Part shown: positions 1 to 64,000 of the stretch, piece by piece
How positions within the stretch are numbered: position 1 is the stretch's first letter
How the letters are laid out: every line of letters begins with the position of its first letter
The notes under the pieces: generated by a model
Told to the model about the DNA's origin: nothing
Database searches by the model: none
Seen by the model: only the letters and a program-made list of their open reading frames with translations
Program-made: the position numbers and the translations under genes
From: a virus
Lineage: Duplodnaviria; Heunggongvirae; Uroviricota; Caudoviricetes
IMG/VR virus record: IMGVR_UViG_2541047715_000004
Direction: 5' to 3' (one strand)
Length of the DNA: 64,000 bases

Positions 1-233
1 AACTAGCGAAGAATGCCTTCAACGAGAAAACAGGCTGTCGAATGCTCGAAGCGTTCAAGAGAAACATCACGCTAATGAACCTGATTGAGACGAAGTTTCC
101 GCCTACCGAAATCGAAACAATCAAAGGCAATCGTGACGTGAAAGCATTCGAGCAACTGTGCTACGAGCTGAATTTCCGTTCGTTCCTTGAAGACCTTGAA
201 GTGTTTGTTCTTCCATTCGAAAGGTATTGCTAA
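1..233 (+). CDS. hypothetical protein, 5' end probably outside window
   Basis: Listed ORF 42-233; same frame stays open back to position 3. Confidence 0.35.
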   Translation, partial: LAKNAFNEKTGCRMLEAFKRNITLMNLIETKFPPTEIETIKGNRDVKAFEQLCYELNFRSFLEDLEVFVLPFERYC

Positions 234-499
234 TGCTTAAATCGATTATTAATGGCGCTACAACCACCCCCACCCAACTGGCAAAAGAGATTGTCTTTTA
301 TCACGGTGAGTACGCTGTCATCGCACTGCCGTCAATTCTAGGCGCTGCCGGAATGAAAGCGACAGATCGCGAGTTTGGATTAGTCAGCGAGCAGGTCGTA
401 AAAATCCTCGCTCGTGTATCCAGACTCCTTAATCACGATGCGATTGTATTCGACGAATCCGCCGCTTTAAAACGAATCAACGAAACAAAAGGAGCCTGA
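227..499 (+). CDS. hypothetical protein
   Basis: 90-aa ORF, 4-bp overlap with upstream ORF, same strand as neighbours. Confidence 0.4.
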   Translation: MLMLKSIINGATTTPTQLAKEIVFYHGEYAVIALPSILGAAGMKATDREFGLVSEQVVKILARVSRLLNHDAIVFDESAALKRINETKGA

Positions 500-501
500 T
501 C

Positions 502-2841
502 ATGGCAAAAGGAAAATCCGCACTGGCACTTGCTCTGAAAAAGAAAATCGGTAGCAACGACGAAATTCAGAAAGTAACTCATTGGATTGACACAGGCTTT
601 CCTCCGTTAAACAAAGCTATTTCCGGTCGTTACGATGGCGGTTTCCCATGTGGTCGTATCGTAGAAGTATTCGGGCCACCAAGCGCGGGGAAATGTGTTA
701 CCGCAGACACCATGCTGCTGACGGAGCGTGGAATGGTAACAGTGAAAGAGTTGTTTGAGATTGAAGGGTACAAAGCGACATGCACTACTCGCGATGTAGA
801 GCATAACGTTGGACTCATCAATGAAAATGGCGTGATAGAGAAGACCTCACACCTGACATGGAACAACCGTCGCAAATTCAAGCGTATTAAGCTGGCATCA
901 GGCGGTTATATCGAGGCTACGTTCCGTCACCCAATCCGTGTGGTTGACGACTTAGGTAATGTCGTCTGGCGACATGCTGAAAAAATCAGTGTAGGCGACA
1001 CGATTCCTTCAATGGTTGGCACACATCAATTCGGCGATCAGCACCTGGATGCCAATATCGCAAAACTGATGGGCTATTTAATTGCTGACGGATACGTGGC
1101 CTCTGAAAATTCAGTGAATTTTTCTAACACAGATCCTTTCATCAAGGATGAGTACTACCGCCTCATTTCGCTGGTATCAGACAAGATGCCAGTTACGAGA
1201 AAACATAACGGCTCGGAAGACCATGTGCTGTTTAGCAAAGAGGTGCGTTCGCTGCTTTTTAAAGAATATGGTCTGGAGTATGAGAAAGCTGCTGGCAAGC
1301 AGGTTCCGTTGAGTGTGCGTCGCGCCAATAGCGAGGCTCAAATTGCATTCCTTCGCGGCTACTTTGAGCTGGAATGCCACGTCAATGATGGTCGCTGCAT
1401 TGAGGTTGTGAGCGCGAGTGGGCTGCTGCTACAGCAAATTCGCCTCATGCTCCTGAATCTGGGGATTACGTCAACTATCTCTGAAAAACACGTCGCGGGT
1501 TATGAAAATACATATTACCGGCTGTCATTCAGTGGCTCTAATTACGACCTTTTTCTGTCAACGATTGGTTTCGAATCTCCGGCACGTTTATCAGTGGCAA
1601 CCAAACGGGACATTGGTTTTGACCGCACTTACTCAGGCTATGTTCCGCACATCAGCGGCTTAGTGAAATCACTCTACGAGTCGCTCACCAAGACCACCCG
1701 TGAAGACTACGCTCTGGTAGACCACGTTATTGGCCGCGGCGATCGTGTCGGAATAGACAAACTGCGAGAAATCTATGTCTCCTTCATTGGCAGAAAGAAT
1801 CGTTTTAACGAGCATCTGTTTGCACAACTGGCAGCGGTAATTGGCTCTAACTTGTTCTACGACGAAGTCGTGGCTATTGAGGAAGGTGAAGCACCAACGT
1901 TCGACGTAGCGATGCCGGAAACACACTCTTTCTGGTCTAACGGGATTATCAGCCACAACACATTCCTTGCAACAGCAGCGATGATCTCCGCTCAAAAACA
2001 AGATGGTCTGGCGGTATTCCTCGATCATGAAAACAGTTTTGACGTTGGCCTGGCTGTAGCCAATGGCCTGAACGCAGATGAGGATGACGGTCAGTGGGTA
2101 TACAAGCAGCCAGATACCTTCGAAGACTCTGTAGAGTTGATCGGCACAATACTTAAATTGGTTCGTGATGAAGAGCTTATCCCCGAATCAGCACCTATCT
2201 GTATCGTGGCTGACTCTCTTGCGTCTATGGTTCCGAACTCCAAAGCCGAGAAGTTCGAAAAGATGGCTGAAGGCACAGCCAAAGACAAAGATCAGCTAAA
2301 CATGAACGACAATACGGCACTGGCTCGTGCGACGAGTGCGAACTTCCCTACTCTGGCTTTGTGGGCACGCAAATACAACGCCTGCATCATCTTCTTGAAT
2401 CAGGTTCGCACAAAAATCGGTGTAATGTTTGGCGACCCTACTACGTCGCCAGGTGGAGATTCACCGAAGTTCTACGCTTCTGTACGTATCCGTCTTGGTG
2501 CATCGGTGATGAAGGATGGTAAAGAGAAGATCGGCCAGGACGTAGGCGCAGAATGCATCAAAAACAAAGTTGCACCACCGTATGGCAAATGCACCTGGAA
2601 ATTCTACTTCGATCCTACTCGTGGCCTCGACGTTATCGAATCGCTCGTCGAGTACATGCTGGAAGAAGGATACCTGCCAAAGAACGCCAGCGGGCGAGTT
2701 GAAATTGGTGACAAGAAATACACCAAATCGCAGATCGTCGAGATGTATCGGGAGAAGCCACTGGCTGAAATCATTGCGGCTTTGCAGGCAATCGACGACC
2801 GAAGAGCAAAAGACAACCCCACCGAGCCAGTAGAAGAGTAA
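502..2841 (+). CDS. recA: RecA-family recombinase interrupted by an intein
   Basis: Extein motifs GRIVEVFGPPSAGK..T and LNQVRTKIGVMFGDPTTSPGGDSPKFYASVRIRL closely parallel E. coli RecA P-loop and L2 region; 779 aa because of a 422-aa insertion. Confidence 0.85.
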   Translation: MAKGKSALALALKKKIGSNDEIQKVTHWIDTGFPPLNKAISGRYDGGFPCGRIVEVFGPPSAGKCVTADTMLLTERGMVTVKELFEIEGYKATCTTRDVEHNVGLINENGVIEKTSHLTWNNRRKFKRIKLASGGYIEATFRHPIRVVDDLGNVVWRHAEKISVGDTIPSMVGTHQFGDQHLDANIAKLMGYLIADGYVASENSVNFSNTDPFIKDEYYRLISLVSDKMPVTRKHNGSEDHVLFSKEVRSLLFKEYGLEYEKAAGKQVPLSVRRANSEAQIAFLRGYFELECHVNDGRCIEVVSASGLLLQQIRLMLLNLGITSTISEKHVAGYENTYYRLSFSGSNYDLFLSTIGFESPARLSVATKRDIGFDRTYSGYVPHISGLVKSLYESLTKTTREDYALVDHVIGRGDRVGIDKLREIYVSFIGRKNRFNEHLFAQLAAVIGSNLFYDEVVAIEEGEAPTFDVAMPETHSFWSNGIISHNTFLATAAMISAQKQDGLAVFLDHENSFDVGLAVANGLNADEDDGQWVYKQPDTFEDSVELIGTILKLVRDEELIPESAPICIVADSLASMVPNSKAEKFEKMAEGTAKDKDQLNMNDNTALARATSANFPTLALWARKYNACIIFLNQVRTKIGVMFGDPTTSPGGDSPKFYASVRIRLGASVMKDGKEKIGQDVGAECIKNKVAPPYGKCTWKFYFDPTRGLDVIESLVEYMLEEGYLPKNASGRVEIGDKKYTKSQIVEMYREKPLAEIIAALQAIDDRRAKDNPTEPVEE
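694..1959 (+). mobile_element. intein with LAGLIDADG homing-endonuclease domain inserted in RecA Walker A motif
   Basis: Starts with Cys (TGT at 694) right after GPPSAGK, ends with His-Asn (1954-1959), +1 extein residue Thr; internal LMGYLIADGYV and LRGYFELECH motifs. Confidence 0.8.
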
Positions 2842-2845
2842 ACAC

Positions 2846-2870
2846 AAGGCGTCCTGTGGACGCCTTTTTA
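2846..2870 (+). terminator. rho-independent terminator
   Basis: Hairpin aaggcgtcc-tgtg-ggacgcctt followed by T-run. Confidence 0.6.
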
Positions 2871-2932
2871 TCTCTTGAAAATATATAAGTACTTACTTAT
2901 TATTTTCGCATAAAAACCACATAGGAAAACAC

Positions 2933-3133
2933 ATGATCAAAATCTATCTATTGGCAGTAGCCACAGGCCTTTCAGTGGCTCTCATCTACGGTTTACTGGT
3001 TCCGTCGCTGATTTCTACCAAGAGTGATTTAGCCGTCATGTTTGGAGTTGTCGTTGGTTTTGGTGCTCCTGTAATCGGTCTTATTGCTGGTCGTAAGTTT
3101 ATCAACTCATTAATCAAAGCAAAGGGGAAATAA
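2933..3133 (+). CDS. small hydrophobic membrane protein
   Basis: 66 aa, two predicted hydrophobic segments; directly upstream of SPFH gene. Confidence 0.45.
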   Translation: MIKIYLLAVATGLSVALIYGLLVPSLISTKSDLAVMFGVVVGFGAPVIGLIAGRKFINSLIKAKGK

Positions 3134-3136
3134 GTA

Positions 3137-3967
3137 ATGAAGAAAGGTTTACTTGCAGTTGCTCTGGCGGCTATTTGCACAATGGGTCTTACTGGCTGTG
3201 ATCGCGTGGAGCCTGGATACGTTGGCATCAAAGTAAACAAATTAGGTGAAGACAAAGGGATTGGTGAAGTGGTTGGCGTTGGTCGCCAATGGACAGGTCT
3301 TAACACCGAACTTTACGTATTCCCGACCTTCAAACAAATGAAGACCTACGACGAGCCGTTCACATTCCAGATGAGTGACGGTACTGCTATTGGTCACAAA
3401 ATTGGCGTTGCGTATCTGGTTAATCGTGACAAGGTAACGACGGTGTTCCAGACCTATCGCAAAGGCGTAGACGATATCACCGAATCAGATCTGCGTCAGA
3501 AAATTGCCGACTCTCTAAACCGTTTGGCCAGCCGTATGACCACTGACTCATTTATCGACGGTGGTAAGGCACAATTGCTGGACAACGCACTGAAAGATAT
3601 TCAGAAAGAGATGTCTCCGGTTGGTATTGAGGTACTGAGCCTGTCATGGGTTGGAAAGCCTGATTACCCAAAAACTGTCATTGAATCTATTAACGCCAAA
3701 GTAACGGCTAACCAGCGTACTCTGCAACGTCAGCAGGAAGTTGAACAACGTAAAGCTGAGGCGAATATGCTACGTGAACAGGCTAATGGTGAAGCTGATG
3801 CTATCCGTGCTCGTGCGCAAGCAGAAGCAGACGCCATTCGTCTGCGCGGTGAAGCTCTGCGTCAAAACCCGAACGTTATGGAACTGGAAGCCATCAATAA
3901 ATGGAATGGCCAGTTACCGCAGTACATGACTCAAGGGGCTAACACTCCTTTCATTACAGTGAAATAA
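3137..3967 (+). CDS. SPFH/band-7 domain lipoprotein
   Basis: Signal peptide with lipobox LTGC; central region and C-terminal coiled-coil (EADAIRARAQAEADAIRLRGEA) typical of SPFH family. Confidence 0.65.
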   Translation: MKKGLLAVALAAICTMGLTGCDRVEPGYVGIKVNKLGEDKGIGEVVGVGRQWTGLNTELYVFPTFKQMKTYDEPFTFQMSDGTAIGHKIGVAYLVNRDKVTTVFQTYRKGVDDITESDLRQKIADSLNRLASRMTTDSFIDGGKAQLLDNALKDIQKEMSPVGIEVLSLSWVGKPDYPKTVIESINAKVTANQRTLQRQQEVEQRKAEANMLREQANGEADAIRARAQAEADAIRLRGEALRQNPNVMELEAINKWNGQLPQYMTQGANTPFITVK

Positions 3968-3983
3968 CTCCCCTAAAAAGTTC

Positions 3984-4008
3984 AGGCGTCCAGTTGGACG
4001 CCTTTTTT
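3984..4008 (+). terminator. rho-independent terminator
   Basis: Hairpin ggcgtcc-agtt-ggacgcc followed by TTTTTT. Confidence 0.65.
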
Positions 4009-4058
4009 ATCGCAATTATCTTATTAAGAAAACAATTTGTTTAAAAGGATAAGAAAAC

Positions 4059-4484
4059 ATGGCAGCTATTAAGAAACTCTACGATGCCGCAAACGTGGCT
4101 CTGGATGTTATTGATGATGAAGTAGCAAAAGGCTTTCCTGAACCTGATTGGGCGCATCAGCTACGAAACGCTATCGCAGAAATGACCCCACCAGATCCAA
4201 CCCCCGACGAGACAGACTGGCAGCGATTCATCCGTATGTACGCTCAGGAAATAGGTCCAACGCCAACGGCAGAGCAGGCAATGCTGCTGAAATACTTCAA
4301 AGAGGCGGGAGAGGATTTACCAATTGATGACTCAGCATATTGGTTCCACTGCGCATGGCGTAAGTATGACGTGATATTCACACAAGGCATGGGAAGCAAA
4401 GATATGGTTGTGTGGCATCTACTCCATATAGACACAGCCGTTGACAGAGTTATTGAACAGTTTTTCCCTAAACAAGAAGATTGA
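4059..4484 (+). CDS. hypothetical protein
   Basis: 141-aa ORF preceded by GAAAACAATTTGTTT motif and RBS. Confidence 0.5.
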   Translation: MAAIKKLYDAANVALDVIDDEVAKGFPEPDWAHQLRNAIAEMTPPDPTPDETDWQRFIRMYAQEIGPTPTAEQAMLLKYFKEAGEDLPIDDSAYWFHCAWRKYDVIFTQGMGSKDMVVWHLLHIDTAVDRVIEQFFPKQED

Positions 4485-4539
4485 TCGCCTATTCATAACT
4501 AACAAAATAAGTAAACACTAACCACAAAAGGAAAAACAC

Positions 4540-4815
4540 ATGAGAGTTTTAGTTCGAATCGTTACCAGCACTGTCTATGACGTGTTTCCGCTTTTTATGG
4601 TCAAAGCCGATGGCCTTAACGACGAAGAAACTGACGCGCTGATCCAGCGTATTCTCGTTGAATATACAGGTCATGACGCTGATTCAGTGATGGTTGATGA
4701 TGATGGTGTTTGTTGGCATAACGGCAACTGTTGGTACGTAGAAGAGACTCAACAAATCAGTGATGAAGATGCCGAACATCTTGAGCGTATTTTAAGCATC
4801 AGCACTTTTGAGTGA
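4540..4815 (+). CDS. hypothetical protein
   Basis: 91-aa ORF with conserved AGGAAAAACACATG start context. Confidence 0.5.
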   Translation: MRVLVRIVTSTVYDVFPLFMVKADGLNDEETDALIQRILVEYTGHDADSVMVDDDGVCWHNGNCWYVEETQQISDEDAEHLERILSISTFE

Positions 4816-5030
4816 GTTTACAGTAAAATTTATATAAGTTAGTATCTACCTATCATGAAGATTTTTATTGAATACTTGTTACTCATCGTTTCAATAGCTT
4901 TTGTCATCGACTGCATTTTCACTGGTGTCATTCGTAAAGTCTTTTCCCCGGTGCACGACGTAGTCATAAACGCTTTGGCTATCGTGCTCGTATTTAATTC
5001 AGCATTTGATGTAATCAAAGAGGTGGCAGC

Positions 5031-5366
5031 ATGAAGGCCATCCCATTCGCGCTGTTGTTCCTTTCTTCGATCGTTGTGGCCGACACCACTGTTTATCAGT
5101 GTGAAATGTCTGTAGCCGACGTTAAGAATGGCGCTCTTACCGACGTCATAAAAGCACCATATGGAGCGATGGTCGTAGACAGCGGCGACCAGTTCTATGT
5201 TGTGCGTGACGATCGAGTGTTGTCATCCCCATATCTCACAAATCGTAATGGCAAATTAACCGGCGTCGGAGAAGACCACTTCGTATACAACAAATACAAG
5301 GGCTTCTATGGCGTTCACGCTTCTCAGCAAAGCTACCTTTTCGATGACTGCAAGGAGGTTGGATAA
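5031..5366 (+). CDS. hypothetical secreted protein
   Basis: N-terminal signal-peptide-like segment MKAIPFALLFLSSIVVA. Confidence 0.45.
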   Translation: MKAIPFALLFLSSIVVADTTVYQCEMSVADVKNGALTDVIKAPYGAMVVDSGDQFYVVRDDRVLSSPYLTNRNGKLTGVGEDHFVYNKYKGFYGVHASQQSYLFDDCKEVG

Positions 5367-5578
5367 TGGCATTAACACTGGCAGGTCTGGAAATCGAGAA
5401 AACAAGCGGATACTGGCGTGCTAAGGGTTTCAAGCAGCCTGGCATTCTTGAGCGTCTGGAACGTGAAGATGGGTATATCGTCCACCAGCGGCGTGAATGG
5501 CGTATGTACGATCCAGAAACAGGAAAACTGACTACAAAAGCCGGAACACTTTGGGGTCTGTTGAAGAAAATACACTAA
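5366..5578 (+). CDS. hypothetical protein
   Basis: 70-aa ORF, start overlaps upstream stop. Confidence 0.4.
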   Translation: MALTLAGLEIEKTSGYWRAKGFKQPGILERLEREDGYIVHQRREWRMYDPETGKLTTKAGTLWGLLKKIH

Positions 5579-5625
5579 ATGCAAACTGACTGCGGCACGT
5601 TCCGCAGTCATATTTCATAGTCGTC

Positions 5626-6158
5626 ACCGCTGACAGCATACACAATCAACTGCCGCTGATAGCATATCGAGAGTCTATCTCACCGCTCACAGCATACTTT
5701 ACTCGATTTTTTACCGCTGACAGCATACTTAAGACATTGCATGAATAATGTGTACCGGTATGGGTATAACCAGAACAAAATTACCGCTGGCAGCATACGA
5801 AGGTCTGACATATGCCATTAATTACCGCTGATAGCATATCCAAACAAAAATTCCTCAATAAAACACCGCTGACAGCATACGTTCTATCAGGGAGCAGCAG
5901 GCAATAAATACCTTTCACTACAAGTAATCAGCGCAATGGGAATAGAATGTTAGTGAGCGCAAACCTATATGGAATGCACTCTTCGAGGTTAGTAACCACT
6001 GGGGAGGTATAAAAGAGCATTGAGTGGTGATAGATGATTTACCGCTCACAGCATACGTTTATCTCACTATACCGCTGGTAGCATATCTTTAACCGTTCAC
6101 AGCATACTTTTCAGAAAAATAGCCGCTGATAGCATACATTTCACCGCTGACAGCATAT
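5626..6158. repeat. iteron array (about 12 copies of ACCGCTGACAGCATAC-like 16-mer) downstream of rep
   Basis: Copies starting near 5626, 5653, 5682, 5713, 5783, 5824, 5865, 6041, 6071, 6092, 6122, 6143. Confidence 0.85.
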
Positions 6159-7252
6159 CAAAGCAGTTTGAGACTATTGGAAAGGATCTCAATCATCTTG
6201 ATATTTTCAGGCGTCAAATTCTGCGAAAGTTCGGTTATCTTATTGATAATGTTCTGTTTGGCATCAATTTCCCCGGCTTTCTCATCTGGTTTTTTGGGTT
6301 CGATGTCTTCAGGTTTTGGCGGTGCGACTTTGAGTTTTGGATTGCGGCTGTGAATCTGGATATAGATCGACCGCCCACGCTTAATCTCGCTGTATTCGAG
6401 ATAGCCCAAATCTTGGAGAGCTTTTAAGCCGTTACGTATAGTCTGATTCTGCGAGCTGACATTCCTGCTACTCAAATTGAGTCGCGCACGCAATCGAGCA
6501 AGCGATACCGGCGCAGGCTTGGTTGGAAGACTTTCGATGAAGGTGTACAGAGCCTGTGCTGTTTCTTTGCGTGGTAGCTTATTGATAACCTTTAACTGCA
6601 AAAGAACCTTATGGTCAAAGCGATATAGTTCGGCCAGCTTCGGTTCTGCATAGAACACCACCGTATCTTTCTGCTCGTTGTAGTCCACGCTATTGATGAG
6701 GTGCACCATCAGAAGCGAGATCTTGTTAGAGCCGTCGACGTTCTTTTCTTCATACGTTCTCTGGAAAGACAGAGTTGTACGCATGATCTTCAAAAGACTG
6801 TTTGTAAGCCGGTCGCGGAGTGTTTTGCGGATCTGTGACGATGGATAGCCACAAAACTTCGCAAATTTCGTGATGCTTAACTCGACACGACCATTAGGTT
6901 CGCCGTATTCTGCCAGCGAACGCACAACGCCCACCCACGTTTTGAAATCATGATCCATGTCCAGGCGAGGACCGGTTATCTTGATATCGGAATAGCCTTC
7001 AGAACGGGCTACTTCGAGCTGGACAAGCTCCTTTGAAGCATCGATCTCATTTGGCTTGTTACGTTTACTGTATTTTGTTCCCTTAAGCGTGGGGACGAAC
7101 AACCCCAGTCGCATCAACGCAATTGGTTGGACTGTATTGTTGCTATTAGGGACAAGTTCCCCTGTGTACAATTCAAGGGAACCTTCTTCAAAGTTGTCGA
7201 TGTTATCTTCTACTTCTTTGTTATTTTTACCTTTTTTATTTTTTGTGGACAT
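6158..7252 (-). CDS. repA: iteron-binding plasmid replication initiator (RepA-like)
   Basis: Flanked on both sides by iterons; start taken at internal Met (MSTKNKK...) because the first 40 codons of the listed ORF are just translated iterons. Confidence 0.65.
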   Translation of the reverse strand: MSTKNKKGKNNKEVEDNIDNFEEGSLELYTGELVPNSNNTVQPIALMRLGLFVPTLKGTKYSKRNKPNEIDASKELVQLEVARSEGYSDIKITGPRLDMDHDFKTWVGVVRSLAEYGEPNGRVELSITKFAKFCGYPSSQIRKTLRDRLTNSLLKIMRTTLSFQRTYEEKNVDGSNKISLLMVHLINSVDYNEQKDTVVFYAEPKLAELYRFDHKVLLQLKVINKLPRKETAQALYTFIESLPTKPAPVSLARLRARLNLSSRNVSSQNQTIRNGLKALQDLGYLEYSEIKRGRSIYIQIHSRNPKLKVAPPKPEDIEPKKPDEKAGEIDAKQNIINKITELSQNLTPENIKMIEILSNSLKLL

Positions 7253-7272
7253 GTGGACACCTTTGTCATTCA

Positions 7273-7374
7273 ACCGCTGACAGCATACTTGATTTGCCGC
7301 TGACAGAATACTAAAAACAGTTGGCAGCATACGGTGAACCGCTGACAGACTATCAATTACCGCTGACAGCATAC
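7273..7374. repeat. iteron array upstream of rep (4-5 copies)
   Basis: ACCGCTGACAGCATAC at 7273 and 7359, variants at 7296, 7338, partial at 7321. Confidence 0.8.
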
Positions 7375-7409
7375 ATGAACATGACTTCAGACCAGTCGTG
7401 GCGCGGCTT

Positions 7410-7495
7410 ACAGCGATCGGGGATCTTATTTGATCTATATAAGGATCTATCTATGGATCTCTTTATTAGGATCTATCCTGTGGATATGTGAATAA
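7410..7495. promoter_or_regulatory. putative plasmid origin core: GATC cluster plus DnaA box
   Basis: Six GATC sites within 7415-7473; TGTGGATAT (reverse complement ATATCCACA, one mismatch to TTATCCACA) at 7480-7488; AT-rich. Confidence 0.55.
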
Positions 7496-7573
7496 TTAAA
7501 ACAGGCATTTACTACCTTCGGCGCACCTGGTGGGTTATCGTTGCCTCGGCTAACAATCACAGAAAAATGACAT

Positions 7574-8218
7574 ATGGATCTAAAACGCACGCGCTGGGTT
7601 CGTCGTCTTGAAGACGGCTCCTACACTATCGAATCAAATTCCAACCTGAATAAGCAGAAGTTGCTTTGTGACATCTGCGGTATAGCGGCGAAGTGCCCGA
7701 TCTACGAAACCAGAATTAAACTTGATAAGGCTGGTGTGAATTTTCATTTAAACAGTTGCATCAGGTACGTTCCATTACTCGCATTTCGTAAACCGATCAT
7801 CGGATTGGATGCTCCCTACTTCAACACACTCCGTTCAGGTGTGACGTGGCGAGATCGTTTATCACCAGACAAGCTGATTTGCCTCGTATCCGCAGACACA
7901 GGGAAAATCATCCGTTTTGGGAAAGTAGACAAGGTTTACTCAGGCCCAGTAGACGAAATGTTGCGGAAACACAGCCGGTTTAATCATCTCTGTATGGGTG
8001 GTGAGAAAATCGAGAAAGTAGAAGAAGTGATCCGCAAATCCTACGGACACTTTCTGACCAAAGATAGCCTGCTCACCGCAATCTACATCAGACATGTAAA
8101 ACGTGAGTTCGACCTCGAATACCACAGCGAAGAAGAGCTTAACCTTGTTGACCCACGTCCAAAAGCTGGCGTCATAAGCATAAACGCAGCGCGTAAAAAG
8201 CCCACTGACGCGCTGTAA
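7574..8218 (+). CDS. hypothetical protein
   Basis: 214-aa ORF next to origin region. Confidence 0.45.
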   Translation: MDLKRTRWVRRLEDGSYTIESNSNLNKQKLLCDICGIAAKCPIYETRIKLDKAGVNFHLNSCIRYVPLLAFRKPIIGLDAPYFNTLRSGVTWRDRLSPDKLICLVSADTGKIIRFGKVDKVYSGPVDEMLRKHSRFNHLCMGGEKIEKVEEVIRKSYGHFLTKDSLLTAIYIRHVKREFDLEYHSEEELNLVDPRPKAGVISINAARKKPTDAL

Positions 8219-8472
8219 CCCTCCAGATCGTATATTGGCGTAGATAGAATCTACGCCCCCTCAAAATAGCTCTCATAGCGTTCTACAGTGATCCTGTCTT
8301 ATTTTTAGTCATACAGACAAGCAAAGTTGCGCCACGATAAATAGGTATATACTTACTTATAAATTTTGTATATTAAGGCGCTCGTTTCATTCCTAATATA
8401 CCGTTATGCATAGTTGTTTACCTCCTCATTGCTCTTAGAATTTGTATCAAAATAACCACAAAGGAAAAATAC

Positions 8473-9558
8473 ATGACTTTGCCATACGGCGTCATTTCTG
8501 ACTGCCACTACCACAAATGGGATGCGTTCTCCACGACGAACGCTGAGGGGCTTAACTCCAGACTTGAAATACAGTTGGAAGCAACGAAAGAAGCAGCCAT
8601 CGCCATGAAGAAGGCCGGTTGTAAGTACATGTTGGTTGCCGGTGATACATTTCACGTCCGAGGAACTGTGTCCCCTTCTGTTTTGCATTACGTAACTGAA
8701 ACGTACAAGTGGATTATCAACGAGCTTGATCTGACAGTAGTAATGCTGGCCGGTAATCACGATCTTGAAACCAACGATTCAGTATATAGCGCCAACGCAG
8801 CAGCATCGCTGAGTTCTATCGGCGTGGTAATCGTATGTGGCAAGCGCCCACACTCAATAAAAATTGGTGATGTGACTGTCCACCTGATTAGCTGGCGTAA
8901 CAATCATGCGGAGCTTATCAGCGATCTGAAAGCATTACGTAAGAGCGTAGAAGGTGATAATCATGACGTTGTTATCCATACATCCATTAACAAAGCCATT
9001 CCAACAATGCCTGACGTCGGTATCGATGCGCAGGAGTTAAAGGATATCGGCTTTCGTCTCGTGCTTAGTGGGCATTACCACAACCACAAAGAGGTCATTC
9101 CTGGAGTTATCAGTGTCGGTGCACTGACTCATCAAAATTGGGGAGATGTTGGATCTCTGGCTGGCTACATGATCGTAAACCCGGACGGCAGTTTCAGTCA
9201 CTACGAAACCAGTGCGCCTAAATTCATTAACCTGGAAGATGATGTTGCTGATGACCAAATTCGCGGCAACTACGTGCGTTTCCGCGCCGTAATTGAGAAC
9301 GATGAAGAAGGCATTAAGTACCAGAACATCCTCAAAACAATGGGTGCAAAAGGTGTCGTGTGCAACTTCATCCGTAAGTCATCAATGATGGAAGGGACAG
9401 CCAGCACAACTGAAACCAGCAAAATCGATAGCCTGGGAGAGTCGGTATCTGCTTATTGCAAGATTGTCCACGATACTGACGGCGGATTTGATCTGAGCAA
9501 ATTGGATATTTTGTGTCAGGAAATCCTCACCGAAGCGGAGAGTTCGGAGGCTGTGTGA
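8473..9558 (+). CDS. SbcD/Mre11-like calcineurin-fold nuclease
   Basis: Phosphoesterase motifs VAGDTFHV, LAGNHDLE, SGHYH; followed by Rad50-like ATPase. Confidence 0.7.
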   Translation: MTLPYGVISDCHYHKWDAFSTTNAEGLNSRLEIQLEATKEAAIAMKKAGCKYMLVAGDTFHVRGTVSPSVLHYVTETYKWIINELDLTVVMLAGNHDLETNDSVYSANAAASLSSIGVVIVCGKRPHSIKIGDVTVHLISWRNNHAELISDLKALRKSVEGDNHDVVIHTSINKAIPTMPDVGIDAQELKDIGFRLVLSGHYHNHKEVIPGVISVGALTHQNWGDVGSLAGYMIVNPDGSFSHYETSAPKFINLEDDVADDQIRGNYVRFRAVIENDEEGIKYQNILKTMGAKGVVCNFIRKSSMMEGTASTTETSKIDSLGESVSAYCKIVHDTDGGFDLSKLDILCQEILTEAESSEAV

Positions 9559-9791
9559 AGCAAAGTCGTTATGGGAGCTTTCGAGACTTTGCCATCACGA
9601 TGAAAAGACTTGAACGAGGCCAGACGGTGATGTTTCACAAGCCCTACCCGCCACAAGGAAATCCCGTAGCGTTTTATCTTGGAAGGTTAACAAGAAAAGG
9701 CGTATTGAGGCGCAGATCCTTCCCGGCGCATACGGAGTTCAGATTGAAAGAAGGCCAAAAGCTAACACACGGTATCAGAGGTGTTATATGA
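9513..9791 (+). CDS. small basic ORF bridging nuclease and ATPase genes (uncertain)
   Basis: 92-aa ORF overlapping both neighbours. Confidence 0.2.
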   Translation: MSGNPHRSGEFGGCVKQSRYGSFRDFAITMKRLERGQTVMFHKPYPPQGNPVAFYLGRLTRKGVLRRRSFPAHTEFRLKEGQKLTHGIRGVI

Positions 9792-11704
9792 AGTTTTTAA
9801 AGCTCCAGGTTGAGAATTTTATGGCTATCGCCAGCGCGGAGGTCGAGTTAGATCAGCGTGGTTTAGTGCTTATTCAGGGTGTTAATAGTGATGATAGTTC
9901 CGCATCAAGTAATGGCTCAGGAAAGTCAACTCTAATGAATAGCCTGATGTGGTGTCTTTATGGCGAAACAGCTCATGGTGTGAAGGGTGACGATGTGTTG
10001 TCTACCGACCATGAAAAGAACTGTCGTGTTGCAGTAACCATCGAGGATGAAGGCAAGAGATACGCAATCATTCGTCACCGTAAACACAAAGAGTTCAAAA
10101 ATCGTCTTATCGTTCGTGGTGAAGATGGCGATATGACGAAAGGCAAAGATGCGCTGACGCAGGAGTTCGTCGAGCGTCTGATCGGTGCATCTAAAGAGGT
10201 TTTCATGGCTTCCATCTATGCGAGCCAAGAAGCTATGCCAGATTTACCTGGAATGTCCGACAAAAACCTCAAAACCATCGTAGAAGAAGCCGCTGGCGTT
10301 GACAGACTGACACGCGCCTACGCTATTGCTCGTGAGCGAGCTAATGCAGCTGCCGCACGTATGGATGTGGTTAAAACCAAATTGGAGTCGACAATCTCGA
10401 CCATTGAGGCAACACAGTCAGAAATTGAGTCAGCGAAAGCCTCCTCTGAATCATGGGAGCAAGAGCGTTCTAAACGTTATGACGATGCCCTGGCTGGGCT
10501 GGCCAGTGCCGAAGTTGAGTTAACGGAAGTTGAACTTGAGATCCGCACTCTTCCCGAACAGATACGTGATACCGAGAAGGCAATCGAAAGTGAGCGCAAA
10601 AAGTTAGCCTCAAAAGAAGAACATGACGCCAAGTTGCTCAAAGTTCGTGGTGCGATAACTGATATTCGGGCAAGCATCAAAGCTACAGAAAATAGTCAGG
10701 CTGATGCAATGAGCCGCGCGCGCAATTTTAAGACCAAAGCAGAAGAGGTTGGTACTAAAGTAGGATCACCATGCCCTACTTGTGGCAAAGCCTACTGCGA
10801 AGAAGATCTATCAACGGTGAAGGAGAATTTCATTGAACAAGCACGTCAGGAAATTGGTCAGGCGAAGACACTTGCAGAGGCAATGGCTAAACACAAAACG
10901 AATCTTGAGAAAGCGTTAAGCATTGAGTCTGCCCTTGTTAAAACGACACCTGATGTAACGGCTATCATTGCCCGGATTGAAGAGCTTACGAAACAACTCT
11001 CATCTTTGCGTCATCGTGAGAAGGAGGTTGTTGCTATTGAGTCTCTTGTGACTCGTGCTCGTACTGAGGTCGATCGTATATCAAAAGAGATTAATCCGTT
11101 TATTGCTCTTATCGCCAGACACGAAGATAACTTGGTATCCAGTAAGTCTACCTTCAAGTCCTTAAAAGATGAGTTGAAGGCTATTCAGGAACAAACGTTG
11201 CTATTGGAAAAAGCTCGTCAGGTCTACTCTCCTGCCGGGGTGCGTTCTCATATTTTGACGTCTGTTACGCCTTTCCTGAATACACGCACTGCCGAGTATC
11301 TCAATACGTTGTCTGACGGGAATATTACTGCTGAGTGGTCGACGATGGATGTCACTAAAAAAGGTGAGTATCGCGACAAATTCAACATTAGTGTGCAGAA
11401 GAAAGGTTCAAGTAAGTCGTTCCAGACCCTCTCTGGTGGTGAGAAGCGGAAGGTTCGCATTGCGTGTTCTTTGGCATTGCAGGATCTGGTTAGTAACCGG
11501 GCGAGTAAAAACATCGATTTGTTTATCGGCGACGAAATTGACGATGCACTCGATACAGCCGGTCTTGAACGCCTCATGGGTATTCTGGAGTCCAAAGCTC
11601 GCGAGCGAGGTACTGTGCTGATTATCTCCCATAAAGAGATGAAGTCATGGTTCCGGGAAACTATTACGCTGGAAGTTAAAGAGGGGCGCAGCTATGTCGT
11701 TTAA
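9788..11704 (+). CDS. SbcC/Rad50-like SMC ATPase
   Basis: N-terminal Walker A GSGKST, central coiled coil with CPTCG zinc-hook-like motif, C-terminal LSGGEKRK signature and DEID Walker B. Confidence 0.8.
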   Translation: MKFLKLQVENFMAIASAEVELDQRGLVLIQGVNSDDSSASSNGSGKSTLMNSLMWCLYGETAHGVKGDDVLSTDHEKNCRVAVTIEDEGKRYAIIRHRKHKEFKNRLIVRGEDGDMTKGKDALTQEFVERLIGASKEVFMASIYASQEAMPDLPGMSDKNLKTIVEEAAGVDRLTRAYAIARERANAAAARMDVVKTKLESTISTIEATQSEIESAKASSESWEQERSKRYDDALAGLASAEVELTEVELEIRTLPEQIRDTEKAIESERKKLASKEEHDAKLLKVRGAITDIRASIKATENSQADAMSRARNFKTKAEEVGTKVGSPCPTCGKAYCEEDLSTVKENFIEQARQEIGQAKTLAEAMAKHKTNLEKALSIESALVKTTPDVTAIIARIEELTKQLSSLRHREKEVVAIESLVTRARTEVDRISKEINPFIALIARHEDNLVSSKSTFKSLKDELKAIQEQTLLLEKARQVYSPAGVRSHILTSVTPFLNTRTAEYLNTLSDGNITAEWSTMDVTKKGEYRDKFNISVQKKGSSKSFQTLSGGEKRKVRIACSLALQDLVSNRASKNIDLFIGDEIDDALDTAGLERLMGILESKARERGTVLIISHKEMKSWFRETITLEVKEGRSYVV

Positions 11705-12437
11705 ATTAAGCCGCTCGCAGTTTTTGCAGGTATTTGCAGTGATGCAGTCGATAAAACTGATCAATGGGCATACTTCCAATGGTGCGGCTCCACGTATTCT
11801 GTGGGGCAGCAACAATATTGACGGAGTACAATTCGCCGCGTTGCTTGGTCTAATATCCGAGACGCCATTGATGCAAAGTTTGAAATCACTACCACCTGGA
11901 TGTATTGCGCCGATCCTGATTAATCCTTTTGTTGAGGGGGGATATCTTCCCAACGTCGGGCCTGGGTTTATTGCATCCCATGAAACTGAAGATCTTAACA
12001 TTAATAGCGAAGGGTTCTTTGGGGGAATGGGTGCGCATCACTGTATGGCTTTCACGAACCTTATTCGACTTGCCAATAAGCGGGTGGATAGTTTGGCATC
12101 GCCAGGTGATGCTTTTACTGGTTTCCTTATCCAAAGGAGGGATAAAAAGTACAGTGCGGACAAACTACAGTTTGTTGGTAAGTATGGAGAAATGGTAGAA
12201 ATCGAACTTCAGCTCCCTCATGTTTTAGCAAACGATAGTGCAGACAGTCGGAGGCTATTGGGCATCATGCGTCATTTCATAGCAAGTGGTGTTAAACATG
12301 CCGCAGATAAACGTGTCACGCAGGAAAATGAGTATTCAGACTTTGCAAACTATCCCCAACCAACGTTGCAAACGGCAATAGTAGCCAATTCGTTGGAGGC
12401 GAGATTATTGGAAAACCCTATATGGGGAACATGGTAA
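11694..12437 (+). CDS. hypothetical protein
   Basis: 247-aa ORF, start overlaps upstream stop. Confidence 0.45.
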   Translation: MSFKLSRSQFLQVFAVMQSIKLINGHTSNGAAPRILWGSNNIDGVQFAALLGLISETPLMQSLKSLPPGCIAPILINPFVEGGYLPNVGPGFIASHETEDLNINSEGFFGGMGAHHCMAFTNLIRLANKRVDSLASPGDAFTGFLIQRRDKKYSADKLQFVGKYGEMVEIELQLPHVLANDSADSRRLLGIMRHFIASGVKHAADKRVTQENEYSDFANYPQPTLQTAIVANSLEARLLENPIWGTW

Positions 12438-12446
12438 GGAGACTAT

Positions 12447-13016
12447 ATGAGTAAAAAAATCAGCGTAGTTGGTGTTGATCCCTCTATGAGCAACTTTGGG
12501 CTTGCTGTGGGCACTTTAGACCTTGAAACGGACGAACTTGAGATTCACGGCCTTACTCTTGTTGAGACTAAAGCGGGGAGTAACAAAAAGACCGTTCGTG
12601 TGAACAGTGACGATCTGCGCCGCGCCAGTGAAATATGGCGTGTTGCGAAGCCAATCATTGATAAGGCAAATATGGTTTTTTGTGAGCTACCGGTTGGGAG
12701 CCAAAACTCTCGTTCGCAGACGTCTTACGGTATTTGTATCGGTGTACTTGCGTGTGTGGATAAGCCATTGATCCAGGTTACTCCAAACGAAATCAAGCAT
12801 TTTGTCGGCAATAAACTTACTACATCGAAAGAAGAGATTATCCAGTGGGCTACGAAAAAACACCCTAAAGCACCGTGGCTGCGTCGTAAGCAATCTGGAC
12901 AGGATGTTCTCGTGAACAAAAACGAACATTTGGCTGATGCGGTGGCTGCCATCCATACCGGTATGCAAACAGATCAGTTCCGCCAGGTGCGCGATGTTCT
13001 TAAGTCTCTCATTTGA
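12447..13016 (+). CDS. RuvC-like Holliday-junction resolvase
   Basis: N-terminal VVGVDPSMSNFGLAV and C-terminal ADAVAA resemble RuvC catalytic motifs. Confidence 0.5.
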   Translation: MSKKISVVGVDPSMSNFGLAVGTLDLETDELEIHGLTLVETKAGSNKKTVRVNSDDLRRASEIWRVAKPIIDKANMVFCELPVGSQNSRSQTSYGICIGVLACVDKPLIQVTPNEIKHFVGNKLTTSKEEIIQWATKKHPKAPWLRRKQSGQDVLVNKNEHLADAVAAIHTGMQTDQFRQVRDVLKSLI

Positions 13017-13050
13017 TTTCATTGATAGGTAAGTGCTTATCTATTAACAT

Positions 13051-13080
13051 GGGCCACTATATTTAGTGGCCCTCTTTATT
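13051..13080 (+). terminator. rho-independent terminator
   Basis: Hairpin gggccactatatttagtggccc followed by T-rich run. Confidence 0.5.
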
Positions 13081-13089
13081 TGGTGATAC

Positions 13090-15405
13090 ATGATAAGCAT
13101 CGTAAAACGTAACGGCCAAACAGAGCCGTTATCCGAAGAAAAATACAACCGCGTCGTAATGTATGGCGTAGAAGGCATTCGTGGTGTAAGCGCATCCGCT
13201 GTAGCAATGGGAGCTGCGGCCAGCATTTTTGATGGGATTACCACCAGCCAGTTGCATGAGGCTTTGGTTAAATCTGCCGCTGATTTGATCTCACCAGAAG
13301 CACCAAATTACTCACAGGTGGCTGCCCGCCTGAACATTTTTAAAATCCGCAAAGATGCCTTCGGTCGTTACGACTATCCGAACTTCTACCAACACATTGT
13401 CAAGAACGTTAACAAGGGCGTTTATGACAAGGATTTGCTGACACATTATTCGTTTGAAGAGATCGAAGAACTCGGCAATTACATTAAGCCGAAACGTGAC
13501 GATCTTTTTGGCTATGCAGCTACGGTGCAGTTGCAAAGCAAATACCTCGTTCAAAACCGTGTTACTGGTGAGATTCACGAAGGCCCGCAACATATCTATA
13601 TGCTGGTGGGCATGTGTCTGTTCCAGAATTGGGAAGACGACTGCGCGGGCAAAACACGTATGGAGATGGTCAAAGGTTTCTATGACGTTACAAGTACGTT
13701 CAAACTGTCTCTGCCCACACCAATCATGGCTGGCGTCCGTACTCCAACCCGTCAGTTCTCCAGTTGTGTGCTGATTGAGTCTGGCGATAGTCTGAAAGGG
13801 ATTAGTGCAGCTTCAGCCGCAATTATCGACTACGTTTCACGTCGTGCTGGAATTGGTATTGGTTTTGGCCGTATCCGTGCGCTGGGCAGTGAGATCCGCA
13901 ATGGTGAAGCCACCCATACCGGAGTTATTCCATTCCTGAAGCATTTCCAGACTGCTGTTAAATCTTGCTCGCAAGGTGGTGTTCGTGGTGGCGCAGCAAC
14001 AGCGTTTTACCCGATCTGGCATCTTGAAGTTGAAAGTCTGCTGGTGGTGAAAAATAACCGTGGTATTGATGAAAACCGCGTTCGCCATCTTGATTACGGC
14101 GTCATGAGTAACCGTCTAATGTACCGTCGACTCGTCAGAAGCGAGAACATCACTCTGTTCAGCCCGCATGATGTGCCTGATATGTACGAAGCCTTCTTCA
14201 CAGACCAGGATCTGTTTGAAAAGCTGTACCATAAATACGAAGCCGATGATTCAATTCGCAAGAAGTCAGTACCTGCCATTGAGCTGTTCTCATCTCTGAT
14301 GCAGGAACGAGCGTCCACGGGCCGAATTTATATTGCGAACGTCGATCATATTAATGAGCATGGCGCTTTCATTCCTGCTCTTGCACCTGTCCGCCAGTCA
14401 AACCTGTGCATGGAGATCACTCTACCCACTCGTCCACTGGCATTTACCGACGACCCGAACGGTGAGATCGCGCTATGCACTTTATCCGCTTTTAACCTCG
14501 GAGCCATCCGTTCACTGGAGTCTCTTAAAGAGGTGGCGTTCTATGCCGTTGCTGCACTGGATTCGTTACTGGATTATCAAGACTATCCGATGGAGGCAGC
14601 CGAAGTGCCTGCCAAAGCTCGTCGTAGCTTGGGAATTGGTGTAACCAACTTTGCTTATTACCTGGCAAAGAATGGCGTTCGTTATTCTGATACCGCTGGC
14701 AATAAACTGGTGCATGAAACGTTCGAAGCTATCCAGTATTACCTTCTTGATGCCAGCTGCCGACTTGCTGAAGCAAAAGGTGAGTGTGACTGGTTTGAGC
14801 AGACCAAGTACGCAATTGGTCAGTTGCCGATCGACCATTACCGTTCTTCATTAGACGAAAGTGGCGAAACCAACTTTGAGTTAAAGATGCCGTGGGAAGA
14901 ACTGCGTGAACGTATTGCAAAATACGGCCTTCGCAACTCCACACTGACGGCACAAATGCCATGCGAGACTTCCAGCCAGATCACTAATTCCACCAACGGC
15001 ATCGAACCGCCTCGTGGCCCGGTGTCGGTGAAATCTTCTAAGGACGGCATCGTTAAGATGGTCGTGCCTGAGTTTGAAAAACTGAAGGAACAGTATGAAT
15101 ACCTGTGGGATATGCCGGACAACCGCGGCTATCTGACAAAGGTGGCGATCATCCAGAAGTTCTTTGACCAGGCTATTTCAGCCAATACCAACTATGACCC
15201 TTCTCGCTTTGAAGGCGATAAAGTCCCAATGATGACGCTACTGTCAGATTTGCTTCTCGCCTACAAGATGGGAGTTAAAACGCTTTACTACCACAACACC
15301 AGAGATGGGGCAGGAAAGCGTGATGACGACGAACCGCAGAATCCACTGACGCAAGCTGTAGCCGTCGAGCCAGAAGATGAGTGCGACGGAGCCTGCAAAA
15401 TCTGA
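13090..15405 (+). CDS. nrdA: ribonucleotide reductase class Ia large subunit
   Basis: Collinear with E. coli NrdA along its length, e.g. TPTRQFSSCVLIE, CSQGGVRGGAAT, NLCMEI, C-terminal CDGACKI. Confidence 0.92.
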   Translation: MISIVKRNGQTEPLSEEKYNRVVMYGVEGIRGVSASAVAMGAAASIFDGITTSQLHEALVKSAADLISPEAPNYSQVAARLNIFKIRKDAFGRYDYPNFYQHIVKNVNKGVYDKDLLTHYSFEEIEELGNYIKPKRDDLFGYAATVQLQSKYLVQNRVTGEIHEGPQHIYMLVGMCLFQNWEDDCAGKTRMEMVKGFYDVTSTFKLSLPTPIMAGVRTPTRQFSSCVLIESGDSLKGISAASAAIIDYVSRRAGIGIGFGRIRALGSEIRNGEATHTGVIPFLKHFQTAVKSCSQGGVRGGAATAFYPIWHLEVESLLVVKNNRGIDENRVRHLDYGVMSNRLMYRRLVRSENITLFSPHDVPDMYEAFFTDQDLFEKLYHKYEADDSIRKKSVPAIELFSSLMQERASTGRIYIANVDHINEHGAFIPALAPVRQSNLCMEITLPTRPLAFTDDPNGEIALCTLSAFNLGAIRSLESLKEVAFYAVAALDSLLDYQDYPMEAAEVPAKARRSLGIGVTNFAYYLAKNGVRYSDTAGNKLVHETFEAIQYYLLDASCRLAEAKGECDWFEQTKYAIGQLPIDHYRSSLDESGETNFELKMPWEELRERIAKYGLRNSTLTAQMPCETSSQITNSTNGIEPPRGPVSVKSSKDGIVKMVVPEFEKLKEQYEYLWDMPDNRGYLTKVAIIQKFFDQAISANTNYDPSRFEGDKVPMMTLLSDLLLAYKMGVKTLYYHNTRDGAGKRDDDEPQNPLTQAVAVEPEDECDGACKI

Positions 15406-15410
15406 CATAT

Positions 15411-15442
15411 GGTGGGGGATATCCCCACCTTCTCTTTGATTT
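15411..15442 (+). terminator. rho-independent terminator
   Basis: Hairpin ggtggggg-atat-ccccacc followed by T-rich run. Confidence 0.5.
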
Positions 15443-15511
15443 GTAAGCCTTGTTTAAACACATAAGATAACAACTTGTTTAAACGCACCAAAAAAGAAAA
15501 AGGAAAAACAC

Positions 15512-16654
15512 ATGTCATATTCAACGTTCCGTTTGGGTGCTAATGATGCAACCAAAGAGCCTATGTTCCTCGGACAATCTGTCAACGTGGCACGTTACGA
15601 TCAGCAAAAATACCGTGATTTTGAAAAGTTGATTGAACGTCAATTGTCTTTCTTCTGGCGGCCGGAAGAAGTTGATATTTCGAGTGATCGTATCGACTTC
15701 AACACGAAGCTGCGGGACCACGAACGTCACATTTTTCTGAGCAATCTCCGTTATCAAACGTTACTCGATTCAGTTCAGGGACGTAGCCCAAATGCAACGC
15801 TTCTGCCGCTTATCTCTATTCCTGAACTGGAAACGTGGGTTGAAACATGGTCTTTCTCTGAGACTATCCATAGCCGCAGCTACACCCACATTATTCGTGG
15901 CATGGTGGACGATCCGAGTATTGTTTTTGACGGTATTGTTACGGATGAAGAAATCATCAACCGAGCGATCAGTATCTCTGCTGAATATGACAGGCTTTAT
16001 GGGATGACCTGCGAGCGCCAGTCGTTAGGTGAGAAAGAGTTTGAACGTCTGTACGTAAATGAATATGGCTGGGAGCCATACCCTTTGCACCGTCAGCTTT
16101 TCCGCACGTTGGTGTCCATTAATGCGCTTGAGGCGATCCGTTTCTATGTAAGTTTTGCATGTACGTTTGCCTTTGGCGAACGGAAGTTGCTTGAGGGTAA
16201 CACCAAAATTATGCGCTTTATTGCCCGTGATGAAGCTCTGCATTGCGAAGGAACTGAACGCATGATCCGCTTCATGCGTACCGGTCGCGAAGGCTTATTG
16301 TGGAAAGAGATTGCTGCTGATGAAGAAAACGTCATTTACGACACCATGAAATCAGTCGCCGAACAAGAAATGAACTGGGCAGACTATCTCTTCAAAGACG
16401 GTTCGATGATTGGTTTAAACGCGGATATTCTGAAGACCTATGTAAAATACCGCACCAATCTGGCTATGAATCGTCTTGGCCTGAAGGCTTTATTTCCAGA
16501 AGTTACCACAGATCCGCTGGTCTGGATGAACAAGTGGTTGTTAACCGACACACTGCAAATTGCACCACAAGAGGCAGAGCAAAGCACATATCTGGTAGGT
16601 CAGATCGATTCTACCGTGGATAAGGCTTCTCTAAGCCAGTTTGCAGACCTGTAA
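15512..16654 (+). CDS. nrdB: ribonucleotide reductase class Ia small subunit
   Basis: Strong similarity to E. coli NrdB ([43 protein letters not shown]). Confidence 0.92.
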
Positions 16655-16731
16655 ACCGATACAAAGCATTATGTGGCCTGGCAACGCTGGGCCACAATGG
16701 ATCACAAGAATTAAGAAGGAACAAAACTAGT

Positions 16732-17601
16732 ATGAACTTTACCAAACTGACTGACCACCTGAAACTTGCCACCGATCGACTCATTGGATTTAAGCCAGAA
16801 CCATATGAGTTGCATGAAGGCCATGGTGTAGCCACTGAAAGTATTTACAAGATGGTCGATCAGTTTCATGAACTCTTCCAGCATCCGAGACGCGTTATGC
16901 CGACACCAGAGCTGCTTCGTCTCCGTGCAAGCCTGATTCATGAAGAAGCTGTAGTGGAAGGTATTCCAGCCGCAATGAATGGGGATATTGAGCAACTGCT
17001 GGATGCAATGGCCGACTTTTTATACGTTGGTGTTGGTACGATGGTCGCCATCAAAGGTGGTATTTCTACCGGCATGACCTATTACACGCAGGAACAGAGC
17101 ATTGATCGCTTTATGCAGACAATTTTTGTGCCCGGTAACACTGTTTTCGATGATATGGCAATGCCATTTCAGGAAGCTCGTGAGGCGTCATGTATGCTCG
17201 AAGAGCTGGCAGATAAACTTGAGAACAAGACTGTTAAGGATTCTGAGCTGATTCAGGAACTGCGCCGTGTCATGAACAAAATCTATGTGGCGTGCATGAT
17301 GACCTATCGACTGGCTGATTTCCTCGGTATCAATGTAGTCGAGCTGGTTGGCGAAATTCATCGGTCTAACATGACAAAATTATGGCCTGCTGATGTAGAG
17401 GAACGTCGCCAGGCTGTGGCCAACTGCAAATACGACTCTTCAGACCTGGGATTTCGCCATGCTGATGGTACCGATAAGATGATCGGTTTTCGAATTTCCG
17501 ATGGAAAGATTCTGAAGTCTCCAACCTATAGTGATGTCGATTTATCCTCCTTTGTTGAGCAAGCTAAAGCCTCAGCAATGTACGGAATGATCAAAAAATA
17601 A
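16732..17601 (+). CDS. putative MazG-like all-alpha NTP pyrophosphohydrolase
   Basis: Two EExxE...D-like acidic helix motifs (LIHEEAVVEG...DIEQLLDAMAD; QEAREASCMLEELADKLE). Confidence 0.35.
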   Translation: MNFTKLTDHLKLATDRLIGFKPEPYELHEGHGVATESIYKMVDQFHELFQHPRRVMPTPELLRLRASLIHEEAVVEGIPAAMNGDIEQLLDAMADFLYVGVGTMVAIKGGISTGMTYYTQEQSIDRFMQTIFVPGNTVFDDMAMPFQEAREASCMLEELADKLENKTVKDSELIQELRRVMNKIYVACMMTYRLADFLGINVVELVGEIHRSNMTKLWPADVEERRQAVANCKYDSSDLGFRHADGTDKMIGFRISDGKILKSPTYSDVDLSSFVEQAKASAMYGMIKK

Positions 17602-17669
17602 TTGTAGGTAGTTATCTATCTGTGTATATTTAACATGCGTAATAAAACTCTGGAATGACTATTCGTTTT

Positions 17670-17696
17670 GGTGGCCTATGGCCACCATTTTTTTAT
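17670..17696 (+). terminator. rho-independent terminator
   Basis: Hairpin ggtggcc-tat-ggccacc followed by TTTTTTT. Confidence 0.65.
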
Positions 17697-17771
17697 CTGT
17701 CTGGTCTTGTTCTCTCAATGAATGTAAACTCACACGATGAATAAGTAATTACTTATATTTGTGAGGTTTTT

Positions 17772-18875
17772 GTGTCACTCCTTTTGAATCGAGAGCATAC
17801 GAACGGTCAGGTAACAAACGCATCGTATGCAAAAGTTATTGAGACGGTGCTTAAAAGCGGCGTGCAGGCTGATGATCGCACAGGCACTGGTACTTTAAGC
17901 ACCTGCTACGTTCCCTCTTACTACATGCTTACTGGTGGGACTGTGCCGCTTATTTCTGGAAAGGCGGTAAATCTTAAGCCACTACTTGTCGAACTTGAGT
18001 GGTATCTGAAAGGCACGGGCAACATCCAATTTCTCAAGGATAACGGCGTTAAGATTTGGGATGCATGGGCCGATGAGAATGGCGATTTGGGGCCGGTTTA
18101 CGGTAAGCAGTGGCGTCGATGGGAAGATACCCGCATCGTGAGCCATAGTGAATATCTGAGCAAGATCGCTACTTTCCGTGAACGCGGGTACAAAGTCGAG
18201 GGATACCTGGGTATCAGTGAAGATCGCGTAGTGCTGTCCCGTGAAATCGATCAGCTACAGCGTATTGTCGATACACTGCGCACGAACCCTACCGATCGTC
18301 GCATCATGCTTAACGCATGGAACGTAGGCGAGCTTGAGGATATGAAACTGCCACCTTGCCACTTTGTCTTCTCTTTGTGGAGTCGTGAGCTGGATTTTGA
18401 AACCCGTTTAACGATGGCAACTGACATTGGTCTTCAACACAGTCGCCTCGGTTACGAGTCTATCTACACCAAGATGCTATACGATCTGGAGATGGACGGC
18501 AGTGTTACTGAAGCTGAACTGGATGAACTTGGAATCCCCAAACGCATCCTCAACTCCTGCCTCGTACAGCGTAGCGTAGACACTTTTGTTGGTATGCCAT
18601 TCAATATTGCTGGCTATGGCATTCTCACTCATTTTCTCGCGAAGATTACGGGTCACATGGCCGGTGCATTTGTGCATTTTGGCTTTGACGTGCATTTGTA
18701 CAACAACCACATGGAAGGTGTGTGTGAGCTAATGAAACGACAGGCTCCAGAGCATTCAGATCCGGTCGTTATTTTCCCTCATGAATGGTCAGAGTTGGAT
18801 GATTTCAAATGGGACGAGGTTTTAATTCTTGGCTATGACCCTCTACCGTGGATCAAGGTTCCAGTGGCGGTGTGA
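17772..18875 (+). CDS. thyA: thymidylate synthase homolog (ThyA fold, long variant, GTG start)
   Basis: ThyA motifs DRTGTGT, LxELxWYLKG, IWDAWA, GPVYGKQWRRW, PPCHFVF, QRSVDTFVGMPFNIAGY; about 60 extra residues between the PPCH and QRS motifs. Confidence 0.75.
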   Translation: MSLLLNREHTNGQVTNASYAKVIETVLKSGVQADDRTGTGTLSTCYVPSYYMLTGGTVPLISGKAVNLKPLLVELEWYLKGTGNIQFLKDNGVKIWDAWADENGDLGPVYGKQWRRWEDTRIVSHSEYLSKIATFRERGYKVEGYLGISEDRVVLSREIDQLQRIVDTLRTNPTDRRIMLNAWNVGELEDMKLPPCHFVFSLWSRELDFETRLTMATDIGLQHSRLGYESIYTKMLYDLEMDGSVTEAELDELGIPKRILNSCLVQRSVDTFVGMPFNIAGYGILTHFLAKITGHMAGAFVHFGFDVHLYNNHMEGVCELMKRQAPEHSDPVVIFPHEWSELDDFKWDEVLILGYDPLPWIKVPVAV

Positions 18876-18876
18876 T

Positions 18877-19290
18877 ATGGCAAGAGGTATGTATGTCTTA
18901 TGCGAAATTGAAGGTGTGCTGGCAAATGCCAGCCATCGTAAATCAGTATCTGACGCGGATGCAGGCCAGCTCATTGCCGGTGATGAACTCATTTTCCCCA
19001 CCAGCCGTATGTTGCGTGGTTTTGCTCGCTCAGGGGCTGAAGTGGTGCTTATCAGTAGCCGCTCTGAAACTCTTGAAGCGCCAACTAAACGATGGCTGAA
19101 AGATTTTGGCGTTGATTATGACTGGCTTCATCTTGTACCGAATGGCACCAGTTATGAGAAGCATATTAAGCGCACATTAGCGGAGCATAAAGGCGATCTG
19201 CTTATCGCTGCGCTGGTGCACGATCCTCGACTCCGTGCCGCTTTAGCCGACTCTCACCATCGACCGGTCATCTATGAGGTGAGCAAATGA
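18877..19290 (+). CDS. hypothetical protein, possibly degenerate HAD-like
   Basis: Start taken at ATG 18877 just after thyA stop; N-terminal CEIEGVLA resembles HAD motif I with Asp residues replaced. Confidence 0.35.
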   Translation: MARGMYVLCEIEGVLANASHRKSVSDADAGQLIAGDELIFPTSRMLRGFARSGAEVVLISSRSETLEAPTKRWLKDFGVDYDWLHLVPNGTSYEKHIKRTLAEHKGDLLIAALVHDPRLRAALADSHHRPVIYEVSK

Positions 19291-19763
19291 AGATGATCGC
19301 TGCTGTTGGCCGTAACTATGAGATCGGCATAGCGAATGAACTCCCCTGGCGTTGTTCTACCGATCTGAAGCTATTTAAGAGACTCACCAAAAACGCCACT
19401 GTCGTTATGGGGCGTAAAACGATGGAAAGTCTCAAACGCCCTCTTCCAGAGCGTCATAACCTCGTTTTGACGCGCTCTCATGGCTTTGTACCAAATGGAT
19501 TCTACCCTGCTGGTGTGGATGATGTGTTGCGATTACCAGAGCCTGTGTGGGTGATTGGCGGGGAACAAATTTACTCGCTATTCATGCCGCATGTTGAAGA
19601 GATTTGGCTCTCCCACATCGGCGTTGATGTACCAAACGCCGATGCATTCTTCCCGGCAAGCATGATGCGTAACTTAGGCTTTGTGCCTGTTGAAACAGCT
19701 TATACCCAACGAGCCAGCGAGGAAGAGCCTGGCTTTTCGCAGATCGTATACAGAAGGTCGTAA
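19287..19763 (+). CDS. folA: dihydrofolate reductase
   Basis: MIAAVGRNYEIGIANELPWR...VVMGRKT pattern typical of DHFR; follows thyA homolog. Confidence 0.8.
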   Translation: MKMIAAVGRNYEIGIANELPWRCSTDLKLFKRLTKNATVVMGRKTMESLKRPLPERHNLVLTRSHGFVPNGFYPAGVDDVLRLPEPVWVIGGEQIYSLFMPHVEEIWLSHIGVDVPNADAFFPASMMRNLGFVPVETAYTQRASEEEPGFSQIVYRRS

Positions 19764-20407
19764 TGGATTACCGGATTGGGATCACTGGTGCTCAGGGCAG
19801 TGGGAAAACAACCCTGGCAAAATATATCGACAAACATTACGGAATCCCTTACGTGGATGCTGGTGTCGGAAGTTTGATGAGCCGCCTCGGTGTTCGAGTA
19901 GGTGAGTCTATGCCTCTATATGAGCGGCTTCAGATTCAAATGGAAATAGCAAAGCATATAGAGCTACTTACGCGTGGTGTTGAAGGCTTTGTTATCGATC
20001 GCACACCTGCTGATGTTATGGCCTACACGTTGGATTTGGTCGGCCATACCAATGAAGATCGATGTATTGAGTTAGCCCTCGATATCGAAAAGTTTTGCCA
20101 CAAAACTGCTATTTCAAACTTTAACGCCATTGCTGGCTTACGCCCGGGAGTCGCTCTCTCAGAGCGAGATTACTTGCGATCACAACGAGCATCATTAGAC
20201 CGTCTGTATGTCGCTCGTATTGATGCGTTGATGTGCGGGGAACTGACAAAAATTCACCTGCATCCGCAAAGGGGGGATCTGCAAACCTTCGTCGTTTCCA
20301 ACCGATATCGCACGGTTGAAGCAAGAGCCAGATCAGTGATGAGAATGCTAGATAACGCTGTAGAAAAGATAGAAAACCGGTTCTGTGGCCGAGTGACCGT
20401 TCATTAG
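19763..20407 (+). CDS. P-loop nucleotide/nucleoside kinase
   Basis: Walker A GAQGSGKTT near N-terminus, small size; exact substrate unknown. Confidence 0.55.
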   Translation: MDYRIGITGAQGSGKTTLAKYIDKHYGIPYVDAGVGSLMSRLGVRVGESMPLYERLQIQMEIAKHIELLTRGVEGFVIDRTPADVMAYTLDLVGHTNEDRCIELALDIEKFCHKTAISNFNAIAGLRPGVALSERDYLRSQRASLDRLYVARIDALMCGELTKIHLHPQRGDLQTFVVSNRYRTVEARARSVMRMLDNAVEKIENRFCGRVTVH

Positions 20408-20468
20408 AAATTGTTCGCCTCTTCGACATTGCGACAATAAAACTCTCAAAATGGGTTAAGGATAAAAA

Positions 20469-20888
20469 ATGTTTAGTGAAATGTTGCTTGAAGATGAACT
20501 GGATCGGAAAACAACAGAGGCTTTGATTCGTGTAGCGGACGAACATTCCCGGTCGCTTATGAGCGATCGAGAGGCTCGTCTGGCTATTCGTGCCATATTC
20601 GAAACTGCGCAGGGGCTTGTTGGCGCACAAGTAGGTGAAGCCATTAACATCGCCATGTCTCAGTTCAGTGAAGACAGTAAAAAGCCTCTGTTTCCTATGC
20701 ATTTGATGCTGGCTGGTGGCACGGTGCTTTATATCTCTGTTTGTCTGGATAGCAACCAAATCAATATTCTCAACACTGCGTCAGGTAAGTGGAAAGATCC
20801 GATTGTCTGTGAAACCAGTGAAGAAACTTTGAAAAAAGCGGCTCAATTTGTACGTAGCGCACTACTTAAGGGCGCTAAGAAGTTGTAA
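20469..20888 (+). CDS. hypothetical protein
   Basis: 139-aa ORF with RBS. Confidence 0.45.
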   Translation: MFSEMLLEDELDRKTTEALIRVADEHSRSLMSDREARLAIRAIFETAQGLVGAQVGEAINIAMSQFSEDSKKPLFPMHLMLAGGTVLYISVCLDSNQINILNTASGKWKDPIVCETSEETLKKAAQFVRSALLKGAKKL

Positions 20889-20897
20889 GGAGTTCTG

Positions 20898-21455
20898 ATG
20901 ACAACGATTGTTGCAGGCATCGATATCGAGTCTACGGGACTGGATTTCCTTGCTGGTCATAAAATTATTGAAATCGCAATTACCCGCTATGAACTGGAGA
21001 CACAGAGACATATTGATAGTCTGGAGATGCGTTTTAACCCTCGCAGAAACATAGATCCGAAAGCTCAAGCCGTTCATGGCATTTCATTAGAACAGCTCGC
21101 AGCTGAACCTTTGTTGTCAAATCATGCCAGCGAAATTGGCGCTTATATGGGGGCATGTAGTGCGTGGATTGCTCATAACGGCGAAGCGTTTGATATACCA
21201 TTTATTCGACACGAGTTTTCAGGGTATGGAGTAAGACTGCCAGACGTTCCCGTTATAGATACTATGTTATCGGGATTGTGGGCCACAGAAGACGGTAAAC
21301 GTCCTCGCCTTGAAGAGTTGGCCTTCTCTCTTGGCTTTATATACGATCATGCCAAAGCACATAGTGCCTTATATGACACAAACTTAATGATGCAATGCTT
21401 CTTTAAGGCACGTAATAAGTACGGATTTTTTAAATTACCCTCTGAAATTGTGTAA
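20898..21455 (+). CDS. DnaQ-like DEDDh 3'-5' exonuclease
   Basis: Exo motifs GIDIESTG, HNGEAFDIPF, HSALYD. Confidence 0.7.
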   Translation: MTTIVAGIDIESTGLDFLAGHKIIEIAITRYELETQRHIDSLEMRFNPRRNIDPKAQAVHGISLEQLAAEPLLSNHASEIGAYMGACSAWIAHNGEAFDIPFIRHEFSGYGVRLPDVPVIDTMLSGLWATEDGKRPRLEELAFSLGFIYDHAKAHSALYDTNLMMQCFFKARNKYGFFKLPSEIV

Positions 21456-21460
21456 AACAA

Positions 21461-21500
21461 AAGCCTACTTTAAAGAGAGTTTAAAGTAGGCTTTCTTTTA
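21461..21500 (+). terminator. rho-independent terminator
   Basis: Hairpin aagcctactttaaa...tttaaagtaggctt followed by T-rich run. Confidence 0.6.
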
Positions 21501-21615
21501 AAGAACAGCCGCCTTTCAATCATTTCCTGCCTGTATTTAATACTTTTCCGCCTGATAGGTTTAGTCAAAATGTAGCTATCGAAACGCAAATGTAACCAAG
21601 CAGAAGGAGACTTAC

Positions 21616-22425
21616 ATGAGTTCGGTTGAAAATGTAATGACAAATGATGATCTGGACGAGCTGACAGCCATGTTGCAATCACTTGATGAACCAGTAAAAA
21701 AAGCCGCACAGGTTGAAAATACTGATGATATTGACGATCTGCTGCTCGGCCTCGATGCTGGCGTAGCCATGAGTTCTGATGATGTTGCCGAAGAACTGTT
21801 CAATGAAGAAAAAGCAGGTGATTTCAGCTCTGCTTTAAATGAGTTGGAGTTAGCGCATGAGCCTATAAACGTAATTAACGCTGAAAGTGTTGAATCTGCC
21901 GAAAACGAGCCAGAACAATTGGGATTGATTGAGGTTGAAGAGTGTGTTGATGTTAATGATGAATTAAAAGTTCAACAGTCAAATGATAGCAACACAAATA
22001 AAAAAGCGCGTACTGCAAGAGGTCCTCGTTTTACTTTAAGTGATAAAGATGATTCGTTTTTCAATAAAGCAGGCTTAGAAACAGATATTTTCTTAGACGC
22101 TTACGAAAACGCGCCTGTCAAAGCAAAGGATAAGATATTAAACCTTCTTAATTGGTTTAGCGGAGGTCCAGATATTAGTGTTTACACGGTAATTTCCATG
22201 AGACACCTTCTCACAGAAAAGAAGGCTACAAGTAATAGTATTAAGATTGCTTTAATGAGCAATCCAGAAAAACCGTATCCGCTTAACACTGCGTCAACTC
22301 AGGCTGGGCAAATGATGGCTGTATTTCCAGCGACAGGAATTGCCGTTAGAGACGGTGGAAATCTAACATTGAACGAAGAATCACCGATCGTTAAGAAGTT
22401 TGTAGCGGAGTACACTATTGGATGA
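21616..22425 (+). CDS. acidic hypothetical protein
   Basis: 269-aa ORF rich in Asp/Glu. Confidence 0.45.
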   Translation: MSSVENVMTNDDLDELTAMLQSLDEPVKKAAQVENTDDIDDLLLGLDAGVAMSSDDVAEELFNEEKAGDFSSALNELELAHEPINVINAESVESAENEPEQLGLIEVEECVDVNDELKVQQSNDSNTNKKARTARGPRFTLSDKDDSFFNKAGLETDIFLDAYENAPVKAKDKILNLLNWFSGGPDISVYTVISMRHLLTEKKATSNSIKIALMSNPEKPYPLNTASTQAGQMMAVFPATGIAVRDGGNLTLNEESPIVKKFVAEYTIG

Positions 22426-22502
22426 CGTCCCCCTACTGAAAATAAAGCCCATAGAGAGCTTTATAGTGCTGGGTAAGCCAATCACATATCCAGCACCACA
22501 AA

Positions 22503-22549
22503 AACGCGCCAGAGAGCTTCTCGTTTGCATTTCTGGCGCGTTTTATTTG
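22503..22549 (+). terminator. rho-independent terminator
   Basis: Hairpin acgcgccaga...tctggcgcgt followed by TTTATTT. Confidence 0.55.
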
Positions 22550-22608
22550 ATTGCCAGACATAAAATCAAATGCAAAAATAGGTAATCACTTACCTATCGA
22601 GAAAGACG

Positions 22609-23202
22609 ATGATTGCAGCCGAAAAAATCAAACAGCGAAAGCGCGACAACTCTCTTCGTGACCTCTGGAGAACACCTGACTGGCTGTTTTCTGCCATTCA
22701 ACGTTATCTTGGAGTGACATTTGATGTTGACGTTGCCTGCAACAAGGACAATGCGAAGCTGCCTAATTTCATAGGCGTTGAGCGTGATGCTTTGAAATCT
22801 GAATGGGGACAGCCAGGTACAATTGCCTTCCTCAATCCACCCTACTCCAAAATCTCCCCCTGGATTGATGCGGCTATACGTGAGCAGGCTCGCGGAGTTA
22901 CAACAGTGATGCTAATTCCTCAATCCCTCGATACAAAGTGGTATGAGCGTGCAACAGAGTGTGCGAATGAGACGATTATTCTGTCTGGTGGCCGCGTAGC
23001 GTTTGTCGAGCCTGACGTCAATTTGGGTCAGGTAGAAGTAAACATCAACCCCGGTGGCAGTATGCTCGTTGTTTTTCGAGGATTCTGTCAGGACGCTGGG
23101 CACTCTATAAGCAAGATCCCTTTGGACGTCATGAAAAGTCTGGGAGGGTATGATCCTGCGAATGTGATCAGGAAAAAAAGACAATCAAAGAAGGCTGCTT
23201 AG
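22609..23202 (+). CDS. phage-type DNA N6-adenine methyltransferase (Dam-like, NPPY family)
   Basis: LWRTPDWLF near N-terminus and FLNPPYS catalytic motif. Confidence 0.65.
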   Translation: MIAAEKIKQRKRDNSLRDLWRTPDWLFSAIQRYLGVTFDVDVACNKDNAKLPNFIGVERDALKSEWGQPGTIAFLNPPYSKISPWIDAAIREQARGVTTVMLIPQSLDTKWYERATECANETIILSGGRVAFVEPDVNLGQVEVNINPGGSMLVVFRGFCQDAGHSISKIPLDVMKSLGGYDPANVIRKKRQSKKAA

Positions 23203-23223
23203 TTTGTTCTGGCGTCTGTAATT

Positions 23224-23282
23224 AGCCTGCTTCTGTATATATAAATAACTACATATTAATTATTAATATACGGAAGCAGGCT
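23224..23282. repeat. palindromic element CCTGCTTCTGTATATA...TATACGGAAGCAGG (copy 1)
   Basis: 16-bp arms around an AT-rich loop; near-identical arms recur at 52944-52999. Confidence 0.6.
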
Positions 23283-23388
23283 GTTTTATATCAGAGACTC
23301 CCAGACCTGAACACCACTACAGAATCCACTAGAACCCCTTCCCAGACGCTTTAAAATCGATTTTATGAACCACTTTAAGGAAACCAAC

Positions 23389-23619
23389 ATGTCATACCCG
23401 ACTAATGTCGTTGCGCTCGTAGAGAGCGATTTTCTGGCCCAGGCTCGTGAAATGATGAAAGATCGTGAGCAGGCTTTCAACTTGTACGAATGGGCAATTA
23501 AGTGCTTGCATCTTGGGGAGCATCGCGAACTTGTTGAACAGCTTTTAGGTGAGTTGATCAACGAGGTGTTTGCCTTGAATGTTCAACTACATGGTCGAAA
23601 AAATAATCAATCGAAATGA
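23389..23619 (+). CDS. hypothetical protein
   Basis: Start taken at MSYPTN Met with AAGGAAA RBS. Confidence 0.4.
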   Translation: MSYPTNVVALVESDFLAQAREMMKDREQAFNLYEWAIKCLHLGEHRELVEQLLGELINEVFALNVQLHGRKNNQSK

Positions 23620-24205
23620 TAGATAAGTACAAACTATTCATAAAGTGAATTGTAAGTGCTAAGATCTGATAGTTTCCAGTCGTAGACTGGAGGCTCGACC
23701 TGATGGGTGGGGGTAAGCGTCACTGGCGTCAGGTTTAAAAAAGCTCACTACCAGCGTAGAACCGGCACCGTTTAGGGGTTGGGGAAGGGGGAACCAAAGT
23801 GAGCAGAGACAAGGGTCACTTTATGATTGTCGAGTCTGGGGTGTTTCGAGAGGTTGAATCCAGTACTCCCCTTCATAAAGTGTGGGAAGATCTCGGTTCT
23901 GGGGTGCTGTCATCCATAACTTCCCAAGCCTAAGCTGGCAGTAGACTTAGGTCATAACTTTTCAGGTTATGAAACGACCAGGTTGGTGAGGAAATTTTGT
24001 ACTCACCTCCCTGGGAGAGTATTACCTGAAAAGACAACCTCTCACTTCGTTCGAGGTGAACTTCACTCACTTCGTTCGTTCAGTTCAGGTTTATAAAAAC
24101 CTGTTCTGGGAAGTAATTTGTTTATTTTAATAATTATTAACACGCACGCGTGTGCGCACGCGCGAGGAAAAAAAAATCGGCGCGGCGCTTGATTCAGGAG
24201 TTTAT

Positions 24206-24796
24206 ATGACGACGAAGACACCAGCCCGATCGCAAGCAAAAACTCGCAAAAATGACAAAAACAAAAATTCTCCCCGCACCAATTCCACAACGCCTGTCGT
24301 AGAGTTCAATCCCCAGCTTAAAACCGTGAAAATCTTCAGTGATGGCTCTTGCCTTAAAAATCCGGGTGGCCCGGGCGGTTACGGTATAGTTCTCCAGTAT
24401 GGTGGTGAGGAACGCGAGTTCTCAGATGGTTTTCATAGCACCACCAATAACCGCATGGAGATGATGGGGGCACTTATCGGGCTGGAGCGTTTGAAATATC
24501 CATGCAACGTTATTTTGTACTCTGATAGCCAGTATCTGAAAAACGGCATGACACAGTGGATGAAATGGTGGAAACGCAATGGATGGATGACTTCTGACAA
24601 AAAACCGGTAAAGAATGTTGATCTGTGGAAGCGTCTGGATGAGGCCGCAAGTCGACATAATGTTCGCTGGAAGTGGGTTAAAGGTCACGCCGGGCATCGT
24701 GAAAATGAAATATGTGATCGACTCGCGAAGATCGCAGCTTTTTCAGCAGCAGATATGCCTCACAAGAAAGATATTGGTTTTGTTTATAACAAGTAG
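24206..24796 (+). CDS. rnhA: ribonuclease HI with N-terminal basic extension
   Basis: Core [21 protein letters not shown]...NNRMEMM...SDSQYL...[19 protein letters not shown] parallels E. coli RnhA; start taken at ATG 24206 with AGGAG RBS. Confidence 0.85.
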
Positions 24797-24944
24797 TAAG
24801 TAAGTGTTTACCTATCATTTTAAATCATGTATCTTATCAGCGTCAGGATGACAATGTGTCGGTAAGACACAGTTCCAGGATGGAACGAGAAAGGCGGCTG
24901 GCGATCGCCAGCCGCAACTCTTTCTGACACTGGATGGAGTCCAC

Positions 24945-25439
24945 ATGGCACGTCAAACCTATTTCACTTCTGCAACTAAACGTCCTCGTTCTTTACGTCA
25001 AATTTTGGCCGAATTGTTTAGCGGTCGTGTTATGTCACGTCTTGATGAACTAGAGACTACCGTTCGGTTGCTGAATGAACGTTTAGATAATCAAGCGTCA
25101 GTTGTTGCGAACGTGGGGGCGATTGTTGCCTCTGGTTCTTCACGCGAAGCGAAAAGTACACGGCCTTTAGTGAAGGAGAAAAACAACAAGGACAGTTCGA
25201 ATGGAAAATTTTCAAAGAAAGAGGCTGAAACCAATGGCCTACGTTCTCATTATAGTTTCACTGGCGACGGTAGCCGTTCCAGCCGGCCAGAGCCTTTTGA
25301 TGCCGGGTTCATCCATCACCACACCTCCGTCGACGACAATTACCACCACTCCAGTAGAGCGTCCTGTCACTCTGGATGGGATGACGGTGGATGCGATACC
25401 TCAAGTTCATCCAGTTACTCAGGATCATGTTGTGACTAA
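24945..25439 (+). CDS. hypothetical protein (3' extent uncertain)
   Basis: 164-aa ORF with low-complexity C-terminal half, overlapped out of frame by ORF 25201-25452 that encodes a hydrophobic segment. Confidence 0.3.
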   Translation: MARQTYFTSATKRPRSLRQILAELFSGRVMSRLDELETTVRLLNERLDNQASVVANVGAIVASGSSREAKSTRPLVKEKNNKDSSNGKFSKKEAETNGLRSHYSFTGDGSRSSRPEPFDAGFIHHHTSVDDNYHHSSRASCHSGWDDGGCDTSSSSSYSGSCCD

Positions 25440-25448
25440 GGTGGTTGT

Positions 25449-25637
25449 ATGAACTGGCTTTCAAATCACTTTGGGAAAATTTGGCTGGCAATTCTGGCTC
25501 TCATGGCCGCCGGTTGGGTATCCAACATTATAAAACTCGTTTGCTCAGGTGATCTCCAGTTTCAGGCTGGCATGACCTTGGCTCGTGTAGTTGGGATTTT
25601 TATTTTTCCAGTCGGTTCGGTACTTGGTTATTTCTGA
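25449..25637 (+). CDS. small membrane protein
   Basis: 62 aa, two hydrophobic helices. Confidence 0.4.
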   Translation: MNWLSNHFGKIWLAILALMAAGWVSNIIKLVCSGDLQFQAGMTLARVVGIFIFPVGSVLGYF

Positions 25638-25730
25638 CGGTTGTTAGTGCATATGCATTGACCGTCTTTGCGTAAGCAATTTATGTAACCAGAAAACAAT
25701 TTGTTTTGACAAATAGCAAAAGGAAAACAC

Positions 25731-26156
25731 ATGTTAGGTTTCTTCAAAAAGAAAACTCGTAAAGCTGTTATCGAAGTCAAAAAAATGGAGAACCGTGATG
25801 CGGTTGAAGCCACCGTGTGGGGCGGGTACATGATCTCCTATGCCAACGGTACATGCGATGCAAAAGAAATTTCCATTCTTGAGAAAACAATTGCAGCTCT
25901 GCCTGCATTTTCTCCTTTTGCTGGTGAGATTGCCCAGATGAGCGCCAATATCCGCGCTCAATACGAAGCCTCACCGCGCCGTGCTAATGCCCAGGCTTTA
26001 CGTGAGCTGGCGGATGTGGCCGGGACTGATGATGCAGTAGATGTACTGTGTCTGTGCCTTGATATTGCCGACCAGGACGGCATTGATGAACCAGAAGAGC
26101 AGGCGCTGAAAAAGATCGCCCAGGCGCTTCAGTTGTCACTGGATGCTTATCTCTAA
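25731..26156 (+). CDS. hypothetical protein
   Basis: 141-aa ORF with GAAAACAATTTGTTTT motif and conserved RBS upstream. Confidence 0.5.
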   Translation: MLGFFKKKTRKAVIEVKKMENRDAVEATVWGGYMISYANGTCDAKEISILEKTIAALPAFSPFAGEIAQMSANIRAQYEASPRRANAQALRELADVAGTDDAVDVLCLCLDIADQDGIDEPEEQALKKIAQALQLSLDAYL

Positions 26157-26315
26157 TGCTTGAGAGATTCCGGCTTGTGACCGTCATTGCTCTTCTGGTG
26201 ATAGCGGTGTTGGTGGATTTTACGGGAAAGATGATGTCTGTCATTTCTGATGGCGTCCTCATTGGTCTGGCGATCTACTTCGCTTATCCGCTAGTCCGTA
26301 AAGCAACGTGTTAAT
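26157..26315 (+). CDS. small membrane protein (below 60-aa ORF cutoff)
   Basis: 52 codons MLERFRLVTVIALLVIAVLV..., start overlaps upstream stop, followed by terminator. Confidence 0.3.
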
Positions 26316-26316
26316 G

Positions 26317-26346
26317 ACAAGGGCCAAATGGCCCTTGTGTTTCGTT
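26317..26346 (+). terminator. rho-independent terminator
   Basis: Hairpin acaagggcc-aaat-ggcccttgt followed by T-rich run. Confidence 0.55.
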
Positions 26347-26453
26347 GACCGAAATAGAGAGTTTGCACCTTTACGTTTAGCTTGCTCCCCTTTTATGCCA
26401 CATCACAATAAAGCCAATAAGAAAACAACTTGTTTAAGCATTAGGAAAAACAC

Positions 26454-27023
26454 ATGTGCAAGAAATGCAAAGCGATAGCTGATGAACAAAACGCCTTATT
26501 CGAAGAAATGGATGCTAATGAACTGGTCAAAATGTTAGCCATTCTTCGAGGAATAGAAGACGTTTCCATATTTGAGAGAGTGGTTACAGCACTTAATTTT
26601 GAGTCCACCTTTGAAGAGCCAACTCAGGTTGTAGCTTTAGCACATCATTTCGGTGTTCATTATCTTGCTGAAAAAGAGCGCGCTGATAAGTTGCAGGCGA
26701 CTTTGGATATGGTGAGCGAGACTCAACGAACTGATGACACTAACAAGAGTGAGGCGATTATTGCCAGCAAAGATCGTGAAATTGCTGGGCTTAAATCCTC
26801 TCTAACGATGTTGATGTCTGCGTTCAATCTTATGTCTTCTCAGGCGGGTTATAAAATGCCATCACTAAACAGCGATGATCCGATGGCCGTTCGTCAGCTT
26901 TTGGGAGCAATGGCCGACCAACTCGACGACACAAAGAGTCGCCTTGAAGACATGATGCGTGAGTTAAGCCATCGACATAACCTCGCAACACAACCACACA
27001 AAGTCTTTCAAAGCTCTAATTGA
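26454..27023 (+). CDS. hypothetical protein
   Basis: 189-aa ORF, motif and RBS upstream. Confidence 0.5.
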   Translation: MCKKCKAIADEQNALFEEMDANELVKMLAILRGIEDVSIFERVVTALNFESTFEEPTQVVALAHHFGVHYLAEKERADKLQATLDMVSETQRTDDTNKSEAIIASKDREIAGLKSSLTMLMSAFNLMSSQAGYKMPSLNSDDPMAVRQLLGAMADQLDDTKSRLEDMMRELSHRHNLATQPHKVFQSSN

Positions 27024-27027
27024 TCTG

Positions 27028-27058
27028 ATATGGCCGCATGATCGGCCATATTGTGTTG
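27028..27058 (+). terminator. rho-independent terminator
   Basis: Hairpin atatggccg-catga-tcggccatat followed by T-rich run. Confidence 0.5.
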
Positions 27059-27077
27059 ATAAAAACAAGGGTGAAAA

Positions 27078-27359
27078 ATGGCATACGGTACAGGGATTTA
27101 CAACAATAAAGGAATTAACGTTACTGGCTTCCTTACACCTATTTTTTTTCTTGATCGATTTACGGCGTCATCAGGCTCTAAGACGTACTCTAATCCGCCA
27201 CCGGGTAAATCACTACATGCCGTGTGGTCATTAATGCCTCTTAACAACGACAACTACATCAATTTACCTGTTCCAAATGTTACTATTAATGGAAATACGG
27301 TTAGTTGGTCAAATTTATATACGGGGCTTGGTTCTTACATATACACATACTGGGGATAA
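27078..27359 (+). CDS. hypothetical protein
   Basis: 93-aa ORF in AT-rich stretch. Confidence 0.35.
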   Translation: MAYGTGIYNNKGINVTGFLTPIFFLDRFTASSGSKTYSNPPPGKSLHAVWSLMPLNNDNYINLPVPNVTINGNTVSWSNLYTGLGSYIYTYWG

Positions 27360-27361
27360 TT

Positions 27362-27976
27362 ATGTTCGGGATGTCAATTACTCAATCAGATGGAAGTTTG
27401 TGGATGAGTCCTGAATTTACTCCGCAAAATCTGATTAATAAAGGGACAATGTCTACATCTAAAGGTTCTGTTTTTCAAACATCAATCCCATCAAACAAAT
27501 CATGCTTTTTCTTCATAAAAAGCAGCAATAAGGCGAACATGATGTTTATTCATGAACATAGTAACGGATACAATGCTCTCAGATTGCATCAGGTAAATGG
27601 TAGCCCCGGAACAATAACAGTTTATGCTTTTTCTGATATGGTGTTACCACATTCTGGCTATGGCATTGCCATGTATAACAGCGCAGGCGCAATGGTGTAT
27701 CACGGTGAGATGATGCCCCTTGATGCAAAACTTATCACTATTACTGACCCACAATTTACAATAGATATGGGGTATCCGTGCGCAGTAATGCCTGCTATGG
27801 TTGGGGTTTATAACTATAGACGAACCGATTACGACAGACCTGTCTATGTAACTATGACCGGTGCAACTGGAAACCAAGTATATAACGGTCAATGGTATTC
27901 CGGTAATGTCACATGGGATATTAAGAAGATTTATACAAACAAAATCCTGGTTATAAATACCTCAAAGTATGATTAG
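27362..27976 (+). CDS. hypothetical protein
   Basis: Start taken at internal Met MFGMSITQ after upstream stop. Confidence 0.4.
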   Translation: MFGMSITQSDGSLWMSPEFTPQNLINKGTMSTSKGSVFQTSIPSNKSCFFFIKSSNKANMMFIHEHSNGYNALRLHQVNGSPGTITVYAFSDMVLPHSGYGIAMYNSAGAMVYHGEMMPLDAKLITITDPQFTIDMGYPCAVMPAMVGVYNYRRTDYDRPVYVTMTGATGNQVYNGQWYSGNVTWDIKKIYTNKILVINTSKYD

Positions 27977-28079
27977 CAAATACCTTTATTTAAAGGATTG
28001 CCTGTTAATTTCTATTTAGCACCTTTTCATTTTTGAAATAATTGCACTATTAAACAAATCTTTTCTTAATGGTGCAATT

Positions 28080-28556
28080 ATGAATACAGCTCTTTCCATC
28101 ATCGACGATACCAACTCAAACACTGCTATCGATTATCGTCAGGAAATGAACGTCATCCACGAAATCGTAGCCGAGTGCGAGAAAGAGATCGCCTTCATGT
28201 ATCAGGTTCACGACTTCGTTTATGGCGACGAACGCCACAACATGATTAATCGCCTGCTGCAACTGAACCATCGACCAGATGAAGAACGCTCACGTTTGAA
28301 TCGAGCTTGGCTGGATAAAGTCGATCTGGAATGGGTGAAACAGAATATTTGGGCCGAGTACTGGAGGAAGGTCACGGATATGACTAACGTTTTGCTGATC
28401 ATGCCAGCTTCCCGTCGCGACGAGTGGCGTGAGCAGTTTATAGAGGGCAAACAGGAAGTCATCAAAACTGACAGAACCGGCTACCAGATGAAGGTTAAAG
28501 AGTTCGTTGGTGTACCTGAGTTCAAAGTGGATACAAACATCCCTACGATGGTTTGA
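28080..28556 (+). CDS. hypothetical protein
   Basis: 158-aa ORF preceded by inverted repeat TAATTGCAC...GTGCAATTA. Confidence 0.45.
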   Translation: MNTALSIIDDTNSNTAIDYRQEMNVIHEIVAECEKEIAFMYQVHDFVYGDERHNMINRLLQLNHRPDEERSRLNRAWLDKVDLEWVKQNIWAEYWRKVTDMTNVLLIMPASRRDEWREQFIEGKQEVIKTDRTGYQMKVKEFVGVPEFKVDTNIPTMV

Positions 28557-28614
28557 TCTGACAGCTATCTGCAATTTGCACAGATGTCTGCCAGATCTGG
28601 TTCAGATTAATACA

Positions 28615-31600
28615 CTATATCTGCCCACCTACTCCTTTGAACTTTTCAATAAACGTGACGATTTTCTGGAAAACGGTCTGTTTTTTCGTTTTATATTGCG
28701 GGTTTAACGGACTAAGTTTTGGTAATGTCTCGTTTAATTCTGTGCCATTTTCGGTGGCGTATTCGCGTTTTAAAGACGTGCGAATATAGCGTTTCGCCGC
28801 CTCTTCATTGAGATTTTCTTCTTTTATCAATGCTTCTGCTTCACGTTGCTGTTCGCGTTGAGCAAACGTAAAGAATGCCTCAATGATACTGGCTTTGTCT
28901 GGTAAATCATCCAGGTTCGTTTGCTGAATAAAATCGACCACCAGGCCCTCTTTCGCCCGGTTCCCCAGGCTTGAACGAATTAAGCGTTTGACCTCTTCGA
29001 TCATTTCGCCCTTGCCTTTATTTTGTCTGTTGTGTTCGAAAATCAGTCCAAGGATATAATCCAGGTTTATTTCCTGAGACTTCAGCAAATCGACCTCAAA
29101 AACTACGTCATCCCAGTCAGTGGTTGATTTCTCTTTTTTCTCAGCTTCTTTCTCACGGCGCTGCCAGTCGCGAATATCGTTATAGGCAGAACGATAATCC
29201 TGAATCTTGCGTTCAGCAGGGAGACGAATTGTTTGCAATTCAGCGAACTTTTCATCATCCACATAATGTTCTGCTTTGAATTTTTCTACCGCAACAGGAT
29301 CGCTAAGATCGATTTGTTGCAGGGCTTTCAGCGTGGCAAATTCATCATAGTTTTGCAGGATGTTCTCGGCACGCAGGTATTCACCAAACAGTTTTACGAA
29401 GTCTTTCTTCTCTTTTTCACTTTCAATACTGGCAGGGTCAGGGAACCGTTGTTCCAGTTCTGAAACTACTGCCATAAAGCCGCGTTTAGCTTCACCAGTG
29501 GCAGCATCTGTAAAGCCTTCCATATACTCAGCATAACTCTTTTCTAACACCACATTTTTAGTATTTTTATCACCAAACAGCGTTATGGCATCAATGGTTG
29601 AGCGTTCCAGATCCCGAAAAGTGACGATGTTACCGAAGGTTTTAGTAGCGTCATAAATGCGGTTGGTACGGGAGAATGCCTGCATCAGGCCGTGAAAACG
29701 CAAGTTTTTATCGACGAATAGCGTGTTCAATGTTGGAGCGTCGAAGCCGGTTAAAAACATCCCAACGACAATTAACAGATCGATATCCTGATTTTTAACC
29801 CGTTGGGCTAAATCACGATAGTAGTTCTGAAAACCGTTACTGTCGGTGCTGAAGTTAGTTTTAAAATAGCTGTTATACTCACGAATTGCAGCGTCAAGAA
29901 ACTCTTTAGCACTGCTGTCCATTGCGCTGGTATCAAAAGTTTCATCGGAAATTTCACCAATGGCATTTTGTTCTTCATTGGCGGCAAAGGAGAAGATTGT
30001 TGCAACACGCAGCGGTTTATAGGTAGCCGATTTATTAGCTGCTTCCTCTTGTAACCGTTTAAACGTCGCGTAATAGGCTTTCGCGGCATCCACGCTACTC
30101 ACTGCCAGCATGGCATTAAAGCCTTTGGAACCTGGGAAAGTACGGTGGGTCTTCTGGCGGAAGTTATTCAGAATATATTGCGTAATTTCCTGTATACGCA
30201 TGGGATGAAGAAATGCCTGCTGATTTTCAGCCGCACTCAGTTTTTTCTCGTCGGTTTCTGTCTCTAAAGATTTAAACTGTGGCCGCACATCGTTGTAGTC
30301 CACCTTGAATTTGAGCACTTTTTCATCACGAATCGCATCGGTAATTACATACGAATGCAATTCACGACCAAATACGCTGGCGGTCGTTTCTGAGCCTAAG
30401 GCGTTTTCCGGGAAAATAGGTGTGCCGGTAAAACCAAACTGATAATAGCGTTTGAATTTCTTCTTCAGGTTTTTCTGCGCTTCTCCAAACTGGCTGCGGT
30501 GACATTCATCAAATATAAACACCACTTGCTGATTGTATACAGGCAGGTCGCTTTCTGCTTTCATCAGGTTATTAAGTTTCTGAATAGTGGTGACGATAAT
30601 TTTGTTATCGTCCTTATCCAGATTGCGTTTAAGACCTGCGGTATTTTCCGAGCCGTTGACGCTGTCTGGCGAAAAACGCTTATATTCATTCATGGTCTGG
30701 TAATCGAGGTCTTTCCTGTCGACCACGAAGAAGACTTTATCAATAAAGTCCAGCTCTGTTGCCAGACGCGCGGCTTTAAAGCTGGTGAGGGTTTTACCTG
30801 AACCGGTAGTGTGCCAGATATACCCACCGCTTTCCGGTTTTGACCAGTTCTTCGCTGTAAAGGAACTCTTAATTTTCCACAGAATGCGCTCAGTGGCGGC
30901 AATCTGGTACGGTCGCATCACCAGTAGCGTTTGGCTAACATCGAATACGCTGTAGTTCACTAAGACATTAAGCAGGGTATGTTTCTGGAAAAAGGTGGCG
31001 GTAAAGTCTTTGAGGTCTTTAATCAGCGTGTTGTCTGATTTCGCCCAATTCATGGTGAAGTCAAAACTGTTTTTATCGCGCTTTGTCGTGTTGGCAAAGT
31101 AACGGGTATCGGTGCCGTTGGAAATGACAAACAGTTGCAGATACTTAAACAGAGAATTTTCGCTGTTAAAACTCTCTTTGCTGTAACGATGTATCTGGTT
31201 AAAGGCCTCACGAATCGCCACGCCGCGCTTTTTCAGTTCGATTTGTACCAGCGGTAAGCCATTAACCAGGATCGTGACGTCATAACGGTTAGCATGAGAA
31301 CCCGTCTGTTCAAACTGCTGGATAATCTGCACCTTGTTGCGCATGAGATTCTTTTTATCTATCAAATAGATGTTCTCAAGACGCTCGTCATCAAAAATAA
31401 AGTCGCAAATATAGTCGATATGGATTTTACGGGTCTTATCCAGGATGCCATCGCTCGGGTTATCCAGATACTGCTCCGTGAAACGCCGCCATTCGCTGTC
31501 ATTAAACACCACACCATTGAGGTTCTGAAGCTGTTCCCGAACGTTGGCCAGCATCGCCGACTGAGATTTTACGGAAATAAATTCATAGCCCTGATTCCGC

Positions 31601-31731
31601 AGATCCTGAATCAGTTCACGTTCCAGGTCCGATTCGCTCTGGTAGCTGTCGCCTGTTTGCTCGGCTTTGATGTACTTATCAAGAACGATAAAGTTATTGG
31701 ATTCAGCAATGGTGTGTGTCTGATGAGTCAT
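28615..31731 (-). CDS. hsdR: type I restriction enzyme R subunit (type IC, EcoR124-like)
   Basis: 1038 aa; N-terminus [22 protein letters not shown] matches my recollection of EcoR124I HsdR; helicase motifs [16 protein letters not shown]. Confidence 0.9.
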
Positions 31732-31852
31732 AGCGCATCCTTTGTGCCGTCTGGCAAGGGCCGGAAGGGCTTTAAGGGCGACTTCCGGCGTGTAAAAAAT
31801 AGTCTCTATATAGACCGGATGTTAAGGTGATCCGGTCGGTAGCAATGGTCAA

Positions 31853-33100
31853 TTAGTTACTGATAGTTTCAGGTTTGGGAAAACTGAACAGTAAATCACG
31901 ATAGTACTCGTATTGTTTCTGGCGCAACTCGATTTCACGCGGAAGACCTTCGGTGATGGAATTGGTCAAAGCATCAAATTTATCCAGTAATTTCACTATT
32001 TTTTGTTGTTCAACTAGCGATCTTTCAGGAGAATCAGGAAATGGTACTGGTATCATAAGTTTTCTTAAGTTATCATTATAAAGTCTTTTAATAGTTCCAC
32101 CTTCAGATATTCCCCATTTTGCTATTTTATAGAAATAGAATAAATATTTATTTAAAACTATTTTTTCATTATTTTCAATCCAGACAATATTGCTATCCTG
32201 GAAATATGATTCCCTACCATCAAATATAACAGTCCTGCCGATGGTCCCACTGGCAGAAATCAATACTTCGCCAACTTTAGGATAACTATATTTTTCTTTA
32301 AATTCATTAAATAGTTTTCTAGATATATAGGAATCGGGTTCCTTACCAAATGTCCCAATTTTATAAAATGGAATCTCTCCCTCAGAAGATGTTTGTGATT
32401 TTAGGATTCGTTTACACATACGAACTTCACCAATTTCCCCCAAAGCTTTCCACTCAACCTCACCCTCTTTAAAACTCAACAACTGGTCGCGATAGTAGTT
32501 GTATTGTTTTTTACGCATGCTAAGCTCAGCGGTAAGCTCAGCGGTAAGTGCAGTAAATTTATCCAGAATCCTGACGATTTCAGACTGGATAGCCAGCGAC
32601 TTTTCCGGGTTGTTGGGGCAAGGGATGGGGATAAGTAATTTACCTATATCTTTAGCATACAAATGATAAACAGTAGAACCTTTAACCATTTGCAATATCT
32701 TTTTTTTGTTATTTATTATGAAATTACTTAGATATCTACCATCAACACCAGAGCATCTAATAATCAAAATATCGCCGCCTAAAATAACGCCACTTTCTTG
32801 AATGCAACTAGCTGTAGCCAAACCTCTTGGTGTAACGTCTGACGTTGGCATTAGAACATCATTTTTTTCAGATAGAATTGACTCATTGATTGCTTGGTTT
32901 GTTTTTGAGCATACTTTGTCAATTATGGGACCATAATGAGTGAAAAGCTCACCGTAATGAATACAATATCTATTGCCATCTGGAGTTATTTTTTCTTTAG
33001 GTAAAGACTTCCCTTTTAAAAAAGTTGCTAATTTATTTAATGCTACCCACTCAACCTCAGCCCCATCCAGCAGTTTTTCCAGATAACTCAGCTCGCTCAT
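31853..33100 (-). CDS. hsdS: type I restriction-modification specificity subunit (type IC)
   Basis: Two target-recognition domains separated by conserved central region containing TAELTAEL; conserved C-terminal [22 protein letters not shown]. Confidence 0.9.
32522..32545 (-). repeat. 2 x 12-bp tandem repeat encoding TAEL-TAEL in hsdS central conserved region
   Basis: aagctcagcggt repeated twice on + strand (ACCGCTGAGCTT on coding strand). Confidence 0.85.
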
Positions 33101-34659
33101 GCCTGTACCTCGCTACCTTCAATCTCAGCAACAATCGCATCAATATCTTTACGCAACTGGTCGATTTTGCTGACCGTGGTTTTCAGCTCAGCATTCAGCT
33201 CAGCGATATCGATAATTTCGCGAGTATCTTTCGCTTCCACATAGCTGCTCACCGACAGGTTATAGTCATTCGCGACAACAGTCTCAAACGCAACAGATTT
33301 CGCCAGATGAGCAACATCTTCCTTGCTGGCAAATACCTGCATAATCTGTTCGATATGAGCATCGGTCAGAATGTTGTTGTTAGTCTCTTTTTTGAACAGT
33401 TCGCTGGCATCAATAAACTGAACTTTGGTATCCGTTTTATGTTTAGACAGCACCAGAATATTGACGGCAATAGTGGTGCCAAAGAACAGATTCGGTGCCA
33501 GTGAAATCACGGTTTCGACATAGTTATTGTCGACCAGATACTGACGGATTTTCTGCTCCGCGCCGCCACGGTAAAAAATGCCTGGGAAGCAGACAATCGC
33601 AGCGCGACCTTTGGCCGAAAGATAGTTCAGCGCATGTAATACAAACGCAAAGTCAGCTTTGGATTTGGGGGCCAGAACGCCAGCCGGGGCAAAACGTTCA
33701 TCGTTAATCAGCGTCGGGTCATCGCTGCCAATCCATTTCACCGAATACGGCGGGTTAGAAACGATGGCATCAAACGGTTTTTCATCTCTGAAGTGCGGCT
33801 CAGTCAGTGTATTACCCAGCTTGATATCAAACTTGTCGTAGTTGATGTTGTGCAAAAACATGTTCATACGCGCCAGGTTATAGGTCGTATGGTTGATTTC
33901 CTGACCAAAAAAACCTTCTTCGATGATATGGTCATCAAACTGTTTTTTCGCCTGCAACAACAGCGAACCGGAGCCTGCTGCCGGGTCGTAGATTTTGTTA
34001 ACGTGGGTCTGCCCGTGCATAGCCAGTTGTGCAATCAGCTTAGAGACGTGCTGCGGTGTAAAGAACTCGCCGCCGGACTTACCGGCATTCGCCGCATAGT
34101 TAGAAATCAGGAACTCATAGGCGTCACCGAACAGGTCAATCTGATGTTCATGGAAGTCACCAAGTTTTAGCCCTTCAACCCCTTTCAGAACCGCAGCCAA
34201 GCGGGCATTTTTATCTTTAACGGTGTTACCCAGGCGGTTACTGGTGGTATCGAAATCAGCAAACAAACCTTTGATGTCAGCTTCTGAAGGATAACCGTAA
34301 GCAGAACTTTCGATAGCAACGAAGATGCTGTTTAAATCTGCATTCAGTCTGTCATTAGTATTTGCTTTCGCAGCTACGTTGCAGAAAAGCTGACTGGGGT
34401 AGATGAAGTAGCCTTTAGTTTTGATGGCATCGTCTTTAATGTCATCAGTAATTACGCTGTCATCCAGTTTCGCATAACAGATACTGTCATCACCGGCTTC
34501 AATATAACTGGAAAAATTTTCGCTGATAAAACGGTAAAAAAGCGCGCCCAAAACGTACTGCTTAAAATCCCATCCATCGACTGAACCCCTGACATCGTTA
34601 GCAATTTGCCAGATCTGGCGATGAAGCTCTGCACGTTGTTGAATACTTGTCATTTTCAT
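33097..34659 (-). CDS. hsdM: type I restriction-modification methyltransferase subunit
   Basis: N6-adenine MTase motifs including NPPYS; stop overlaps hsdS start (ATGA). Confidence 0.9.
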
Positions 34660-34744
34660 CCACTTATTTCAGGTTTAAGTAATTGGATGTGATTCTACAG
34701 CAACTTGGATGCTTTAGCAGTTCGGACATTAGGTAACGAATGAC

Positions 34745-35009
34745 CTAATTAGAGCTTTTTGGAAAAGCGGTATTGTCGGTGCGATTTTAGCTATGTCTGG
34801 GTGTGCGATGGTGCAATACAATGACGGTGAAAAGGTTAGCATCCAGTTCGATGGCTGGTATTGGCTTGGATAGCCTGCCAAAAAACGCAGATAAAGCCTG
34901 TCAGCAATACGGAAAGTCTAAAGCTGTATATCTGCATAGCGCGAACGCTAACCCTCATCTTGCGCCTGGTACGGGTGTTCAGAATACCATCTGGAAATGT
35001 GAGCCTTAA
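34745..35009 (+). pseudogene. possible frameshifted small lipoprotein gene remnant
   Basis: Lipobox-like LAMSGC in one frame (ending at about 34866) continues in another frame as ORF 34803-35009; weak. Confidence 0.2.
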
Positions 35010-35011
35010 AC

Positions 35012-35263
35012 ATGAGCAACTGGAACATAGCAGCCAAAAGCCAGGAAGAAAGGAATAAAGTTAACGTTGACCTGGCTGCCAGGGGGGTTGCCTACAAAGA
35101 GCGATTGAACATACCCGTCATAGCGGAACAGGTAGCCCGTGAGCAACCTGAGAACCTGCGCACCTATTTCATGGAACGGCTACGGCACTACCGGCAGTTA
35201 AGCCTCCTGCTGCCAAAAGGAAACGATCCGGTATATCAGAAAGAAGATATAGCCAAAAAATAA
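35012..35263 (+). CDS. hypothetical protein
   Basis: 83-aa ORF upstream of the LexA box. Confidence 0.35.
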
Positions 35264-35323
35264 CGCGCCACCAGACGAGCGCAAAGCATCGCGCTATTGC
35301 ACACTTCAAGCATCTTTAATGTA

Positions 35324-35343
35324 TACTGTATGGATAAACAGTA
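35324..35343 (+). promoter_or_regulatory. LexA (SOS) box
   Basis: TACTGTATGGATAAACAGTA fits CTGT-N8-ACAG consensus, 19 bp upstream of the umuD-like start. Confidence 0.8.
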
Positions 35344-35361
35344 CTCTGAGGTGAAAACGCT

Positions 35362-35751
35362 ATGGGCTTCCCTTCTCCTGCGGCGGATTATGCTGAGAGC
35401 CGTATTTCTCTTGATCAGCAGATAATTAGACATCCTTCAGCGACCTACTTCATGAGGGCAGCTGATAGTCATCATCGTGAGGGAATATTACAGGGTGCAT
35501 TGCTGGTGGTCGATTCCTCACTTACCCCGGTTGATGGTTCTCTGCTTGTATGCGCTCTGGATGGGGAATATCGCGTAAAAAGATACCGGAAGTACCCACG
35601 TCAGCATCTGGAGGATTTAAGAACCGGTAAGAAGGAAGCATTGCCAAAGGATGACGATGGATGCACGGGCAGCAATGCCGTGTTTGGTGTGATCACTCAC
35701 ATTATCAACGACGCAAGAAGTGGCGAGTTTGATGATTGTCCCGTGATGTAG
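35362..35751 (+). CDS. UmuD'/HumD-like S24 peptidase-fold protein lacking the N-terminal arm
   Basis: Begins MGFPSPAADYAE, equivalent to E. coli UmuD residues right after the Cys24-Gly25 autocleavage site; no umuC partner follows. Confidence 0.65.
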   Translation: MGFPSPAADYAESRISLDQQIIRHPSATYFMRAADSHHREGILQGALLVVDSSLTPVDGSLLVCALDGEYRVKRYRKYPRQHLEDLRTGKKEALPKDDDGCTGSNAVFGVITHIINDARSGEFDDCPVM

Positions 35752-35762
35752 GAGAACTGATT

Positions 35763-35788
35763 AGGCGGTGCAATGCACCGCCTTTTAT
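35763..35788. terminator. bidirectional terminator hairpin
   Basis: Hairpin aggcggtgc-aat-gcaccgcct with T-run, between convergent umuD-like and mrp genes. Confidence 0.55.
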
Positions 35789-36888
35789 CACACTGCGCGG
35801 AATGCGATTTCGCCAGGTATTACTTCACCTTGCCAATACATTTGGGCGGCAACGCGATCTGCGAGGTCACGATAAATAGCCGTAAATTCGCTATCTGGAC
35901 GACTAATAACGGTTGGTGTTCCGTTATCCAGATCTTCACGAAGAGAGATATGAAGTGGCATTTGGCCTAACAACTGCGTGTTGTATTTCTCGGCCAGTTT
36001 CTGTGCGCCACCGGTGCCAAAAATTGGCTCGTGATGACCGCAGTTACTGCAAATATGCACACTCATGTTTTCGACGATACCCAGTACCGGCACTTCGACT
36101 TTTTCGAACATCACAATGCCTTTCTTCGCATCGATCAGCGCGATGTCTTGCGGCGTAGTTACCACAACCGCACCAGTTACAGGAATGTTCTGCGCCAGCG
36201 TCAACTGAATATCACCAGTGCCCGGCGGCATATCGAGAACGAGATAGTCCAGATCAGGCCATAGAGTTTCCTGCAACATCTGCATCAGCGCCTTGCTGGC
36301 CATCGGTCCACGCCACACCATTGCATTGTCGTCGGTGACCAGATAACCAATAGAGTTGGTTGCCAGGCCATGAGACATGATAGGTGCCATGTGAGTACCG
36401 TCAGGTGAGGTTGGACGTTGGTTTTCCGCGCCCAGCATGGTTGGAATTGATGGACCATAGATATCGGCATCCAAAATACCAACTTTCGCACCTTCAGCAG
36501 CCAACGCCAGTGCCAGGTTTACCGCCGTGGAGGATTTACCCACGCCGCCCTTGCCTGAGCTGACGGCGATAATGTTCTTAACGCCATTAATGCCTGGTTG
36601 GTTTTTGACGCGCTTAAGCGTGGCAATGTTGTACGACAGCTTCCAGTCAATAGCCTTTGCGCCAGTGATACGGAGCAGATCACCACTACATTGCTCTTTC
36701 AGGTCTTCAAAAGGCTTATTCCACACGAAAGGCATGATTAGTTCGACATGCAGTGTGTCATCCATCAACGCAACATGGTGTAACGCTTTAAGCGTAGTCA
36801 GGTTGTGTTTCAGGGTTGGGTGCTGAAAATTAGCCAGCGTACCGGCTACCATTGCTCTCAGGGCATCCGGCGATTTGGACTCGCTCAT
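35788..36888 (-). CDS. apbC: iron-sulfur cluster carrier ATPase Mrp/ApbC
   Basis: Deviant Walker A SGKGGVGKSS, CxxC motif ICSNCGHH; divergent from metG as in E. coli. Confidence 0.9.
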   Translation of the reverse strand: MSESKSPDALRAMVAGTLANFQHPTLKHNLTTLKALHHVALMDDTLHVELIMPFVWNKPFEDLKEQCSGDLLRITGAKAIDWKLSYNIATLKRVKNQPGINGVKNIIAVSSGKGGVGKSSTAVNLALALAAEGAKVGILDADIYGPSIPTMLGAENQRPTSPDGTHMAPIMSHGLATNSIGYLVTDDNAMVWRGPMASKALMQMLQETLWPDLDYLVLDMPPGTGDIQLTLAQNIPVTGAVVVTTPQDIALIDAKKGIVMFEKVEVPVLGIVENMSVHICSNCGHHEPIFGTGGAQKLAEKYNTQLLGQMPLHISLREDLDNGTPTVISRPDSEFTAIYRDLADRVAAQMYWQGEVIPGEIAFRAV

Positions 36889-37045
36889 CCCGTCTCCTTT
36901 ATTTTAATTTGCGCAATTGTCGCCTTGTAGTGTACTCCAGCTACGACATTTAATCATTTATGAGAAATGCTGTTATCACATGGCAGACATAAGGCCATTT
37001 TGTTACTATCAAGCCCCTTTTCACTACAAAGAAGTAATGCCTACT

Positions 37046-39079
37046 ATGACCCAAGTCGCGAAGAAAATTCTGGTGACGTGCGCGCTGCCGTACGCTAACG
37101 GCTCAATCCACCTCGGCCATATGCTGGAGCACATCCAGGCTGATGTCTGGGTTCGTTACCAGCGAATGCGCGGCCACGAGGTTAATTTCATCTGTGCCGA
37201 CGATGCCCACGGTACGCCGATCATGCTGAAAGCACAGCAGCTTGGTATCACACCGGAGCAGATGATTGGCGAAATGAGTCAGGAACACCAGACTGATTTC
37301 GCAGGCTTTAACATCAGCTATGACAACTATCACTCGACGCACAGCGAAGAGAACCGCCAGCTGTCTGAGCTTATCTATACTCGCCTGAAAGAGAACGGTT
37401 TTATTAAAAACCGCACTATCTCTCAGTTGTACGACCCGGAAAAAGGCATGTTCCTGCCGGATCGTTTTGTGAAAGGCACCTGCCCGAAATGTAAAGCGCC
37501 AGATCAATACGGCGATAACTGTGAAGTCTGCGGCGCAACATATAGCCCGACTGAATTGATCGAGCCGAAATCGGTGGTTTCTGGCGCTACCCCGGTAATG
37601 CGTGATTCCGAACACTTCTTCTTTGATCTGCCTTCTTTCAGCGAAATGTTGCAGGCATGGACCCGCAGCGGCGCGTTGCAGGAGCAGGTGGCGAACAAAA
37701 TGCAGGAATGGTTTGAATCCGGCCTGCAACAGTGGGATATCTCCCGAGATGCGCCTTACTTCGGTTTTGAAATTCCGAACGCGCCGGGCAAATATTTCTA
37801 CGTCTGGCTGGACGCGCCGATTGGCTACATGGGTTCCTTCAAGAATCTGTGCGACAAACGCGGCGACACTACCAGCTTCGACGAATACTGGAAGAAAGAC
37901 TCCACCGCCGAGCTGTACCACTTCATCGGTAAAGATATCGTTTACTTCCACAGCCTGTTCTGGCCTGCCATGCTGGAAGGCAGCAACTTCCGCAAGCCGA
38001 CCAACCTGTTTGTTCACGGCTATGTGACGGTGAACGGCGCGAAGATGTCCAAGTCTCGCGGCACCTTTATTAAAGCCAGCACCTGGCTGAATCATTTTGA
38101 CGCCGACAGCCTGCGTTACTACTACACTGCGAAACTCTCTTCGCGCATTGATGATATCGATCTCAACCTGGAAGATTTTGTTCAGCGCGTGAATGCCGAT
38201 ATCGTGAACAAAGTGGTTAACCTGGCCTCCCGTAATGCAGGTTTTATCAACAAACGTTTTGACGGCGTGCTGGCAAGCGAACTGGCTGACCCGCAACTGT
38301 ACAAAACCTTCACTGATGCCGCTGAAGTGATTGGTGAAGCGTGGGAAAGCCGCGAATTTGGCAAAGCTATCCGTGAAATCATGTCACTGGCTGACCTGGC
38401 TAACCGCTATGTTGATGAACAGGCTCCGTGGGTGGTGGCGAAGCAGGAAGGCCGCGATGCCGACCTGCAGGCGATTTGCTCTATGGGCATTAACCTGTTC
38501 CGCGTGCTGATGACGTACCTGAAACCGGTACTGCCGAAACTGACTGAACGTGCAGAAGCATTCCTGAATACAGAACTGACCTGGGATGGTATCCAGCAAC
38601 CGCTGCTGGGCCATAAAGTGAATCCGTTCAAGGCACTGTATAACCGTATCGATATGAAACAGGTGGAAGCACTGGTGGAAGCATCCAAAGAAGAAGTGAA
38701 AGCCACAGCTGCACAGGTAACTGGCCCACTGGCTGACGACCCGATTCAGGAAACCATCACCTTTGACGACTTCGCCAAAGTTGACCTGCGTGTGGCGCTG
38801 ATTGAAAACGCGGAGTTTGTCGAAGGTTCTGACAAACTGCTGCGTCTGACACTGGATCTCGGTGGTGAAAAGCGTAATGTCTTCTCAGGCATCCGTTCTG
38901 CTTATCCAGACCCACAGGCACTGATTGGTCGTCACACCATTATGGTGGCTAACCTGGCTCCGCGTAAAATGCGCTTCGGTATCTCCGAAGGCATGGTGAT
39001 GGCTGCTGGCCCCGGCGGGAAAGATATCTTCCTGTTAAGCCCGGATGCTGGTGCTAAACCAGGCCACCAGGTTAAGTAA
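37046..39079 (+). CDS. metG: methionyl-tRNA synthetase
   Basis: 677 aa, near-identical in pattern to E. coli MetG (HIGH motif [13 protein letters not shown], zinc knuckles CPKC...CEVC); true start ATG 37046 inside the longer listed ORF. Confidence 0.95.
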
Positions 39080-39240
39080 TTAAACAACCTCTGTTCGCAA
39101 TGCCCGGCAACACGCTGGGCATTTTCATATAGACACAACCCCTTCTGACTTTAACAAACCCTAAAACAATTTGTTTTCTACCTTTTGTTGATTGAGATAA
39201 TAAGCCACATAAGAAAACAAATTGTTTCGGAGTTGTTGAA

Positions 39241-39540
39241 ATGTTGAACATTACCCAAGCCTACCAGGTGGCATTGATCAGTTCATCTCATACATCAGAG
39301 GAAGATGCTCGCCGATTCATGATCGCAAGCAATGAGCTGGATTGGGTTTCACAAATTGATGGCGGTTGTATTGTCCACGCCGGGTTACAGGATGATGTCT
39401 GGAAAGATGACTTGCGTCGATATGGTATATCCGAAGGCGCGATTGCTAACATTCAGAAAGTACTTGATGTAGGCTTTGACTCTGTACATTTTGATTGTGG
39501 TGCACCGGTCGTTGAAGGGCTAGAGTGCTGGCAATGGTAA
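39241..39540 (+). CDS. hypothetical protein
   Basis: 99-aa ORF preceded by two GAAAACAA(n)TTGTTT motifs. Confidence 0.45.
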   Translation: MLNITQAYQVALISSSHTSEEDARRFMIASNELDWVSQIDGGCIVHAGLQDDVWKDDLRRYGISEGAIANIQKVLDVGFDSVHFDCGAPVVEGLECWQW

Positions 39541-39576
39541 TCCGGCAATCGCTTCATACTAGATAACGGAGAATTT

Positions 39577-39762
39577 ATGCTTAAAGAAGACTCATATCTA
39601 CTAAAGGCGCTTGAAATGCGTGGCGTTGAACCTACAGTGAAAAACGCTCACGATATCTACCTTCAGTTTTCACCGGAGCTGAAACGGCTCATAAATCAAT
39701 ACGGGGTTAATGACTCAAGTGTTAAAGCAATGATAGATGATGAATTAGACCATCTCATCTAA
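39577..39762 (+). CDS. hypothetical protein
   Basis: 61-aa ORF with RBS. Confidence 0.35.
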   Translation: MLKEDSYLLKALEMRGVEPTVKNAHDIYLQFSPELKRLINQYGVNDSSVKAMIDDELDHLI

Positions 39763-39914
39763 TCGTTTCCTATGATAATGGTTTTCACTTTGAGATTGTT
39801 ATTTTTCATAGCTAAAGCTGATGTTTGTGGAAGGTGGATTGATAAACGGATGCGTATTTAGGTTATACAAGTGAGAAAATTGATAATATATAAACGCGAT
39901 TTTTATGTGATGGA

Positions 39915-40484
39915 ATGGATGTGATGGAAACCCAGAACCAACAAACAAAACCTCTGAATAACATTTATGCGTGGATTCTAGCGTTCATGCCTTTCTTCTT
40001 TGGAGTATCGCCGGAAGAGTATACCAATTACGCTATTATAATTGGGGGTGTAACTACCATCGGTTTGTTAGTAGCTGACAGAATGGCTCTATCGGAGTCT
40101 GGCTGTGAACCACCTTCAATTCTATGGGGGGTATTCCTCCTGCCTGTCTATCTCTGGAAGCGCGCGACTATTACAAAAGGCAGCAGAGTGCCATTTATCA
40201 TAATCGTTGCGTCGCTGGCTTGGATTATCTTCATCGGCATCCCACACAAGGACGAGGTTGCTCTTGAAGAAGCAGCCTGCCCTCTCGTGACAACTATTCT
40301 GAAAGAGAATAACGGTTCGACTGCACCAAAATGTATGAAGGTGACAATAGAGGACAAGGTGACGGATAAGTTCTATAGAGCAACGGCTACACTAGACAAT
40401 GGTAATGACATTAACATTACTCTGGAACTTACCGGCGACAGGAACTTCTACGTCCGTGTTCCAAATGTTTATCTGAACAACTAA
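39915..40484 (+). CDS. hypothetical membrane protein
   Basis: Several hydrophobic segments; exact start uncertain. Confidence 0.4.
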   Translation: MDVMETQNQQTKPLNNIYAWILAFMPFFFGVSPEEYTNYAIIIGGVTTIGLLVADRMALSESGCEPPSILWGVFLLPVYLWKRATITKGSRVPFIIIVASLAWIIFIGIPHKDEVALEEAACPLVTTILKENNGSTAPKCMKVTIEDKVTDKFYRATATLDNGNDINITLELTGDRNFYVRVPNVYLNN

Positions 40485-40699
40485 CGGTTGTAACTTATTG
40501 ATAATGGCGGTCACAATTTGATTCTTTTCTATAAGAATCCGTTGATCGCCACTACTCCCCTACCATGCCCGCAATCACATCCTTAAATATCAATAAGTTA
40601 TAGTTGTTTATACAATCAAGAAAACAACTGAATAACAGATCAACGAAACATCAACGCTTTCACCCGATTTGGTCTAAAAAATTGACGTTTTCACACATC

Positions 40700-41340
40700 A
40701 CTGCTTATACCCGTAATTCTACACAGCAGACAGCGCCACAGCGTCCAATTTTCACCACAGACGACCCAACACACTACCAACAAAAACACATGCTCAAAAT
40801 CGTTCCCGTTGCGTTACATAACCATATAAACAACTTATTTTCAGGCATAACAAAACAACTAAATAACACATATGCCATTCCCAAAACAACCAACCTCGTT
40901 ATGGCAGGCTACCGAAAAGACCCACCTCTTCTTCCCAGGCTACCGGACAACCAACCTAACTTTCACAGGCAATCCGAAAACATTCATACGCGCGATACCC
41001 ACGACACGCCATTACCCAAACAGCGAAGAAACACCAGAATCACTGAAACCCCAACGAAGCCTGTAACCGCAAGGTTTCTCTCAATCCCAAAAGACACGAA
41101 GCATAACAATCACGGGAAACGCCATTACCCAATACACGAATAACTACAAAAGCCTTTCACACACTCCAGACAAACAACTCAAACACAATAACGAAAGGAA
41201 TCGCCCACCTGCCATTACTCCATACACGGAGAAGAACAATCACCAAAACGACGAGAACACCCCATAGAAGAACCACCGCAAAACTAACGAAACCACATAC
41301 ACCGACAGAGAAAACAACACACCCAATTCACCAACAGAAA
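40700..41340 (+). other. C+A-rich, G- and T-depleted tract (approximate bounds)
   Basis: Long runs such as caccacagacgacccaacacactaccaacaaaaacaca; ORF 40604-41143 translates to low-complexity T/P/N/K/H/Q-rich sequence. Confidence 0.6.
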
Positions 41341-41467
41341 TAGTCGCCGTATAGAACGTTCTGGAAGGAGTGAGCATTAACGCCTATAGAGAGGTTGAGA
41401 CAGATAAAACACGAAGAAAACACAACATGTATAGCGAAGAAGCCAGGTATGTATAAGTGGGGAGGGA

Positions 41468-41490
41468 AGGAGGGGTGTCGCCTCCTTTTT
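41468..41490 (+). terminator. putative terminator after CA-rich tract
   Basis: Hairpin ggagg-ggtgtcg-cctcc followed by TTTTT. Confidence 0.4.
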
Positions 41491-41553
41491 CGTATTTATT
41501 CAACTCCTGATTTTATCCCCCGTAAAACCCCTACGGTCAGCCTTCGGTCCATA

Positions 41554-41700
41554 CAGGGAAAAGGTTGCATCCCGCTACAGAAACGGCTGGGTTGCCTTCG
41601 GGGAACGGCTGGAGGTTTTCAGGGAAACGGTCGAGTTGCCTGTGTGGATTTCGGGAGAAGGCTCGATGCCGGTTCAGGAACGGTGGAGTACCGGTATAGC
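41554..41700. repeat. array of GGGAAACGG-like repeats at about 22-25 bp spacing
   Basis: cagggaaaagg, cagaaacggctgg, ggggaacggctgg, gggaaacggtcg, gggagaaggctcg, ggaacggtgg. Confidence 0.55.
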
Positions 41701-42047
41701 GAGAGGGAGAGTTGCGGCTATCCACCTGTAATCTGCGGGAAGAAGAGTGGCGCTCACGTGCAGGCGGACTAACTTACCGTTGGACTCCCTCTGAATGCCC
41801 AGTTACAGCGTAATTGTGCCAGACAGCCAACGGGTCACAATCGATTTCAGTAGGTTTTCGGGGAGATGATTATTCTGCCCACCAGCCACCTTCGGCCACT
41901 AAATCAGAATAATGTAAAAAGTGTTCTCGGTACTGAACCTGAAAACTCACTGCCAAAACCACATTCACCGGAATAAAATCCTTTTTCGCCTGTGCGTTAT
42001 TGCGATAATAACACCATCAAGAAAACATGTTGTTTAAGGATTGCTTT

Positions 42048-42377
42048 ATGTTTGCAAATATCGACATCAACCAAATCAAGAAATTGACTCAAAAAGAGTT
42101 TGACCAGTTCTATGAGCTGGAAGGTTGGTCTTCCACTCTGATCAATTCGCGGTGGGTGCTTGAGCTGATGACTCGTGATGACGCACCTGCTTTGATGATT
42201 TGCGACATGGGTGAAGATGCTGACTTTATGGATATGAGCGAATTTTGTGTGGACACATACAACCGCAGCCAGAAGTACTACTTCACATGCGATAGCGAGA
42301 ATGACGTGATTTCTAAGGTCTATCTTCACCTTGTCCAGCATTGGGACGTTCAGGAGTTTCTTGAAGTATTCGAGTAA
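42048..42377 (+). CDS. hypothetical protein
   Basis: Start taken at second ATG (MFANIDINQ); first ATG lies inside the upstream motif. Confidence 0.45.
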   Translation: MFANIDINQIKKLTQKEFDQFYELEGWSSTLINSRWVLELMTRDDAPALMICDMGEDADFMDMSEFCVDTYNRSQKYYFTCDSENDVISKVYLHLVQHWDVQEFLEVFE

Positions 42378-42530
42378 ACCTAACCAAAGCCAGCATTGCT
42401 GGCTTAATTTCTCTATAGCCGCAGGGAAGAACCTGCATATCGCTCATGCACCTGATCATTATGCTTTGTAGCCGTTTTCTTACTGGTATTATTTACGCCA
42501 TTGAGAAAACAAGTTGTTTACGGAGTTGTG

Positions 42531-42842
42531 ATGAAAAAATCATTGGTTCTTGGTCTGGACAAAGACCAGAAGAGAAAAGAGAAGCCTGCGCTGGTTGCTC
42601 AATTAACTTTGCTGGACATCGTTGCCAATGGAACCTCTATTCGTCTGTTCCGTGAAACAGCGGTGTCTTTCGATAAAAACACCTTTACTCGTTATGTAAT
42701 GAATGTTCGTCGCCAGCGTGGAAAAGGCTGGATGGCATTTCAAAGAATGTGGCCGGAACATCAGCTCGAACTGGCTTTGATGGAAGTTAACCGCGTGGCC
42801 CAGCAAGAAATTCAGAGAGCATCAGTGATGGCAATAGCCTGA
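42531..42842 (+). CDS. hypothetical protein
   Basis: Start taken at MKKSLVLG with GGAG RBS. Confidence 0.45.
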   Translation: MKKSLVLGLDKDQKRKEKPALVAQLTLLDIVANGTSIRLFRETAVSFDKNTFTRYVMNVRRQRGKGWMAFQRMWPEHQLELALMEVNRVAQQEIQRASVMAIA

Positions 42843-42877
42843 TAATGTGCAAGTGGTAATTAGTCGACAGTACGACA

Positions 42878-42907
42878 GCCCCGCCATCCTTACGGGGCTT
42901 TTTTGTA
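42878..42907 (+). terminator. rho-independent terminator
   Basis: Hairpin agccccg-ccatccttac-ggggct followed by TTTTTT. Confidence 0.65.
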
Positions 42908-42968
42908 TTGTAAGTACATACTTACGATCATAGAATATAAAAATAACCAATACACTACGGAGAGTGAA

Positions 42969-43364
42969 ATGACCGTTAAACGCGAAAAACTGACTGTTGA
43001 TGTTTACTATGCCTCTGAAACCGCCGAAGGTAAGAATGTGGCAAAAATCACCGTTGTTACGTACAACACCGAAACTGGTGCCGAAGTACAGGCCAGTACG
43101 ATCGTGCGTAAAGGTGATGCCTCCGGCGGCGAGTACGCGACTCAATACCAGTCCATTCTCGATGCAACTGACCCGCTGCTGCTGAAAATCGAGAACTACT
43201 TCCGCCAGGTTGATGAAGAGGTGTTTGAAACCATGATGAATATGGTTAACACCGTATTCGCCTCCAACCTGAATACCAACACTACCTGGATTGGTCAGTA
43301 CGGCCTGCGCATTACCTCTGGCATTCCTGCCGACACCTTAATCCCTGAAAGCGTATTCGCTTAA
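42969..43364 (+). CDS. hypothetical protein
   Basis: Start taken at MTVKREKLT with GGAGAG RBS. Confidence 0.45.
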   Translation: MTVKREKLTVDVYYASETAEGKNVAKITVVTYNTETGAEVQASTIVRKGDASGGEYATQYQSILDATDPLLLKIENYFRQVDEEVFETMMNMVNTVFASNLNTNTTWIGQYGLRITSGIPADTLIPESVFA

Positions 43365-43373
43365 TCCTCTTTA

Positions 43374-43400
43374 AATGGCGCGTAAACCGCGCCATTTTAT
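43374..43400 (+). terminator. rho-independent terminator
   Basis: Hairpin aatggcgcg-taaa-ccgcgccatt followed by T-rich run. Confidence 0.6.
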
Positions 43401-43481
43401 TAAGCCCGATAACAATTTGTTTTCTGCCTTATCTGATTTGTGAAAATGATTTCACTGAAGCAACTTAATAAGGAAACCATC

Positions 43482-43856
43482 ATGGGACTTGATATCTATA
43501 TCGAGACACAGCCTAAAAACGATCTGAATAACGAGGCATCCAGAAAGCAGGTTGCTTACTTCCGTAAGTTCAATGCGCTCGTTGGGTGGATGGAGCGCAA
43601 CGTAGGTGAAGTCGAAAATTGTGAGCTTTTAGAATTAACGATGAATGACATTTGTTTTCTGAAGGCTCATTTGATGCACATAAACGAAAGCAATTGCGAA
43701 GAGTACTTGCCTACCCGGGAAGGTTTTTTCTTCGGCAGTCAGGAGTACGATGAAGGTTACTGGCATGACGTGGATAAGCTGAAAAAACTTGTGGAAGACC
43801 TGATCAGGAACCACGACTTTCACAATAACAGACTGACCTTCTGCGCCTGGTGGTAA
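43482..43856 (+). CDS. hypothetical protein
   Basis: Start taken at MGLDIYIET with AAGGAAA RBS. Confidence 0.45.
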   Translation: MGLDIYIETQPKNDLNNEASRKQVAYFRKFNALVGWMERNVGEVENCELLELTMNDICFLKAHLMHINESNCEEYLPTREGFFFGSQEYDEGYWHDVDKLKKLVEDLIRNHDFHNNRLTFCAWW

Positions 43857-43858
43857 AT

Positions 43859-44002
43859 ATGGGCGATTTCAAGAAACGCCTGAAGGAAAGAGCCGAGATG
43901 GTCAGAAAGCAAAACGCCTCTTCTGTCATCAGATACGCAAGGCAGTTTAGTCGCAACAACAAATCAGTTGAGGAAAAGATCCTTAGCGTAATCGTGCGAT
44001 AA
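43859..44002 (+). CDS. small basic ORF (below 60-aa cutoff, uncertain)
   Basis: 47 codons MGDFKKRLKERAEMVRKQ..., followed by hairpin aaggccatcagcattggtggcctt. Confidence 0.2.
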   Translation: MGDFKKRLKERAEMVRKQNASSVIRYARQFSRNNKSVEEKILSVIVR

Positions 44003-44206
44003 TTATTAAGGCCATCAGCATTGGTGGCCTTAAATGACCATCTTGTTTCCCGCAGGCTAAAAACACCAACCTCTTACCTCCAGGCAACCGACAAACCCAC
44101 CTGTTCCCGTCCGGCTACCGCAACTTTCCACTTTGACGCCTTATTCGTACAACGATAATTAACGCCAACAAGAAAACAATTTGTTATTTACGATAAGGAA
44201 TTAATC

Positions 44207-44689
44207 ATGAATTTTATCGCTACTGTAAACGCACCCGCACATGGCAATATCGCTGTAACGTTCTCTGACATTGAAAAACGAGTACTTGGTGCATGGCGCG
44301 ACAATGAGACGGTAGAACTGTCAGCACAAGAAAAATGCATTATTGCACGCGACATCATTGGCAATCGTCGTTACTCGCGGGTATTTGAGAAAGCGTATGT
44401 GGTAAATTCTGGATTCGGAACGTTCGTCTTTCCGGTGCGCTCCGGGCGATTCTGCCAGTCCAAGCTGATTGAGTTCGCTACGCAGATTTCTGTCTGGATT
44501 AAAACTCAATCGTCGTTCAAATTTTCCGACGATGAAGCAGTATCGCAGGGGATGCGGATCGCCAACAATGCGATTAAATGCAAAAACATTACGTATACCG
44601 CTGGCGTTGATACATGGAAACTGTTTTGCGCTAACTTTATGCTGAATGTATACGCAAGCAACCGCATCCACATCCTTGATGGCGTGTAA
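44207..44689 (+). CDS. hypothetical protein
   Basis: 160-aa ORF with GAAAACAATTTGTT motif upstream. Confidence 0.5.
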   Translation: MNFIATVNAPAHGNIAVTFSDIEKRVLGAWRDNETVELSAQEKCIIARDIIGNRRYSRVFEKAYVVNSGFGTFVFPVRSGRFCQSKLIEFATQISVWIKTQSSFKFSDDEAVSQGMRIANNAIKCKNITYTAGVDTWKLFCANFMLNVYASNRIHILDGV

Positions 44690-44691
44690 CT

Positions 44692-44722
44692 GAGAAGAGG
44701 GCCAGAAACGGCCCTTTCTCTA
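44692..44722 (+). terminator. rho-independent terminator
   Basis: Hairpin gagaagagggcc-agaaac-ggccctttctc. Confidence 0.5.
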
Positions 44723-44741
44723 TAGCCACCAGCTGCCGCAG

Positions 44742-44830
44742 GGAAATTTTCAGAAACGGCGAGGAACGTATTCATGAGCCGACGGGGAACGGCCAGGATT
44801 TTTTCGGGAAACGGCTGCATTCGCCTTTAT
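44742..44830. repeat. second GGGAAACGG-like repeat cluster
   Basis: cagaaacggcgagg, ggggaacggccagg, gggaaacggctgc at about 22-bp spacing. Confidence 0.5.
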
Positions 44831-44939
44831 GTAGAAAAAACATCGGGAAGCTGGTGGAATCCAACCAGCGGTTGTCGGACAGGTGAGCGGGGAAAATTAT
44901 GATGACTTTCGTCGCCTGAGACATCCAGATTTCTTTCGT

Positions 44940-45065
44940 AGCGTAATCACATATGTGATTAAGTGGTGTGATTATGTGAAAAATCACGCGCACATAATAC
45001 GAGAGCGGATACGGAACAAAACAAAATGCCGATCCGCGCCGACAATTAAACGCGGATCACATAGC
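44940..45065. promoter_or_regulatory. cluster of palindromes (putative operator region)
   Basis: Perfect 16-bp palindrome AATCACATATGTGATT; ATTATGTG...CACATAAT; GATCCGCG...CGCGGATC. Confidence 0.35.
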
Positions 45066-45281
45066 AAGAATAAAAGCCAATGATTAACCATACACCATAA
45101 CGCAATATAACGCGATTTAAGCGCGTTAATGCGCTAAGTAATGGGTATGTACTGGTAAGGATATAAAAGCGCGTCTATGGCGTTATTTTGGCGCTTATTT
45201 TTATGTTGTTGGTGTGAGTCAAAGACAATAAAAAAAGCGCCATCATTGGCGCGTTATGGTGGAAGTATTGGAAACGAAAAA

Positions 45282-45300
45282 AGCGCCCATAGTGGGCGCT
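45282..45300 (-). terminator. terminator hairpin for minus-strand operon (repeated hairpin family)
   Basis: agcgccca-tag-tgggcgct with T-run on minus strand; the same 20-mer aaagcgcccatagtgggcgc recurs at 45549-45568. Confidence 0.5.
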
Positions 45301-45305
45301 CGATT

Positions 45306-45536
45306 TTATTTATGTAAACTGATTTCAAATCCCATTTCTACAAACGCTTTTAACATTAAAAATATATCAGCGTCATTCATGTCTGCTTTTTTTCGCTCCT
45401 GGTCGCTCAATAAGTCAATTTTGCGCGTCGTTTCATCTATAAGCTCGACTGCGCGCCCAGCGTAACCAGCGATCCCAGCGATGCGATTAACAAAATATTC
45501 ATTACGTACGTTAACGCCAGCGATAAGAATAAACAT
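45306..45536 (-). CDS. small hypothetical protein
   Basis: Start taken at MFILIAGV with AAGGAG RBS; second gene of a two-gene minus-strand operon. Confidence 0.4.
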   Translation of the reverse strand: MFILIAGVNVRNEYFVNRIAGIAGYAGRAVELIDETTRKIDLLSDQERKKADMNDADIFLMLKAFVEMGFEISLHK

Positions 45537-45583
45537 GATTAAGCTCCTTAAAAGCGCCCATAGTGGGCGCAAGATTCCATTAA

Positions 45584-46234
45584 TTACGCTTTGAAAGCAT
45601 CAGCCAGATAGTTATAGAAATCATTTTTAATGAAGCGATATTGCTGCGTACCAGCTTTTGCGCTTCCCATTCCTTTGACTTTCTCAACAAGTCCAAGACG
45701 TTCGCAAAGATTGATCAACTGGTTGGCTTGAGTATAGCCAGCGTCCAATTTAATTTCGCACGCTTTTTTAGCTTCATTCATTAAATCGAAAACAGCGCCA
45801 TTGGTGAACGTGTCGATCTCGTCGTTAATCATATCGATTAAAGCGAATACACGAGATCCTGACATATCAGCGATGGAATAAACGCATTTACCAGCTTTAA
45901 TTGATTTAACCAGATAGACCAGTTTTTCCAGTGAATAACTATTAGTCATTGCATCACGGAAAAATACTTCTGGCGCTTGTTTACTTGCTTTGATCGCATA
46001 GTAGAAAACAGAGCATAATTTTTCGTCTTCTACTGCGTTCACAACGTTGTTGATGAAGTAAGCAAGTTTAGTGGTCGCAGCTTGCATGTTTGCTTTGTCT
46101 GCTTTTGTGTGCGTACCATTTTTATAATGTTCGTTATATGTTTGAGTTGCCAGATCTGCTTTTTCGCGCAGCTCGTCGGATACAATGGCAGCAGCTTCAA
46201 TGATGGATTTTTTAGAAATGATAATGTTAGCCAT
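45584..46234 (-). CDS. hypothetical protein
   Basis: 216-aa ORF in AT-rich block with AT-rich upstream region 46235-46480. Confidence 0.5.
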   Translation of the reverse strand: MANIIISKKSIIEAAAIVSDELREKADLATQTYNEHYKNGTHTKADKANMQAATTKLAYFINNVVNAVEDEKLCSVFYYAIKASKQAPEVFFRDAMTNSYSLEKLVYLVKSIKAGKCVYSIADMSGSRVFALIDMINDEIDTFTNGAVFDLMNEAKKACEIKLDAGYTQANQLINLCERLGLVEKVKGMGSAKAGTQQYRFIKNDFYNYLADAFKA

Positions 46235-46531
46235 GATTTTATTCCTTAGTATAAATATTAAAATTTAACTCAAGAAAGAAAGTGTTTTGCACTCGTTCCT
46301 GATGCGTTCAATTATCGATACGCGAAAAAAGATTGCAAGTGTTTTTTTAAGTTTTTTTGCAGGGATGAAAGTCTTAGAAATAAAAGCGAGATCGTCGAAG
46401 GTGTTCCCTAAATAAATAATAAATTCCGGCTTTTGACCTTATATATTTATACGGGGGAGAATTGAATGAGTGTTAAACGAATGGCATGTAAAATAATAAC
46501 CGGACTTAGCCGGTTATTACCCTTATAGAAA

Positions 46532-47053
46532 TTAAAACGGAAGGATTCGTTCAACCCAATCGAAGAAAATAAGTATTTTTCTACCGTCTTCCAACTTAAG
46601 TGTGACTAGACAGGCGTCAACGCCATCTGACGTTCCCTCAATTTCGCGACCGTCTGCCATGTAGACCCTTATAGATTTGCCGTTTTGGTAAGCCTGACGA
46701 CATATCTTAAAAAAGTCACGACGTGATGGCTGATTAACCATCTGTTCATTGTTTAGCGTTAGTCGACCTGTGAATGAAGTGTCAACCTCTTCTATGCCCG
46801 ACTCAATTGTGCTAATGCGCTCAAGAGGGAGCCTTATACGATTTGTGTTGCTAAGCGGATCTGGTGTGAGGTTCAGCTTATTTCTTGCGCTCAATAGCCC
46901 GTAGACATACATGCAAAACACTTGGCCGTCTTCGAGAGTGACTCTTACAGGAAATTTTGCACTCCGCCAGAAGAGCAAGGTGCGCTCAGCATGTTCGTAG
47001 TCTCGCGGCCAGACTTCAGCCGGTATGCCGTAGGTGATGTCCAATGTTCTCAT
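46532..47053 (-). CDS. hypothetical protein
   Basis: 173-aa ORF overlapping upstream gene by ATGA; terminator hairpin aataaccggacttagccggttatt downstream. Confidence 0.5.
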   Translation of the reverse strand: MRTLDITYGIPAEVWPRDYEHAERTLLFWRSAKFPVRVTLEDGQVFCMYVYGLLSARNKLNLTPDPLSNTNRIRLPLERISTIESGIEEVDTSFTGRLTLNNEQMVNQPSRRDFFKICRQAYQNGKSIRVYMADGREIEGTSDGVDACLVTLKLEDGRKILIFFDWVERILPF

Positions 47054-47643
47054 TCTGATACTCTTAGAGGTGTTTTCAGCAACCCAAATTTAAATTCTTT
47101 GTTACCAACGACAAAGAAGGGAACCTCAACATAGATTTTTTTATCGACGGATTTAGAGTTAGCTGTTTTATGTATGTCACGAACGATACGTTTTGAGATA
47201 TTTTCATCGATAAACAATACCTTTCCACTTGTATTCCCTTCAGCCTTGGCGTAAGTAACGATAGGCTCTTCATTGCCAACCCTAATGTTTACTTGGCAAC
47301 CTGTTGTAGCCATTTCATCACAGTAAAGTGTGCCGTCTTGAACTTCCAAAACAATTCCAGATGGCTTCATGGCTTCGTCAGAGCTTACATTAACGTTTTC
47401 TGGTACAGCGGTCCCGTTAATTTGCAACCGTAATCTTTCTTTTCCTGCATTAAGTATTGTTTCTTCTGCGTTATCTGAGAATCTGAACCAGACTGGTTGA
47501 ATCAGACCTCGTGATTCGTATTTTAGTACGTCTTCAGAAGTATACATGCTGTACGTTTTTTGCATGTCGGAGACGATATCTGACAACGCATTTGCGGAAA
47601 ATGACGAGAGGTATATACAAGCAAGAAGTAACGAACGTTTCAT
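47050..47643 (-). CDS. hypothetical secreted protein
   Basis: N-terminal signal peptide MKRSLLLACIYLSSFSANA. Confidence 0.5.
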   Translation of the reverse strand: MKRSLLLACIYLSSFSANALSDIVSDMQKTYSMYTSEDVLKYESRGLIQPVWFRFSDNAEETILNAGKERLRLQINGTAVPENVNVSSDEAMKPSGIVLEVQDGTLYCDEMATTGCQVNIRVGNEEPIVTYAKAEGNTSGKVLFIDENISKRIVRDIHKTANSKSVDKKIYVEVPFFVVGNKEFKFGLLKTPLRVSE

Positions 47644-47823
47644 TTTTATACAGCGATTATTGCAAAGTAGAATTATAAATATCCAATAGTCTCAAACGAT
47701 AAGTTTTCAACTGTAAATAGCAGACGTGTTTCTCTAAAAGCTGTGCGGCAAAGGCGTTGTTGCCGCACTCTGTCTATTAGCTCTTCAAGTCTGGCAATTC
47801 TGAAATTGACTAAGAATCCAATA

Positions 47824-48102
47824 TTACGGCAGTTTGCTTAGAATTTGCTCTAAATCTTCCTTTGTCATATTAGAGTTCTCATAGATGCGCATGATTTTCT
47901 CACGAGCCTTAGCAGAGACTCCAACGGCAGATGAAACTTTGTCAAATTCAGCCATTGTCATCGCTTCCAGAATGGTATTGATAACTTCAGCCTTAGACAT
48001 TTTGATGTTTTTTTCTTTTAGTTTCATTTGAAACTTTCCAAGTTTGTCATTGGCCTTATCGGACAATGCCACCTGACAATAAGTTGTTTTCTTTTCGCTC
48101 AT
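47824..48102 (-). CDS. small hypothetical protein
   Basis: 92 aa, immediately downstream of helicase gene; terminator hairpin gtgcggcaa...ttgccgcac follows on minus strand. Confidence 0.45.
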   Translation of the reverse strand: MSEKKTTYCQVALSDKANDKLGKFQMKLKEKNIKMSKAEVINTILEAMTMAEFDKVSSAVGVSAKAREKIMRIYENSNMTKEDLEQILSKLP

Positions 48103-48104
48103 AA

Positions 48105-49664
48105 CTAATCTCGTTTCAGAACTCCAAAATCGAATGCGCCATCAATAGGCAATACACCTTCTGCAAAGCCAGGTGTGGTGTCGATGATGTGTTTTCGCTC
48201 ATAAGAGTGAGACAACAGGTATTTGTTGCTAATGTCAATGAAATCAGTGATAAAACACACGTTTGCCTGATTTTTTTTGGCTCGTAAGCCACGACCGACA
48301 CGCTGTCTCATTTCAACTTCTGCTTTCCCACCACCAGCAAGAATGACCGCACCAACGCTTGGCACATCAACACCGACATCCAGAATAGTCGAGCCTATTA
48401 AAACATCTATTTCTCCAGACGCTAAACTGTTCAGCTTTGCTTGCCTTGTCGCCTGGTTAGATTCCCCATAGATGAAGTCAACTCTAAGGCCGGACTCTTT
48501 CATCATTTCCATCAGGATTTGCCCGTGGCGTTTAAGACGAACCAGAGTCATACAATTGAGAGAATGTTGCTTATAGAGCAATGCTTCGCGAACAATGGCC
48601 TCGTTACGTCCCAAATTATACACGATCCCCAACTGATAAGCCTTTTGGTAGGCGGTGCTCATACCAACTCTAAAATTGAGGTGTTTGTTGGCAAGTTCGG
48701 CCTTGATTCTGGCCTCGTCTGGCTTGTAGGCAACTTTATGATAAAGGAAGTACGGCTTTGCCAGAATGCCTCGATCAATCAGGTACTTTTCTGTGACTTT
48801 AATTTCAATTCGCCCGGCCACCGCCATCAGGCGCATGTTGGCTTCCGTCGAATCCTTCATGAACGGCGTGGCTGTAAGCGCCAGACGATAGTCTGCGTTC
48901 ACACATAATCTGGCGATGTCATAGAAATTTGAGCCTGAAGACTCATGCGCCTCTTCCAGAATAAGAAGAGAGACACTTGAAAGGAAGCGTTTCACCAACT
49001 CCCGACGTTTGAGGTGGTAGCTCTTTTTATCTGGTGTTGCATCGCGTGGTGGTTCTTCGAGGAAACTTGCAAGAGTTTGAACTGTAGCGACGTTGATATG
49101 TCGTGATACCTGGAACTCACCCGAGCCAATGACTCCAACCTTTTGGTCTTTTAACCACGGTTCGCCATTTTCGGCGCGGTAGTCGATGGATCTCTGGAAG
49201 TTTTCGGCCATTTGAAACATCAGAACAGAGCGGGTTGTTAAAAATAATGTCATTCGACCGATACGTGCAGCTGCTTTGCAGGCAACATTAGATTTCCCGC
49301 CACCAGTAGCGATCTGCGCAATCATCATTCCCTCTCGAACCAGTGTTTCCACAGTCTGATCCTGATACGCATAATCAGGATTGTATGGGAATGGGTTAAC
49401 CGCCGGATTTGGTTTTCCAAGCGCCGGGGCTTTGTCTTTGCGGATATGAACACATTTGATGCCCGCCTTGTTCAAGTTCGCCGCTACAGGCTTGGCAAAG
49501 CCAGCAGGGAACGAGTTTTTACTCCAGTTGAACATCGTGCTTGTGCCCTTCCAGTCGCCAGTCTCGACTTCGTAGCTCAACATTTGCTGCACCAGTTGCT
49601 TTACCTTGTCATCTGCGCCAGAAATAAGCGCATTTACTGCGTTAGATACAATCCGAACAGTCAT
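48105..49664 (-). CDS. superfamily 2 DEAD/DEAH-type helicase
   Basis: Motif I ATGGGKS, motif II LILEEAH, motif III LTATP, motif VI QRVGRGLR. Confidence 0.7.
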   Translation of the reverse strand: MTVRIVSNAVNALISGADDKVKQLVQQMLSYEVETGDWKGTSTMFNWSKNSFPAGFAKPVAANLNKAGIKCVHIRKDKAPALGKPNPAVNPFPYNPDYAYQDQTVETLVREGMMIAQIATGGGKSNVACKAAARIGRMTLFLTTRSVLMFQMAENFQRSIDYRAENGEPWLKDQKVGVIGSGEFQVSRHINVATVQTLASFLEEPPRDATPDKKSYHLKRRELVKRFLSSVSLLILEEAHESSGSNFYDIARLCVNADYRLALTATPFMKDSTEANMRLMAVAGRIEIKVTEKYLIDRGILAKPYFLYHKVAYKPDEARIKAELANKHLNFRVGMSTAYQKAYQLGIVYNLGRNEAIVREALLYKQHSLNCMTLVRLKRHGQILMEMMKESGLRVDFIYGESNQATRQAKLNSLASGEIDVLIGSTILDVGVDVPSVGAVILAGGGKAEVEMRQRVGRGLRAKKNQANVCFITDFIDISNKYLLSHSYERKHIIDTTPGFAEGVLPIDGAFDFGVLKRD

Positions 49665-49746
49665 AAACCTCTTTCCTTAGTGCCTTTTGTATGTTATTTG
49701 GCTATTATAATAAGTAAGTGATTACTTAGTGGATTGTAGCAATAAA

Positions 49747-50427
49747 ATGGATGTAAAAATCACGATTTTGCAGGTTGATGTTGCCAACCTTCGCCCGAAT
49801 ACCTGGAACACCAATTCGGTTGGTGCGCAGAATTTTGAAAAACTGAAAGGTTCTATCGAAAAATTGGGCTTTTTTAAGCCAATTTTGGCTCGTGAACTTG
49901 AAGATGGATTTTTTGAAATCCTAGGCGGCGAACATCGCTGGCGTGCTGCTATTGAGCAAGGAATTTCAACGGTTCCGGTGCTTTCTGTGGGCAAAATTAG
50001 CGATGTCGTAGCTAAACAGATGTCACTGGTGGACAACGAGCGATACGGTGAAGACGACCAAATCGCATTGCAACGCTTCATTGAAGAAATTCAGTCAGAA
50101 CTTGACTATCAACTGTCTGAAATCGCCCCGTATGACGACGAAATCTCGATGGTTTTAGCAAAAGAGGCGGCAATCGACCTTGAAGCACTGGAGGCGTTGT
50201 CTCGTGGTAGTGATGAGCCTGTCGATACCGACAAACGAGAGAAAACCGAACGTGTGGGGGCGGAACATCAGACCATGCGCTTCAAAGTAACTTTCGATGC
50301 GTCAGATCGTGTTGCAGAAACCATAAAAAACATCATCAAAGAGCAGGCTATTAACACCGGTAATGAAATGGAGAACGCTGGTGAGGCTCTGGTGTGGCTG
50401 GTCGACTACTACAAGGAGCGTATGTAA
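49747..50427 (+). CDS. ParB/Srx-fold nuclease-domain protein
   Basis: ILGGEHRWRAA matches ParB box II type motif; start taken at MDVKITIL. Confidence 0.55.
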   Translation: MDVKITILQVDVANLRPNTWNTNSVGAQNFEKLKGSIEKLGFFKPILARELEDGFFEILGGEHRWRAAIEQGISTVPVLSVGKISDVVAKQMSLVDNERYGEDDQIALQRFIEEIQSELDYQLSEIAPYDDEISMVLAKEAAIDLEALEALSRGSDEPVDTDKREKTERVGAEHQTMRFKVTFDASDRVAETIKNIIKEQAINTGNEMENAGEALVWLVDYYKERM

Positions 50428-51095
50428 TGACCAAAAAGTTTGAAATCGTATATCGCGACCCGGCAGATCTTATTCCCTATGAGATGAATGCCAAAAAGCA
50501 TGATGAACAGCAGATCCGAGATCTGGCCGCAGCCATTAAAAAGCGCGGATTTGACCAGCCAATTACGGTCGATAAGAACGACGTAATTATTACTGGCCAC
50601 GGCCGCCGTGAGGCTGCAATTTTTGCTGGACTTGAGCGCGTGCCGGTTATTGTTCGCGATGATCTGAGTGATGACGAGGTACGTGCAAAGCGCCTTGAAG
50701 ATAACCGACTTGCCAGCATTGATTACGATGCAATTAAGCTACAGAAAGAGCTTGAGTCGCTTGTTCTGGACGATATCGAGGTTTTCGGCTTCGAAGAGCG
50801 TGAGTTGAATGTTCTCGTTGGCAGTATGACAGAAGAAATGGACACCGACTCGCTAGTTATCGATCTTGGCGAAGAAACTAAACGACAGAAGGATGAACAC
50901 ACCGAGATCAGTCGTGAAGTTGCAGCGGAAGAAGTACGTGTTGTCGACGTATTGGGCTTTAAAACGCTCCCTGCTGGCTCTGCCATTGTTGTTGGTGATT
51001 TGCTTGCCCATATGGAAGAAATGACGGGAGAAAGCGGGGTAGACGCATTTGTGGCATATGCGGAGAAGATCTCTTCCGGGGAGATGGCTGCATGA
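50427..51095 (+). CDS. second ParB/Srx-fold domain protein
   Basis: IITGHGRREAA motif; start taken at MTKKFEIVY, overlapping upstream stop. Confidence 0.55.
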   Translation: MTKKFEIVYRDPADLIPYEMNAKKHDEQQIRDLAAAIKKRGFDQPITVDKNDVIITGHGRREAAIFAGLERVPVIVRDDLSDDEVRAKRLEDNRLASIDYDAIKLQKELESLVLDDIEVFGFEERELNVLVGSMTEEMDTDSLVIDLGEETKRQKDEHTEISREVAAEEVRVVDVLGFKTLPAGSAIVVGDLLAHMEEMTGESGVDAFVAYAEKISSGEMAA

Positions 51096-51757
51096 GCAAA
51101 TACATCATCAACGTATCGTTTCAGACACGCGTAAATAAAACCACGCGCACGTTGGAAATCGCTGAGTCGTTCGGGCTTGGCCTGGACGAAAAAGAGTGGA
51201 CGCTTTACGACAATCTGGAGCTGGAAGTGAAGCAGGGCGATGTGGTGTACATCACCGGCCAATCCGGTTCCGGCAAATCCGTTGTGCTGCGCGAGTTGCA
51301 ACGACAGATGAAGGATGAAGGGCTGTCTGTAGCCTCCATCGATGATTTTACCTTCGATAATGAGGTTAACGTCATCGATCAGTTGGGCAAAACGACCAGT
51401 GATGCGCTTGGGTTGTTATCTATGGCTGGTCTGAACGATGCATATCTGTTTGTTCGCAAGCCTTCTGAAATGTCAGACGGCCAGAAATATCGTCTCAAGA
51501 TTGCCAAACTGATTGAGTCAGGCGCTAAAGTATGGGCTGCTGACGAGTTCGGCGCTGTTCTCGACCGTGTAACCGCTCAGGTTGTGGCGTCTAACCTCCA
51601 GCGTGCCGCTCGAAAGGTTGGTGCGACGGTAATGGTGGCGACGACTCACGAAGACCTGAAGAACGCGCTGCGCCCTGATATGCAGATCACCAAGCACTAC
51701 AAAGAACGCGTGAAGGTGGAATATCACAATGGTAGTCATGATGAGGTCCATTCATGA
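51092..51757 (+). CDS. small ABC-type P-loop ATPase
   Basis: Walker A GQSGSGKS, signature-like SDGQKYRL, Walker B VWAADEF, H-loop-like ATTHED. Confidence 0.55.
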   Translation: MSKYIINVSFQTRVNKTTRTLEIAESFGLGLDEKEWTLYDNLELEVKQGDVVYITGQSGSGKSVVLRELQRQMKDEGLSVASIDDFTFDNEVNVIDQLGKTTSDALGLLSMAGLNDAYLFVRKPSEMSDGQKYRLKIAKLIESGAKVWAADEFGAVLDRVTAQVVASNLQRAARKVGATVMVATTHEDLKNALRPDMQITKHYKERVKVEYHNGSHDEVHS

Positions 51758-52644
51758 CGGACATCATCATTAAACGCTACCGCCCTGAAGAGTTTCCGCG
51801 TCATCTGGACTTTCTGGAGCGAATGACTGTTACAAAGGGAACTGTAGAGGACTGGCACGCTCTTAAATCGCTTCACTACAAAACAGACGGCAAACCTTTC
51901 GCGCCAACATACTATCGCTGCGAACTGGATGACCGTCTGGTGGGCGTCGTGGTTATGGCTTACCCGAAACTTCTGCTGGCACCTCGCCATCGCATGTTTC
52001 CTAAGTTGAAACCAACTACCAATACCACCGTGGCTAACCAGTACTGGGGTCGGTACGTGAATAACAACTTTGCGGTGATCAGCCGCTCAGTTGTGGATAC
52101 TCAGTACCGTGGCGTAGGCGTCTCTTATCGAATGATTAACCTGGTTAGCAGGATGCATGACCGGCCAATCATTGAGATCCAGTCATCGATGAGCAAATAC
52201 AATCCCTTCGCCATGAAAGCAGGGTTTAAGTTCATCCGCCCTGAGCGACCGAAGAGCTATGAAAGTGCACTGCGTGTATTCCAGCGCCATTTCCGTTCCG
52301 ACCCGGGTGATAACGAGGCGATCGTCAAAGAGTTGTTCGCAATGAGCGAGTCTCGTCGTCGCCGTGCACTGCGTGATCTGGTGGCGGACTACCACAAGAA
52401 CAGTTCCCTGGCAAAAGCTGGGCGGAATCGTGGCACGACGATTCAGGACATTGCCGACAGTCTGGTGGACGAGGCCAGCATTGTGAAGCTGCTCAAGGAC
52501 ATTCACAACCTGAGCTTTACGTCTCCGTTGTATGGTGTGTACCGAAACCCTGACTTTGGCCGTCGACTGCCTGACACGCTGCCACTGCTGGCATTCGACA
52601 AACAACCTTTGGATAAACCGTTAGAAATTGCTTTACCGGCATAA
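51754..52644 (+). CDS. hypothetical protein, possibly GNAT-fold
   Basis: YRGVGVSYRM resembles acetyl-CoA binding motif R/QxxGxG/A; weak. Confidence 0.3.
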   Translation: MTDIIIKRYRPEEFPRHLDFLERMTVTKGTVEDWHALKSLHYKTDGKPFAPTYYRCELDDRLVGVVVMAYPKLLLAPRHRMFPKLKPTTNTTVANQYWGRYVNNNFAVISRSVVDTQYRGVGVSYRMINLVSRMHDRPIIEIQSSMSKYNPFAMKAGFKFIRPERPKSYESALRVFQRHFRSDPGDNEAIVKELFAMSESRRRRALRDLVADYHKNSSLAKAGRNRGTTIQDIADSLVDEASIVKLLKDIHNLSFTSPLYGVYRNPDFGRRLPDTLPLLAFDKQPLDKPLEIALPA

Positions 52645-52653
52645 GGATTTGCC

Positions 52654-52920
52654 ATGACGTTAACCGATAAACAAAAGGACATCATCAAAACGCTCAATCT
52701 CGGTTATGAGCGAGGTCATCTACTTGACCTGGACGAATTGCTTGAAGTTTTGCCGTACAAGACAACCAAGCAAAGTATCCAGTTCTCAATTCGCGCTCTG
52801 ATAAAAAAGGGGCTGGTGGAGAAAGGGCATACGCGCCAACGCAGTGACAATCGCTATCACCGCCGGACTCTTGGGTTAACCACTTTAGGTCGAGCCAAAG
52901 CGAAGTTACTGGTGATGTAA
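52654..52920 (+). CDS. small putative DNA-binding protein
   Basis: 88 aa, basic C-terminus; helix-turn-helix-like segment. Confidence 0.35.
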   Translation: MTLTDKQKDIIKTLNLGYERGHLLDLDELLEVLPYKTTKQSIQFSIRALIKKGLVEKGHTRQRSDNRYHRRTLGLTTLGRAKAKLLVM

Positions 52921-52943
52921 TCGGTCTGGGAGCTTATTTAAAG

Positions 52944-52999
52944 ACCTGCTTCTGTATATAAATAATAAGTAACTTATTAAATATATACGGAAGCAGGCT
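52944..52999. repeat. palindromic element CCTGCTTCTGTATATA...TATACGGAAGCAGG (copy 2)
   Basis: Near-identical arms to 23224-23282. Confidence 0.6.
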
Positions 53000-53113
53000 T
53001 CGTAAGACATGCCAGACCTAATTAAACACCCCAGAAAACAAGTTGGTTAGCAGATGCAGTAAACAAGTTGTTTTAGAGCGCATGGACGCGCTCTGTGTGT
53101 TTTAGAGGGATCT

Positions 53114-53746
53114 ATGACGGTCGAAAAAGACGAGGTAAAAACTCGCCTGACACCAGCGGAGTGGGCCGAAGCTGAAGCCAAATGGACGTCAGGCGAATAT
53201 ACACTCTCAAAGCTGGAGGAAGAGTACGGCATTCGTCGTGAAACACTCTCCAGACATTTCAAAAAGCGAGGATTAGAGAAAGGCGCGGACTCTGTTGGGA
53301 AGATGGTTCGTGAGTCTCTTAAATCTGACGCAGAGCTTCGCGCTAAAGCCCGTGCGGAAAAGATAGAAGAACGTCGTACACGTTATGACGGCTGGGCGTA
53401 TGCGTTGGGGCAGATGGTGATGGTCGAAGTCACTACGGCCAAACGTGAGGGTAAGCCTTTAGGGGCGATTGAGGATTCTCTCAAGAGCTTACAGAGAGCC
53501 AGTAATACCCTTGCAAAATGCTTTGAAGTTTCGTCCAAAGCATTGGGCATGGATCATGCGGAAAATGACGAGGAAGAAATTCCGAACCTGGTATTTGGTG
53601 AGCTTACGCCTTCCCAGGTGGCGAAATTACGTCAGGAAGACGACGAGCCTGAAATCATCGATGACGAATTGCTTGAGACGTTGGAAGAAGAAGCTCTAAG
53701 CGAATTTGATGCGACAGATGATGGAATTGAAGGGGAGGACGAATAA
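53114..53746 (+). CDS. putative terminase small subunit
   Basis: Position directly upstream of large terminase; N-terminal HTH-like segment, acidic C-terminus. Confidence 0.5.
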   Translation: MTVEKDEVKTRLTPAEWAEAEAKWTSGEYTLSKLEEEYGIRRETLSRHFKKRGLEKGADSVGKMVRESLKSDAELRAKARAEKIEERRTRYDGWAYALGQMVMVEVTTAKREGKPLGAIEDSLKSLQRASNTLAKCFEVSSKALGMDHAENDEEEIPNLVFGELTPSQVAKLRQEDDEPEIIDDELLETLEEEALSEFDATDDGIEGEDE

Positions 53747-55002
53747 TGGCAATCCCGTCCTCGCTCAGTCTTGTGCAACTGCATTCTGGACAGATGAAAG
53801 TCTTCCAGTCTCCGCATCGATTTAAAGTTGTTTGTGCTGGTCGACGCTGGGGAAAATCCCGGTTGTCGATCTCCACTATTATTCGTGCGGCGGCAAAGGA
53901 AAAAAAGCAAAGAGTCTGGTATGTCGCTCCTACTTACCAGATGGCTCGCCAGATTTTGTGGGACGATCTACAGGAAGTTCTGCCTCGTAAGTGGGTTAGG
54001 AAAAAGAACGACACCACGATGACAATCGTGTTGAAGAACGGTTCGGAGATCGCCCTCAAAGGTGCTGATAAGCCTGACACTCTGCGCGGCGTAGCGTTGC
54101 ATTTTGTAGTGCTTGATGAATTTCAGGATATGAAGGCTGACACCTGGTACAAGGTGTTACGACCTACTCTTTCATCGACACGCGGCGGTGCACTGATCAT
54201 TGGTACGCCAAAAGGCTTCTCGGAATTTCACAAACTGTGGACTATAGGCCAGAACGTAGAGCTGCAAAGAAAGGGACAGTGGAAGAGCTGGCAGTTTGTA
54301 ACTGCCGATTCTCCGTTTGTACCTACGGCGGAAATTGAAGCTGCTAAGAACGATATGGACCCGAAATCGTTCGCTCAGGAGTACCTGGCGAGCTTTGAGA
54401 ACATGTCCGGGCGCGTTTACTACCCGTTCGATCGTAACGTGCATGTAAAACCGCTTCAGTTCAACCCTCGGTTGCCTATATGGGTAGGGCAGGACTTCAA
54501 CATTGACCCGATGTCTTCAGTAATTTTGCAACCTCAGCCAAATGGTGAGCTATGGGCAATTGATGAATTGGTGCTCTTTTCCTCTAACACGGCAGAGGTT
54601 TGTGATGAGCTTGAGAGACGCTTCTGGCGCTGGAAATCACAGATAACGGTATTTCCAGATCCGGCAGGTGCTTATCGCCAACATGCTCGCGGGGAGTCTG
54701 ACGTCGACATATTCAAAGAGAAGGGATTCTTACGTGTCGATTATTCGAAAAAGCACCCGCCAATTGCGGATCGTGTTAATGCTGTTAACCGAATGCTGAT
54801 GTCCGCATCTGGAGATATCCGGCTGTATATCGATCCGAAGTGCAAGCATTTGATTGATTCACTGGAAAAAGTCATCTACAAGCCTGGAACACGAGATATG
54901 GATAAGACAGGTGGCATTGAGCATAGTGCAGACGCATTGGGCTATCCAGTACATCGTAGGTATCCAGTCAAAAACCGTGTTATTCTTGGTGGTTCTCGAT
55001 AG
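53746..55002 (+). CDS. terminase large subunit
   Basis: Walker A-like VVCAGRRWGKS, Walker B VVLDEF, C-terminal nuclease-like region with conserved Asp residues. Confidence 0.75.
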   Translation: MAIPSSLSLVQLHSGQMKVFQSPHRFKVVCAGRRWGKSRLSISTIIRAAAKEKKQRVWYVAPTYQMARQILWDDLQEVLPRKWVRKKNDTTMTIVLKNGSEIALKGADKPDTLRGVALHFVVLDEFQDMKADTWYKVLRPTLSSTRGGALIIGTPKGFSEFHKLWTIGQNVELQRKGQWKSWQFVTADSPFVPTAEIEAAKNDMDPKSFAQEYLASFENMSGRVYYPFDRNVHVKPLQFNPRLPIWVGQDFNIDPMSSVILQPQPNGELWAIDELVLFSSNTAEVCDELERRFWRWKSQITVFPDPAGAYRQHARGESDVDIFKEKGFLRVDYSKKHPPIADRVNAVNRMLMSASGDIRLYIDPKCKHLIDSLEKVIYKPGTRDMDKTGGIEHSADALGYPVHRRYPVKNRVILGGSR

Positions 55003-55028
55003 GTAAGTAATTATCTAAGGTTATTCAA

Positions 55029-56603
55029 ATGGAATTGAACGACAAACAAATTAAGGATCTGGTGGCGCGACGCCACCCGGAATACGAAAAGAAAAAAGAA
55101 CATTGGGACTTCCTCGCCAGCACTTACGCTGGCGGGCGTGGTTGGTTTACAGACAATATCTTTCGTTACTTTAAAGAGGGAGATCAGGAGTTTAAGGAGC
55201 GAGTTGAACGTGCTTATCGCTTCAACCACACTCGTGAGGTGGTAAACCTCATCAACAAATATCTCTTTAAAGAAGACATTCATAGAAATATCGAAGAGGC
55301 ACCAGAGCAGATCCGCAATTTCTGGAAACGTGCGACTCGCCAGAATGCCTCTATTGACTCATTTATGGCCGCTATTGATTTGCAGTCGTCTATTTACGGT
55401 CGCATATGGGTTGTTGTCGATAGCACGATGAGTGGTGATGTTGAGTCAGTAGCTGACGAGAAAAAGAAAGATGCTCGCGCCTACGCCTACTGGATTTCAC
55501 CTCAGCAAATGCTGGATGTGGCATGGGACGACGACGGGAATATGTTGTGGGCGTTAATTGTGGAAGTCGCTCGTGATGACGCAGATCCTTTTACTTCTAC
55601 AGGTCAGGAATACCAACGTTATCGTCTGTGGACACAAAACGAGTGGTATCTGTTCCGTGAGGAAGTGAAGAAGGGCGCTGGTGGAGCAGGTCGCCGTCAG
55701 GCAAAAGTTATTTTAGAGGATAGCGGTGAGCATAATCTCGGCGTAGTTCCTGTGTTTCCTGTTGATTGTATTGGAGAAAGTGAATCACCGTATTTCAGCC
55801 CATCGTTGATCGATGATATCGCTTATCTTGATCGTGCGGTTGCAAACTATCTGTCAAACCTTGATGCCATTATTCAGGATCAGACATTTAGCCAGTTGGC
55901 TATACCGGTACAGTCGCTTTTACCTGGTGATGAAAACCACACTAAAGTGCTTGAAATGGGCACAAAGCGAGTCTTCACCTACGATTCTGAAGGTGGAAAC
56001 CAGCCGTTTTATCTGTCACCAGACCCGAAACAAGCTCAGATGATCATCACTACGATTAAGACGGTGATTAACGAAATCTACCATTCAGTTGGTGTAGCTG
56101 GTGAGCGAACGAAGCAGGACAACGCACAGGGAATCGATAACTCATCTGGTGCCGCAAAAATGTATGACTTCCAGCGTGTAAATAGCTTGCTTGTCACAAA
56201 AGCAGAGCGTCTGGAAAGGGCTGAACGCCAAATCATGCTACTGGTTGCGAAATGGATGGGGGTAGATCTGGACGAAGACCACTCATTAATTGCGTATCCA
56301 GAAAGTTTCGATATTCGTGGCCTTACTGATGAATTTTCTGTTGCCGAGAAACTGTCGTTACTTCAGGCACCGGACTCTGTACGTCGTCACCAGATGGAAA
56401 TGCTGATTGAGAAGATTTTCCCGAACATCACTGAGGCGATGAAGAAGGAATTTGATAAAGATCTCTTGAATTTTCCGCCAAAAAATGATCTAAATACTCT
56501 TGAAAATAAGTCAGTACTTACTTATGATCAAGGCGCAGCCCAAGAAAGCGGGCAAGATCAACCCCGAGGGAATGGGGACTCATCTACTCAAGAGAACGAG
56601 TGA
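55029..56603 (+). CDS. portal protein
   Basis: 524 aa, immediately after terminase, before scaffold and capsid genes. Confidence 0.6.
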   Translation: MELNDKQIKDLVARRHPEYEKKKEHWDFLASTYAGGRGWFTDNIFRYFKEGDQEFKERVERAYRFNHTREVVNLINKYLFKEDIHRNIEEAPEQIRNFWKRATRQNASIDSFMAAIDLQSSIYGRIWVVVDSTMSGDVESVADEKKKDARAYAYWISPQQMLDVAWDDDGNMLWALIVEVARDDADPFTSTGQEYQRYRLWTQNEWYLFREEVKKGAGGAGRRQAKVILEDSGEHNLGVVPVFPVDCIGESESPYFSPSLIDDIAYLDRAVANYLSNLDAIIQDQTFSQLAIPVQSLLPGDENHTKVLEMGTKRVFTYDSEGGNQPFYLSPDPKQAQMIITTIKTVINEIYHSVGVAGERTKQDNAQGIDNSSGAAKMYDFQRVNSLLVTKAERLERAERQIMLLVAKWMGVDLDEDHSLIAYPESFDIRGLTDEFSVAEKLSLLQAPDSVRRHQMEMLIEKIFPNITEAMKKEFDKDLLNFPPKNDLNTLENKSVLTYDQGAAQESGQDQPRGNGDSSTQENE

Positions 56604-56624
56604 TAAGTAACAAAGGGAATTTTT

Positions 56625-57512
56625 ATGCAACTGTGGCAAATGCTTTTGGCCCGTCGTGGTCTGATGGGTGTTGCTGAAGCGCATGAGCGTGGAGGCGCTG
56701 GCGGTGTAGCTGCTGATAATGAGCAGAGTACACAAGATCCTGACAAACAGGGTGAACAAAAAGAGCAGCCGAAGGGCGATGACGAATACGCTGGCATGAC
56801 TCAGGAAGAGTTACTGGCCGAACTTCGTAAAACCAAGAAAGCTGGTGCTGAACTGCTGAAGGAGAACATGAAGCGCAAAGAGAAAGAGCGCACATTGGCC
56901 GATCAGCTTGCTCAGTACGGTGATATCGATCCGGCTCGTGCTCGCCAGCTTTTAGAAGCTGAACAGGCCGCAGAAAACGCACGTCGTGAGGCGGAGCAAG
57001 CTGAACTGGAGCGTCGTGGTGAGTTCGATGCTGTTAAAAAACAGATGATCGAAGCACACCAGGCAGAGCTGGCACAGCGTGACGAACGTTATGCAGCACT
57101 GGAAAGTGAAAACGCATCACTGAAATCTCAATTAGTCGAGATGACCGTGGGCGCTTCCTTCAGTAACTCTCTCTTCCTACGTGACAAAGTTCTGATGACC
57201 CCGGCAAAAGCCCGCGTGATCTACGGTTCTCATTTTGAAGTGGGTGAAGACGGTAGCGTAGTGGGTTATGACAAACCGGCAGGTCACAAAGAACGAGCTG
57301 TTCTGGTTGACGGTGAAGGTAAGCCGTTGCCGTTTGAATCCGCGATTGAACGCATTGTGCGGGCAGATCCGGAAGCTGACGCATTGATGCGTAGCGAAGC
57401 CAAGCAGGGTGTAGGCTCACATTCCAAATCGACCTACACAATATCCCAACCGAAGAACAAGTCGACTATGGATAAGTTGGCCTCCGGTCTGGGGAAAATT
57501 GGACTTAAGTAA
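56625..57512 (+). CDS. scaffolding protein
   Basis: Coiled-coil-rich, charged, between portal and capsid genes. Confidence 0.5.
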   Translation: MQLWQMLLARRGLMGVAEAHERGGAGGVAADNEQSTQDPDKQGEQKEQPKGDDEYAGMTQEELLAELRKTKKAGAELLKENMKRKEKERTLADQLAQYGDIDPARARQLLEAEQAAENARREAEQAELERRGEFDAVKKQMIEAHQAELAQRDERYAALESENASLKSQLVEMTVGASFSNSLFLRDKVLMTPAKARVIYGSHFEVGEDGSVVGYDKPAGHKERAVLVDGEGKPLPFESAIERIVRADPEADALMRSEAKQGVGSHSKSTYTISQPKNKSTMDKLASGLGKIGLK

Positions 57513-57537
57513 CATCTAAATCAAAGGGAATTGATAG

Positions 57538-58413
57538 ATGCCATTACTGCGTGAAGAAGCTGAAAAGCTGTCTAACAACGAACTTGAACAGGGTGTGATC
57601 GAAACTATCATCGATCGCGATGACCTGTTTGCCATCCTGCCTTTTATGAAAATTAATTCAAAGGCATATCTGTACAACCGTGAAAAAACGCTGAGTGAAG
57701 CTACCTTCATCGACGTTAACGACACCATCCCTGAAGGTGCAGCAACCTTCGAAGAATGCGTTGCGAAACTGCGTATTCTGGCTGGTGACGTAGACGTTGA
57801 TAAATTCCTGGCGACCACTATGGCCGACACCAACAACCAGTTGGCTATTCAGGTTCGTCAGAAAGTTAAAGGTCTGGCTCGTGCGTTCCGTCGCAACCTG
57901 ATTTTGGGTGACTCCAGCTCCAACAACAAGGCGTTTGACGGCATTCCACGCCTGATGCACGCAGATCAGAAGATCGATATCGCCGGTGCATCTATGACTT
58001 TCTCTATGTTCGACGAACTGGTCGATGCGGTGAAAGATCTTGGTGCTGACTGCATCATGATGCGTTCAGAGCACCTGCGTGCTTACCGTGCGCTGCTGCG
58101 TACAGTAAACGTAGGCCCGTCTGAAATCATGATGGAGAACTTCGGTCGTCCGATGCTGTGTCATAACGGCGTTCCGTTCATCATCAACGACTTCATCCCG
58201 ACCGATTCTGGCAAAGCAAGCATCTACTGCCTGCATCTGTCAGAAGAGAACGGCGTTACTGGTCTGTATGGCGGCGACAACGCAGGTATCGTTGTTGAAA
58301 ACATTGGCACTGTACAGAACAAAGACGCAGTACGTACCCGTGTGAAGTGGTACTGCTCTCTGGCGAATAAGCACGATAAGGCTATCGCTGCACTGACCAA
58401 TGTAAAAATTTAA
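57538..58413 (+). CDS. major capsid protein
   Basis: Position after scaffold, size 291 aa, followed by strong terminator. Confidence 0.55.
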   Translation: MPLLREEAEKLSNNELEQGVIETIIDRDDLFAILPFMKINSKAYLYNREKTLSEATFIDVNDTIPEGAATFEECVAKLRILAGDVDVDKFLATTMADTNNQLAIQVRQKVKGLARAFRRNLILGDSSSNNKAFDGIPRLMHADQKIDIAGASMTFSMFDELVDAVKDLGADCIMMRSEHLRAYRALLRTVNVGPSEIMMENFGRPMLCHNGVPFIINDFIPTDSGKASIYCLHLSEENGVTGLYGGDNAGIVVENIGTVQNKDAVRTRVKWYCSLANKHDKAIAALTNVKI

Positions 58414-58445
58414 TCAGTGCAGTAGATAAGTAATTATCTATGTTA

Positions 58446-58475
58446 AAGGGTGGGCTATACGCCCACCCTTTTTGT
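58446..58475 (+). terminator. rho-independent terminator
   Basis: Hairpin aagggtgggc-tata-cgcccaccctt followed by TTTTT. Confidence 0.7.
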
Positions 58476-58486
58476 AGGAGCAAGAA

Positions 58487-59407
58487 ATGCCAGAACAAAA
58501 GATGAAGATTACGGAAGAAGCATTTTCGGATTTTACGGGGCATATGTGCCGCGCCGGATTTACCAATTCTATCTCCGATGAACCTTTAACCGAGCGGCAA
58601 CAAAGTCAGCTATCTGCTTGTTTGCAGGCGGTTCCCCTCTCCCAATCCGTAAACATAACCCCGGCTTCACCGTCAGTTTTGGTTGGGAAAACTGTTCAAC
58701 TTAGTGCAGGTATTAGTATGGGTAAGAGTGCCAGTTCATTCACCTGGAAGTCAGCGAATGATCAAATTGCAACCGTTAACGGCACTGGATTAGTAACTGG
58801 TGTAGCACCAGGCAAAGTAAAAATTACTGCAACTGATCAGGAAACCCAGCTTTCCGCGTCAGTGGAAGTCACCGTAAATCCGGTAGCCGTTCAATCCGTA
58901 ACGGTAACGCCAGACTCAACCTCTGTTGAGAAAGGGAAATCAGTCAGTCTGAAAGCGAATGTTCAGCCGTCAAATGCGACGAATAAGGCTGTTACCTGGT
59001 CTTCAAAAAATGAAGATAAGGCAACGGTAGACCAGAGCGGGAACGTTACTGGTGTAGAAGTTGGCACTGCGACGATTGAGATCGTTTCCCAAGATGGCAG
59101 CAAAAAGGCAACTGCAACGGTGGAAGTAACTGCGCCTGTTGTGGCTGTTACCGCCGTCGAAATCGACCCAAATAGCACAACCGTTGAGGCAAACAAAACT
59201 GTTCAGCTGACCGCAAATGTCGAGCCGGCAGGAGCCACAAATAAAACCGTTACTTGGGAATCCAAAAATACCGAGTTTGCAACGGTTGACAGCGAAACCG
59301 GTGTTGTAACTGGTGTTGCGGCTGGTACTGCCACAATCGAGGTTACTACCCAAGATGGTAGCCACAAAGCGACAGCAACTGTAGAAGTTACTGCCGCACA
59401 GGAATAA
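58487..59407 (+). CDS. Ig-like (Big_2-type) repeat protein, likely capsid decoration
   Basis: Three repeats of VT..P.S..V...K.V.L.A.V.P..ATNK.VTW.S....ATVD..G.VTGV..GTATI. Confidence 0.55.
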   Translation: MPEQKMKITEEAFSDFTGHMCRAGFTNSISDEPLTERQQSQLSACLQAVPLSQSVNITPASPSVLVGKTVQLSAGISMGKSASSFTWKSANDQIATVNGTGLVTGVAPGKVKITATDQETQLSASVEVTVNPVAVQSVTVTPDSTSVEKGKSVSLKANVQPSNATNKAVTWSSKNEDKATVDQSGNVTGVEVGTATIEIVSQDGSKKATATVEVTAPVVAVTAVEIDPNSTTVEANKTVQLTANVEPAGATNKTVTWESKNTEFATVDSETGVVTGVAAGTATIEVTTQDGSHKATATVEVTAAQE

Positions 59408-59451
59408 CCGATATTGGGCGGCTTTCGCCGCCAAAGTGGAGAGAAAGCGTT

Positions 59452-59886
59452 ATGAAACCAGCAAAAATTGTTTTATTAGAACCGCAATTTTCCGGTTATT
59501 CGGGAATGTTGTGCGGCGTTCAGTTCGAGAACGGGGTGTCCGTAGCGGAGTTGCCTTTTATCGATCAGCAAAGGATTTGTGCCTCAATGCGAGCATCAAC
59601 AGTAGAGGGCAAAAATGTTTCTCCGTCTGCCGCATACAGTGATCGTGGTGGATTGACAGCAGACCTGATTACCGAGCCAGCAGCGCCTGACATTGTGCCA
59701 ATGAAACGTGGGACACCAGATGAACCGGCCAAACAGATCCAGACTTTCACACGAGAAGAACTGGAGTCAATTGCAGACAACGAAGGTATTGCCGGTCTAC
59801 GAGTTATTGGTAATCAGGTTGGTGTCAAAGCGAAAGGAATTGTCGAAATGATTGACGGCATCCTGAAAGCACAAGGTGGTGAGTAA
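59452..59886 (+). CDS. hypothetical structural protein
   Basis: 144-aa ORF in head/tail module. Confidence 0.4.
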   Translation: MKPAKIVLLEPQFSGYSGMLCGVQFENGVSVAELPFIDQQRICASMRASTVEGKNVSPSAAYSDRGGLTADLITEPAAPDIVPMKRGTPDEPAKQIQTFTREELESIADNEGIAGLRVIGNQVGVKAKGIVEMIDGILKAQGGE

Positions 59887-60719
59887 TGGCGCAGATCGAC
59901 TCGTATCGTAGCGGTGAAGCTGTTTCCCTTTCATTTGCCTTCAACGTGCTGGATATCGAATCTGCTACCTACACAGTAAAGGACAGCACCGGGGCTATTC
60001 TCGTTGATGGCGAGCCGCTAGAAATTACCAGCGGTCAAATGTCGATTCCGGTTGTCGTGTCGGCTGAATATAACCAGCTCTCTGAGAAAGAGCGAGATCT
60101 GCGGTACGTCATTGTGAAGGCTGTTGCATCGGGTCTGACGCATGAAGAGCGGCAAATGTATGTTCTGCTGAATAGTTTTGAACTGTCGATACCAGAACAG
60201 TCGTTTGCAACTGTCGCTGATGCTCAAATGCAGGCGATCGATATGCTGAATGGGGACACTTTGCTGTCGGATGGTGAAGGCTTAATGCGCAAGCGTCTCA
60301 TTGAGGCTACCAGACGAATTAAAACTTTACCGTTCTCAATCCGCAAAATTCTACGTATCGACTTTGACCGATACGATCGCCCTCAAAATATGCTGAATGT
60401 GTATGATATTCCGTGGGGAGCAGATGGAGCGTACCGGCATGATTTAGTCGATTGGGAAAAGATGACGCAGGAGAAGTTTGAAGAGTTCCCTGACTACTTC
60501 AAAGAAGCGTTGATGCTTGCCGTTGTCAACGAAGCGTGTGAGATCGCAAATGGCAATGATGTAGCCGCAGCACGAGAGGATGGCATTTTGTCAGAGTCCA
60601 TCGGTGAAACAACCAACATGTACCGTACCGGTAAAGCTGCAAACGTGCATGTGGCTCGTAGCACCTGGCGCTTGCTGGTCAGTTACATCAACAACCGTAT
60701 GATTGTTCGCCGTGCGTAA
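59886..60719 (+). CDS. hypothetical structural protein
   Basis: 277-aa ORF, start overlaps upstream stop. Confidence 0.45.
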   Translation: MAQIDSYRSGEAVSLSFAFNVLDIESATYTVKDSTGAILVDGEPLEITSGQMSIPVVVSAEYNQLSEKERDLRYVIVKAVASGLTHEERQMYVLLNSFELSIPEQSFATVADAQMQAIDMLNGDTLLSDGEGLMRKRLIEATRRIKTLPFSIRKILRIDFDRYDRPQNMLNVYDIPWGADGAYRHDLVDWEKMTQEKFEEFPDYFKEALMLAVVNEACEIANGNDVAAAREDGILSESIGETTNMYRTGKAANVHVARSTWRLLVSYINNRMIVRRA

Positions 60720-60798
60720 CGCCAGTCGCATTATTTACTTTTGGTCTAAAGGGTTTTTGGCCAGTAATGAGAGCGACCGACAACAACAGGGAGAGAGC

Positions 60799-61143
60799 AT
60801 GAATATTTCATGGCAAACAGAAATTGCGATCTACCGCTTTGGCGCAAAGAACGTTTACGGTGAGGCGCAATTACAATTCGTCAGGAAGACGAATGTCGGC
60901 GTGGTTAAGTTCGAACAGAGTAATGAGAAATCGTCAGTTCGTGCTGATAGCTCTGGTAGTCGTGGTAAGGCGAGTCTGGAGCTGTTTGATGCTGTGTTAG
61001 TTGTCCCTTTAGAAGCGGCTGTACAACTTGATGATGTACTGATCCTTGAAGGTCAAAAATTAAAGGTGTCCAGTGTTCATCGCCGCTGGGGGCTACGAGG
61101 AAGACCTGGGCATCTTGAAGTAGGGGCGAATATATGGGTCTGA
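60799..61143 (+). CDS. hypothetical structural protein
   Basis: Start taken at MNISWQTEIA with GGAGAGAG RBS. Confidence 0.4.
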   Translation: MNISWQTEIAIYRFGAKNVYGEAQLQFVRKTNVGVVKFEQSNEKSSVRADSSGSRGKASLELFDAVLVVPLEAAVQLDDVLILEGQKLKVSSVHRRWGLRGRPGHLEVGANIWV

Positions 61144-61607
61144 AATACGATGCGCATCAGTTCAAACGTGCGGGGAATAGACTCAACAACAGCCAGAAAG
61201 CATTTAAGCGATATCTTATTCGGGACATGGAAAAGCTGGCGCGTTTGGTTGAGCGCCTCAGCCGTGCAATGGCCCCGCTGGAAACCGGATCTCTGGAGAC
61301 AGCTATCTTTGCCAGGGTGATTAAAGAAGGTTATTCAGGGCTGCGCATTGAGCTTTCTGTGTCTGGAGCAAAACCACGTCAGGGGCATCCGGGTGTAGAA
61401 GTAGGTGACTATGCTAAGTACATGGAGCTGGGTAAATACCGACTCGGTTATCTTTCTCGAATGAAGAACGTGACAAACCCACCAATTGCCGGTGTTAAAC
61501 CCCGTGTTGGGCCACACTTTCTGGAAAGAGCGGTGGAAATTAGCGAGAAGCAGTTCTCAGAAGCGATTCTTGAGGCTGCCAGAAAAGCCGGATTTACGAG
61601 AGGTTAA
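61134..61607 (+). CDS. hypothetical structural protein
   Basis: 157-aa ORF overlapping upstream gene end. Confidence 0.4.
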   Translation: MGLKYDAHQFKRAGNRLNNSQKAFKRYLIRDMEKLARLVERLSRAMAPLETGSLETAIFARVIKEGYSGLRIELSVSGAKPRQGHPGVEVGDYAKYMELGKYRLGYLSRMKNVTNPPIAGVKPRVGPHFLERAVEISEKQFSEAILEAARKAGFTRG

Positions 61608-61608
61608 T

Positions 61609-61992
61609 GTGTTTATTGAAGCGTTTGCAAGTTTGATGCAGAAGGCAAAGATTGGCACGGTCGGGACTGACATTTTCTGTCACTACTTGCCTGCCAATGT
61701 GAAATCTGGCGTCCTGCTTATTAATCCAAATACCGGCATCAGCATCGATCATGAGCTACAGGGCTTTTATCACGAATCATTCACAATCATTGTGCGTGGT
61801 TCGTCAATTACTACGACGGTTGAGAAAGCCAATAAAATCATTGAGATGTTTCCAGTAGAGGAAACGGAATCTGGTGGTGTGTATTTTCGACTTGTACGAC
61901 CGATGGCGATGCCAATCATTTATCCCAAAAATGATGGGGCATTAATAGAAGCAGGCATTCCTGTTGAATTTGCTGGCTATTTATTGAATTAA
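61609..61992 (+). CDS. hypothetical structural protein (GTG start)
   Basis: GAGAGG RBS then GTG at 61609; alternative start ATG 61633. Confidence 0.35.
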   Translation: MFIEAFASLMQKAKIGTVGTDIFCHYLPANVKSGVLLINPNTGISIDHELQGFYHESFTIIVRGSSITTTVEKANKIIEMFPVEETESGGVYFRLVRPMAMPIIYPKNDGALIEAGIPVEFAGYLLN

Positions 61993-62066
61993 CTCAATTG
62001 GTAAGTATATACTTACTATTAGCGCAATGAATGCGTAGAATTAACGGAAAAAGGAGTTTTCCATCA

Positions 62067-62813
62067 ATGTCTAATACCCATGTAAAAAACATCAAACTTG
62101 GTGCCTGTAAGGTGTCGTTTGGTGGTGTGGATTTGGGTTACACCAAAGGTGGTGTTCAGGTTGAAATCGCAACCGAAACGCTGAAAGTGACCGTAGACCA
62201 GCTGGGCCAGACCACGATCTCCGAGCTGATCCAGGGCCGCAACATCACCATTACTGCGCCGCTGGCTGAATCCGTGTTGAAAAACATGGTCGATCTGATG
62301 CCAGGTTCCACGCTGAGTTCTGGCGAAGATACCGTAACCATCACGTCTGCGCAGGGAGTGAACCTGATCGACGTTGCGAAAGAGTTGGTGCTGACCCCGC
62401 AGGATGCGACGGATTATGTTCTGACCATCCCTAAAGCAGCAACCGCGGGTAACTTCACCATGACCTACCAGTCTGACGACGTTCGCGTGTTCTCAGTTGA
62501 GTTTTCCGCTTACCCGGACGACGCTGGCGTGTTGGGGAAAATGAGCCTCCCAAAGCCGGTTGAGAGCGTCACGCTGACCCCGTCTTCACCGACCGTAAAA
62601 GTGGGCACTAAAGTTCAATTGAGCGCAACCTTCACCCCGGCCGATGCAACCAATAAGACTGGCGTGTGGAGCTCTGATGCGACTGATAAAGCGACCGTAG
62701 ATCAGAACGGACTGGTAACTGGTAAAGCTGTCGGTTCAGCCAATATCACCTTCACAACTAATGACGGTGCCAAGAAGGCGACCAAAGCCGTCTCTGTAAC
62801 TGCCGCAAGCTAA
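62067..62813 (+). CDS. putative major tail protein with C-terminal Ig-like domain
   Basis: Start at MSNTHVKN with AAGGAG RBS; C-terminal Big_2-like repeat; followed by chaperone and tape-measure genes. Confidence 0.5.
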   Translation: MSNTHVKNIKLGACKVSFGGVDLGYTKGGVQVEIATETLKVTVDQLGQTTISELIQGRNITITAPLAESVLKNMVDLMPGSTLSSGEDTVTITSAQGVNLIDVAKELVLTPQDATDYVLTIPKAATAGNFTMTYQSDDVRVFSVEFSAYPDDAGVLGKMSLPKPVESVTLTPSSPTVKVGTKVQLSATFTPADATNKTGVWSSDATDKATVDQNGLVTGKAVGSANITFTTNDGAKKATKAVSVTAAS

Positions 62814-62826
62814 ATTGTGATAACCC

Positions 62827-62858
62827 AAGAGGCCCATGGATGGGCCTCTGTATGAGTT
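62827..62858 (+). terminator. terminator-like hairpin
   Basis: Hairpin aagaggccca-tgga-tgggcctct. Confidence 0.45.
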
Positions 62859-62874
62859 TAAAAGGATTTAAACC

Positions 62875-63192
62875 ATGACCAAATTACTCGATCTCGACTC
62901 CATTCTGCCGCCGAAAAAAAGCATCAAATTTGGTGGCAAAGAATATCCCATCGTTGAAATGACCGTCGGCCTCTTTGTTTCCATCAAGCAGATGGAAGGC
63001 AAAGATCTCATGAACATGTCTCCTGTTGAGCAAGTGACAGCTTATGCAGATCTGGTTCGTAAGGTTATCCCTTCAGTACCTGACGAAGTTCTTGAAAAAC
63101 TGACTGTTCCGCAACTCCAGCAGATCTTCACCTTCGCTATGGAAGTGATTGATGAAGAAAACGAAAAAGCGGCTGGCGAAGGGGCAAAGTAA
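62875..63192 (+). CDS. putative tail assembly chaperone
   Basis: 105-aa acidic protein directly upstream of tape-measure gene; overlapping -1 frame open downstream. Confidence 0.45.
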   Translation: MTKLLDLDSILPPKKSIKFGGKEYPIVEMTVGLFVSIKQMEGKDLMNMSPVEQVTAYADLVRKVIPSVPDEVLEKLTVPQLQQIFTFAMEVIDEENEKAAGEGAK

Positions 63193-63272
63193 TTTCCCGC
63201 GATGAATCCGGGACAAGGACCGTCTCAATAGATCTCGGATTCTATTTCAGTCGTGTAGTTGCTCACTACGCC

Positions 63273-63542
63273 GTGTCGCCATTAGAGCTACTGAACGTTC
63301 CTCTCACGATGTTCTGGATGCTCAGTCGCAATATAGACCGTCTGCGTGCGGAAGAGGATGTCCGCAACTTACAAGTCGCTCGTGCGTCCCAGGCGGATGG
63401 CGAGGCTGTGAAGGCGTTCATGGAGGGTTTGCAACTCAGGATTGGAAGACCAGTCGTAACAGATAAAGTCTACGATCCAAGCCAGGATAAGGCAGACCCT
63501 GACGCCAAAGAGCAACTGATGCAAATATTTGGCAGAGGATGA
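63273..63542 (+). CDS. putative frameshift extension of tail assembly chaperone
   Basis: -1 frame relative to 62875 ORF, open from 63156 through 63542. Confidence 0.3.
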   Translation: MSPLELLNVPLTMFWMLSRNIDRLRAEEDVRNLQVARASQADGEAVKAFMEGLQLRIGRPVVTDKVYDPSQDKADPDAKEQLMQIFGRG

Positions 63543-63549
63543 CAAGGGA

Positions 63550-64000
63550 ATGTCACAAAACGTAGAGTTTATCCTGTCGCTGGAAGACAAACAGTTTACA
63601 GCGTCAATCGATCGTGCGGGGAAACTGCTTACTCGATTTGGTGAGCAGGTAACAAAGCCTGCTCAAAAAATCCAAACCTTTGAACGCTCTTTGGGTTCGG
63701 TCGCCCGTATCATTGGCGTTCTGGAAAGCAAGCTCGATTCTACGGCAGATAAACTACAGGATGTAGCTGCCGGTTTTGAGCTTGCTTCAGATGCTACGCG
63801 TAAAATGCGTGGCAACATCACCAGCCTCAATTCTGGTCTTAAAGCCCTGATTGAGCGCGTCGATACGACAGCTTCTTCAGTAGATAAACTCACCGCGTCA
63901 TTACGTAAAGTGCAATCAGAGCTAAATGATTTCTCTGATTGGGCGACCTATGCAAGCAAAAGCGCAAGCCGCTTTGGTACGGAGGTCAAAGAAGCCTCTG
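63550..64000 (+). CDS. tape measure protein, N-terminal part (runs past window end)
   Basis: ATG 63550 (MSQNVEFILSLEDKQF...), alpha-helical, no stop before position 64000. Confidence 0.5.
   Translation, partial: MSQNVEFILSLEDKQFTASIDRAGKLLTRFGEQVTKPAQKIQTFERSLGSVARIIGVLESKLDSTADKLQDVAAGFELASDATRKMRGNITSLNSGLKALIERVDTTASSVDKLTASLRKVQSELNDFSDWATYASKSASRFGTEVKEAS

Follow-up and report, generated by a model that had tools for sequence, protein, structure and literature searches.

Natural copy-number variation of the TAEL repeat, a highly probable spacer-length module, in the hsdS gene of an EcoR124-like restriction-modification system

Type IC restriction-modification systems have the gene order hsdM-hsdS-hsdR, with hsdR apart from hsdS, and the copy-number mechanism of EcoR124I and EcoR124II has been known since 1989. 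The type I families were defined by DNA hybridisation, antibody cross-reaction and subunit complementation (PMC3510504). In HsdS, the two target recognition domains (TRDs) are kept apart by an antiparallel helical spacer made of the central (D1) and C-terminal (D2) conserved regions, and one Thr-Ala-Glu-Leu (TAEL) unit corresponds to about one helical turn (PMC3874165). The rule that TAEL copy number sets spacer length, which the original prediction invoked for the DNA analysed here, is well established: EcoR124I, with two units, recognises GAA N6 RTCG, EcoR124II, with three, recognises GAA N7 RTCG, and EcoR124/EcoDXXI hybrids behave in the same way (PMC3874165). The change in copy number in EcoR124 has been ascribed to unequal crossing-over (PMC3874165), and removal of one unit from EcoR124II changes the set of phages that are restricted (PMC10644984). 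Unmodified sites in the host are tolerated by type IC systems through assembly-based restriction alleviation (PMC12707154).

The DNA analysed here, a stretch of 64,000 nucleotides (the window), is, by its similarity to sequenced elements, an E. coli phage-plasmid of SSU5-like type. Its identity is 98.5% to Escherichia phage Cyrano over 23 kb, ∼77% to Salmonella phage SSU5, and 99.3% to plasmid A of E. coli D9 over 27 kb. The D9 plasmid bears metG, apbC, nrdAB and dfrA51 as well as a gene for thymidylate synthase. The closest SSU5-like phage genomes (Cyrano, CMS-2020a and PhiR41_1) lack the hsd operon, which is thus accessory cargo. The same cassette adjoins phd/doc on P1-like and other plasmids, and is also found at the chromosomal leuX hotspot; it therefore moves between elements as a module. 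On P1-like plasmids, a different N-terminal TRD is joined to the same C-terminal half as in the window HsdS. Our literature search returned no relevant report of a type IC system in SSU5-like phage-plasmids. By comparison with a relative, the region upstream of hsdM (window 34900–39100) contains genes for a holE-like theta subunit and an S24 peptidase, followed by apbC and metG. Housekeeping-type genes, for methionyl-tRNA synthetase and ApbC, are found beside the restriction-modification cassette, and others elsewhere (NrdAB, thymidylate synthase and the trimethoprim-resistant DHFR DfrA51).

In the window, hsdM (33097..34659), hsdS (31853..33100) and hsdR (28615..31731) are arranged head to tail on the minus strand as full-length ORFs, uninterrupted by IS elements or frameshifts. 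The start of hsdS and the end of hsdM share 4 nt, and a gap of 121 nt separates hsdS from hsdR. All three ORFs are assigned to type I restriction-modification by both Pfam and PADLOC. The product of hsdM is a 520-residue m6A methyltransferase subunit (Pfam N6_Mtase and HsdM_N), with 5 substitutions in 519 aligned residues compared to EcoR124 HsdM (PDB 7bst_D; ∼99% identity). The product of hsdR is a 1038-residue translocase-nuclease subunit (Pfam EcoR124_C, SWI2_SNF2 and HSDR_N), all 1038 residues of which align with EcoR124 HsdR (PDB 2w00_A; 2274 bits, ∼98% identity). Given this near-identity, the window subunits would likely complement those of EcoR124, EcoDXXI or EcoprrI. A sigma-70-like hexamer pair on the minus strand of the hsdS-hsdR gap (31796..31825), matching at 9 of 12 positions, is a candidate hsdR promoter. 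The number of such sites in the region is not above shuffle expectation, and a separate hsdR promoter in the gap is only weakly suggested.

HsdS consists of 415 residues and was assigned by Pfam Methylase_S (1.8e-39), which matches in two stretches, one of them residues 215–391, and over its full length by the PADLOC type I specificity model (2.4e-148). The identical protein, WP_001293038.1 in RefSeq records, is present on at least 1000 contigs. Its likeness to EcoR124 HsdS (PDB 7bst_A) is confined to the first 28 residues and to the central and C-terminal conserved regions. The central region (32438..32641, minus strand; approximately residues 154–221) forms helix D1, holds the repeat and joins both TRDs; including TAELTAEL, it is nearly identical to residues 140–207 of EcoR124 HsdS. 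The C-terminal conserved region (31856..32005, minus strand), helix D2, is the antiparallel partner of D1 and is likewise near-identical to its EcoR124 equivalent. The two TRDs are unlike those of EcoR124. The N-terminal TRD (32642..33016, minus strand; approximately residues 29–153) gave no significant alignment to 7bst_A over these residues, and that of the C-terminal TRD (32006..32437, minus strand; approximately residues 222–365) is weak and gapped. Among solved structures, none matched either TRD beyond EcoR124, and that only weakly. Source names in the protein collection carried no specificity information, and a literature search with the accessions and plasmid names found no relevant report. 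As the TRDs are unrelated to those of EcoR124, the half-sites are predicted to differ from GAA/RTCG.

The original prediction placed this locus in type IC, and the comparisons bear it out: HsdM and HsdR are ∼99% and ∼98% identical to their EcoR124 counterparts, the gene order is that of the family, and HsdS combines two variable TRDs with a TAEL-bearing centre, which aligns almost identically, and a homologous C-terminal region. As judged from sequence, the window system belongs genuinely to type IC (the EcoR124 family), and carries a TRD pair different from that of EcoR124.

Within D1, two perfect tandem ACCGCTGAGCTT units (32522..32545, minus strand) encode Thr-Ala-Glu-Leu twice at HsdS residues 186–193, corresponding to positions 556–579 of the hsdS gene, in frame. 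In the minus-strand reading of window 32480–32600, the order is CTGCACTT-ACCGCTGAGCTT-ACCGCTGAGCTT-AGCATGCG. Tandem Repeats Finder reports the tract at 32521–32548, with a period of 12, 2.3 copies, 100% matches and a score of 56. The predicted two-copy, 12-bp tandem repeat in hsdS is thus confirmed by sequence, translation and Tandem Repeats Finder alike. The repeat DNA of EcoR124II is identical to the window unit with its left flank, by comparison with the published primers accgctgagcttaacatgcg and ctgcacttaccgctgagctt (PMC10644984). The TAEL repeat is the sole perfect tandem duplication with a period of at least 9 in the 64-kb window, and none was present in 200 shuffles of the window. Two imperfect arrays are found elsewhere, at 7272–7374 (period 42, 2.4 copies, 72% identity) and 7434–7485 (period 26, 2.0 copies, 84% identity), which may serve the phage-plasmid as iterons or as sites for protein binding.

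In D1, the motifs LDKFTAL and MRKKQY are separated by 9 residues with two TAEL copies, a distance that a third copy would extend to 13. The equivalent segment of D2, between LDKFDAL and LRQKQY, has 13 residues. A third TAEL would therefore make D1 and D2 equal in length, which fits a remark in a review that three is the optimum number. We conclude that the repeat is very probably the spacer-length module of a type IC (EcoR124-family) restriction-modification cargo on an SSU5-like E. coli phage-plasmid. By analogy with the characterised systems, the antiparallel D1 and D2 helices of HsdS would hold the two TRDs apart, with each TAEL lengthening D1 by about one turn. The two-copy window protein would then methylate and restrict DNA at an asymmetric bipartite m6A site, its methylated adenines 7 nt apart (N6 in EcoR124I notation). 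Unequal crossing-over or replication slippage between the identical units, both routes being taken from the literature, could produce a gain of one 12-bp unit, and the resulting three-copy protein would recognise the same half-sites 1 bp further apart (interval 8, N7). One in-frame step would in this way alter the restriction barrier and the methylation pattern, leaving hsdM and hsdR untouched. Assembly-based restriction alleviation, if it also operates in the window system, could allow the cell to survive the moment of switching.

A change in copy number of this kind, which the original prediction had put forward as possible, is found among natural relatives. Four E. coli plasmids, pGD31-F25 (NZ_CP031294), pWP5-S18-ESBL-08_2 (NZ_AP022163), pYUSHP31-2 (NZ_CP097183) and p15ODDR (NZ_MG904996), all complete records with full-length matches, carry a three-unit hsdS of 1260 nt, compared to 1248 nt in the window. 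After removal of one unit, all four genes have 0 mismatches to the window gene over all 1,248 positions. The operons of these plasmids are annotated as intact, and no two of the four share the same combination of HsdM and HsdR protein alleles. Furthermore, copy number varies between sibling plasmids that are otherwise almost the same. pEC17CM6_2 (two copies) and pGD31-F25 (three) have 6 substitutions in 41.2 kb of aligned sequence, and pYUSHP6-3 (two) and pYUSHP31-2 (three) have 3 in 27.3 kb; the backbones of these two pairs are quite different, and their HsdM and HsdR alleles differ too. In a third, P1-like pair, pC21-4 (two) and a C-SRM-3 plasmid (three), the 12 nt are the sole difference in 4.1 kb; here the N-terminal TRD is different from that of the window and the C-terminal half is the same. 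Operons are annotated as intact for both the two-copy and the three-copy forms. The existence of sibling pairs differing by one unit indicates that the copy change has been repeated and recent. Recombination with another type IC hsdS, instead of local gain or loss, could in principle also account for a copy difference between records.

In two Shanghai pig isolates, SH19PTE6 and SH21PTE31, whose plasmids are one TAEL unit apart, the chromosome also has an hsdS match with four or more units, and its position is roughly similar in the two. This suggests a single host lineage whose plasmid copy changed from one sampling to the next.

The tract could alternatively be regarded as a fixed coiled-coil segment, its two-copy state stable and its changes too rare to matter, the variants being ordinary allelic diversity. 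Of 39 full-length relatives from complete E. coli genomes, approximately 35 carry exactly two copies, and in 30 of them the gene is 100% identical; the tract has only two 12-bp units, and the exact protein is found on at least 1000 contigs, all of which would be expected of a stable segment. However, three near-identical sibling pairs differ by exactly one unit, and the occurrence of the three-copy allele in four HsdM/HsdR combinations points to repeated events on short time scales. We therefore consider a fixed segment unlikely, and retain the reading of the repeat as a variable spacer-length module. Since two copies are the majority state for this allele, gain would be the more parsimonious direction of change. 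The same figures bear on the rate: with only two 12-bp units, and two copies in ∼35 of 39 close relatives, the tract looks like an occasional mutational switch rather than a high-frequency phase-variable tract, and two 12-bp units are a poor slippage substrate compared to classical contingency tracts.

It is less probable still that the window operon is silent or non-functional, with copy number selectively neutral there. IS elements often inactivate type IC loci in E. coli, and one close relative has a frameshift in hsdS caused by a 4-bp deletion (gene positions 353–356) that splits the gene. The window operon, in contrast, is free of IS elements and frameshifts, and its three full-length ORFs are 98–99% identical to biochemically active EcoR124 subunits. 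A separate feature of hsdS is an A8 homopolymer in codons 131–133, inside the N-terminal TRD (window 32700–32707, T8 on the plus strand). A frameshift in this run could truncate the specificity subunit; no length variation of the run was found among reliable relatives.

That errors of assembly or sequencing produced the three-copy records is hardly credible: although the related record CP059946 has numerous scattered indels of one base, as is usual in uncorrected long reads, the difference seen here is a clean in-frame 12-nt insertion and nothing else, it recurs in five or more independent assemblies made by different laboratories in different countries, the 36-nt tract is much shorter than any read, at least three copies are present in 439 E. 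coli records (see below), and EcoR124II, with three TAEL copies, has been characterised experimentally (PMC3874165). Copy number in related isolates therefore varies, and the invariance among relatives that would have spoken against the original prediction was not observed.

The wider distribution of copy number was surveyed with the exact unit ACCGCTGAGCTT in 20,395 records from 5,426 complete E. coli genomes. Two or more copies were counted with a 52-nt query that includes the flanks, whose coverage figures are unusable; three or more and four or more were counted with flank-free queries of 36 and 48 nt, at E-value cut-offs that exclude shorter tracts. At least two copies were present in 1029 records, at least three in 439 and at least four in 35, which implies two copies in ∼590 records, three in ∼404 and four to eight in 35. 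One exact unit was found in 0 of the 20,395 records. These counts are lower bounds, since units with synonymous variants escape the exact-unit query. All of the census matches listed fall under an annotated S subunit. In PLSDB, tracts of at least three copies were found in 334 plasmids, also a lower bound, including those of Klebsiella, Salmonella, Citrobacter and Enterobacter. A census at the protein level, in which 115 of 120 cluster representatives had two copies, was discarded for frequencies, since variants in copy number fall together when clustered at 90% identity.

Longer tracts were inspected at eight loci on E. coli chromosomes and plasmids, with 4, 4, 4, 5, 5, 5, 6 and 8 units. In all eight, hsdM and/or hsdS is broken by IS1, IS2, IS3, ISEc45 or truncation, representing at least six distinct disruption events. 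hsdM and hsdS are intact at all six three-copy loci picked blindly from the match list, one of which has ISApl1 in hsdR. The association of disruption with four or more copies, compared to three, is significant in this small sample (8 versus 6 loci; Fisher's exact test, p = 3e-4). Either expansions build up only after the system has died, or more than three copies are harmful and select for inactivation. As a tentative and rather doubtful extension, the TAEL tract might be a constrained two-state device, in which working E. coli type IC systems toggle only between two and three copies. Neither a functional methyltransferase nor the survival of the host would then be compatible with four or more, and such tracts would occur only where hsdM or hsdS is dead or soon to be killed. 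If this were true, tract expansion would mark, or even drive, the death of a system, and the two-to-three toggle on phage-plasmids would amount to a bet-hedging change of barrier against competing elements.

Independently of that extension, if copy number acts in the window allele as it does in EcoR124, a one-step, in-frame change of the tract would re-write the restriction barrier and the methylation pattern in any host of a widespread E. coli phage-plasmid. Its repeated change among near-identical plasmids would be a live source of epigenetic and defence diversity in clinical and livestock isolates. The sibling plasmids also provide ready natural isogenic pairs for studying the copy-number/spacer rule in a new TRD combination. 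Natural siblings with two and three copies lend population-level support to the reading of the repeat as a switch, and in this respect the present results are confirmation and context rather than discovery.

The window system is closest to EcoR124I/II, with which it shares gene order, HsdM and HsdR at 98–99% identity, and the N-terminal, central and C-terminal conserved regions of HsdS. As in EcoR124I, the 12-bp unit ACCGCTGAGCTT occurs twice, and natural three-copy variants of the window allele parallel EcoR124II. It is unlike EcoR124 in that both TRDs are unrelated in sequence, in that the residue following the repeat is a serine instead of an asparagine, and in its carrier, which is an SSU5-like phage-plasmid rather than the conjugative plasmid R124. 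EcoDXXI and EcoprrI, which have three TAEL units and N7 spacers, belong to the same family and share the same repeat module (PMC3874165). Three-copy relatives of the window allele match their D1 length, equal to that of D2, whereas the window allele itself has two copies. NgoAV and other phase-variable hsdS genes bearing simple sequence repeats (SSRs) are similar in that a change in repeat length inside hsdS alters type I specificity (PMC7383803). However, their tracts are homopolymers or short SSRs that shift the frame or truncate HsdS (PMC7383803), whereas the window tract has a 12-bp unit, remains in frame and would alter only the spacing of the TRDs. The repeat is, in this comparison, a textbook feature: the known EcoR124I/II mechanism in a widespread, apparently uncharacterised allele.

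Follow-up and report, generated by a model that had tools for sequence, protein, structure and literature searches.

Sequence comparison identified a gene in the 64,000-nucleotide stretch of DNA analysed here (the window) as humD, the orthologue of phage P1 HumD. The gene very probably provides a ready-made UmuD' under SOS control, which makes use of the UmuC protein of the host and is carried by a phage-plasmid of the SSU5/pLF82 type. The HumD gene is already known: the family was described in 1999 for P1, a curated equivalog model is available and the identical RefSeq protein is named HumD. The initial annotation of this DNA had described a stand-alone gene under LexA control whose UmuD'-like product is pre-truncated as in P1 HumD, a description borne out by the full-length match to the equivalog model, the identity of approximately 92% to P1 HumD, the operator and the absence of umuC.

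The humD open reading frame, which begins MGFPSPAADYAES, encodes a protein of 129 aa with the N-terminus MGFPSPAADY, located at the position of Gly25 of UmuD. The nearest in-frame stop codon upstream is a TGA at 35347-35349, 5 codons ahead of the humD ATG; an N-terminal arm is therefore impossible for HumD. This stop codon, together with the alignment of Gly2 of HumD to Gly25 of UmuD (see below), confirmed that the protein starts at the position of processed UmuD' and is without the arm, as had been claimed earlier. The features of the region are listed in Table 1.

Table 1. Features of the humD region, in window positions.
Feature	Position	Strand	Basis
Type I restriction-modification operon hsdR-hsdS-hsdM	28615-34659	-	hsdR 1038 aa, hsdS 415 aa, hsdM 520 aa
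hot, theta subunit homologue of DNA polymerase III	35012-35263	+	PF06440, 107.9 bits; PRK10969, 97.6 bits; aligns with P1 Hot
Promoter-like sigma-70 site TGCACA-18 nt-TATACT	35298-35327	+	Predicted; consensus scan, 9/12
LexA operator (SOS box) TACTGTATGGATAAACAGTA	35324-35343		Predicted; 17/20 match to consensus; P1-equivalent position
Shine-Dalgarno-like GAGGTG	35348-35353	+	Sequence; overlapped by the in-frame TGA at 35347-35349
humD, pre-truncated UmuD'-like, S24 domain only	35362-35751	+	NF051876, PF00717, 1UMU, P1 HumD
Intrinsic-terminator-like hairpin	35763-35787	+	RNA folding; between the convergent humD and apbC
apbC ('mrp')	35788-36888	-	Convergent with humD

The NCBIfam equivalog model NF051876, 'HumD family translesion DNA polymerase', matched the protein over its full length (residues 1-129 of 129) with 219.8 bits, the cutoff being 120. 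Residues 1-80 of HumD matched the Pfam model PF00717, Peptidase_S24, with 37.9 bits against a cutoff of 23.3, and the PHROGs assignment was 'UmuD-like protein'. The model of the UmuD subfamily, NF007621, gave 87 bits only, below its cutoff of 110; HumD has neither an arm with the Cys24-Gly25 site nor an operon with umuC.

UmuD and UmuD' are represented in the PDB by the entries 1UMU, 1I4V and 1AY9. The best matches among solved structures were the UmuD' chains of E. coli (1UMU, E = 6.7e-23, HumD residues 2-118). In the alignment with 1UMU, Gly2 of HumD is paired with Gly25 of UmuD and the match continues to the end of the UmuD' domain; it spans the whole S24 domain of the UmuD' structures, which suggests that the S24 fold has been kept. 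Ser36 (35467-35469) and Lys73 (35578-35580) of HumD occupy the positions of the catalytic dyad Ser60/Lys97 of UmuD. A structure model obtained with AlphaFold2 from 68 HumD-family sequences (67-91% identical) was unusable (mean pLDDT of 45.4, pTM of 0.33), likely due to the shallow alignment, and the fold of HumD was therefore assigned by sequence homology to the solved UmuD'.

Comparison with UmuD of E. coli strain MG1655 gave 41 identical residues out of 74 (55%) over residues 2-75 of HumD and 8 out of 36 (22%) over residues 76-115, the latter region containing in addition a 4-residue insertion. Only 4 of the last 14 HumD residues can be aligned, 1 of them being identical, and the other 10 lie beyond the end of UmuD. 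The divergence of the C-terminal half from E. coli UmuD, pointed out in the initial annotation, is thus accounted for by the low identity over residues 76-115 and by an essentially unmatched terminus. E. coli UmuD has an N-terminal arm of 24 residues, a cleavage site and an operon with umuC, whereas HumD is without all three; the features in common with UmuD' are the S24 C-terminal domain, the Ser and Lys positions and a start at the post-cleavage Gly25.

The LexA box upstream from humD is a 20-bp palindrome that shares 17 of 20 positions with the E. coli consensus, TACTGTATATATATACAGTA. No other site of this quality is present in the 64 kb, and none was obtained in any of 100 dinucleotide-preserving shuffles. 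A search with the looser core CTGT-N8-ACAG gave two sites in the window, a number reached by 17 of 100 shuffles, so the core alone is not significant. The second core site, at 42645, was dismissed as a chance occurrence: it has no TA flanks and appears to lie within coding sequence. The box ends 18 nt ahead of the humD ATG, and its position is that of the LexA site in the P1 annotation. The consensus SOS box reported ahead of the gene was in this way corroborated by its quality, its uniqueness and its position. The box of the E. coli umuDC operon, TACTGTATATAAAAACAGTA, is similar in sequence and layout and ends 21 nt ahead of the ATG.

A -10-like hexamer overlaps the LexA box. It belongs to a putative promoter, a single sigma-70-like site with 9 of 12 matches, which is no more than the chance expectation in this region; the hexamer, at 35322-35327, shares the first 4 bases of the box. 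Downstream from humD, RNA folding recovered a hairpin with a 9-bp stem and a 3-nt loop followed by TTTT (-20.3 kcal/mol, z = -4.31), and none of 200 shuffles folded as well. A simple terminator scan gave no call at this hairpin.

When E. coli UmuC was compared by tblastn with the window and with the complete matching reference plasmid pMB5646_2, no homologue could be found (best E = 0.72), and the annotation of this plasmid, with 122 features, contains no Y-family polymerase. These results agree with the earlier statement that the gene stands without umuC. Of 5426 complete E. coli genomes, 5423 have umuC on the chromosome. The catalytic subunit would therefore nearly always be supplied by the host, whose umuC is itself controlled by LexA.

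A tblastn search against phage genomes showed 100% identity to a gene of Cyrano, 91-93% to humD of P1, RCS47, SJ46 and D6, and 60-71% to the UmuD-like genes of phiKO2, N15, HK140 and HK639; remoter matches were found in Aeromonas and Hafnia phages. HumD of P1 (AAQ14181) has likewise 129 aa and is about 92% identical (91% in one alignment) over 129 of 129 residues. It has the same MGFPSPAADY start and the tail SGEFDDCPV(M/I), and its gene has hot upstream and no umuC. As in the window, the LexA box of P1 humD is located about 38-39 nt upstream of the ATG; the boxes coincide in the DNA alignment, and the stretch from the Shine-Dalgarno sequence to the ATG, TGAGGTGAAAACGCTATG, is identical. The GenBank record of P1 has, 20 nt ahead of the start, an entry for a 'LexA binding site in the regulatory region of lxr and humD', and its note on HumD reads 'DNA repair; functionally complements E. 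coli UmuD''. In SOS mutagenesis, P1 HumD has been shown to take the place of UmuD' (McLenigan et al. 1999, J Bacteriol 181:7005, as cited in PMC7092418, PMC4713147 and the P1 record), and PMC7092418 characterises P1 HumD as a shorter form of UmuD that is already activated.

The two loci differ in their surroundings. In P1 a divergent gene, lxr (190 aa, 'LexA regulated function'), is located between hot and humD and shares the LexA site. Some 640 bp, among them lxr, are missing from the window; since lxr is absent, hot is directly adjacent to humD, ending 98 bp upstream of it on the same strand. In the comparison of 35264-35323 with positions 3248-3960 of the P1 region, approximately 50 bp of unrelated sequence stand in the place of lxr. 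For the P1 lxr product, no Pfam match was obtained, only PHROG families of unknown function. The promoters annotated in P1 also differ, hot being assigned a late promoter and humD a LexA site. Downstream from humD, P1 carries phd-doc, whereas the window carries the convergent apbC and then metG. The P1 replicon, too, differs from that of the window, which is SSU5-like.

The protein encoded by CYRAN_98 of Cyrano (pLF82, OV696614; E. coli LF82) is 100% identical to the window HumD; the gene is followed by the same apbC-metG pair and is carried by the same type of phage-plasmid. Cyrano has neither hot nor lxr upstream, and both its operator, TACTGTATGTGTATACAGTA, which contains a different spacer, and its ribosome-binding region differ from those of the window. 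The similarity between the window and Cyrano begins essentially at the humD start codon. Recombination breakpoints are placed at this codon because Cyrano lacks hot and lxr upstream of an identical humD. Judging from these alignments, the window locus joins a coding sequence of the Cyrano type to hot, operator and leader of the P1 type, a case of ordinary phage-plasmid mosaicism.

The products N15 gp26, phiKO2 gp23 and HK140 gp28 are 64-73% identical to HumD. All three are pre-truncated, have an upstream LexA box, the conserved tail and no umuC, and their catalytic serine is replaced by threonine. In these three phages the humD homologue is located after the tail-fibre genes; its neighbour in phiKO2 and HK140 is a divergent dinI, and the two share the operator region. 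In the phiKO2 locus (2181-2482) the annotated LexA site is common to the humD homologue and dinI, and in HK140 (1910-2262) the LexA-type box at -282 of humD is found between humD and dinI. The humD homologue and dinI are, in phiKO2 and HK140, a two-gene SOS-modulating moron.

Nine humD loci were compared: those of the window, P1, Cyrano, N15, phiKO2, HK140, HK639, Aeromonas pAEv1818 and Hafnia yong1. An upstream LexA-type box, CTG-N10-CAG, is present in all nine. In seven of them it is located at -34 to -41 from the start codon; the box of phiKO2 is at -64, and that of HK140, at -282, precedes a small ORF upstream of the gene. MGFPSP is the N-terminus of eight of the nine proteins, the Aeromonas protein beginning with MGMPKFASP. 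No adjacent umuC was found at the humD loci of the phages compared. The Ser/Lys dyad is present in HumD of the window and of P1. The serine is Thr, Gln or Tyr in N15, phiKO2, HK140, HK639, pAEv1818 and yong1, and the lysine is Met or Arg in three of the proteins. The aligned sequences thus suggest that the dyad is under no family-wide constraint in HumD, which fits a protein that no longer needs self-cleavage.

Between the humD genes of the window and P1, 43.8 synonymous and 12.2 non-synonymous differences were counted (dS of approximately 0.80, dN of 0.042). The resulting dN/dS of 0.05 indicates strong purifying selection. In a large protein collection, 561 clusters matched HumD at E <= 1e-5. 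Among the 120 of these clusters that were listed, 106 begin with MGFPSP and have the same architecture of 125-131 aa, most being 126-130 aa long, and many bear the NCBI/UniRef name 'HumD family translesion DNA polymerase'. In PLSDB, proteins with 90% or more identity to HumD are encoded by about 640 plasmids. A separate observation was made on the IncX3 plasmid pMTC948 (2759-3357), which encodes an S24 protein of 118 aa with 48% identity to residues 1-115 of HumD. Its gene is preceded by a 79-aa ORF, as in the two-gene layout of HK140, its 3' end abuts IS26 and the product has no tail of the HumD type; IS26 may have truncated it.

The C-terminal residues of HumD essentially without counterpart in UmuD, NDARSGEFDDCPVM (residues 116-129, window positions 35707-35748), form a tail specific to the HumD family. 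Its family form is ND[AM]RSGEFDDCPV[MIL], and EFDDCPVM is almost invariant among the 120 closest clusters. The core E-[F/W]-D-D-x-P-[V/C]-[M/I/L] is kept even in the Aeromonas and Hafnia phage proteins, which are 46-49% identical to HumD. In the window protein the tail ends in GEFDDCPVM (residues 121-129), which is acidic with a hydrophobic end. The conservation of this HumD-only tail may be a detail that has not been described before. The tail resembles the acidic C-terminal tip of SSB (DFDDDIPF). It is conceivable, if rather doubtful, that it acts as a docking peptide giving HumD an activity beyond the replacement of UmuD', for example by binding to the pockets of replisome or repair proteins that receive the SSB tail, or to the replicase of the phage-plasmid.

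Many E. coli plasmids with a size of about 110 kb contain the 1.1-kb region around humD at 100% identity. The window could be mapped, reverse-complemented, to pMB5646_2 (NZ_CP103659.1, 109.6 kb) in five colinear blocks of 97-99.8% identity, with the exception of one 2.1-kb block of approximately 90% identity and two short unmatched gaps. This plasmid carries genes for RepB, ParB, terminase, portal, capsid, tape-measure and tail proteins and four tRNAs. It also has a replication set (dnaE, 3'-5' exonuclease, theta/Hot, DnaB-like helicase, primase, ATP-dependent ligase and RNase HI) and a nucleotide-metabolism set (nrdAB, thyA and dfrA51, which codes for the trimethoprim-resistant dihydrofolate reductase DfrA51). 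An ORF of 779 aa for a LAGLIDADG homing endonuclease was found in the same plasmid. Cyrano (pLF82) is an SSU5-like phage-plasmid that produces siphovirus particles (PMC9928086). By its sequence, the replicon of the window is an SSU5-like E. coli phage-plasmid as well.

The pair of apbC and metG, the latter coding for methionyl-tRNA synthetase, occupies 35788-39079. It is full length and approximately 90% identical to the chromosomal pair that all E. coli genomes possess, and 222 plasmid places with the pair were counted among complete E. coli genomes. These identities mark the plasmid pair as a captured second copy of two housekeeping genes. With this captured copy the region could be taken for chromosomal, and the chromosomal origin implied by the name 'mrp' was ruled out when the window mapped to pMB5646_2. 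The gene called mrp was correctly placed downstream of humD on the other strand; what lies there, 36 nt past humD, is however not its start but the 3' end of apbC. On the other side of humD, the complete hsdR-hsdS-hsdM operon is located immediately upstream of hot. According to the P1 GenBank record, the flanks of the pmgT-to-doc region match those of the plasmid-borne EcoDXXI and R124 hsd loci. It may be that type I systems insert recurrently in the neighbourhood of hot and humD.

From the sequence of the window locus we infer LexA binding, SOS induction and partnering with UmuC, and from the orthology to the 92%-identical P1 HumD we infer that the window HumD complements UmuD'. In undamaged cells, as the sequence and the P1 annotation suggest, host LexA bound to the operator would cover the -10/transcription start region and keep humD off. 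DNA damage would activate RecA, leading to self-cleavage of LexA and transcription of humD into a presumably monocistronic message ending at the hairpin downstream of the gene. The product, which already has the length of RecA-processed UmuD', would skip the slow RecA-dependent self-cleavage that delays the activation of Pol V. Like UmuD', HumD is expected to dimerise and to bind the SOS-induced UmuC of the host, forming an active Pol V-like translesion polymerase. The outcome would be earlier or greater lesion bypass and SOS mutagenesis for both host and episome.

The low identity to UmuD in the C-terminal third (22%) and the family-specific tail of 14 residues count against the reading of HumD as a UmuD' that works with host UmuC. 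In an alternative reading, HumD acts together with Hot on the Pol III core, that of the host or that of the phage-plasmid, and modulates it after damage, perhaps by slowing replication or by switching polymerases, the role of UmuC being minor. Binding partners of UmuD and UmuD' include the alpha, epsilon and beta subunits of Pol III. The genes hot and humD are neighbours both in the window and in P1, and the reference plasmid has its own DNA polymerase III alpha subunit, 3'-5' exonuclease, DnaB-like helicase and primase. However, no hot is adjacent to the humD genes of Cyrano, N15, phiKO2, HK140, HK639, pAEv1818 and yong1, and in the P1 annotation hot has a late promoter but humD a LexA site. 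Moreover, HumD of P1 replaces UmuD' in SOS mutagenesis (P1 record; PMC7092418). A function exerted mainly on Pol III is, on this evidence, unlikely.

It is less likely still that HumD is an active S24 peptidase or a LexA-like regulator, cleaving itself or other proteins or repressing phage genes, although Ser36 and Lys73 are located at the dyad positions and homologues are named 'S24 family peptidase' or 'LexA family transcriptional regulator' in several sources. The protein has no DNA-binding domain: the LexA repressor model TIGR00498 gave 27.2 bits, far below its cutoff of 110.95, and the match was restricted to profile positions 91-166, corresponding to the C-terminal domain. A Cys-Gly or Ala-Gly cleavage site is missing, as the N-terminus of HumD lies beyond that point, and other HumD members have exchanged the serine for Thr, Gln or Tyr and, in three cases, the lysine for Met or Arg. 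The lack of the N-terminal arm and of umuC would also be seen in a decaying remnant of umuDC, a functionless pseudogene truncated at its 5' end, and truncated umuD remnants do occur on other plasmids, for instance beside IS26 on IncX3 plasmids. This reading has almost no probability left and was rejected on the basis of dN/dS and of the family-wide conservation: a dN/dS of 0.05 against P1 humD, at a dS of approximately 0.8, and the same 125-131-aa MGFPSP architecture in 106 of the 120 listed clusters are not those of a truncated pseudogene. Furthermore, humD matches the equivalog model over its full length and has its own predicted Shine-Dalgarno sequence, operator and terminator.

The reading of humD as a pre-activated UmuD' that works with host UmuC has its main use in the correct annotation of the gene, and the locus adds no new principle. 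SSU5-like E. coli phage-plasmids would join P1, N15 and lambdoid phages as carriers of a pre-activated UmuD' under SOS control that needs the UmuC of the host. Such a widespread mobile shortcut to error-prone polymerase activity would bear on stress-induced mutagenesis in clinical E. coli.

Follow-up and report, generated by a model that had tools for sequence, protein, structure and literature searches.

A conserved C+A-rich non-coding tract at the cargo border of SSU5-like phage-plasmids and its possible role as a transcriptional insulator

The DNA analysed here (the window, 64,000 nucleotides) is an SSU5-like phage-plasmid of gut bacteria. Between about 40,506 and 42,035 it carries an intergenic module of ~1.5 kb, a core feature of these elements, with a long C+A-rich tract as its non-coding centre. 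The module sits at the exact border between a variable cargo region and conserved genes. Its upstream neighbours are the host-derived apbC-metG and other cargo, and this flank was variable in every genome compared. The downstream flank is conserved and begins with five small + strand genes of unknown function, the immediate ones differing between clades; a 103-aa protein encoded there is restricted to the SSU5-like family (identity of at least 58%). Searches of the neighbouring proteins against Pfam, PHROGs, NCBIfam and PADLOC assigned no known function. Elsewhere on the element, the terminase genes lie ~12 kb downstream of the tract, the RepB plasmid origin lies ~44 kb from it, and replisome genes encode DnaE, a DnaB-like helicase, ligase, RNase HI and a 5'-3' exonuclease. 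An earlier note on this DNA had missed the rest of the module, namely the regulatory block upstream, the motifs within the tract and the 22-bp array downstream (Table 1).

Table 1. Features of the intergenic module, positions counted from the first nucleotide of the window
Feature	Position	Strand	Sequence or basis
Left-boundary hairpin	40506..40550	+	Outer stem GGCGGTCA/TGATCGCC, inner stem GATTCTT/AAGAATC; no U-run
Highly conserved regulatory block	40618..40711	+	AAGAAAACAA, two heptamers, GATTTGGTCT, -35-like and -10-like hexamers
C+A-rich, G/T-depleted tract core, non-coding	40716..41345	+	C+A fraction, no conserved ORF, weak folding, few start codons
Palindrome-like site TATAAACAACTTATTTT (AAACAAnTTGTTT in other clades) and second AAGAAAACAA..ATAACAC copy	40825..40871 (palindrome 40,825-40,841)		Conserved island
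Four dispersed motif copies, GCCATTAC(Y)(Y)(M)ATAYRCGRAGAAGAAC	40874..41243 (starts 40874, 41008, 41121, 41211)	+	Motif scan
Three tandem 31-nt units (..ACCCACCTCTT..CAGGCTACCG..)	40881..40972	+	Repeat analysis
Conserved box TCGCCGTATAGAACG closing the tract on its 3' side	41344..41358		Conserved island
G-cluster (GGGGAGGGAAGGAGGGG) forming a hairpin followed by a T-run, terminator-like	41459..41494	+	Hairpin and T-run at 41464-41494
Six ~22-bp periodic repeats, core G(G)AAA(A/C)GG(C)TGG	41551..41700		Unit spacings 23, 22, 22, 30 and 23 bp
Hairpin ATTATTCTG...CAGAATAAT, loop with Chi complement CCACCAGC (41879-41886)	41869..41913		In variable piece
Conserved promoter/operator of the downstream gene (TTATTGCGATAATAACACCATCAAGAAAACATGTTGTTT), where the non-coding module ends on the right	41997..42035	+	Conserved island

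The distribution of the module was assessed using the 1.4 kb around the tract. This region was matched in 243 of 5,426 complete E. coli genomes, in plasmids of 100-120 kb and never in a chromosome. Matches in PLSDB numbered 836 plasmids (Klebsiella 428, Escherichia 224, Enterobacter 90, Salmonella 49, Citrobacter 25, Cronobacter 9 and others), and the matching phages were Cyrano, PhiR41_1, SSU5 and several Klebsiella phages. The tract occupies the same place in these relatives. Presence in relatives, the lack of which would have counted as refutation for the earlier note, was thus borne out in plasmids and phages alike, and a tract that is kept in relatives is not an accident. Two pattern scans of viral contigs for more distant relatives returned only the same three clades, comprising elements of E. 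coli, of Salmonella/Enterobacter/Citrobacter and of Klebsiella. Large Klebsiella plasmids carry remnants of the tract that are truncated by transposons and uninformative, and a Kluyvera plasmid tolerates an IS3 insertion within it. Literature searches returned no description of the region and no lytic-phase transcriptome for the SSU5-like family.

Base composition was measured in sliding windows. The earlier description of a C+A-rich, G/T-depleted tract held throughout: positions 40600-41500 contain A, C, G and T at fractions of.388,.282,.152 and.178, and the top-scoring C+A segment (40753-41340) at.413,.327,.119 and.141. Across 300-nt windows, the highest C+A fraction is 0.763, compared with a window mean of 0.497 (sd 0.04), a departure of ~6.6 sd, and no other stretch of the 64 kb exceeds 0.66; in the closest complete plasmid (~115 kb) the maximum outside the tract is 0.64. 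The tract is therefore the sole extreme C+A stretch of the window. The extremes of skew are -0.46 for GC and +0.53 for AT. By a 78-nt measure of uninterrupted C>G skew, the tract forms a bubble of 919 nt (40475-41393; mean C-G 0.18), the longest among 2,711 on both strands, with an integrated skew 2.8 times that of the next bubble in the window. The extent given by this measure is slightly wider than that of the earlier note. C lies mostly in an ACA context, and the ACA trinucleotide reaches 68 per kb in the tract against 16 per kb.

The window does contain an ORF at 40604-41143, which begins with TTG and would specify 179 aa rich in T, P, N, K, H and Q. The earlier note had doubted that it is a real protein, rightly so: at 98% nucleotide identity the frame is already interrupted in phage Cyrano, and 11 aligned genomes share no ORF on either strand. 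All three + frames contain 2-14 stops in every genome, and the indels that separate the clades have lengths that are not multiples of three. Long ORFs arise in the tract because the depletion of T and G removes stop codons. Annotation is almost never given at this position in relatives; in the best-matching plasmid, ~1.56 kb at the tract carry no feature in the NCBI pipeline (PGAP) annotation. The tract is non-coding. That this or another ORF of the tract might nonetheless encode an unusual low-complexity or disordered protein, an option raised by the earlier note, could draw on the existence of an ORF with a TTG start and on the ORFs that some depositors have annotated here. The latter change position and strand between genomes, and with the interruption at 98% identity, the stops, the indels and the empty PGAP annotation all opposing the proposal, we reject it and give it practically no credence.

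At its left edge, the module is bounded by a hairpin whose predicted folding energy lies between -13 and -19 kcal/mol in 8 of the 11 genomes; it is absent where the upstream flank has been replaced. The sequence of its inner stem differs by clade, and pairing is kept on the + strand through G.U pairs, which on the - strand become A.C mismatches; one motif hairpin shows the same G.U-maintained pairing on the + strand only. Such pairing weakly favours a + strand RNA. A short, variable C-rich piece separates the left hairpin from the regulatory block.

The regulatory block is 80-83% identical between clades, equal to the first and second codon positions of the neighbouring genes. Its AAGAAAACAA element is half a copy of a dispersed palindrome, and two direct heptamers, (A/G)TCAACG, follow at 40639 and 40650. 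A candidate promoter within the block consists of a -35-like TTGACG (40682-40687), an 18-nt spacer and a -10-like TATACC (40706-40711). The latter does not possess the usual final T and was hence missed by a consensus promoter scan. On these features the block may act as a promoter.

Within the tract, the site at 40825 is 87% identical to 40618-40640 (repeat family D5), and its palindrome has seven other occurrences in the window. The 31-nt units are mutually only 65-81% alike and number two to four across 45 genomes, an extra unit being present in Citrobacter and L053. The GCCATTAC…CGRAGAAGAAC motif gave 3 matches against 0.05 expected by chance. It occurs in every clade at 4-6 copies with varying spacing, and among viral contigs was found only in SSU5-like elements. 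A complementary pair (40898-40908 and 41208-41218) is not conserved beyond the E. coli clade.

Downstream of the tract, the earlier note had described a terminator-like hairpin. The hairpin is indeed present with its T-run (predicted dG about -20 kcal/mol), although it is a canonical terminator in the E. coli clade only: in Klebsiella the U-run after the hairpin is interrupted, and the Salmonella/Enterobacter clade has a weak hairpin with no U-run. The array that follows was missed by Tandem Repeats Finder, its units being too divergent, and was found by autocorrelation, which gives a signal at lag 22 in four clades (z = 4.1-4.8) and again at the harmonics 44 and 66. It comprises six units, or four in Klebsiella. 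The core GAAA[AC]GG occurs 3-5 times against 0.1-0.2 expected, and the core motif has no other site in the plasmid. The + strand of the repeat region has a G fraction of.32-.37, so that C exceeds G on the opposite strand. Folding of this G-rich region was no more stable than that of shuffled sequences on either strand (z about 0) and RNAalifold returned no consistent helices, which favours a motif recognised by its sequence, either in DNA or in single-stranded RNA, over a folded RNA. Nor did the tract and the G-rich region pair with each other over long range any better than shuffles did. The G-rich motif is absent upstream of the ParA-like gene, and the RepB iterons (GTATGCTGCCAGCGGT) are of different sequence and lie 44 kb away. 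In the Chi-complement hairpin further downstream, the E16/Salmonella type carries a compensatory change in the stem (GATATTCTG/CAGAATATC). Resemblances to ops, boxA, Ter, KOPS and Y-box sequences, noted by eye, were partial or unconserved and were dropped.

Conservation was compared across the three clades. Although the tract is only 61-71% identical between clades, its C+A fraction stays at 0.67-0.71 throughout the 11 aligned genomes. The further viral contigs with downstream sequence, 34 of 34, have 0.63-0.74, and in them a G-rich stretch then follows. The commonest substitution between clades is A<->C. In the same genomes, three neighbouring genes show an identity of 36-57% between clades at their third codon positions; the tract evolves more slowly than these nearly neutral positions and is therefore under selection. 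Within clades, its diversity is as low as that of the regulatory block and below that of the variable segment after the repeats. The reverse case, in which the tract has no function and is a decayed gene or a compositional accident kept by mutation bias, could be argued from any function of the tract being putative and from the truncated remnants that persist in large Klebsiella plasmids. It would have to accommodate sharp boundaries, a composition held equal across three clades between which neutral sites are almost saturated, the conserved islands, the tract's presence in every viral contig having downstream sequence and the low within-clade diversity, and we consider it very improbable.

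The predicted properties of a tract transcript are as unusual as its composition. The + strand RNA folds at -74.9 kcal/mol over 627 nt (-0.12 kcal/mol per nt) against -150 kcal/mol for the other strand, in agreement with the earlier expectation that a transcript would be largely unstructured. Start codons number only 4 in 630 nt (6.3 per kb, compared with 54 per kb in the window) and Shine-Dalgarno-like sites only two in 630 nt. Evidence on expression comes from the published RNA-seq of E. coli LF82 lysogenic for the 98%-identical phage Cyrano (PMC9928086, S1 table; values as log2(FPKM+5)). In this lysogen the upstream gene CYRAN_102 is expressed at 45-587 FPKM, while CYRAN_103, which begins 111 nt past CYRAN_102 and corresponds to the first 357 nt of the tract, is at about 0-14 FPKM in all ten samples. 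CYRAN_104, an ORF over the hairpin and repeats, is also low. No intrinsic terminator was found between CYRAN_102 and CYRAN_103. At the gene-level resolution of these data, transcription or RNA survival in lysogens therefore ends abruptly at the left edge of the module. Searches of Rfam revealed no family at gathering thresholds in the whole window or at E<=10 in 40,400-42,100, and no tRNA or tmRNA was found.

Naked RNA in which C exceeds G is a substrate for loading of host Rho. We tentatively favour a reading in which the tract is a Rho-loading transcriptional insulator that guards the 22-bp repeat array. Judged from its sequence, its most probable product is an RNA that lacks structure, cannot be translated and would stop transcription ahead of the array. 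RNA polymerase would enter on the + strand, either by read-through from the cargo or from the module's own weak promoter-like block. The resulting RNA could not fold, as it would contain almost no G or U, and ribosomes could not load since ATG, GTG, TTG and Shine-Dalgarno sequences are almost missing. Over about 0.9 kb the transcript would be C-rich and G-poor; Rho would load there and terminate within the tract, and trimming would then shorten the RNA as far as the left-boundary hairpin. The 3' hairpin or terminator might serve as a backup in some clades. Lysogenic cargo transcription would in this manner be kept out of the array, whose repeats may be bound by a protein, and out of the conserved small genes downstream. 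Transcripts arriving from the right would meet a similar C>G signal, that of the other strand of the repeat region.

Descriptors that discriminate Rho-dependent terminators include C>G skew, scarcity of G, little structure and %CA/%AAC/%ACA/%CAC (PMC6144790). The skew expected of a rut site (C>G over at least ~78 nt) extends here for the whole 919-nt bubble, and the RNA is both unstructured and untranslated, given its folding energy, its four start codons and the lack of a conserved ORF. The proposed insulating role is furthermore supported by a left hairpin that pairs on the + strand RNA only, by the fall in signal from CYRAN_102 to CYRAN_103 with no intrinsic terminator between them, and by an upstream flank that varies next to a downstream flank that does not. 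Conversely, YC dimers at a regular spacing of 9-13 nt, the best-defined feature of rut sites, show no enrichment: the tract contains no chains of 5-6 such dimers (0 per kb), whereas the window has 6.1 and 3.2 per kb, the overall YC frequency being 0.138 against 0.10-0.12. A rut site needs only about 100 nt, and a length of 0.8 kb is left unexplained by insulation. The same applies to the motif islands, the 4-6 GCCATTAC copies, the 31-nt units and a conservation above neutral, and a conserved promoter-like block would be odd within an insulator. The gene-level RNA-seq is equally well accommodated by promoter repression combined with RNA instability. It is because of the unenriched YC dimers, the excess length and the unexplained repeated motifs that we hold the insulator reading at rather less than even confidence.

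A second proposal, a possible though somewhat doubtful one, accounts for the repeated motifs and the conservation. Here the tract would encode a trans-acting non-coding RNA of ~0.8-0.9 kb that serves as a multivalent sponge or scaffold for a host or phage factor, being made from the conserved promoter block on leaving lysogeny and ending at the 3' hairpin. Its binding sites would be the 4-6 GCCAUUAC…CGGAGAAGAAC motifs and the 2-4 tandem 31-nt units, all single-stranded. Its candidate targets include RNA-binding proteins, Rho itself, GU-rich sRNAs (GcvB, for example) and ACA-specific RNases like MazF. Conserved repeated motifs in an unstructured context are the known architecture of sponge RNAs; conservation lies above the neutral baseline; the promoter-like block and terminator-like end would delimit a transcription unit; and the dispersed AAGAAAACAA palindrome motif is common to many gene starts, suggesting co-regulation. 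Silence in lysogens fits an RNA of the lytic phase, the high ACA frequency is in keeping with an ACA-specific target, and pairing with the GcvB R1 seed (-17.5 kcal/mol) is stronger than background (-13.65 kcal/mol). However, no transcript has been observed and no binding partner was found, the CsrA, Hfq and GcvB signatures being negative beyond composition: GGA, (ARN)n, AANAANAA and GcvB complementarity are accounted for by composition-matched shuffles. There is no Rfam match even at E<=10, the -10-like hexamer has no final T and the terminator is not conserved in the Salmonella/Enterobacter clade. In a more specific form, the product would be a ~0.8-kb 'two-letter' C/A RNA, free of structure and ribosomes and acting in trans as a lytic decoy, with no described counterpart. 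Such a decoy might target Rho (thereby lifting Rho silencing from phage DNA), GcvB-like GU-rich sRNAs, MazF-like ACA RNases or a GCCAUUAC-recognising protein; going by the sequence features above, we regard this form as quite unlikely. A cis-acting DNA site, most plausibly a lytic replication origin, is also unlikely, if less so. The six 22-bp repeats would then be iterons, and regulated transcription across the tract would activate or prime replication; an R-loop might form at the G-cluster and be processed by the RNase HI that the element encodes. Direct repeats at two helical turns, conserved in four clades and unique in the plasmid, are as expected of iterons; the array gives no RNA structure signal on either strand, and the G-cluster is directly upstream of it. 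The element has its own replisome genes with no lytic origin known for it, the RepB-iteron plasmid origin is distant and unrelated, and the tolerated IS3 insertion fits a function dispensable for plasmid maintenance. RNA-based origins do exist in extrachromosomal mycobacteriophage prophages (PMC7157519). At the array, however, we found no adjacent initiator gene (the immediate downstream genes vary by clade), no AT-rich unwinding element (GC fraction 0.49-0.56) and no conserved DnaA box, a single DnaA-box-like sequence being unconserved. The repeat units share only a core of ~9-12 nt, C+A-rich RNA does not favour R-loops, and an origin would give no reason for 0.8 kb of asymmetric composition. 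The earlier note had listed several readings (non-coding RNA, protein-binding platform, packaging or origin region, disordered protein) without choosing among them. Of these, a packaging site is unlikely given that the terminase genes are about 12 kb away.

Several established RNA classes were considered as possible identities of the tract and were rejected. A CsrA sponge of the CsrB/CsrC/Rsm type was prompted by CAGGGAAA-like repeats resembling a CsrB segment; there was no Rfam match and the core is actually GAAA(A/C)GG. GGA counts were 4-11 in the tract (5-8.5 expected) and 11-13 in the G-rich region (8 expected), where Klebsiella has 6 against 6. For a CrcZ-like Hfq/Crc sponge, runs of at least four A-R-N triplets numbered 0-1 against 0.8-0.9 expected, and AANAANAA 2-3 against 1.4-2.4. 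For a GcvB sponge of the AgvB/SroC kind, the mean R1 seed duplex was -17.5 kcal/mol compared with -17.0 kcal/mol for the shuffled tract, using a verified GcvB sequence. A ToxI-like type III toxin-antitoxin RNA was dismissed on the imperfect likeness of the 31-nt units (65-81%), the lack of an ORF after the hairpin and the absence of any PADLOC hit among the neighbouring proteins. A C4/IsrK immunity RNA was dismissed on the lack of an Rfam match and the sole complementary pair being unconserved beyond the E. coli clade.

Among clinical E. coli, Klebsiella, Enterobacter and Salmonella, phage-plasmids of the SSU5-like family occur very frequently, and they carry resistance and virulence cargo. 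The module represents ~1.5 kb of their conserved backbone that is under selection yet without annotation or study. Should the tract be an insulator, it would explain how cargo is expressed in lysogens without waking the neighbouring phage genes. Should it instead be a sponge RNA or a lytic origin, it would fill a gap in the biology of the family and might offer a way to cure or type the elements. Additionally, an RNA that can neither fold nor be translated would be an unusually clean natural case of selection on base composition rather than on sequence.

Comparison with known systems places the module closest to Rho-dependent termination. Multivalent sponges (CsrB/CsrC/RsmZ for CsrA, CrcZ for Hfq/Crc, AgvB/SroC for GcvB) resemble the tract in presenting several copies of a short motif in single-stranded RNA, and C/A-rich sequence is the kind of target that GcvB binds (PMC3879156, PMC4474525). 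Unlike them, the tract is 3-4 times longer, has no Rfam match, shows no motif enrichment beyond composition and is silent in lysogens. With iteron arrays (those of R6K, at 22 bp, P1, F and lambda ori) it is the downstream array, not the C+A tract, that shares a ~22-bp phasing and uniqueness in the replicon, whereas it differs from them in sharing only a short G-rich core and in having no rep gene, AT-rich element or DnaA box. In the leaders of P4 and N15, premature Rho-dependent termination is governed by short repeated RNA sequences. RNA-based immunity and anti-immunity leaders of phage-plasmids and satellites (P1/P7 c4, P4 CI RNA, N15 CA RNA; PMC3632133) are like the tract in being untranslated and, in their setting, in the phage-plasmid context; the tract is, in contrast, far longer and compositionally extreme, with no C4/IsrK match and no conserved complementary pairs, and no antirepressor was identified downstream of it. 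Closest in working are rut sites and Rho-dependent terminators (lambda tR1 with rutA/rutB; C>G bubbles, Nadiras et al. 2018, PMC6144790). The tract is ~10 times longer than a rut site, its spaced YC dimers are unenriched, it contains conserved repeated motifs and its own promoter-like block, and its dependence on Rho is putative. As in Rho-dependent terminators, however, it is enriched in CA, AAC, ACA and CAC, it is followed by a hairpin, it lies 3' of a stop codon and the RNA signal collapses across it.

Comparison of window positions 40880-41340 with three related sequences (L007, accession CP088502.1; L037; L063) revealed mosaic E. coli elements, in which module flanks of the Salmonella type enclose a central C+A segment of the E. 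coli type; recombination thus takes place inside the C+A tract itself. In one Kluyvera phage-plasmid, the tract is interrupted by an IS3 element. In large Klebsiella plasmids (L014, L018 and L019; 130-270 kb, IncFIB/IncHI1B-type), the module persists as fragments, cut by Tn3 or IS3, that extend no further than its first ~100-450 nt.

Upstream of the module lies a host-like cargo pair found in the E. coli clade only. In the other clades, the same spot carries a GIY-YIG nuclease, LprI, ydfZ or IS elements.

Features in the window and in compared sequences
Feature	Position	Strand	Remark
apbC(mrp)-metG pair	~35600-39079		host-like; phage-plasmid cargo
Methionyl-tRNA synthetase	36917-39079		full-length
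DUF5983	39241-39540		neighbour of 61-aa ORF
61-aa ORF	39577-39762	+	weak Pfam match to T7 gp5.9 RecBCD inhibitor
Partial AAGAAAACAAnTTGTTT palindrome copies	40618 and 40825-40871		in C+A module
Chi copy	41879-41886	-	in loop of conserved hairpin 41869-41913, right end of non-coding module
IS3 element	L013 (Kluyvera pSCW13-2) 3773-4884		within C+A tract; phage-plasmid otherwise intact
Plasmid-state origin	L015 23186-23291 and L016 1092-1228		NZ_CP062914.1

The 61-aa ORF and its neighbour DUF5983 hint at an anti-defence flavour for the small-gene cluster to the left of the module; the match of the ORF to the RecBCD inhibitor is sub-threshold (E = 0.005; score 17 bits, cut-off 24.5). Chi sites (GCTGGTGG) number 13 in the 64-kb window, spanning 13241-55677, where ~2 would be expected by chance.

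The plasmid-state origin is of the classical type: iterons of ~21-23 bp (GTATGCTGCCAGCGGT) lie on either side of RepB, together with a DnaA-box-like ATATCCACA and GATC-rich repeats.

A further dispersed element is the AAGAAAACAAnTTGTTT palindrome, which recurs at window positions 4026, 25694, 26419, 39164, 39211, 42019, 42507, 44170 and 53061, and at ~34.05 kb in NZ_CP062914.1 (L016). Six occurrences of the 10-mer compare with an expectation of 0.48; the core palindrome is present seven times. The palindrome sits ~9 nt 3' of a -10-like xxxAAT and, in many + strand genes, including that of a ParA-like ATPase, 20-35 nt upstream of the ATG. This arrangement looks like a dispersed operator/promoter family, such as is likewise found in P1.

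Follow-up and report, generated by a model that had tools for sequence, protein, structure and literature searches.

The DNA analysed here, a 64,000-nucleotide stretch (the window), is an E. coli phage-plasmid of the SSU5-like type. Reading of the sequence identified two arrays of a short, purine-rich box, array 1 at 41554-41690 (six boxes) and array 2 at 44738-44854 (four to five boxes), both in non-coding DNA within large conserved non-coding regions. The boxes have the consensus G-R-R-A-A-M-G-G (typical form GGGAAACGG), often with CTGG directly 3'. They are non-palindromic, and every one is on the + strand in direct orientation. A terminator-like hairpin is located immediately 5' of each array. 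Between the arrays is a cassette of five small genes (42048-44689, + strand; six if a 50-aa ORF is included), none with an assigned function. Each cassette gene has its own promoter-like repeat and terminator, and lineages differ in gene content. An earlier note on this DNA, which had described GGGRAACGG-type repeats at 41554-41700 and 44742-44830 bracketing five small genes, is borne out.

Array 1 comprises the cores GGGAAAAGG (41556-41564), cAGAAACGG (41578-41586), GGGGAACGG (41600-41608), GGGAAACGG (41622-41630), GGGAGAAGG (41653-41661) and cAGGAACGG (41675-41683), with box spacings of 22, 22, 22, 31 and 22 bp. It is preceded by a leader (41447-41553, + strand) that is conserved in an alignment of 15 representative relatives. 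The leader carries GTATAAGTGGG, a hairpin (41464-41490, the terminator-like site) with a T-run behind it, and then CCCCGTAA and, further on, CTTCGGTC. The array closes with a conserved end motif, CCGGTATAGCGAGAGGGAGAG (41691-41711, + strand), and a related motif (TAYAG / GAGCGGGAG) is found at the end of array 2 in relatives.

The order in array 2 is GCAGGGAAA (44738-44746), CAGAAACGG (44751-44759, followed by GAGGAACGT), GGGGAACGG (44784-44792), GGGAAACGG (44806-44814), a conserved CGCCTTTATGTAGAAAA and a weak box, GGGAAGCTGG (44845-44854). The terminator-like hairpin of the last small gene (44699-44717, + strand; GGGCC-AGAAAC-GGCCC) contains box sequence in its loop, which reads GGAAAC in other lineages. 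Also present is a solitary degenerate unit, CTCTATAGCC-GCAGGGAAGAACCTGCATATCGCT (42411-42444, + strand), 3' of the terminator of the first small gene. The paired motifs that had been noticed by the arrays at 42412 and 44720 correspond to CTCTATAGCC followed by GCAGGGAA, which occurs in two places (42411-42428 and 44718-44746). GC content over the arrays is 0.48-0.58. To the right of array 2, the DNA becomes AT-richer and contains short repeats of a second family (AACGCG-type, both orientations); this stretch looks origin-like.

No exact 8-mer or 9-mer of the box is over-represented across the whole window, and the signal lies in clustering. The pattern G[AG]AA[AC]GG has 19 + strand matches in the window, 10 of them inside the two arrays, with up to five per 140 bp. 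When the window was simulated 200 times with a first-order Markov model, the largest cluster was one match in 97 runs, two in 101 and three in 2. The real clustering is beyond all of these. Tandem Repeats Finder does not detect the arrays because the likeness among units is confined to the cores. Column entropy is much lower in the cores than in the spacers (0.22 vs 0.64 bits, P = 5e-7, 46 distinct relatives; 0.06 vs 0.42 bits, P = 4e-5, 49 distinct relatives). The 22-24 bp periodicity proposed previously holds for the value of 22 bp, but the range does not, as there are exceptions of 11, 31 and 33 bp. Spacings of 11, 22 and 31-33 bp place the boxes on one face of the DNA. The boxes have a phase coherence of 0.96-0.98 for a 10.8-bp period (0.96 for the array 1 spacing), although the 22- and 11-bp spacings could come from plain tandem duplication and independent support for helical phasing is provided by the 31-32-bp gaps only. 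Indels among relatives remove whole units (22, 44 or 53 bp), with the register kept.

Both arrays are found throughout the SSU5 family, except that Y. pestis pMT1 retains array 2 only. The layout of array 1 in phage SSU5 is the same as in the window, and array 2 was identified in Klebsiella, Citrobacter, Salmonella SSU5 and pMT1. This architecture is maintained from E. coli to Salmonella, Klebsiella and Yersinia at ~70% overall identity. In a Serratia-type lineage (L238/L242), each array is reduced to one good box. Among IMG/VR viral contigs the arrays were met in SSU5-like elements only, and a pattern scan of 185,579 species genomes gave, among the matches listed, chance matches only. A literature search on the box sequences and on SSU5 origins, termini or repeats found no report of the arrays. 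We regard them as real, conserved and previously undescribed arrays of predicted binding sites.

Two genes beside array 2 encode candidate partners. A gene for a 216-aa protein (45584-46234, - strand) is 0.8 kb from array 2, adjoins that of a UvsW-like helicase and is transcribed towards the array from 1.4 kb. The protein, with long helices in its N-terminal part and a winged helix at the C-terminus, is a candidate DNA binder and the most conserved neighbour other than the helicase. Structural neighbours of its model include TubR, and a Foldseek comparison of the model with viral structures gave no significant match. A possible autoregulatory box in the promoter of this gene is visible in the window and is not conserved in relatives. 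Further along is a gene for a homologue of FljA (46532-47053, - strand; Pfam Flag1_repress, E = 1.4e-68), a candidate RNA binder that is modelled as two tandem Sm/Hfq-like domains. The earlier note had overlooked both proteins, which are better candidate partners than those it named, as well as the option of an RNA-level role. Two ParB_N genes (49729-51095), conserved throughout the family, start the late operon next to the terminase, 4.9 kb away. A small terminase candidate (53114-53746), in which we did not find a Nu1 signature, precedes the large terminase (53746-55002); the terminase genes are ~8.3 kb from array 2 and ~11.4 kb from array 1. Three of the 13 Chi sites of the window are within 250 bp of the arrays: one ~190 bp right of array 1 (41879-41886, - strand, GCTGGTGG), one at the left edge of array 2 (44726-44733, - strand, conserved in Klebsiella and Citrobacter) and one, inverted relative to the latter, at its right edge (44850-44857, + strand).

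We tentatively favour, with confidence a little short of even, a reading in which the arrays are bound cooperatively as double-stranded DNA and serve the phage side of the element rather than plasmid maintenance; both the partner and the role are predictions. The arrays would be paralogous cis-acting sites, each presenting four to six box copies on one helix face. Monomers or dimers of a single sequence-specific protein of the element may occupy these boxes cooperatively, and the bound protein might bridge both arrays over the 3.2-kb cassette. The best candidate for this protein is the 216-aa coiled-coil and winged-helix protein. Possible functions include a lytic-origin/enhancer pair like P4 ori/crr, control of the early cassette or marking of genome ends, and plasmid replication or partition is probably not the role. 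Cooperative protein binding, which had been suggested from the regular spacing, is supported in general because cores are conserved, spacers vary, indels are unit-wise and phasing is by whole turns, whereas the specific proposals made for it fare less well. Array 1 appears not to be needed for plasmid life because pMT1, without it, is still maintained as a plasmid. A role at the DNA level is also favoured by the direct orientation of the repeats, the restriction of the arrays to SSU5-like elements in IMG/VR and the location of the winged-helix gene beside array 2. Folding of array 1 (both strands) and array 2 (+ strand) gave no stable RNA (z = +1.07, -0.90 and -0.96), RNAalifold gave no convincing consensus or covarying structure for seven array 2 variants, and comparison of 39-47 kb with Rfam (E <= 10) returned noise only. 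Against the 216-aa protein as binder, it is kept at 63% identity in the Serratia-type lineage despite the shrunken arrays, and its own promoter has no conserved box. Also against the DNA-level reading, neither an initiator gene nor a DnaA box adjoins the arrays, and a clear unwinding element is likewise missing there. The direction of the boxes, which is that of local transcription, and their position 3' of terminators are unexplained by the DNA-level model.

Roles in plasmid maintenance were among the specific proposals of the earlier note. That the arrays are extra RepA iterons, forming a second RepA-dependent plasmid origin or a copy-control locus like P1 incA, is barely credible. Two arrays with ~22-bp spacing around genes do recall P1 oriR-repA-incA, and the spacing of array 1 places its direct repeats in helical phase in the 17-22 bp period class. 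However, repA (6158-7372, Rep3_N) is flanked by ~15 copies of a different iteron, the 15-mer ACCGCTGACAGCATA (5620-6157 and 7267-7373), which is not present in the arrays, so that the sequence already contradicts this idea and excludes RepA as the binder. DnaA boxes occur at the repA origin (7479-7495) and none is near the arrays; from 38911 to 52091 the only match with <=1 mismatch (43769-43777, - strand) is within a cassette gene. With pMT1 stable in the absence of array 1, a second plasmid origin is unlikely. We also consider it very improbable that the arrays serve the two ParB_N proteins, or another partition protein, as a centromere-like site. Type II and III centromeres are typically direct-repeat arrays, TubR is one structural neighbour of the 216-aa protein and the ParB_N genes are kept family-wide, but these genes belong to the distant late operon, the boxes are direct rather than palindromic and parS-like, and no actin-, tubulin- or ParA-type gene adjoins the arrays, which therefore do not lie upstream of a type II or III partition operon. 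Plasmid partition genes differ by lineage and are located elsewhere (a ParA-like gene in SSU5, a par of P1/P7 type in pMT1), and pMT1 has kept only one of the arrays. The view that the arrays are decaying, functionless leftovers of an old tandem duplication is consistent with the degeneracy of the units, their escape from Tandem Repeats Finder and the loss of most of them in one lineage. The strong contrast in conservation between cores and spacers and the architecture common to distant hosts make it highly unlikely. A phage-type or sigma-70 promoter (TATAG motif with boxes upstream) was rejected: the window has no further site combining a box with TAYAG, and the -10-like hexamer after array 2 is unconserved (TATGTA, CAGGTA, ATGGGA). 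No phage RNA polymerase annotation was found in SSU5 at 1-50 kb and 86-103 kb. Less remote, and still improbable, is that the arrays delimit a direct terminal repeat or are recognised by the terminase as a pac/cos-like site. In the terminal-repeat version, the 3.2-kb early cassette would be duplicated at both ends of virion DNA, comparable to the arrangement at T7 SRL/SRR. In T5 and SPO1, early genes are located inside the terminal repeats, and two same-orientation arrays bracketing small genes, each with a promoter and a terminator, recall these phages. The Chi sites at 41879 (-) and 44850 (+) have the orientation that would halt RecBCD coming in from ends at the outer array edges, the large terminase has distant relatives (~25% identity) in T5-like phages, and the box includes GGAAACG, which also forms the core of the R sites in lambda cosB. 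On the other side, the terminase genes are not close to the arrays and no box was found near them, no deposited SSU5-like phage record begins at the arrays or has the region twice, several unrelated small siphophages have large terminases that are just as close, and the resemblance to cosB is of a 7-mer only.

An alternative that we consider possible, if doubtful, is that the arrays act as RNA (or single-stranded DNA), as multi-site operators or decoys for the FljA homologue. This protein would bind boxes (GRAAAC-GG) on read-through transcripts and thereby affect stability, termination or translation of the early cassette, or would itself be titrated. Its gene is 1.7 kb from array 2 and was found in every lineage with full arrays, and the only lineage that lacks it at the loci read (L238/L242) is the one with one good box per site, although this correlation reflects a single evolutionary event. 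Klebsiella and Y. pestis hosts are non-motile. Elements from both keep the FljA gene and the arrays, which implies a target internal to the element. The boxes are co-oriented with transcription and directly 3' of weak terminators, one of which has AGAAAC or GGAAAC as its loop, and the array region is predicted to be unstructured. The predicted tandem Sm fold fits a block of fliC mRNA translation by FljA, as cited in PMC2652032. The fliC leaders contain TGGAAAC in E. coli or GAGAAAC in Salmonella, the latter from a primer in PMC5628309. Array 2 of the E. coli lineage and the E. coli fliC leader have TGAGCCGACGGG in common, a 12-nt identity (P = 0.0025) that is the significant one of 12 comparisons and becomes marginal once 12 tests are corrected for; the arrays of the Salmonella lineage show no match to the Salmonella leader. 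Moreover, E. coli-lineage elements with identical arrays carry FljA alleles that range from 66 to 100%, and the ORF over array 1 is absent from the set of genes that LF82 lysogens express (PMC9928086). The fliC operator is located in a 5' leader beside a ribosome-binding site, whereas the arrays are not so placed and come after terminators, not ahead of start codons. An RNA role gives no reason for whole-turn phasing, and the A+C-rich tract has no Hfq-type (ARN)n enrichment. A CsrA-sponge reading was dropped, as GGA is not conserved across units. More doubtful again is an extended version, in which the arrays would be the native multi-copy RNA targets of phage-plasmid FljA (a tandem Sm/Hfq-like RNA binder), forming with it a phage-encoded ring-protein/repeat-RNA switch over the early cassette, and the Salmonella flagellar phase-variation repressor FljA, together with its operator in the fliC leader, would have been copied from this module and domesticated. 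FljA family copies are far more numerous in phage-plasmids, and if the homologue is the binder, the arrays would indicate what the "flagellin repressor" family does there, including in unflagellated hosts.

SSU5-like phage-plasmids, with pHCM2 (S. Typhi) and pMT1 (Y. pestis) among them, are frequent in clinical Enterobacteriaceae. Essentially nothing of their phage-side control, such as the lytic origin, the packaging signals and the early-gene switches, has been mapped. No other conserved non-coding signal in this part of the element is as clear as the arrays, which offer precise experimental targets.

The arrays share features with several known systems. In common with the CsrB/RsmZ sponge RNAs they have many purine-rich, CAGGGAAA-like repeats ~20 nt apart in a weakly structured stretch, but conserved units without GGA (AGAAACGG, TGAACGG), the lack of an Rfam match and the lack of hairpin-loop presentation set them apart. 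The FljA operator of the fliC leader resembles them in the presence of an FljA homologue beside array 2, in GGAAAC or AGAAAC and in the 12-nt identity in E. coli; it is a single site, whereas the arrays are multi-copy with no adjacent start codon, and the similarity is marginal. Among terminase-related sites, the R sites of lambda cosB include CGTTTCC, which is complementary to the GGAAACG of the boxes. In T7, the terminal repeat has a short repeat array on either side (SRL and SRR), much as the early-gene block here lies between the two arrays. Distance from the terminase genes and the missing Nu1 signature distinguish the arrays from such sites. Iteron arrays (P1 oriR/incA, F ori2, lambda ori, P4 ori and crr) are likewise non-palindromic direct repeats of about two helical turns with conserved cores and variable spacers. 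P4 ori/crr and P1 oriR/incA place two separated arrays on one replicon, as seen here. The arrays differ from these in having no adjoining initiator gene and no DnaA boxes, in the distinct RepA iterons and in the dispensability of array 1 in pMT1. The parC/ParR system of R1 and the tubC/TubR systems of pBtoxis and phage c-st also consist of phased clusters of direct repeats (11-12 bp), and the likeness to tubC/TubR extends to the winged-helix protein encoded near array 2, for which TubR is one structural neighbour.

The box arrays that the earlier note described from a reading of the sequence are present where it placed them: array 1 (41554-41690) has six boxes and array 2 (44738-44854) has four to five. 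Every box in both arrays lies on the + strand, and a solitary box occurs outside them at 42422. Across the window as a whole, the short exact motif shows no excess; G[AG]AA[AC]GG matches the + strand 19 times, 10 of them inside the two arrays, with five in 140 bp, and clusters of this pattern never exceeded three in Markov simulations (n = 200). The proposed 22-24 bp periodicity holds as a regular period of 22 bp with exceptions, as array 1 has one 31-bp gap and array 2 has steps of 11 and 33 bp. Phase coherence of the box spacings is 0.96-0.98 at 10.8 bp. Tandem Repeats Finder did not report the arrays because the likeness is confined to cores of 8-9 nt. The accompanying CTCTATAGCC / GCAGGGAA motifs are also real, located 3' of two terminators, at 42411 and 44718.

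The arrays are real, statistically robust and present family-wide; no description of them was found in the searchable literature. Both occur throughout the family at about 70-78% identity, except that pMT1 of Y. pestis carries array 2 alone. When IMG/VR was scanned for the pattern, the only sequences returned were SSU5-like contigs and obvious chance matches. Alignments of 46 and 49 distinct sequences show much less variation in core columns than in spacer columns, and deletions among representative relatives remove whole units (22, 44 and 53 bp). The layout in SSU5 (22, 22, 21-22, 31-32, 22) matches that of the window, with different spacers. Such a pattern is classical for repeated binding sites that are under selection. 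ACGGCGA…TGAGCCGACGGG…GAAC is shared between array 2 (44752-44795) in the E. coli lineage and the 5' portion of the host's fliC mRNA leader (225-262 of L114, the locus with the E. coli leader). Other lineages have GGGGAACCGAAGGG, the ancestral sequence, at this site.

The 4-kb array region is 97.7% identical to that of Cyrano, an E. coli phage-plasmid, and 99.4% identical to that of plasmid NZ_CP062914; it also has matches in several hundred plasmids from Escherichia, Klebsiella, Enterobacter, Salmonella and Citrobacter. To judge from the annotation of the matching records and from phage SSU5, the window is an SSU5-like phage-plasmid. Genes for replication and nucleotide metabolism form a long rightward block that ends with a full-length methionyl-tRNA synthetase (36917-39079, +). 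A 1.5-kb non-coding region follows 3' of this gene, and then the small-gene cassette. Beyond the cassette is a leftward operon encoding a helicase, the FljA homologue and a 216-aa protein, followed by the late operon, headed by two ParB_N proteins and the terminase. The 216-aa protein (45584-46234, -) is modelled as a coiled coil plus winged helix, is found solely in SSU5-like elements and is unusually highly conserved; its gene is inverted in the Serratia-type lineage (locus L238). Also encoded is an Mrp/ApbC-type P-loop ATPase (35788-36888, -), the gene for which was reported to be expressed in LF82 lysogens (PMC9928086). A RecA-fold protein split by an intein that carries a LAGLIDADG endonuclease domain (502-2841, +) is, by its position, probably the replicative helicase.

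Directly upstream of array 1 is an 840-bp non-coding tract (40600-41440) whose strand bias is extreme (A 40%, C 29%, G 14%, T 17%); A+C content is nowhere higher in the window. SSU5 has this tract too, and a 90-bp look-alike occurs at 44055-44130. Enrichment in (ARN)n was not found in the tract. A promoter-like module, …CGATAATTAACGCC…AAGAAAACAAnTTGTTT, precedes several of the small genes (41980-42034, 42464-42518, 44131-44185 and 43408-43421), with a partial copy 5' of the 216-aa gene (46290-46330, -). Each small gene also has its own terminator, a layout reminiscent of the mobile promoter/stem-loop cassettes found in T4-type phages. Cassette gene content varies by lineage. No function was assigned to any of the five cassette proteins by Pfam or PHROGs. 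Right of array 2, a convergent 600-bp intergenic region (45030-45301) contains TGTGATTAWGTG repeats and short repeats of AACGCG / AAGCGC type, at least 10 of them, that face either way; several terminator-like hairpins also lie there, on both strands. This region may serve as an origin or operator cluster, or encode a small RNA.

Iterons of a second origin had been suggested for the arrays, but the boxes are not RepA iterons: repA (6158-7372, with a Rep3_N domain) is flanked by a different repeat, ACCGCTGACAGCATA, in about 15 copies on its two sides (5620-6157 and 7267-7373). These iterons, together with DnaA boxes at 7479-7495, constitute the plasmid origin; no DnaA boxes were found beside the arrays. 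Because a loss of about 25 kb has cost pMT1 array 1 and still left it a stable plasmid, and because the partition genes elsewhere in the element differ between lineages, a role in plasmid replication, or in partition as a centromere-like site, is unlikely. Searches of Rfam gave no match for the arrays, folding of array 1 (both strands) and array 2 (+ strand) gave no significantly stable fold, and no convincing consensus RNA structure was obtained. A CsrA sponge was also considered; this reading fails because some conserved units, AGAAACGG and TGAACGG among them, lack GGA.

Two neighbours, both unusual, are candidate partners of the arrays: the winged-helix 216-aa protein and the FljA homologue (46532-47053, -). 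Weighing the DNA and RNA evidence, for and against, we tentatively rank first the reading in which the boxes would be bound by a protein as duplex DNA. The boxes are phased by whole turns, irregular gaps included, and phased repeat arrays are generally duplex sites. Also favoring DNA are the winged-helix gene adjoining array 2 and, to the right of that array, an origin-like, AT-richer stretch that contains short repeats of a second class (AACGCG-type). Ranked second, and rather doubtful, is the reading in which the arrays act as RNA and boxes in putative transcripts are targets of the FljA homologue. All boxes, including that at 42422, are co-oriented with local transcription, each 3' of a weak terminator, and the loop of one such terminator contains the box sequence. 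GGAAAC or AGAAAC is present in the fliC leaders of E. coli and Salmonella. A stretch of 12 nt is identical between the E. coli fliC leader and array 2 in the E. coli lineage, the best match in the whole 64 kb for the leader's 5' part, but the similarity is only marginal after correction for 12 tests and is not seen in the Salmonella lineage. The FljA homologue is kept in non-motile hosts. The Serratia-type loci L238/L242 represent the sole lineage whose locus is without the FljA gene, and there one good box is left per array, while the 216-aa gene is still present despite the reduced arrays. Against the RNA reading, the arrays are unchanged while FljA alleles range from 66 to 100% identity.

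That the arrays mark terminal-repeat boundaries or a packaging site, the latter another early suggestion, is quite improbable, and the points in its favor are leads only. Chi (GCTGGTGG) is ten-fold over-represented in the window (13 sites, 1.3 expected), three of the 13 are within 250 bp of the arrays (41879, 44726 and 44850), and two of these three are oriented to stop RecBCD coming from ends at the arrays' outer edges. The box contains GGAAACG, the core of the lambda cosB R sites, and the large terminase (53746-55002, +, T4-type N domain) is a distant relative of T5-like phage terminases. However, the terminase genes, with a small-terminase candidate at 53114-53746, are about 8.3 kb from array 2 and 11.4 kb from array 1, and no deposited record supports virion ends at the arrays. 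The closest non-family relatives of the large terminase are in a Ralstonia phage (39%), with more distant ones (about 25%) in several 42-45-kb siphophages and in T5-like phages; such relatives do not indicate a packaging mode. Chi density in the window is about equal to that of the E. coli chromosome, and the two Chi sites on either side of array 2 make up an inverted repeat, also kept in Klebsiella and Citrobacter. A 61-aa ORF (39577-39762, +) shows faint, sub-threshold similarity (E = 0.005) to T7 gp5.9, a RecBCD inhibitor, and may be relevant, the genome being Chi-rich.

In their architecture the arrays belong with the familiar phased direct-repeat binding arrays, of which they are a new variant. 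They lack an adjacent initiator or partition operon, and they occur as two copies around a variable early-gene cassette, with two unusual candidate partners.
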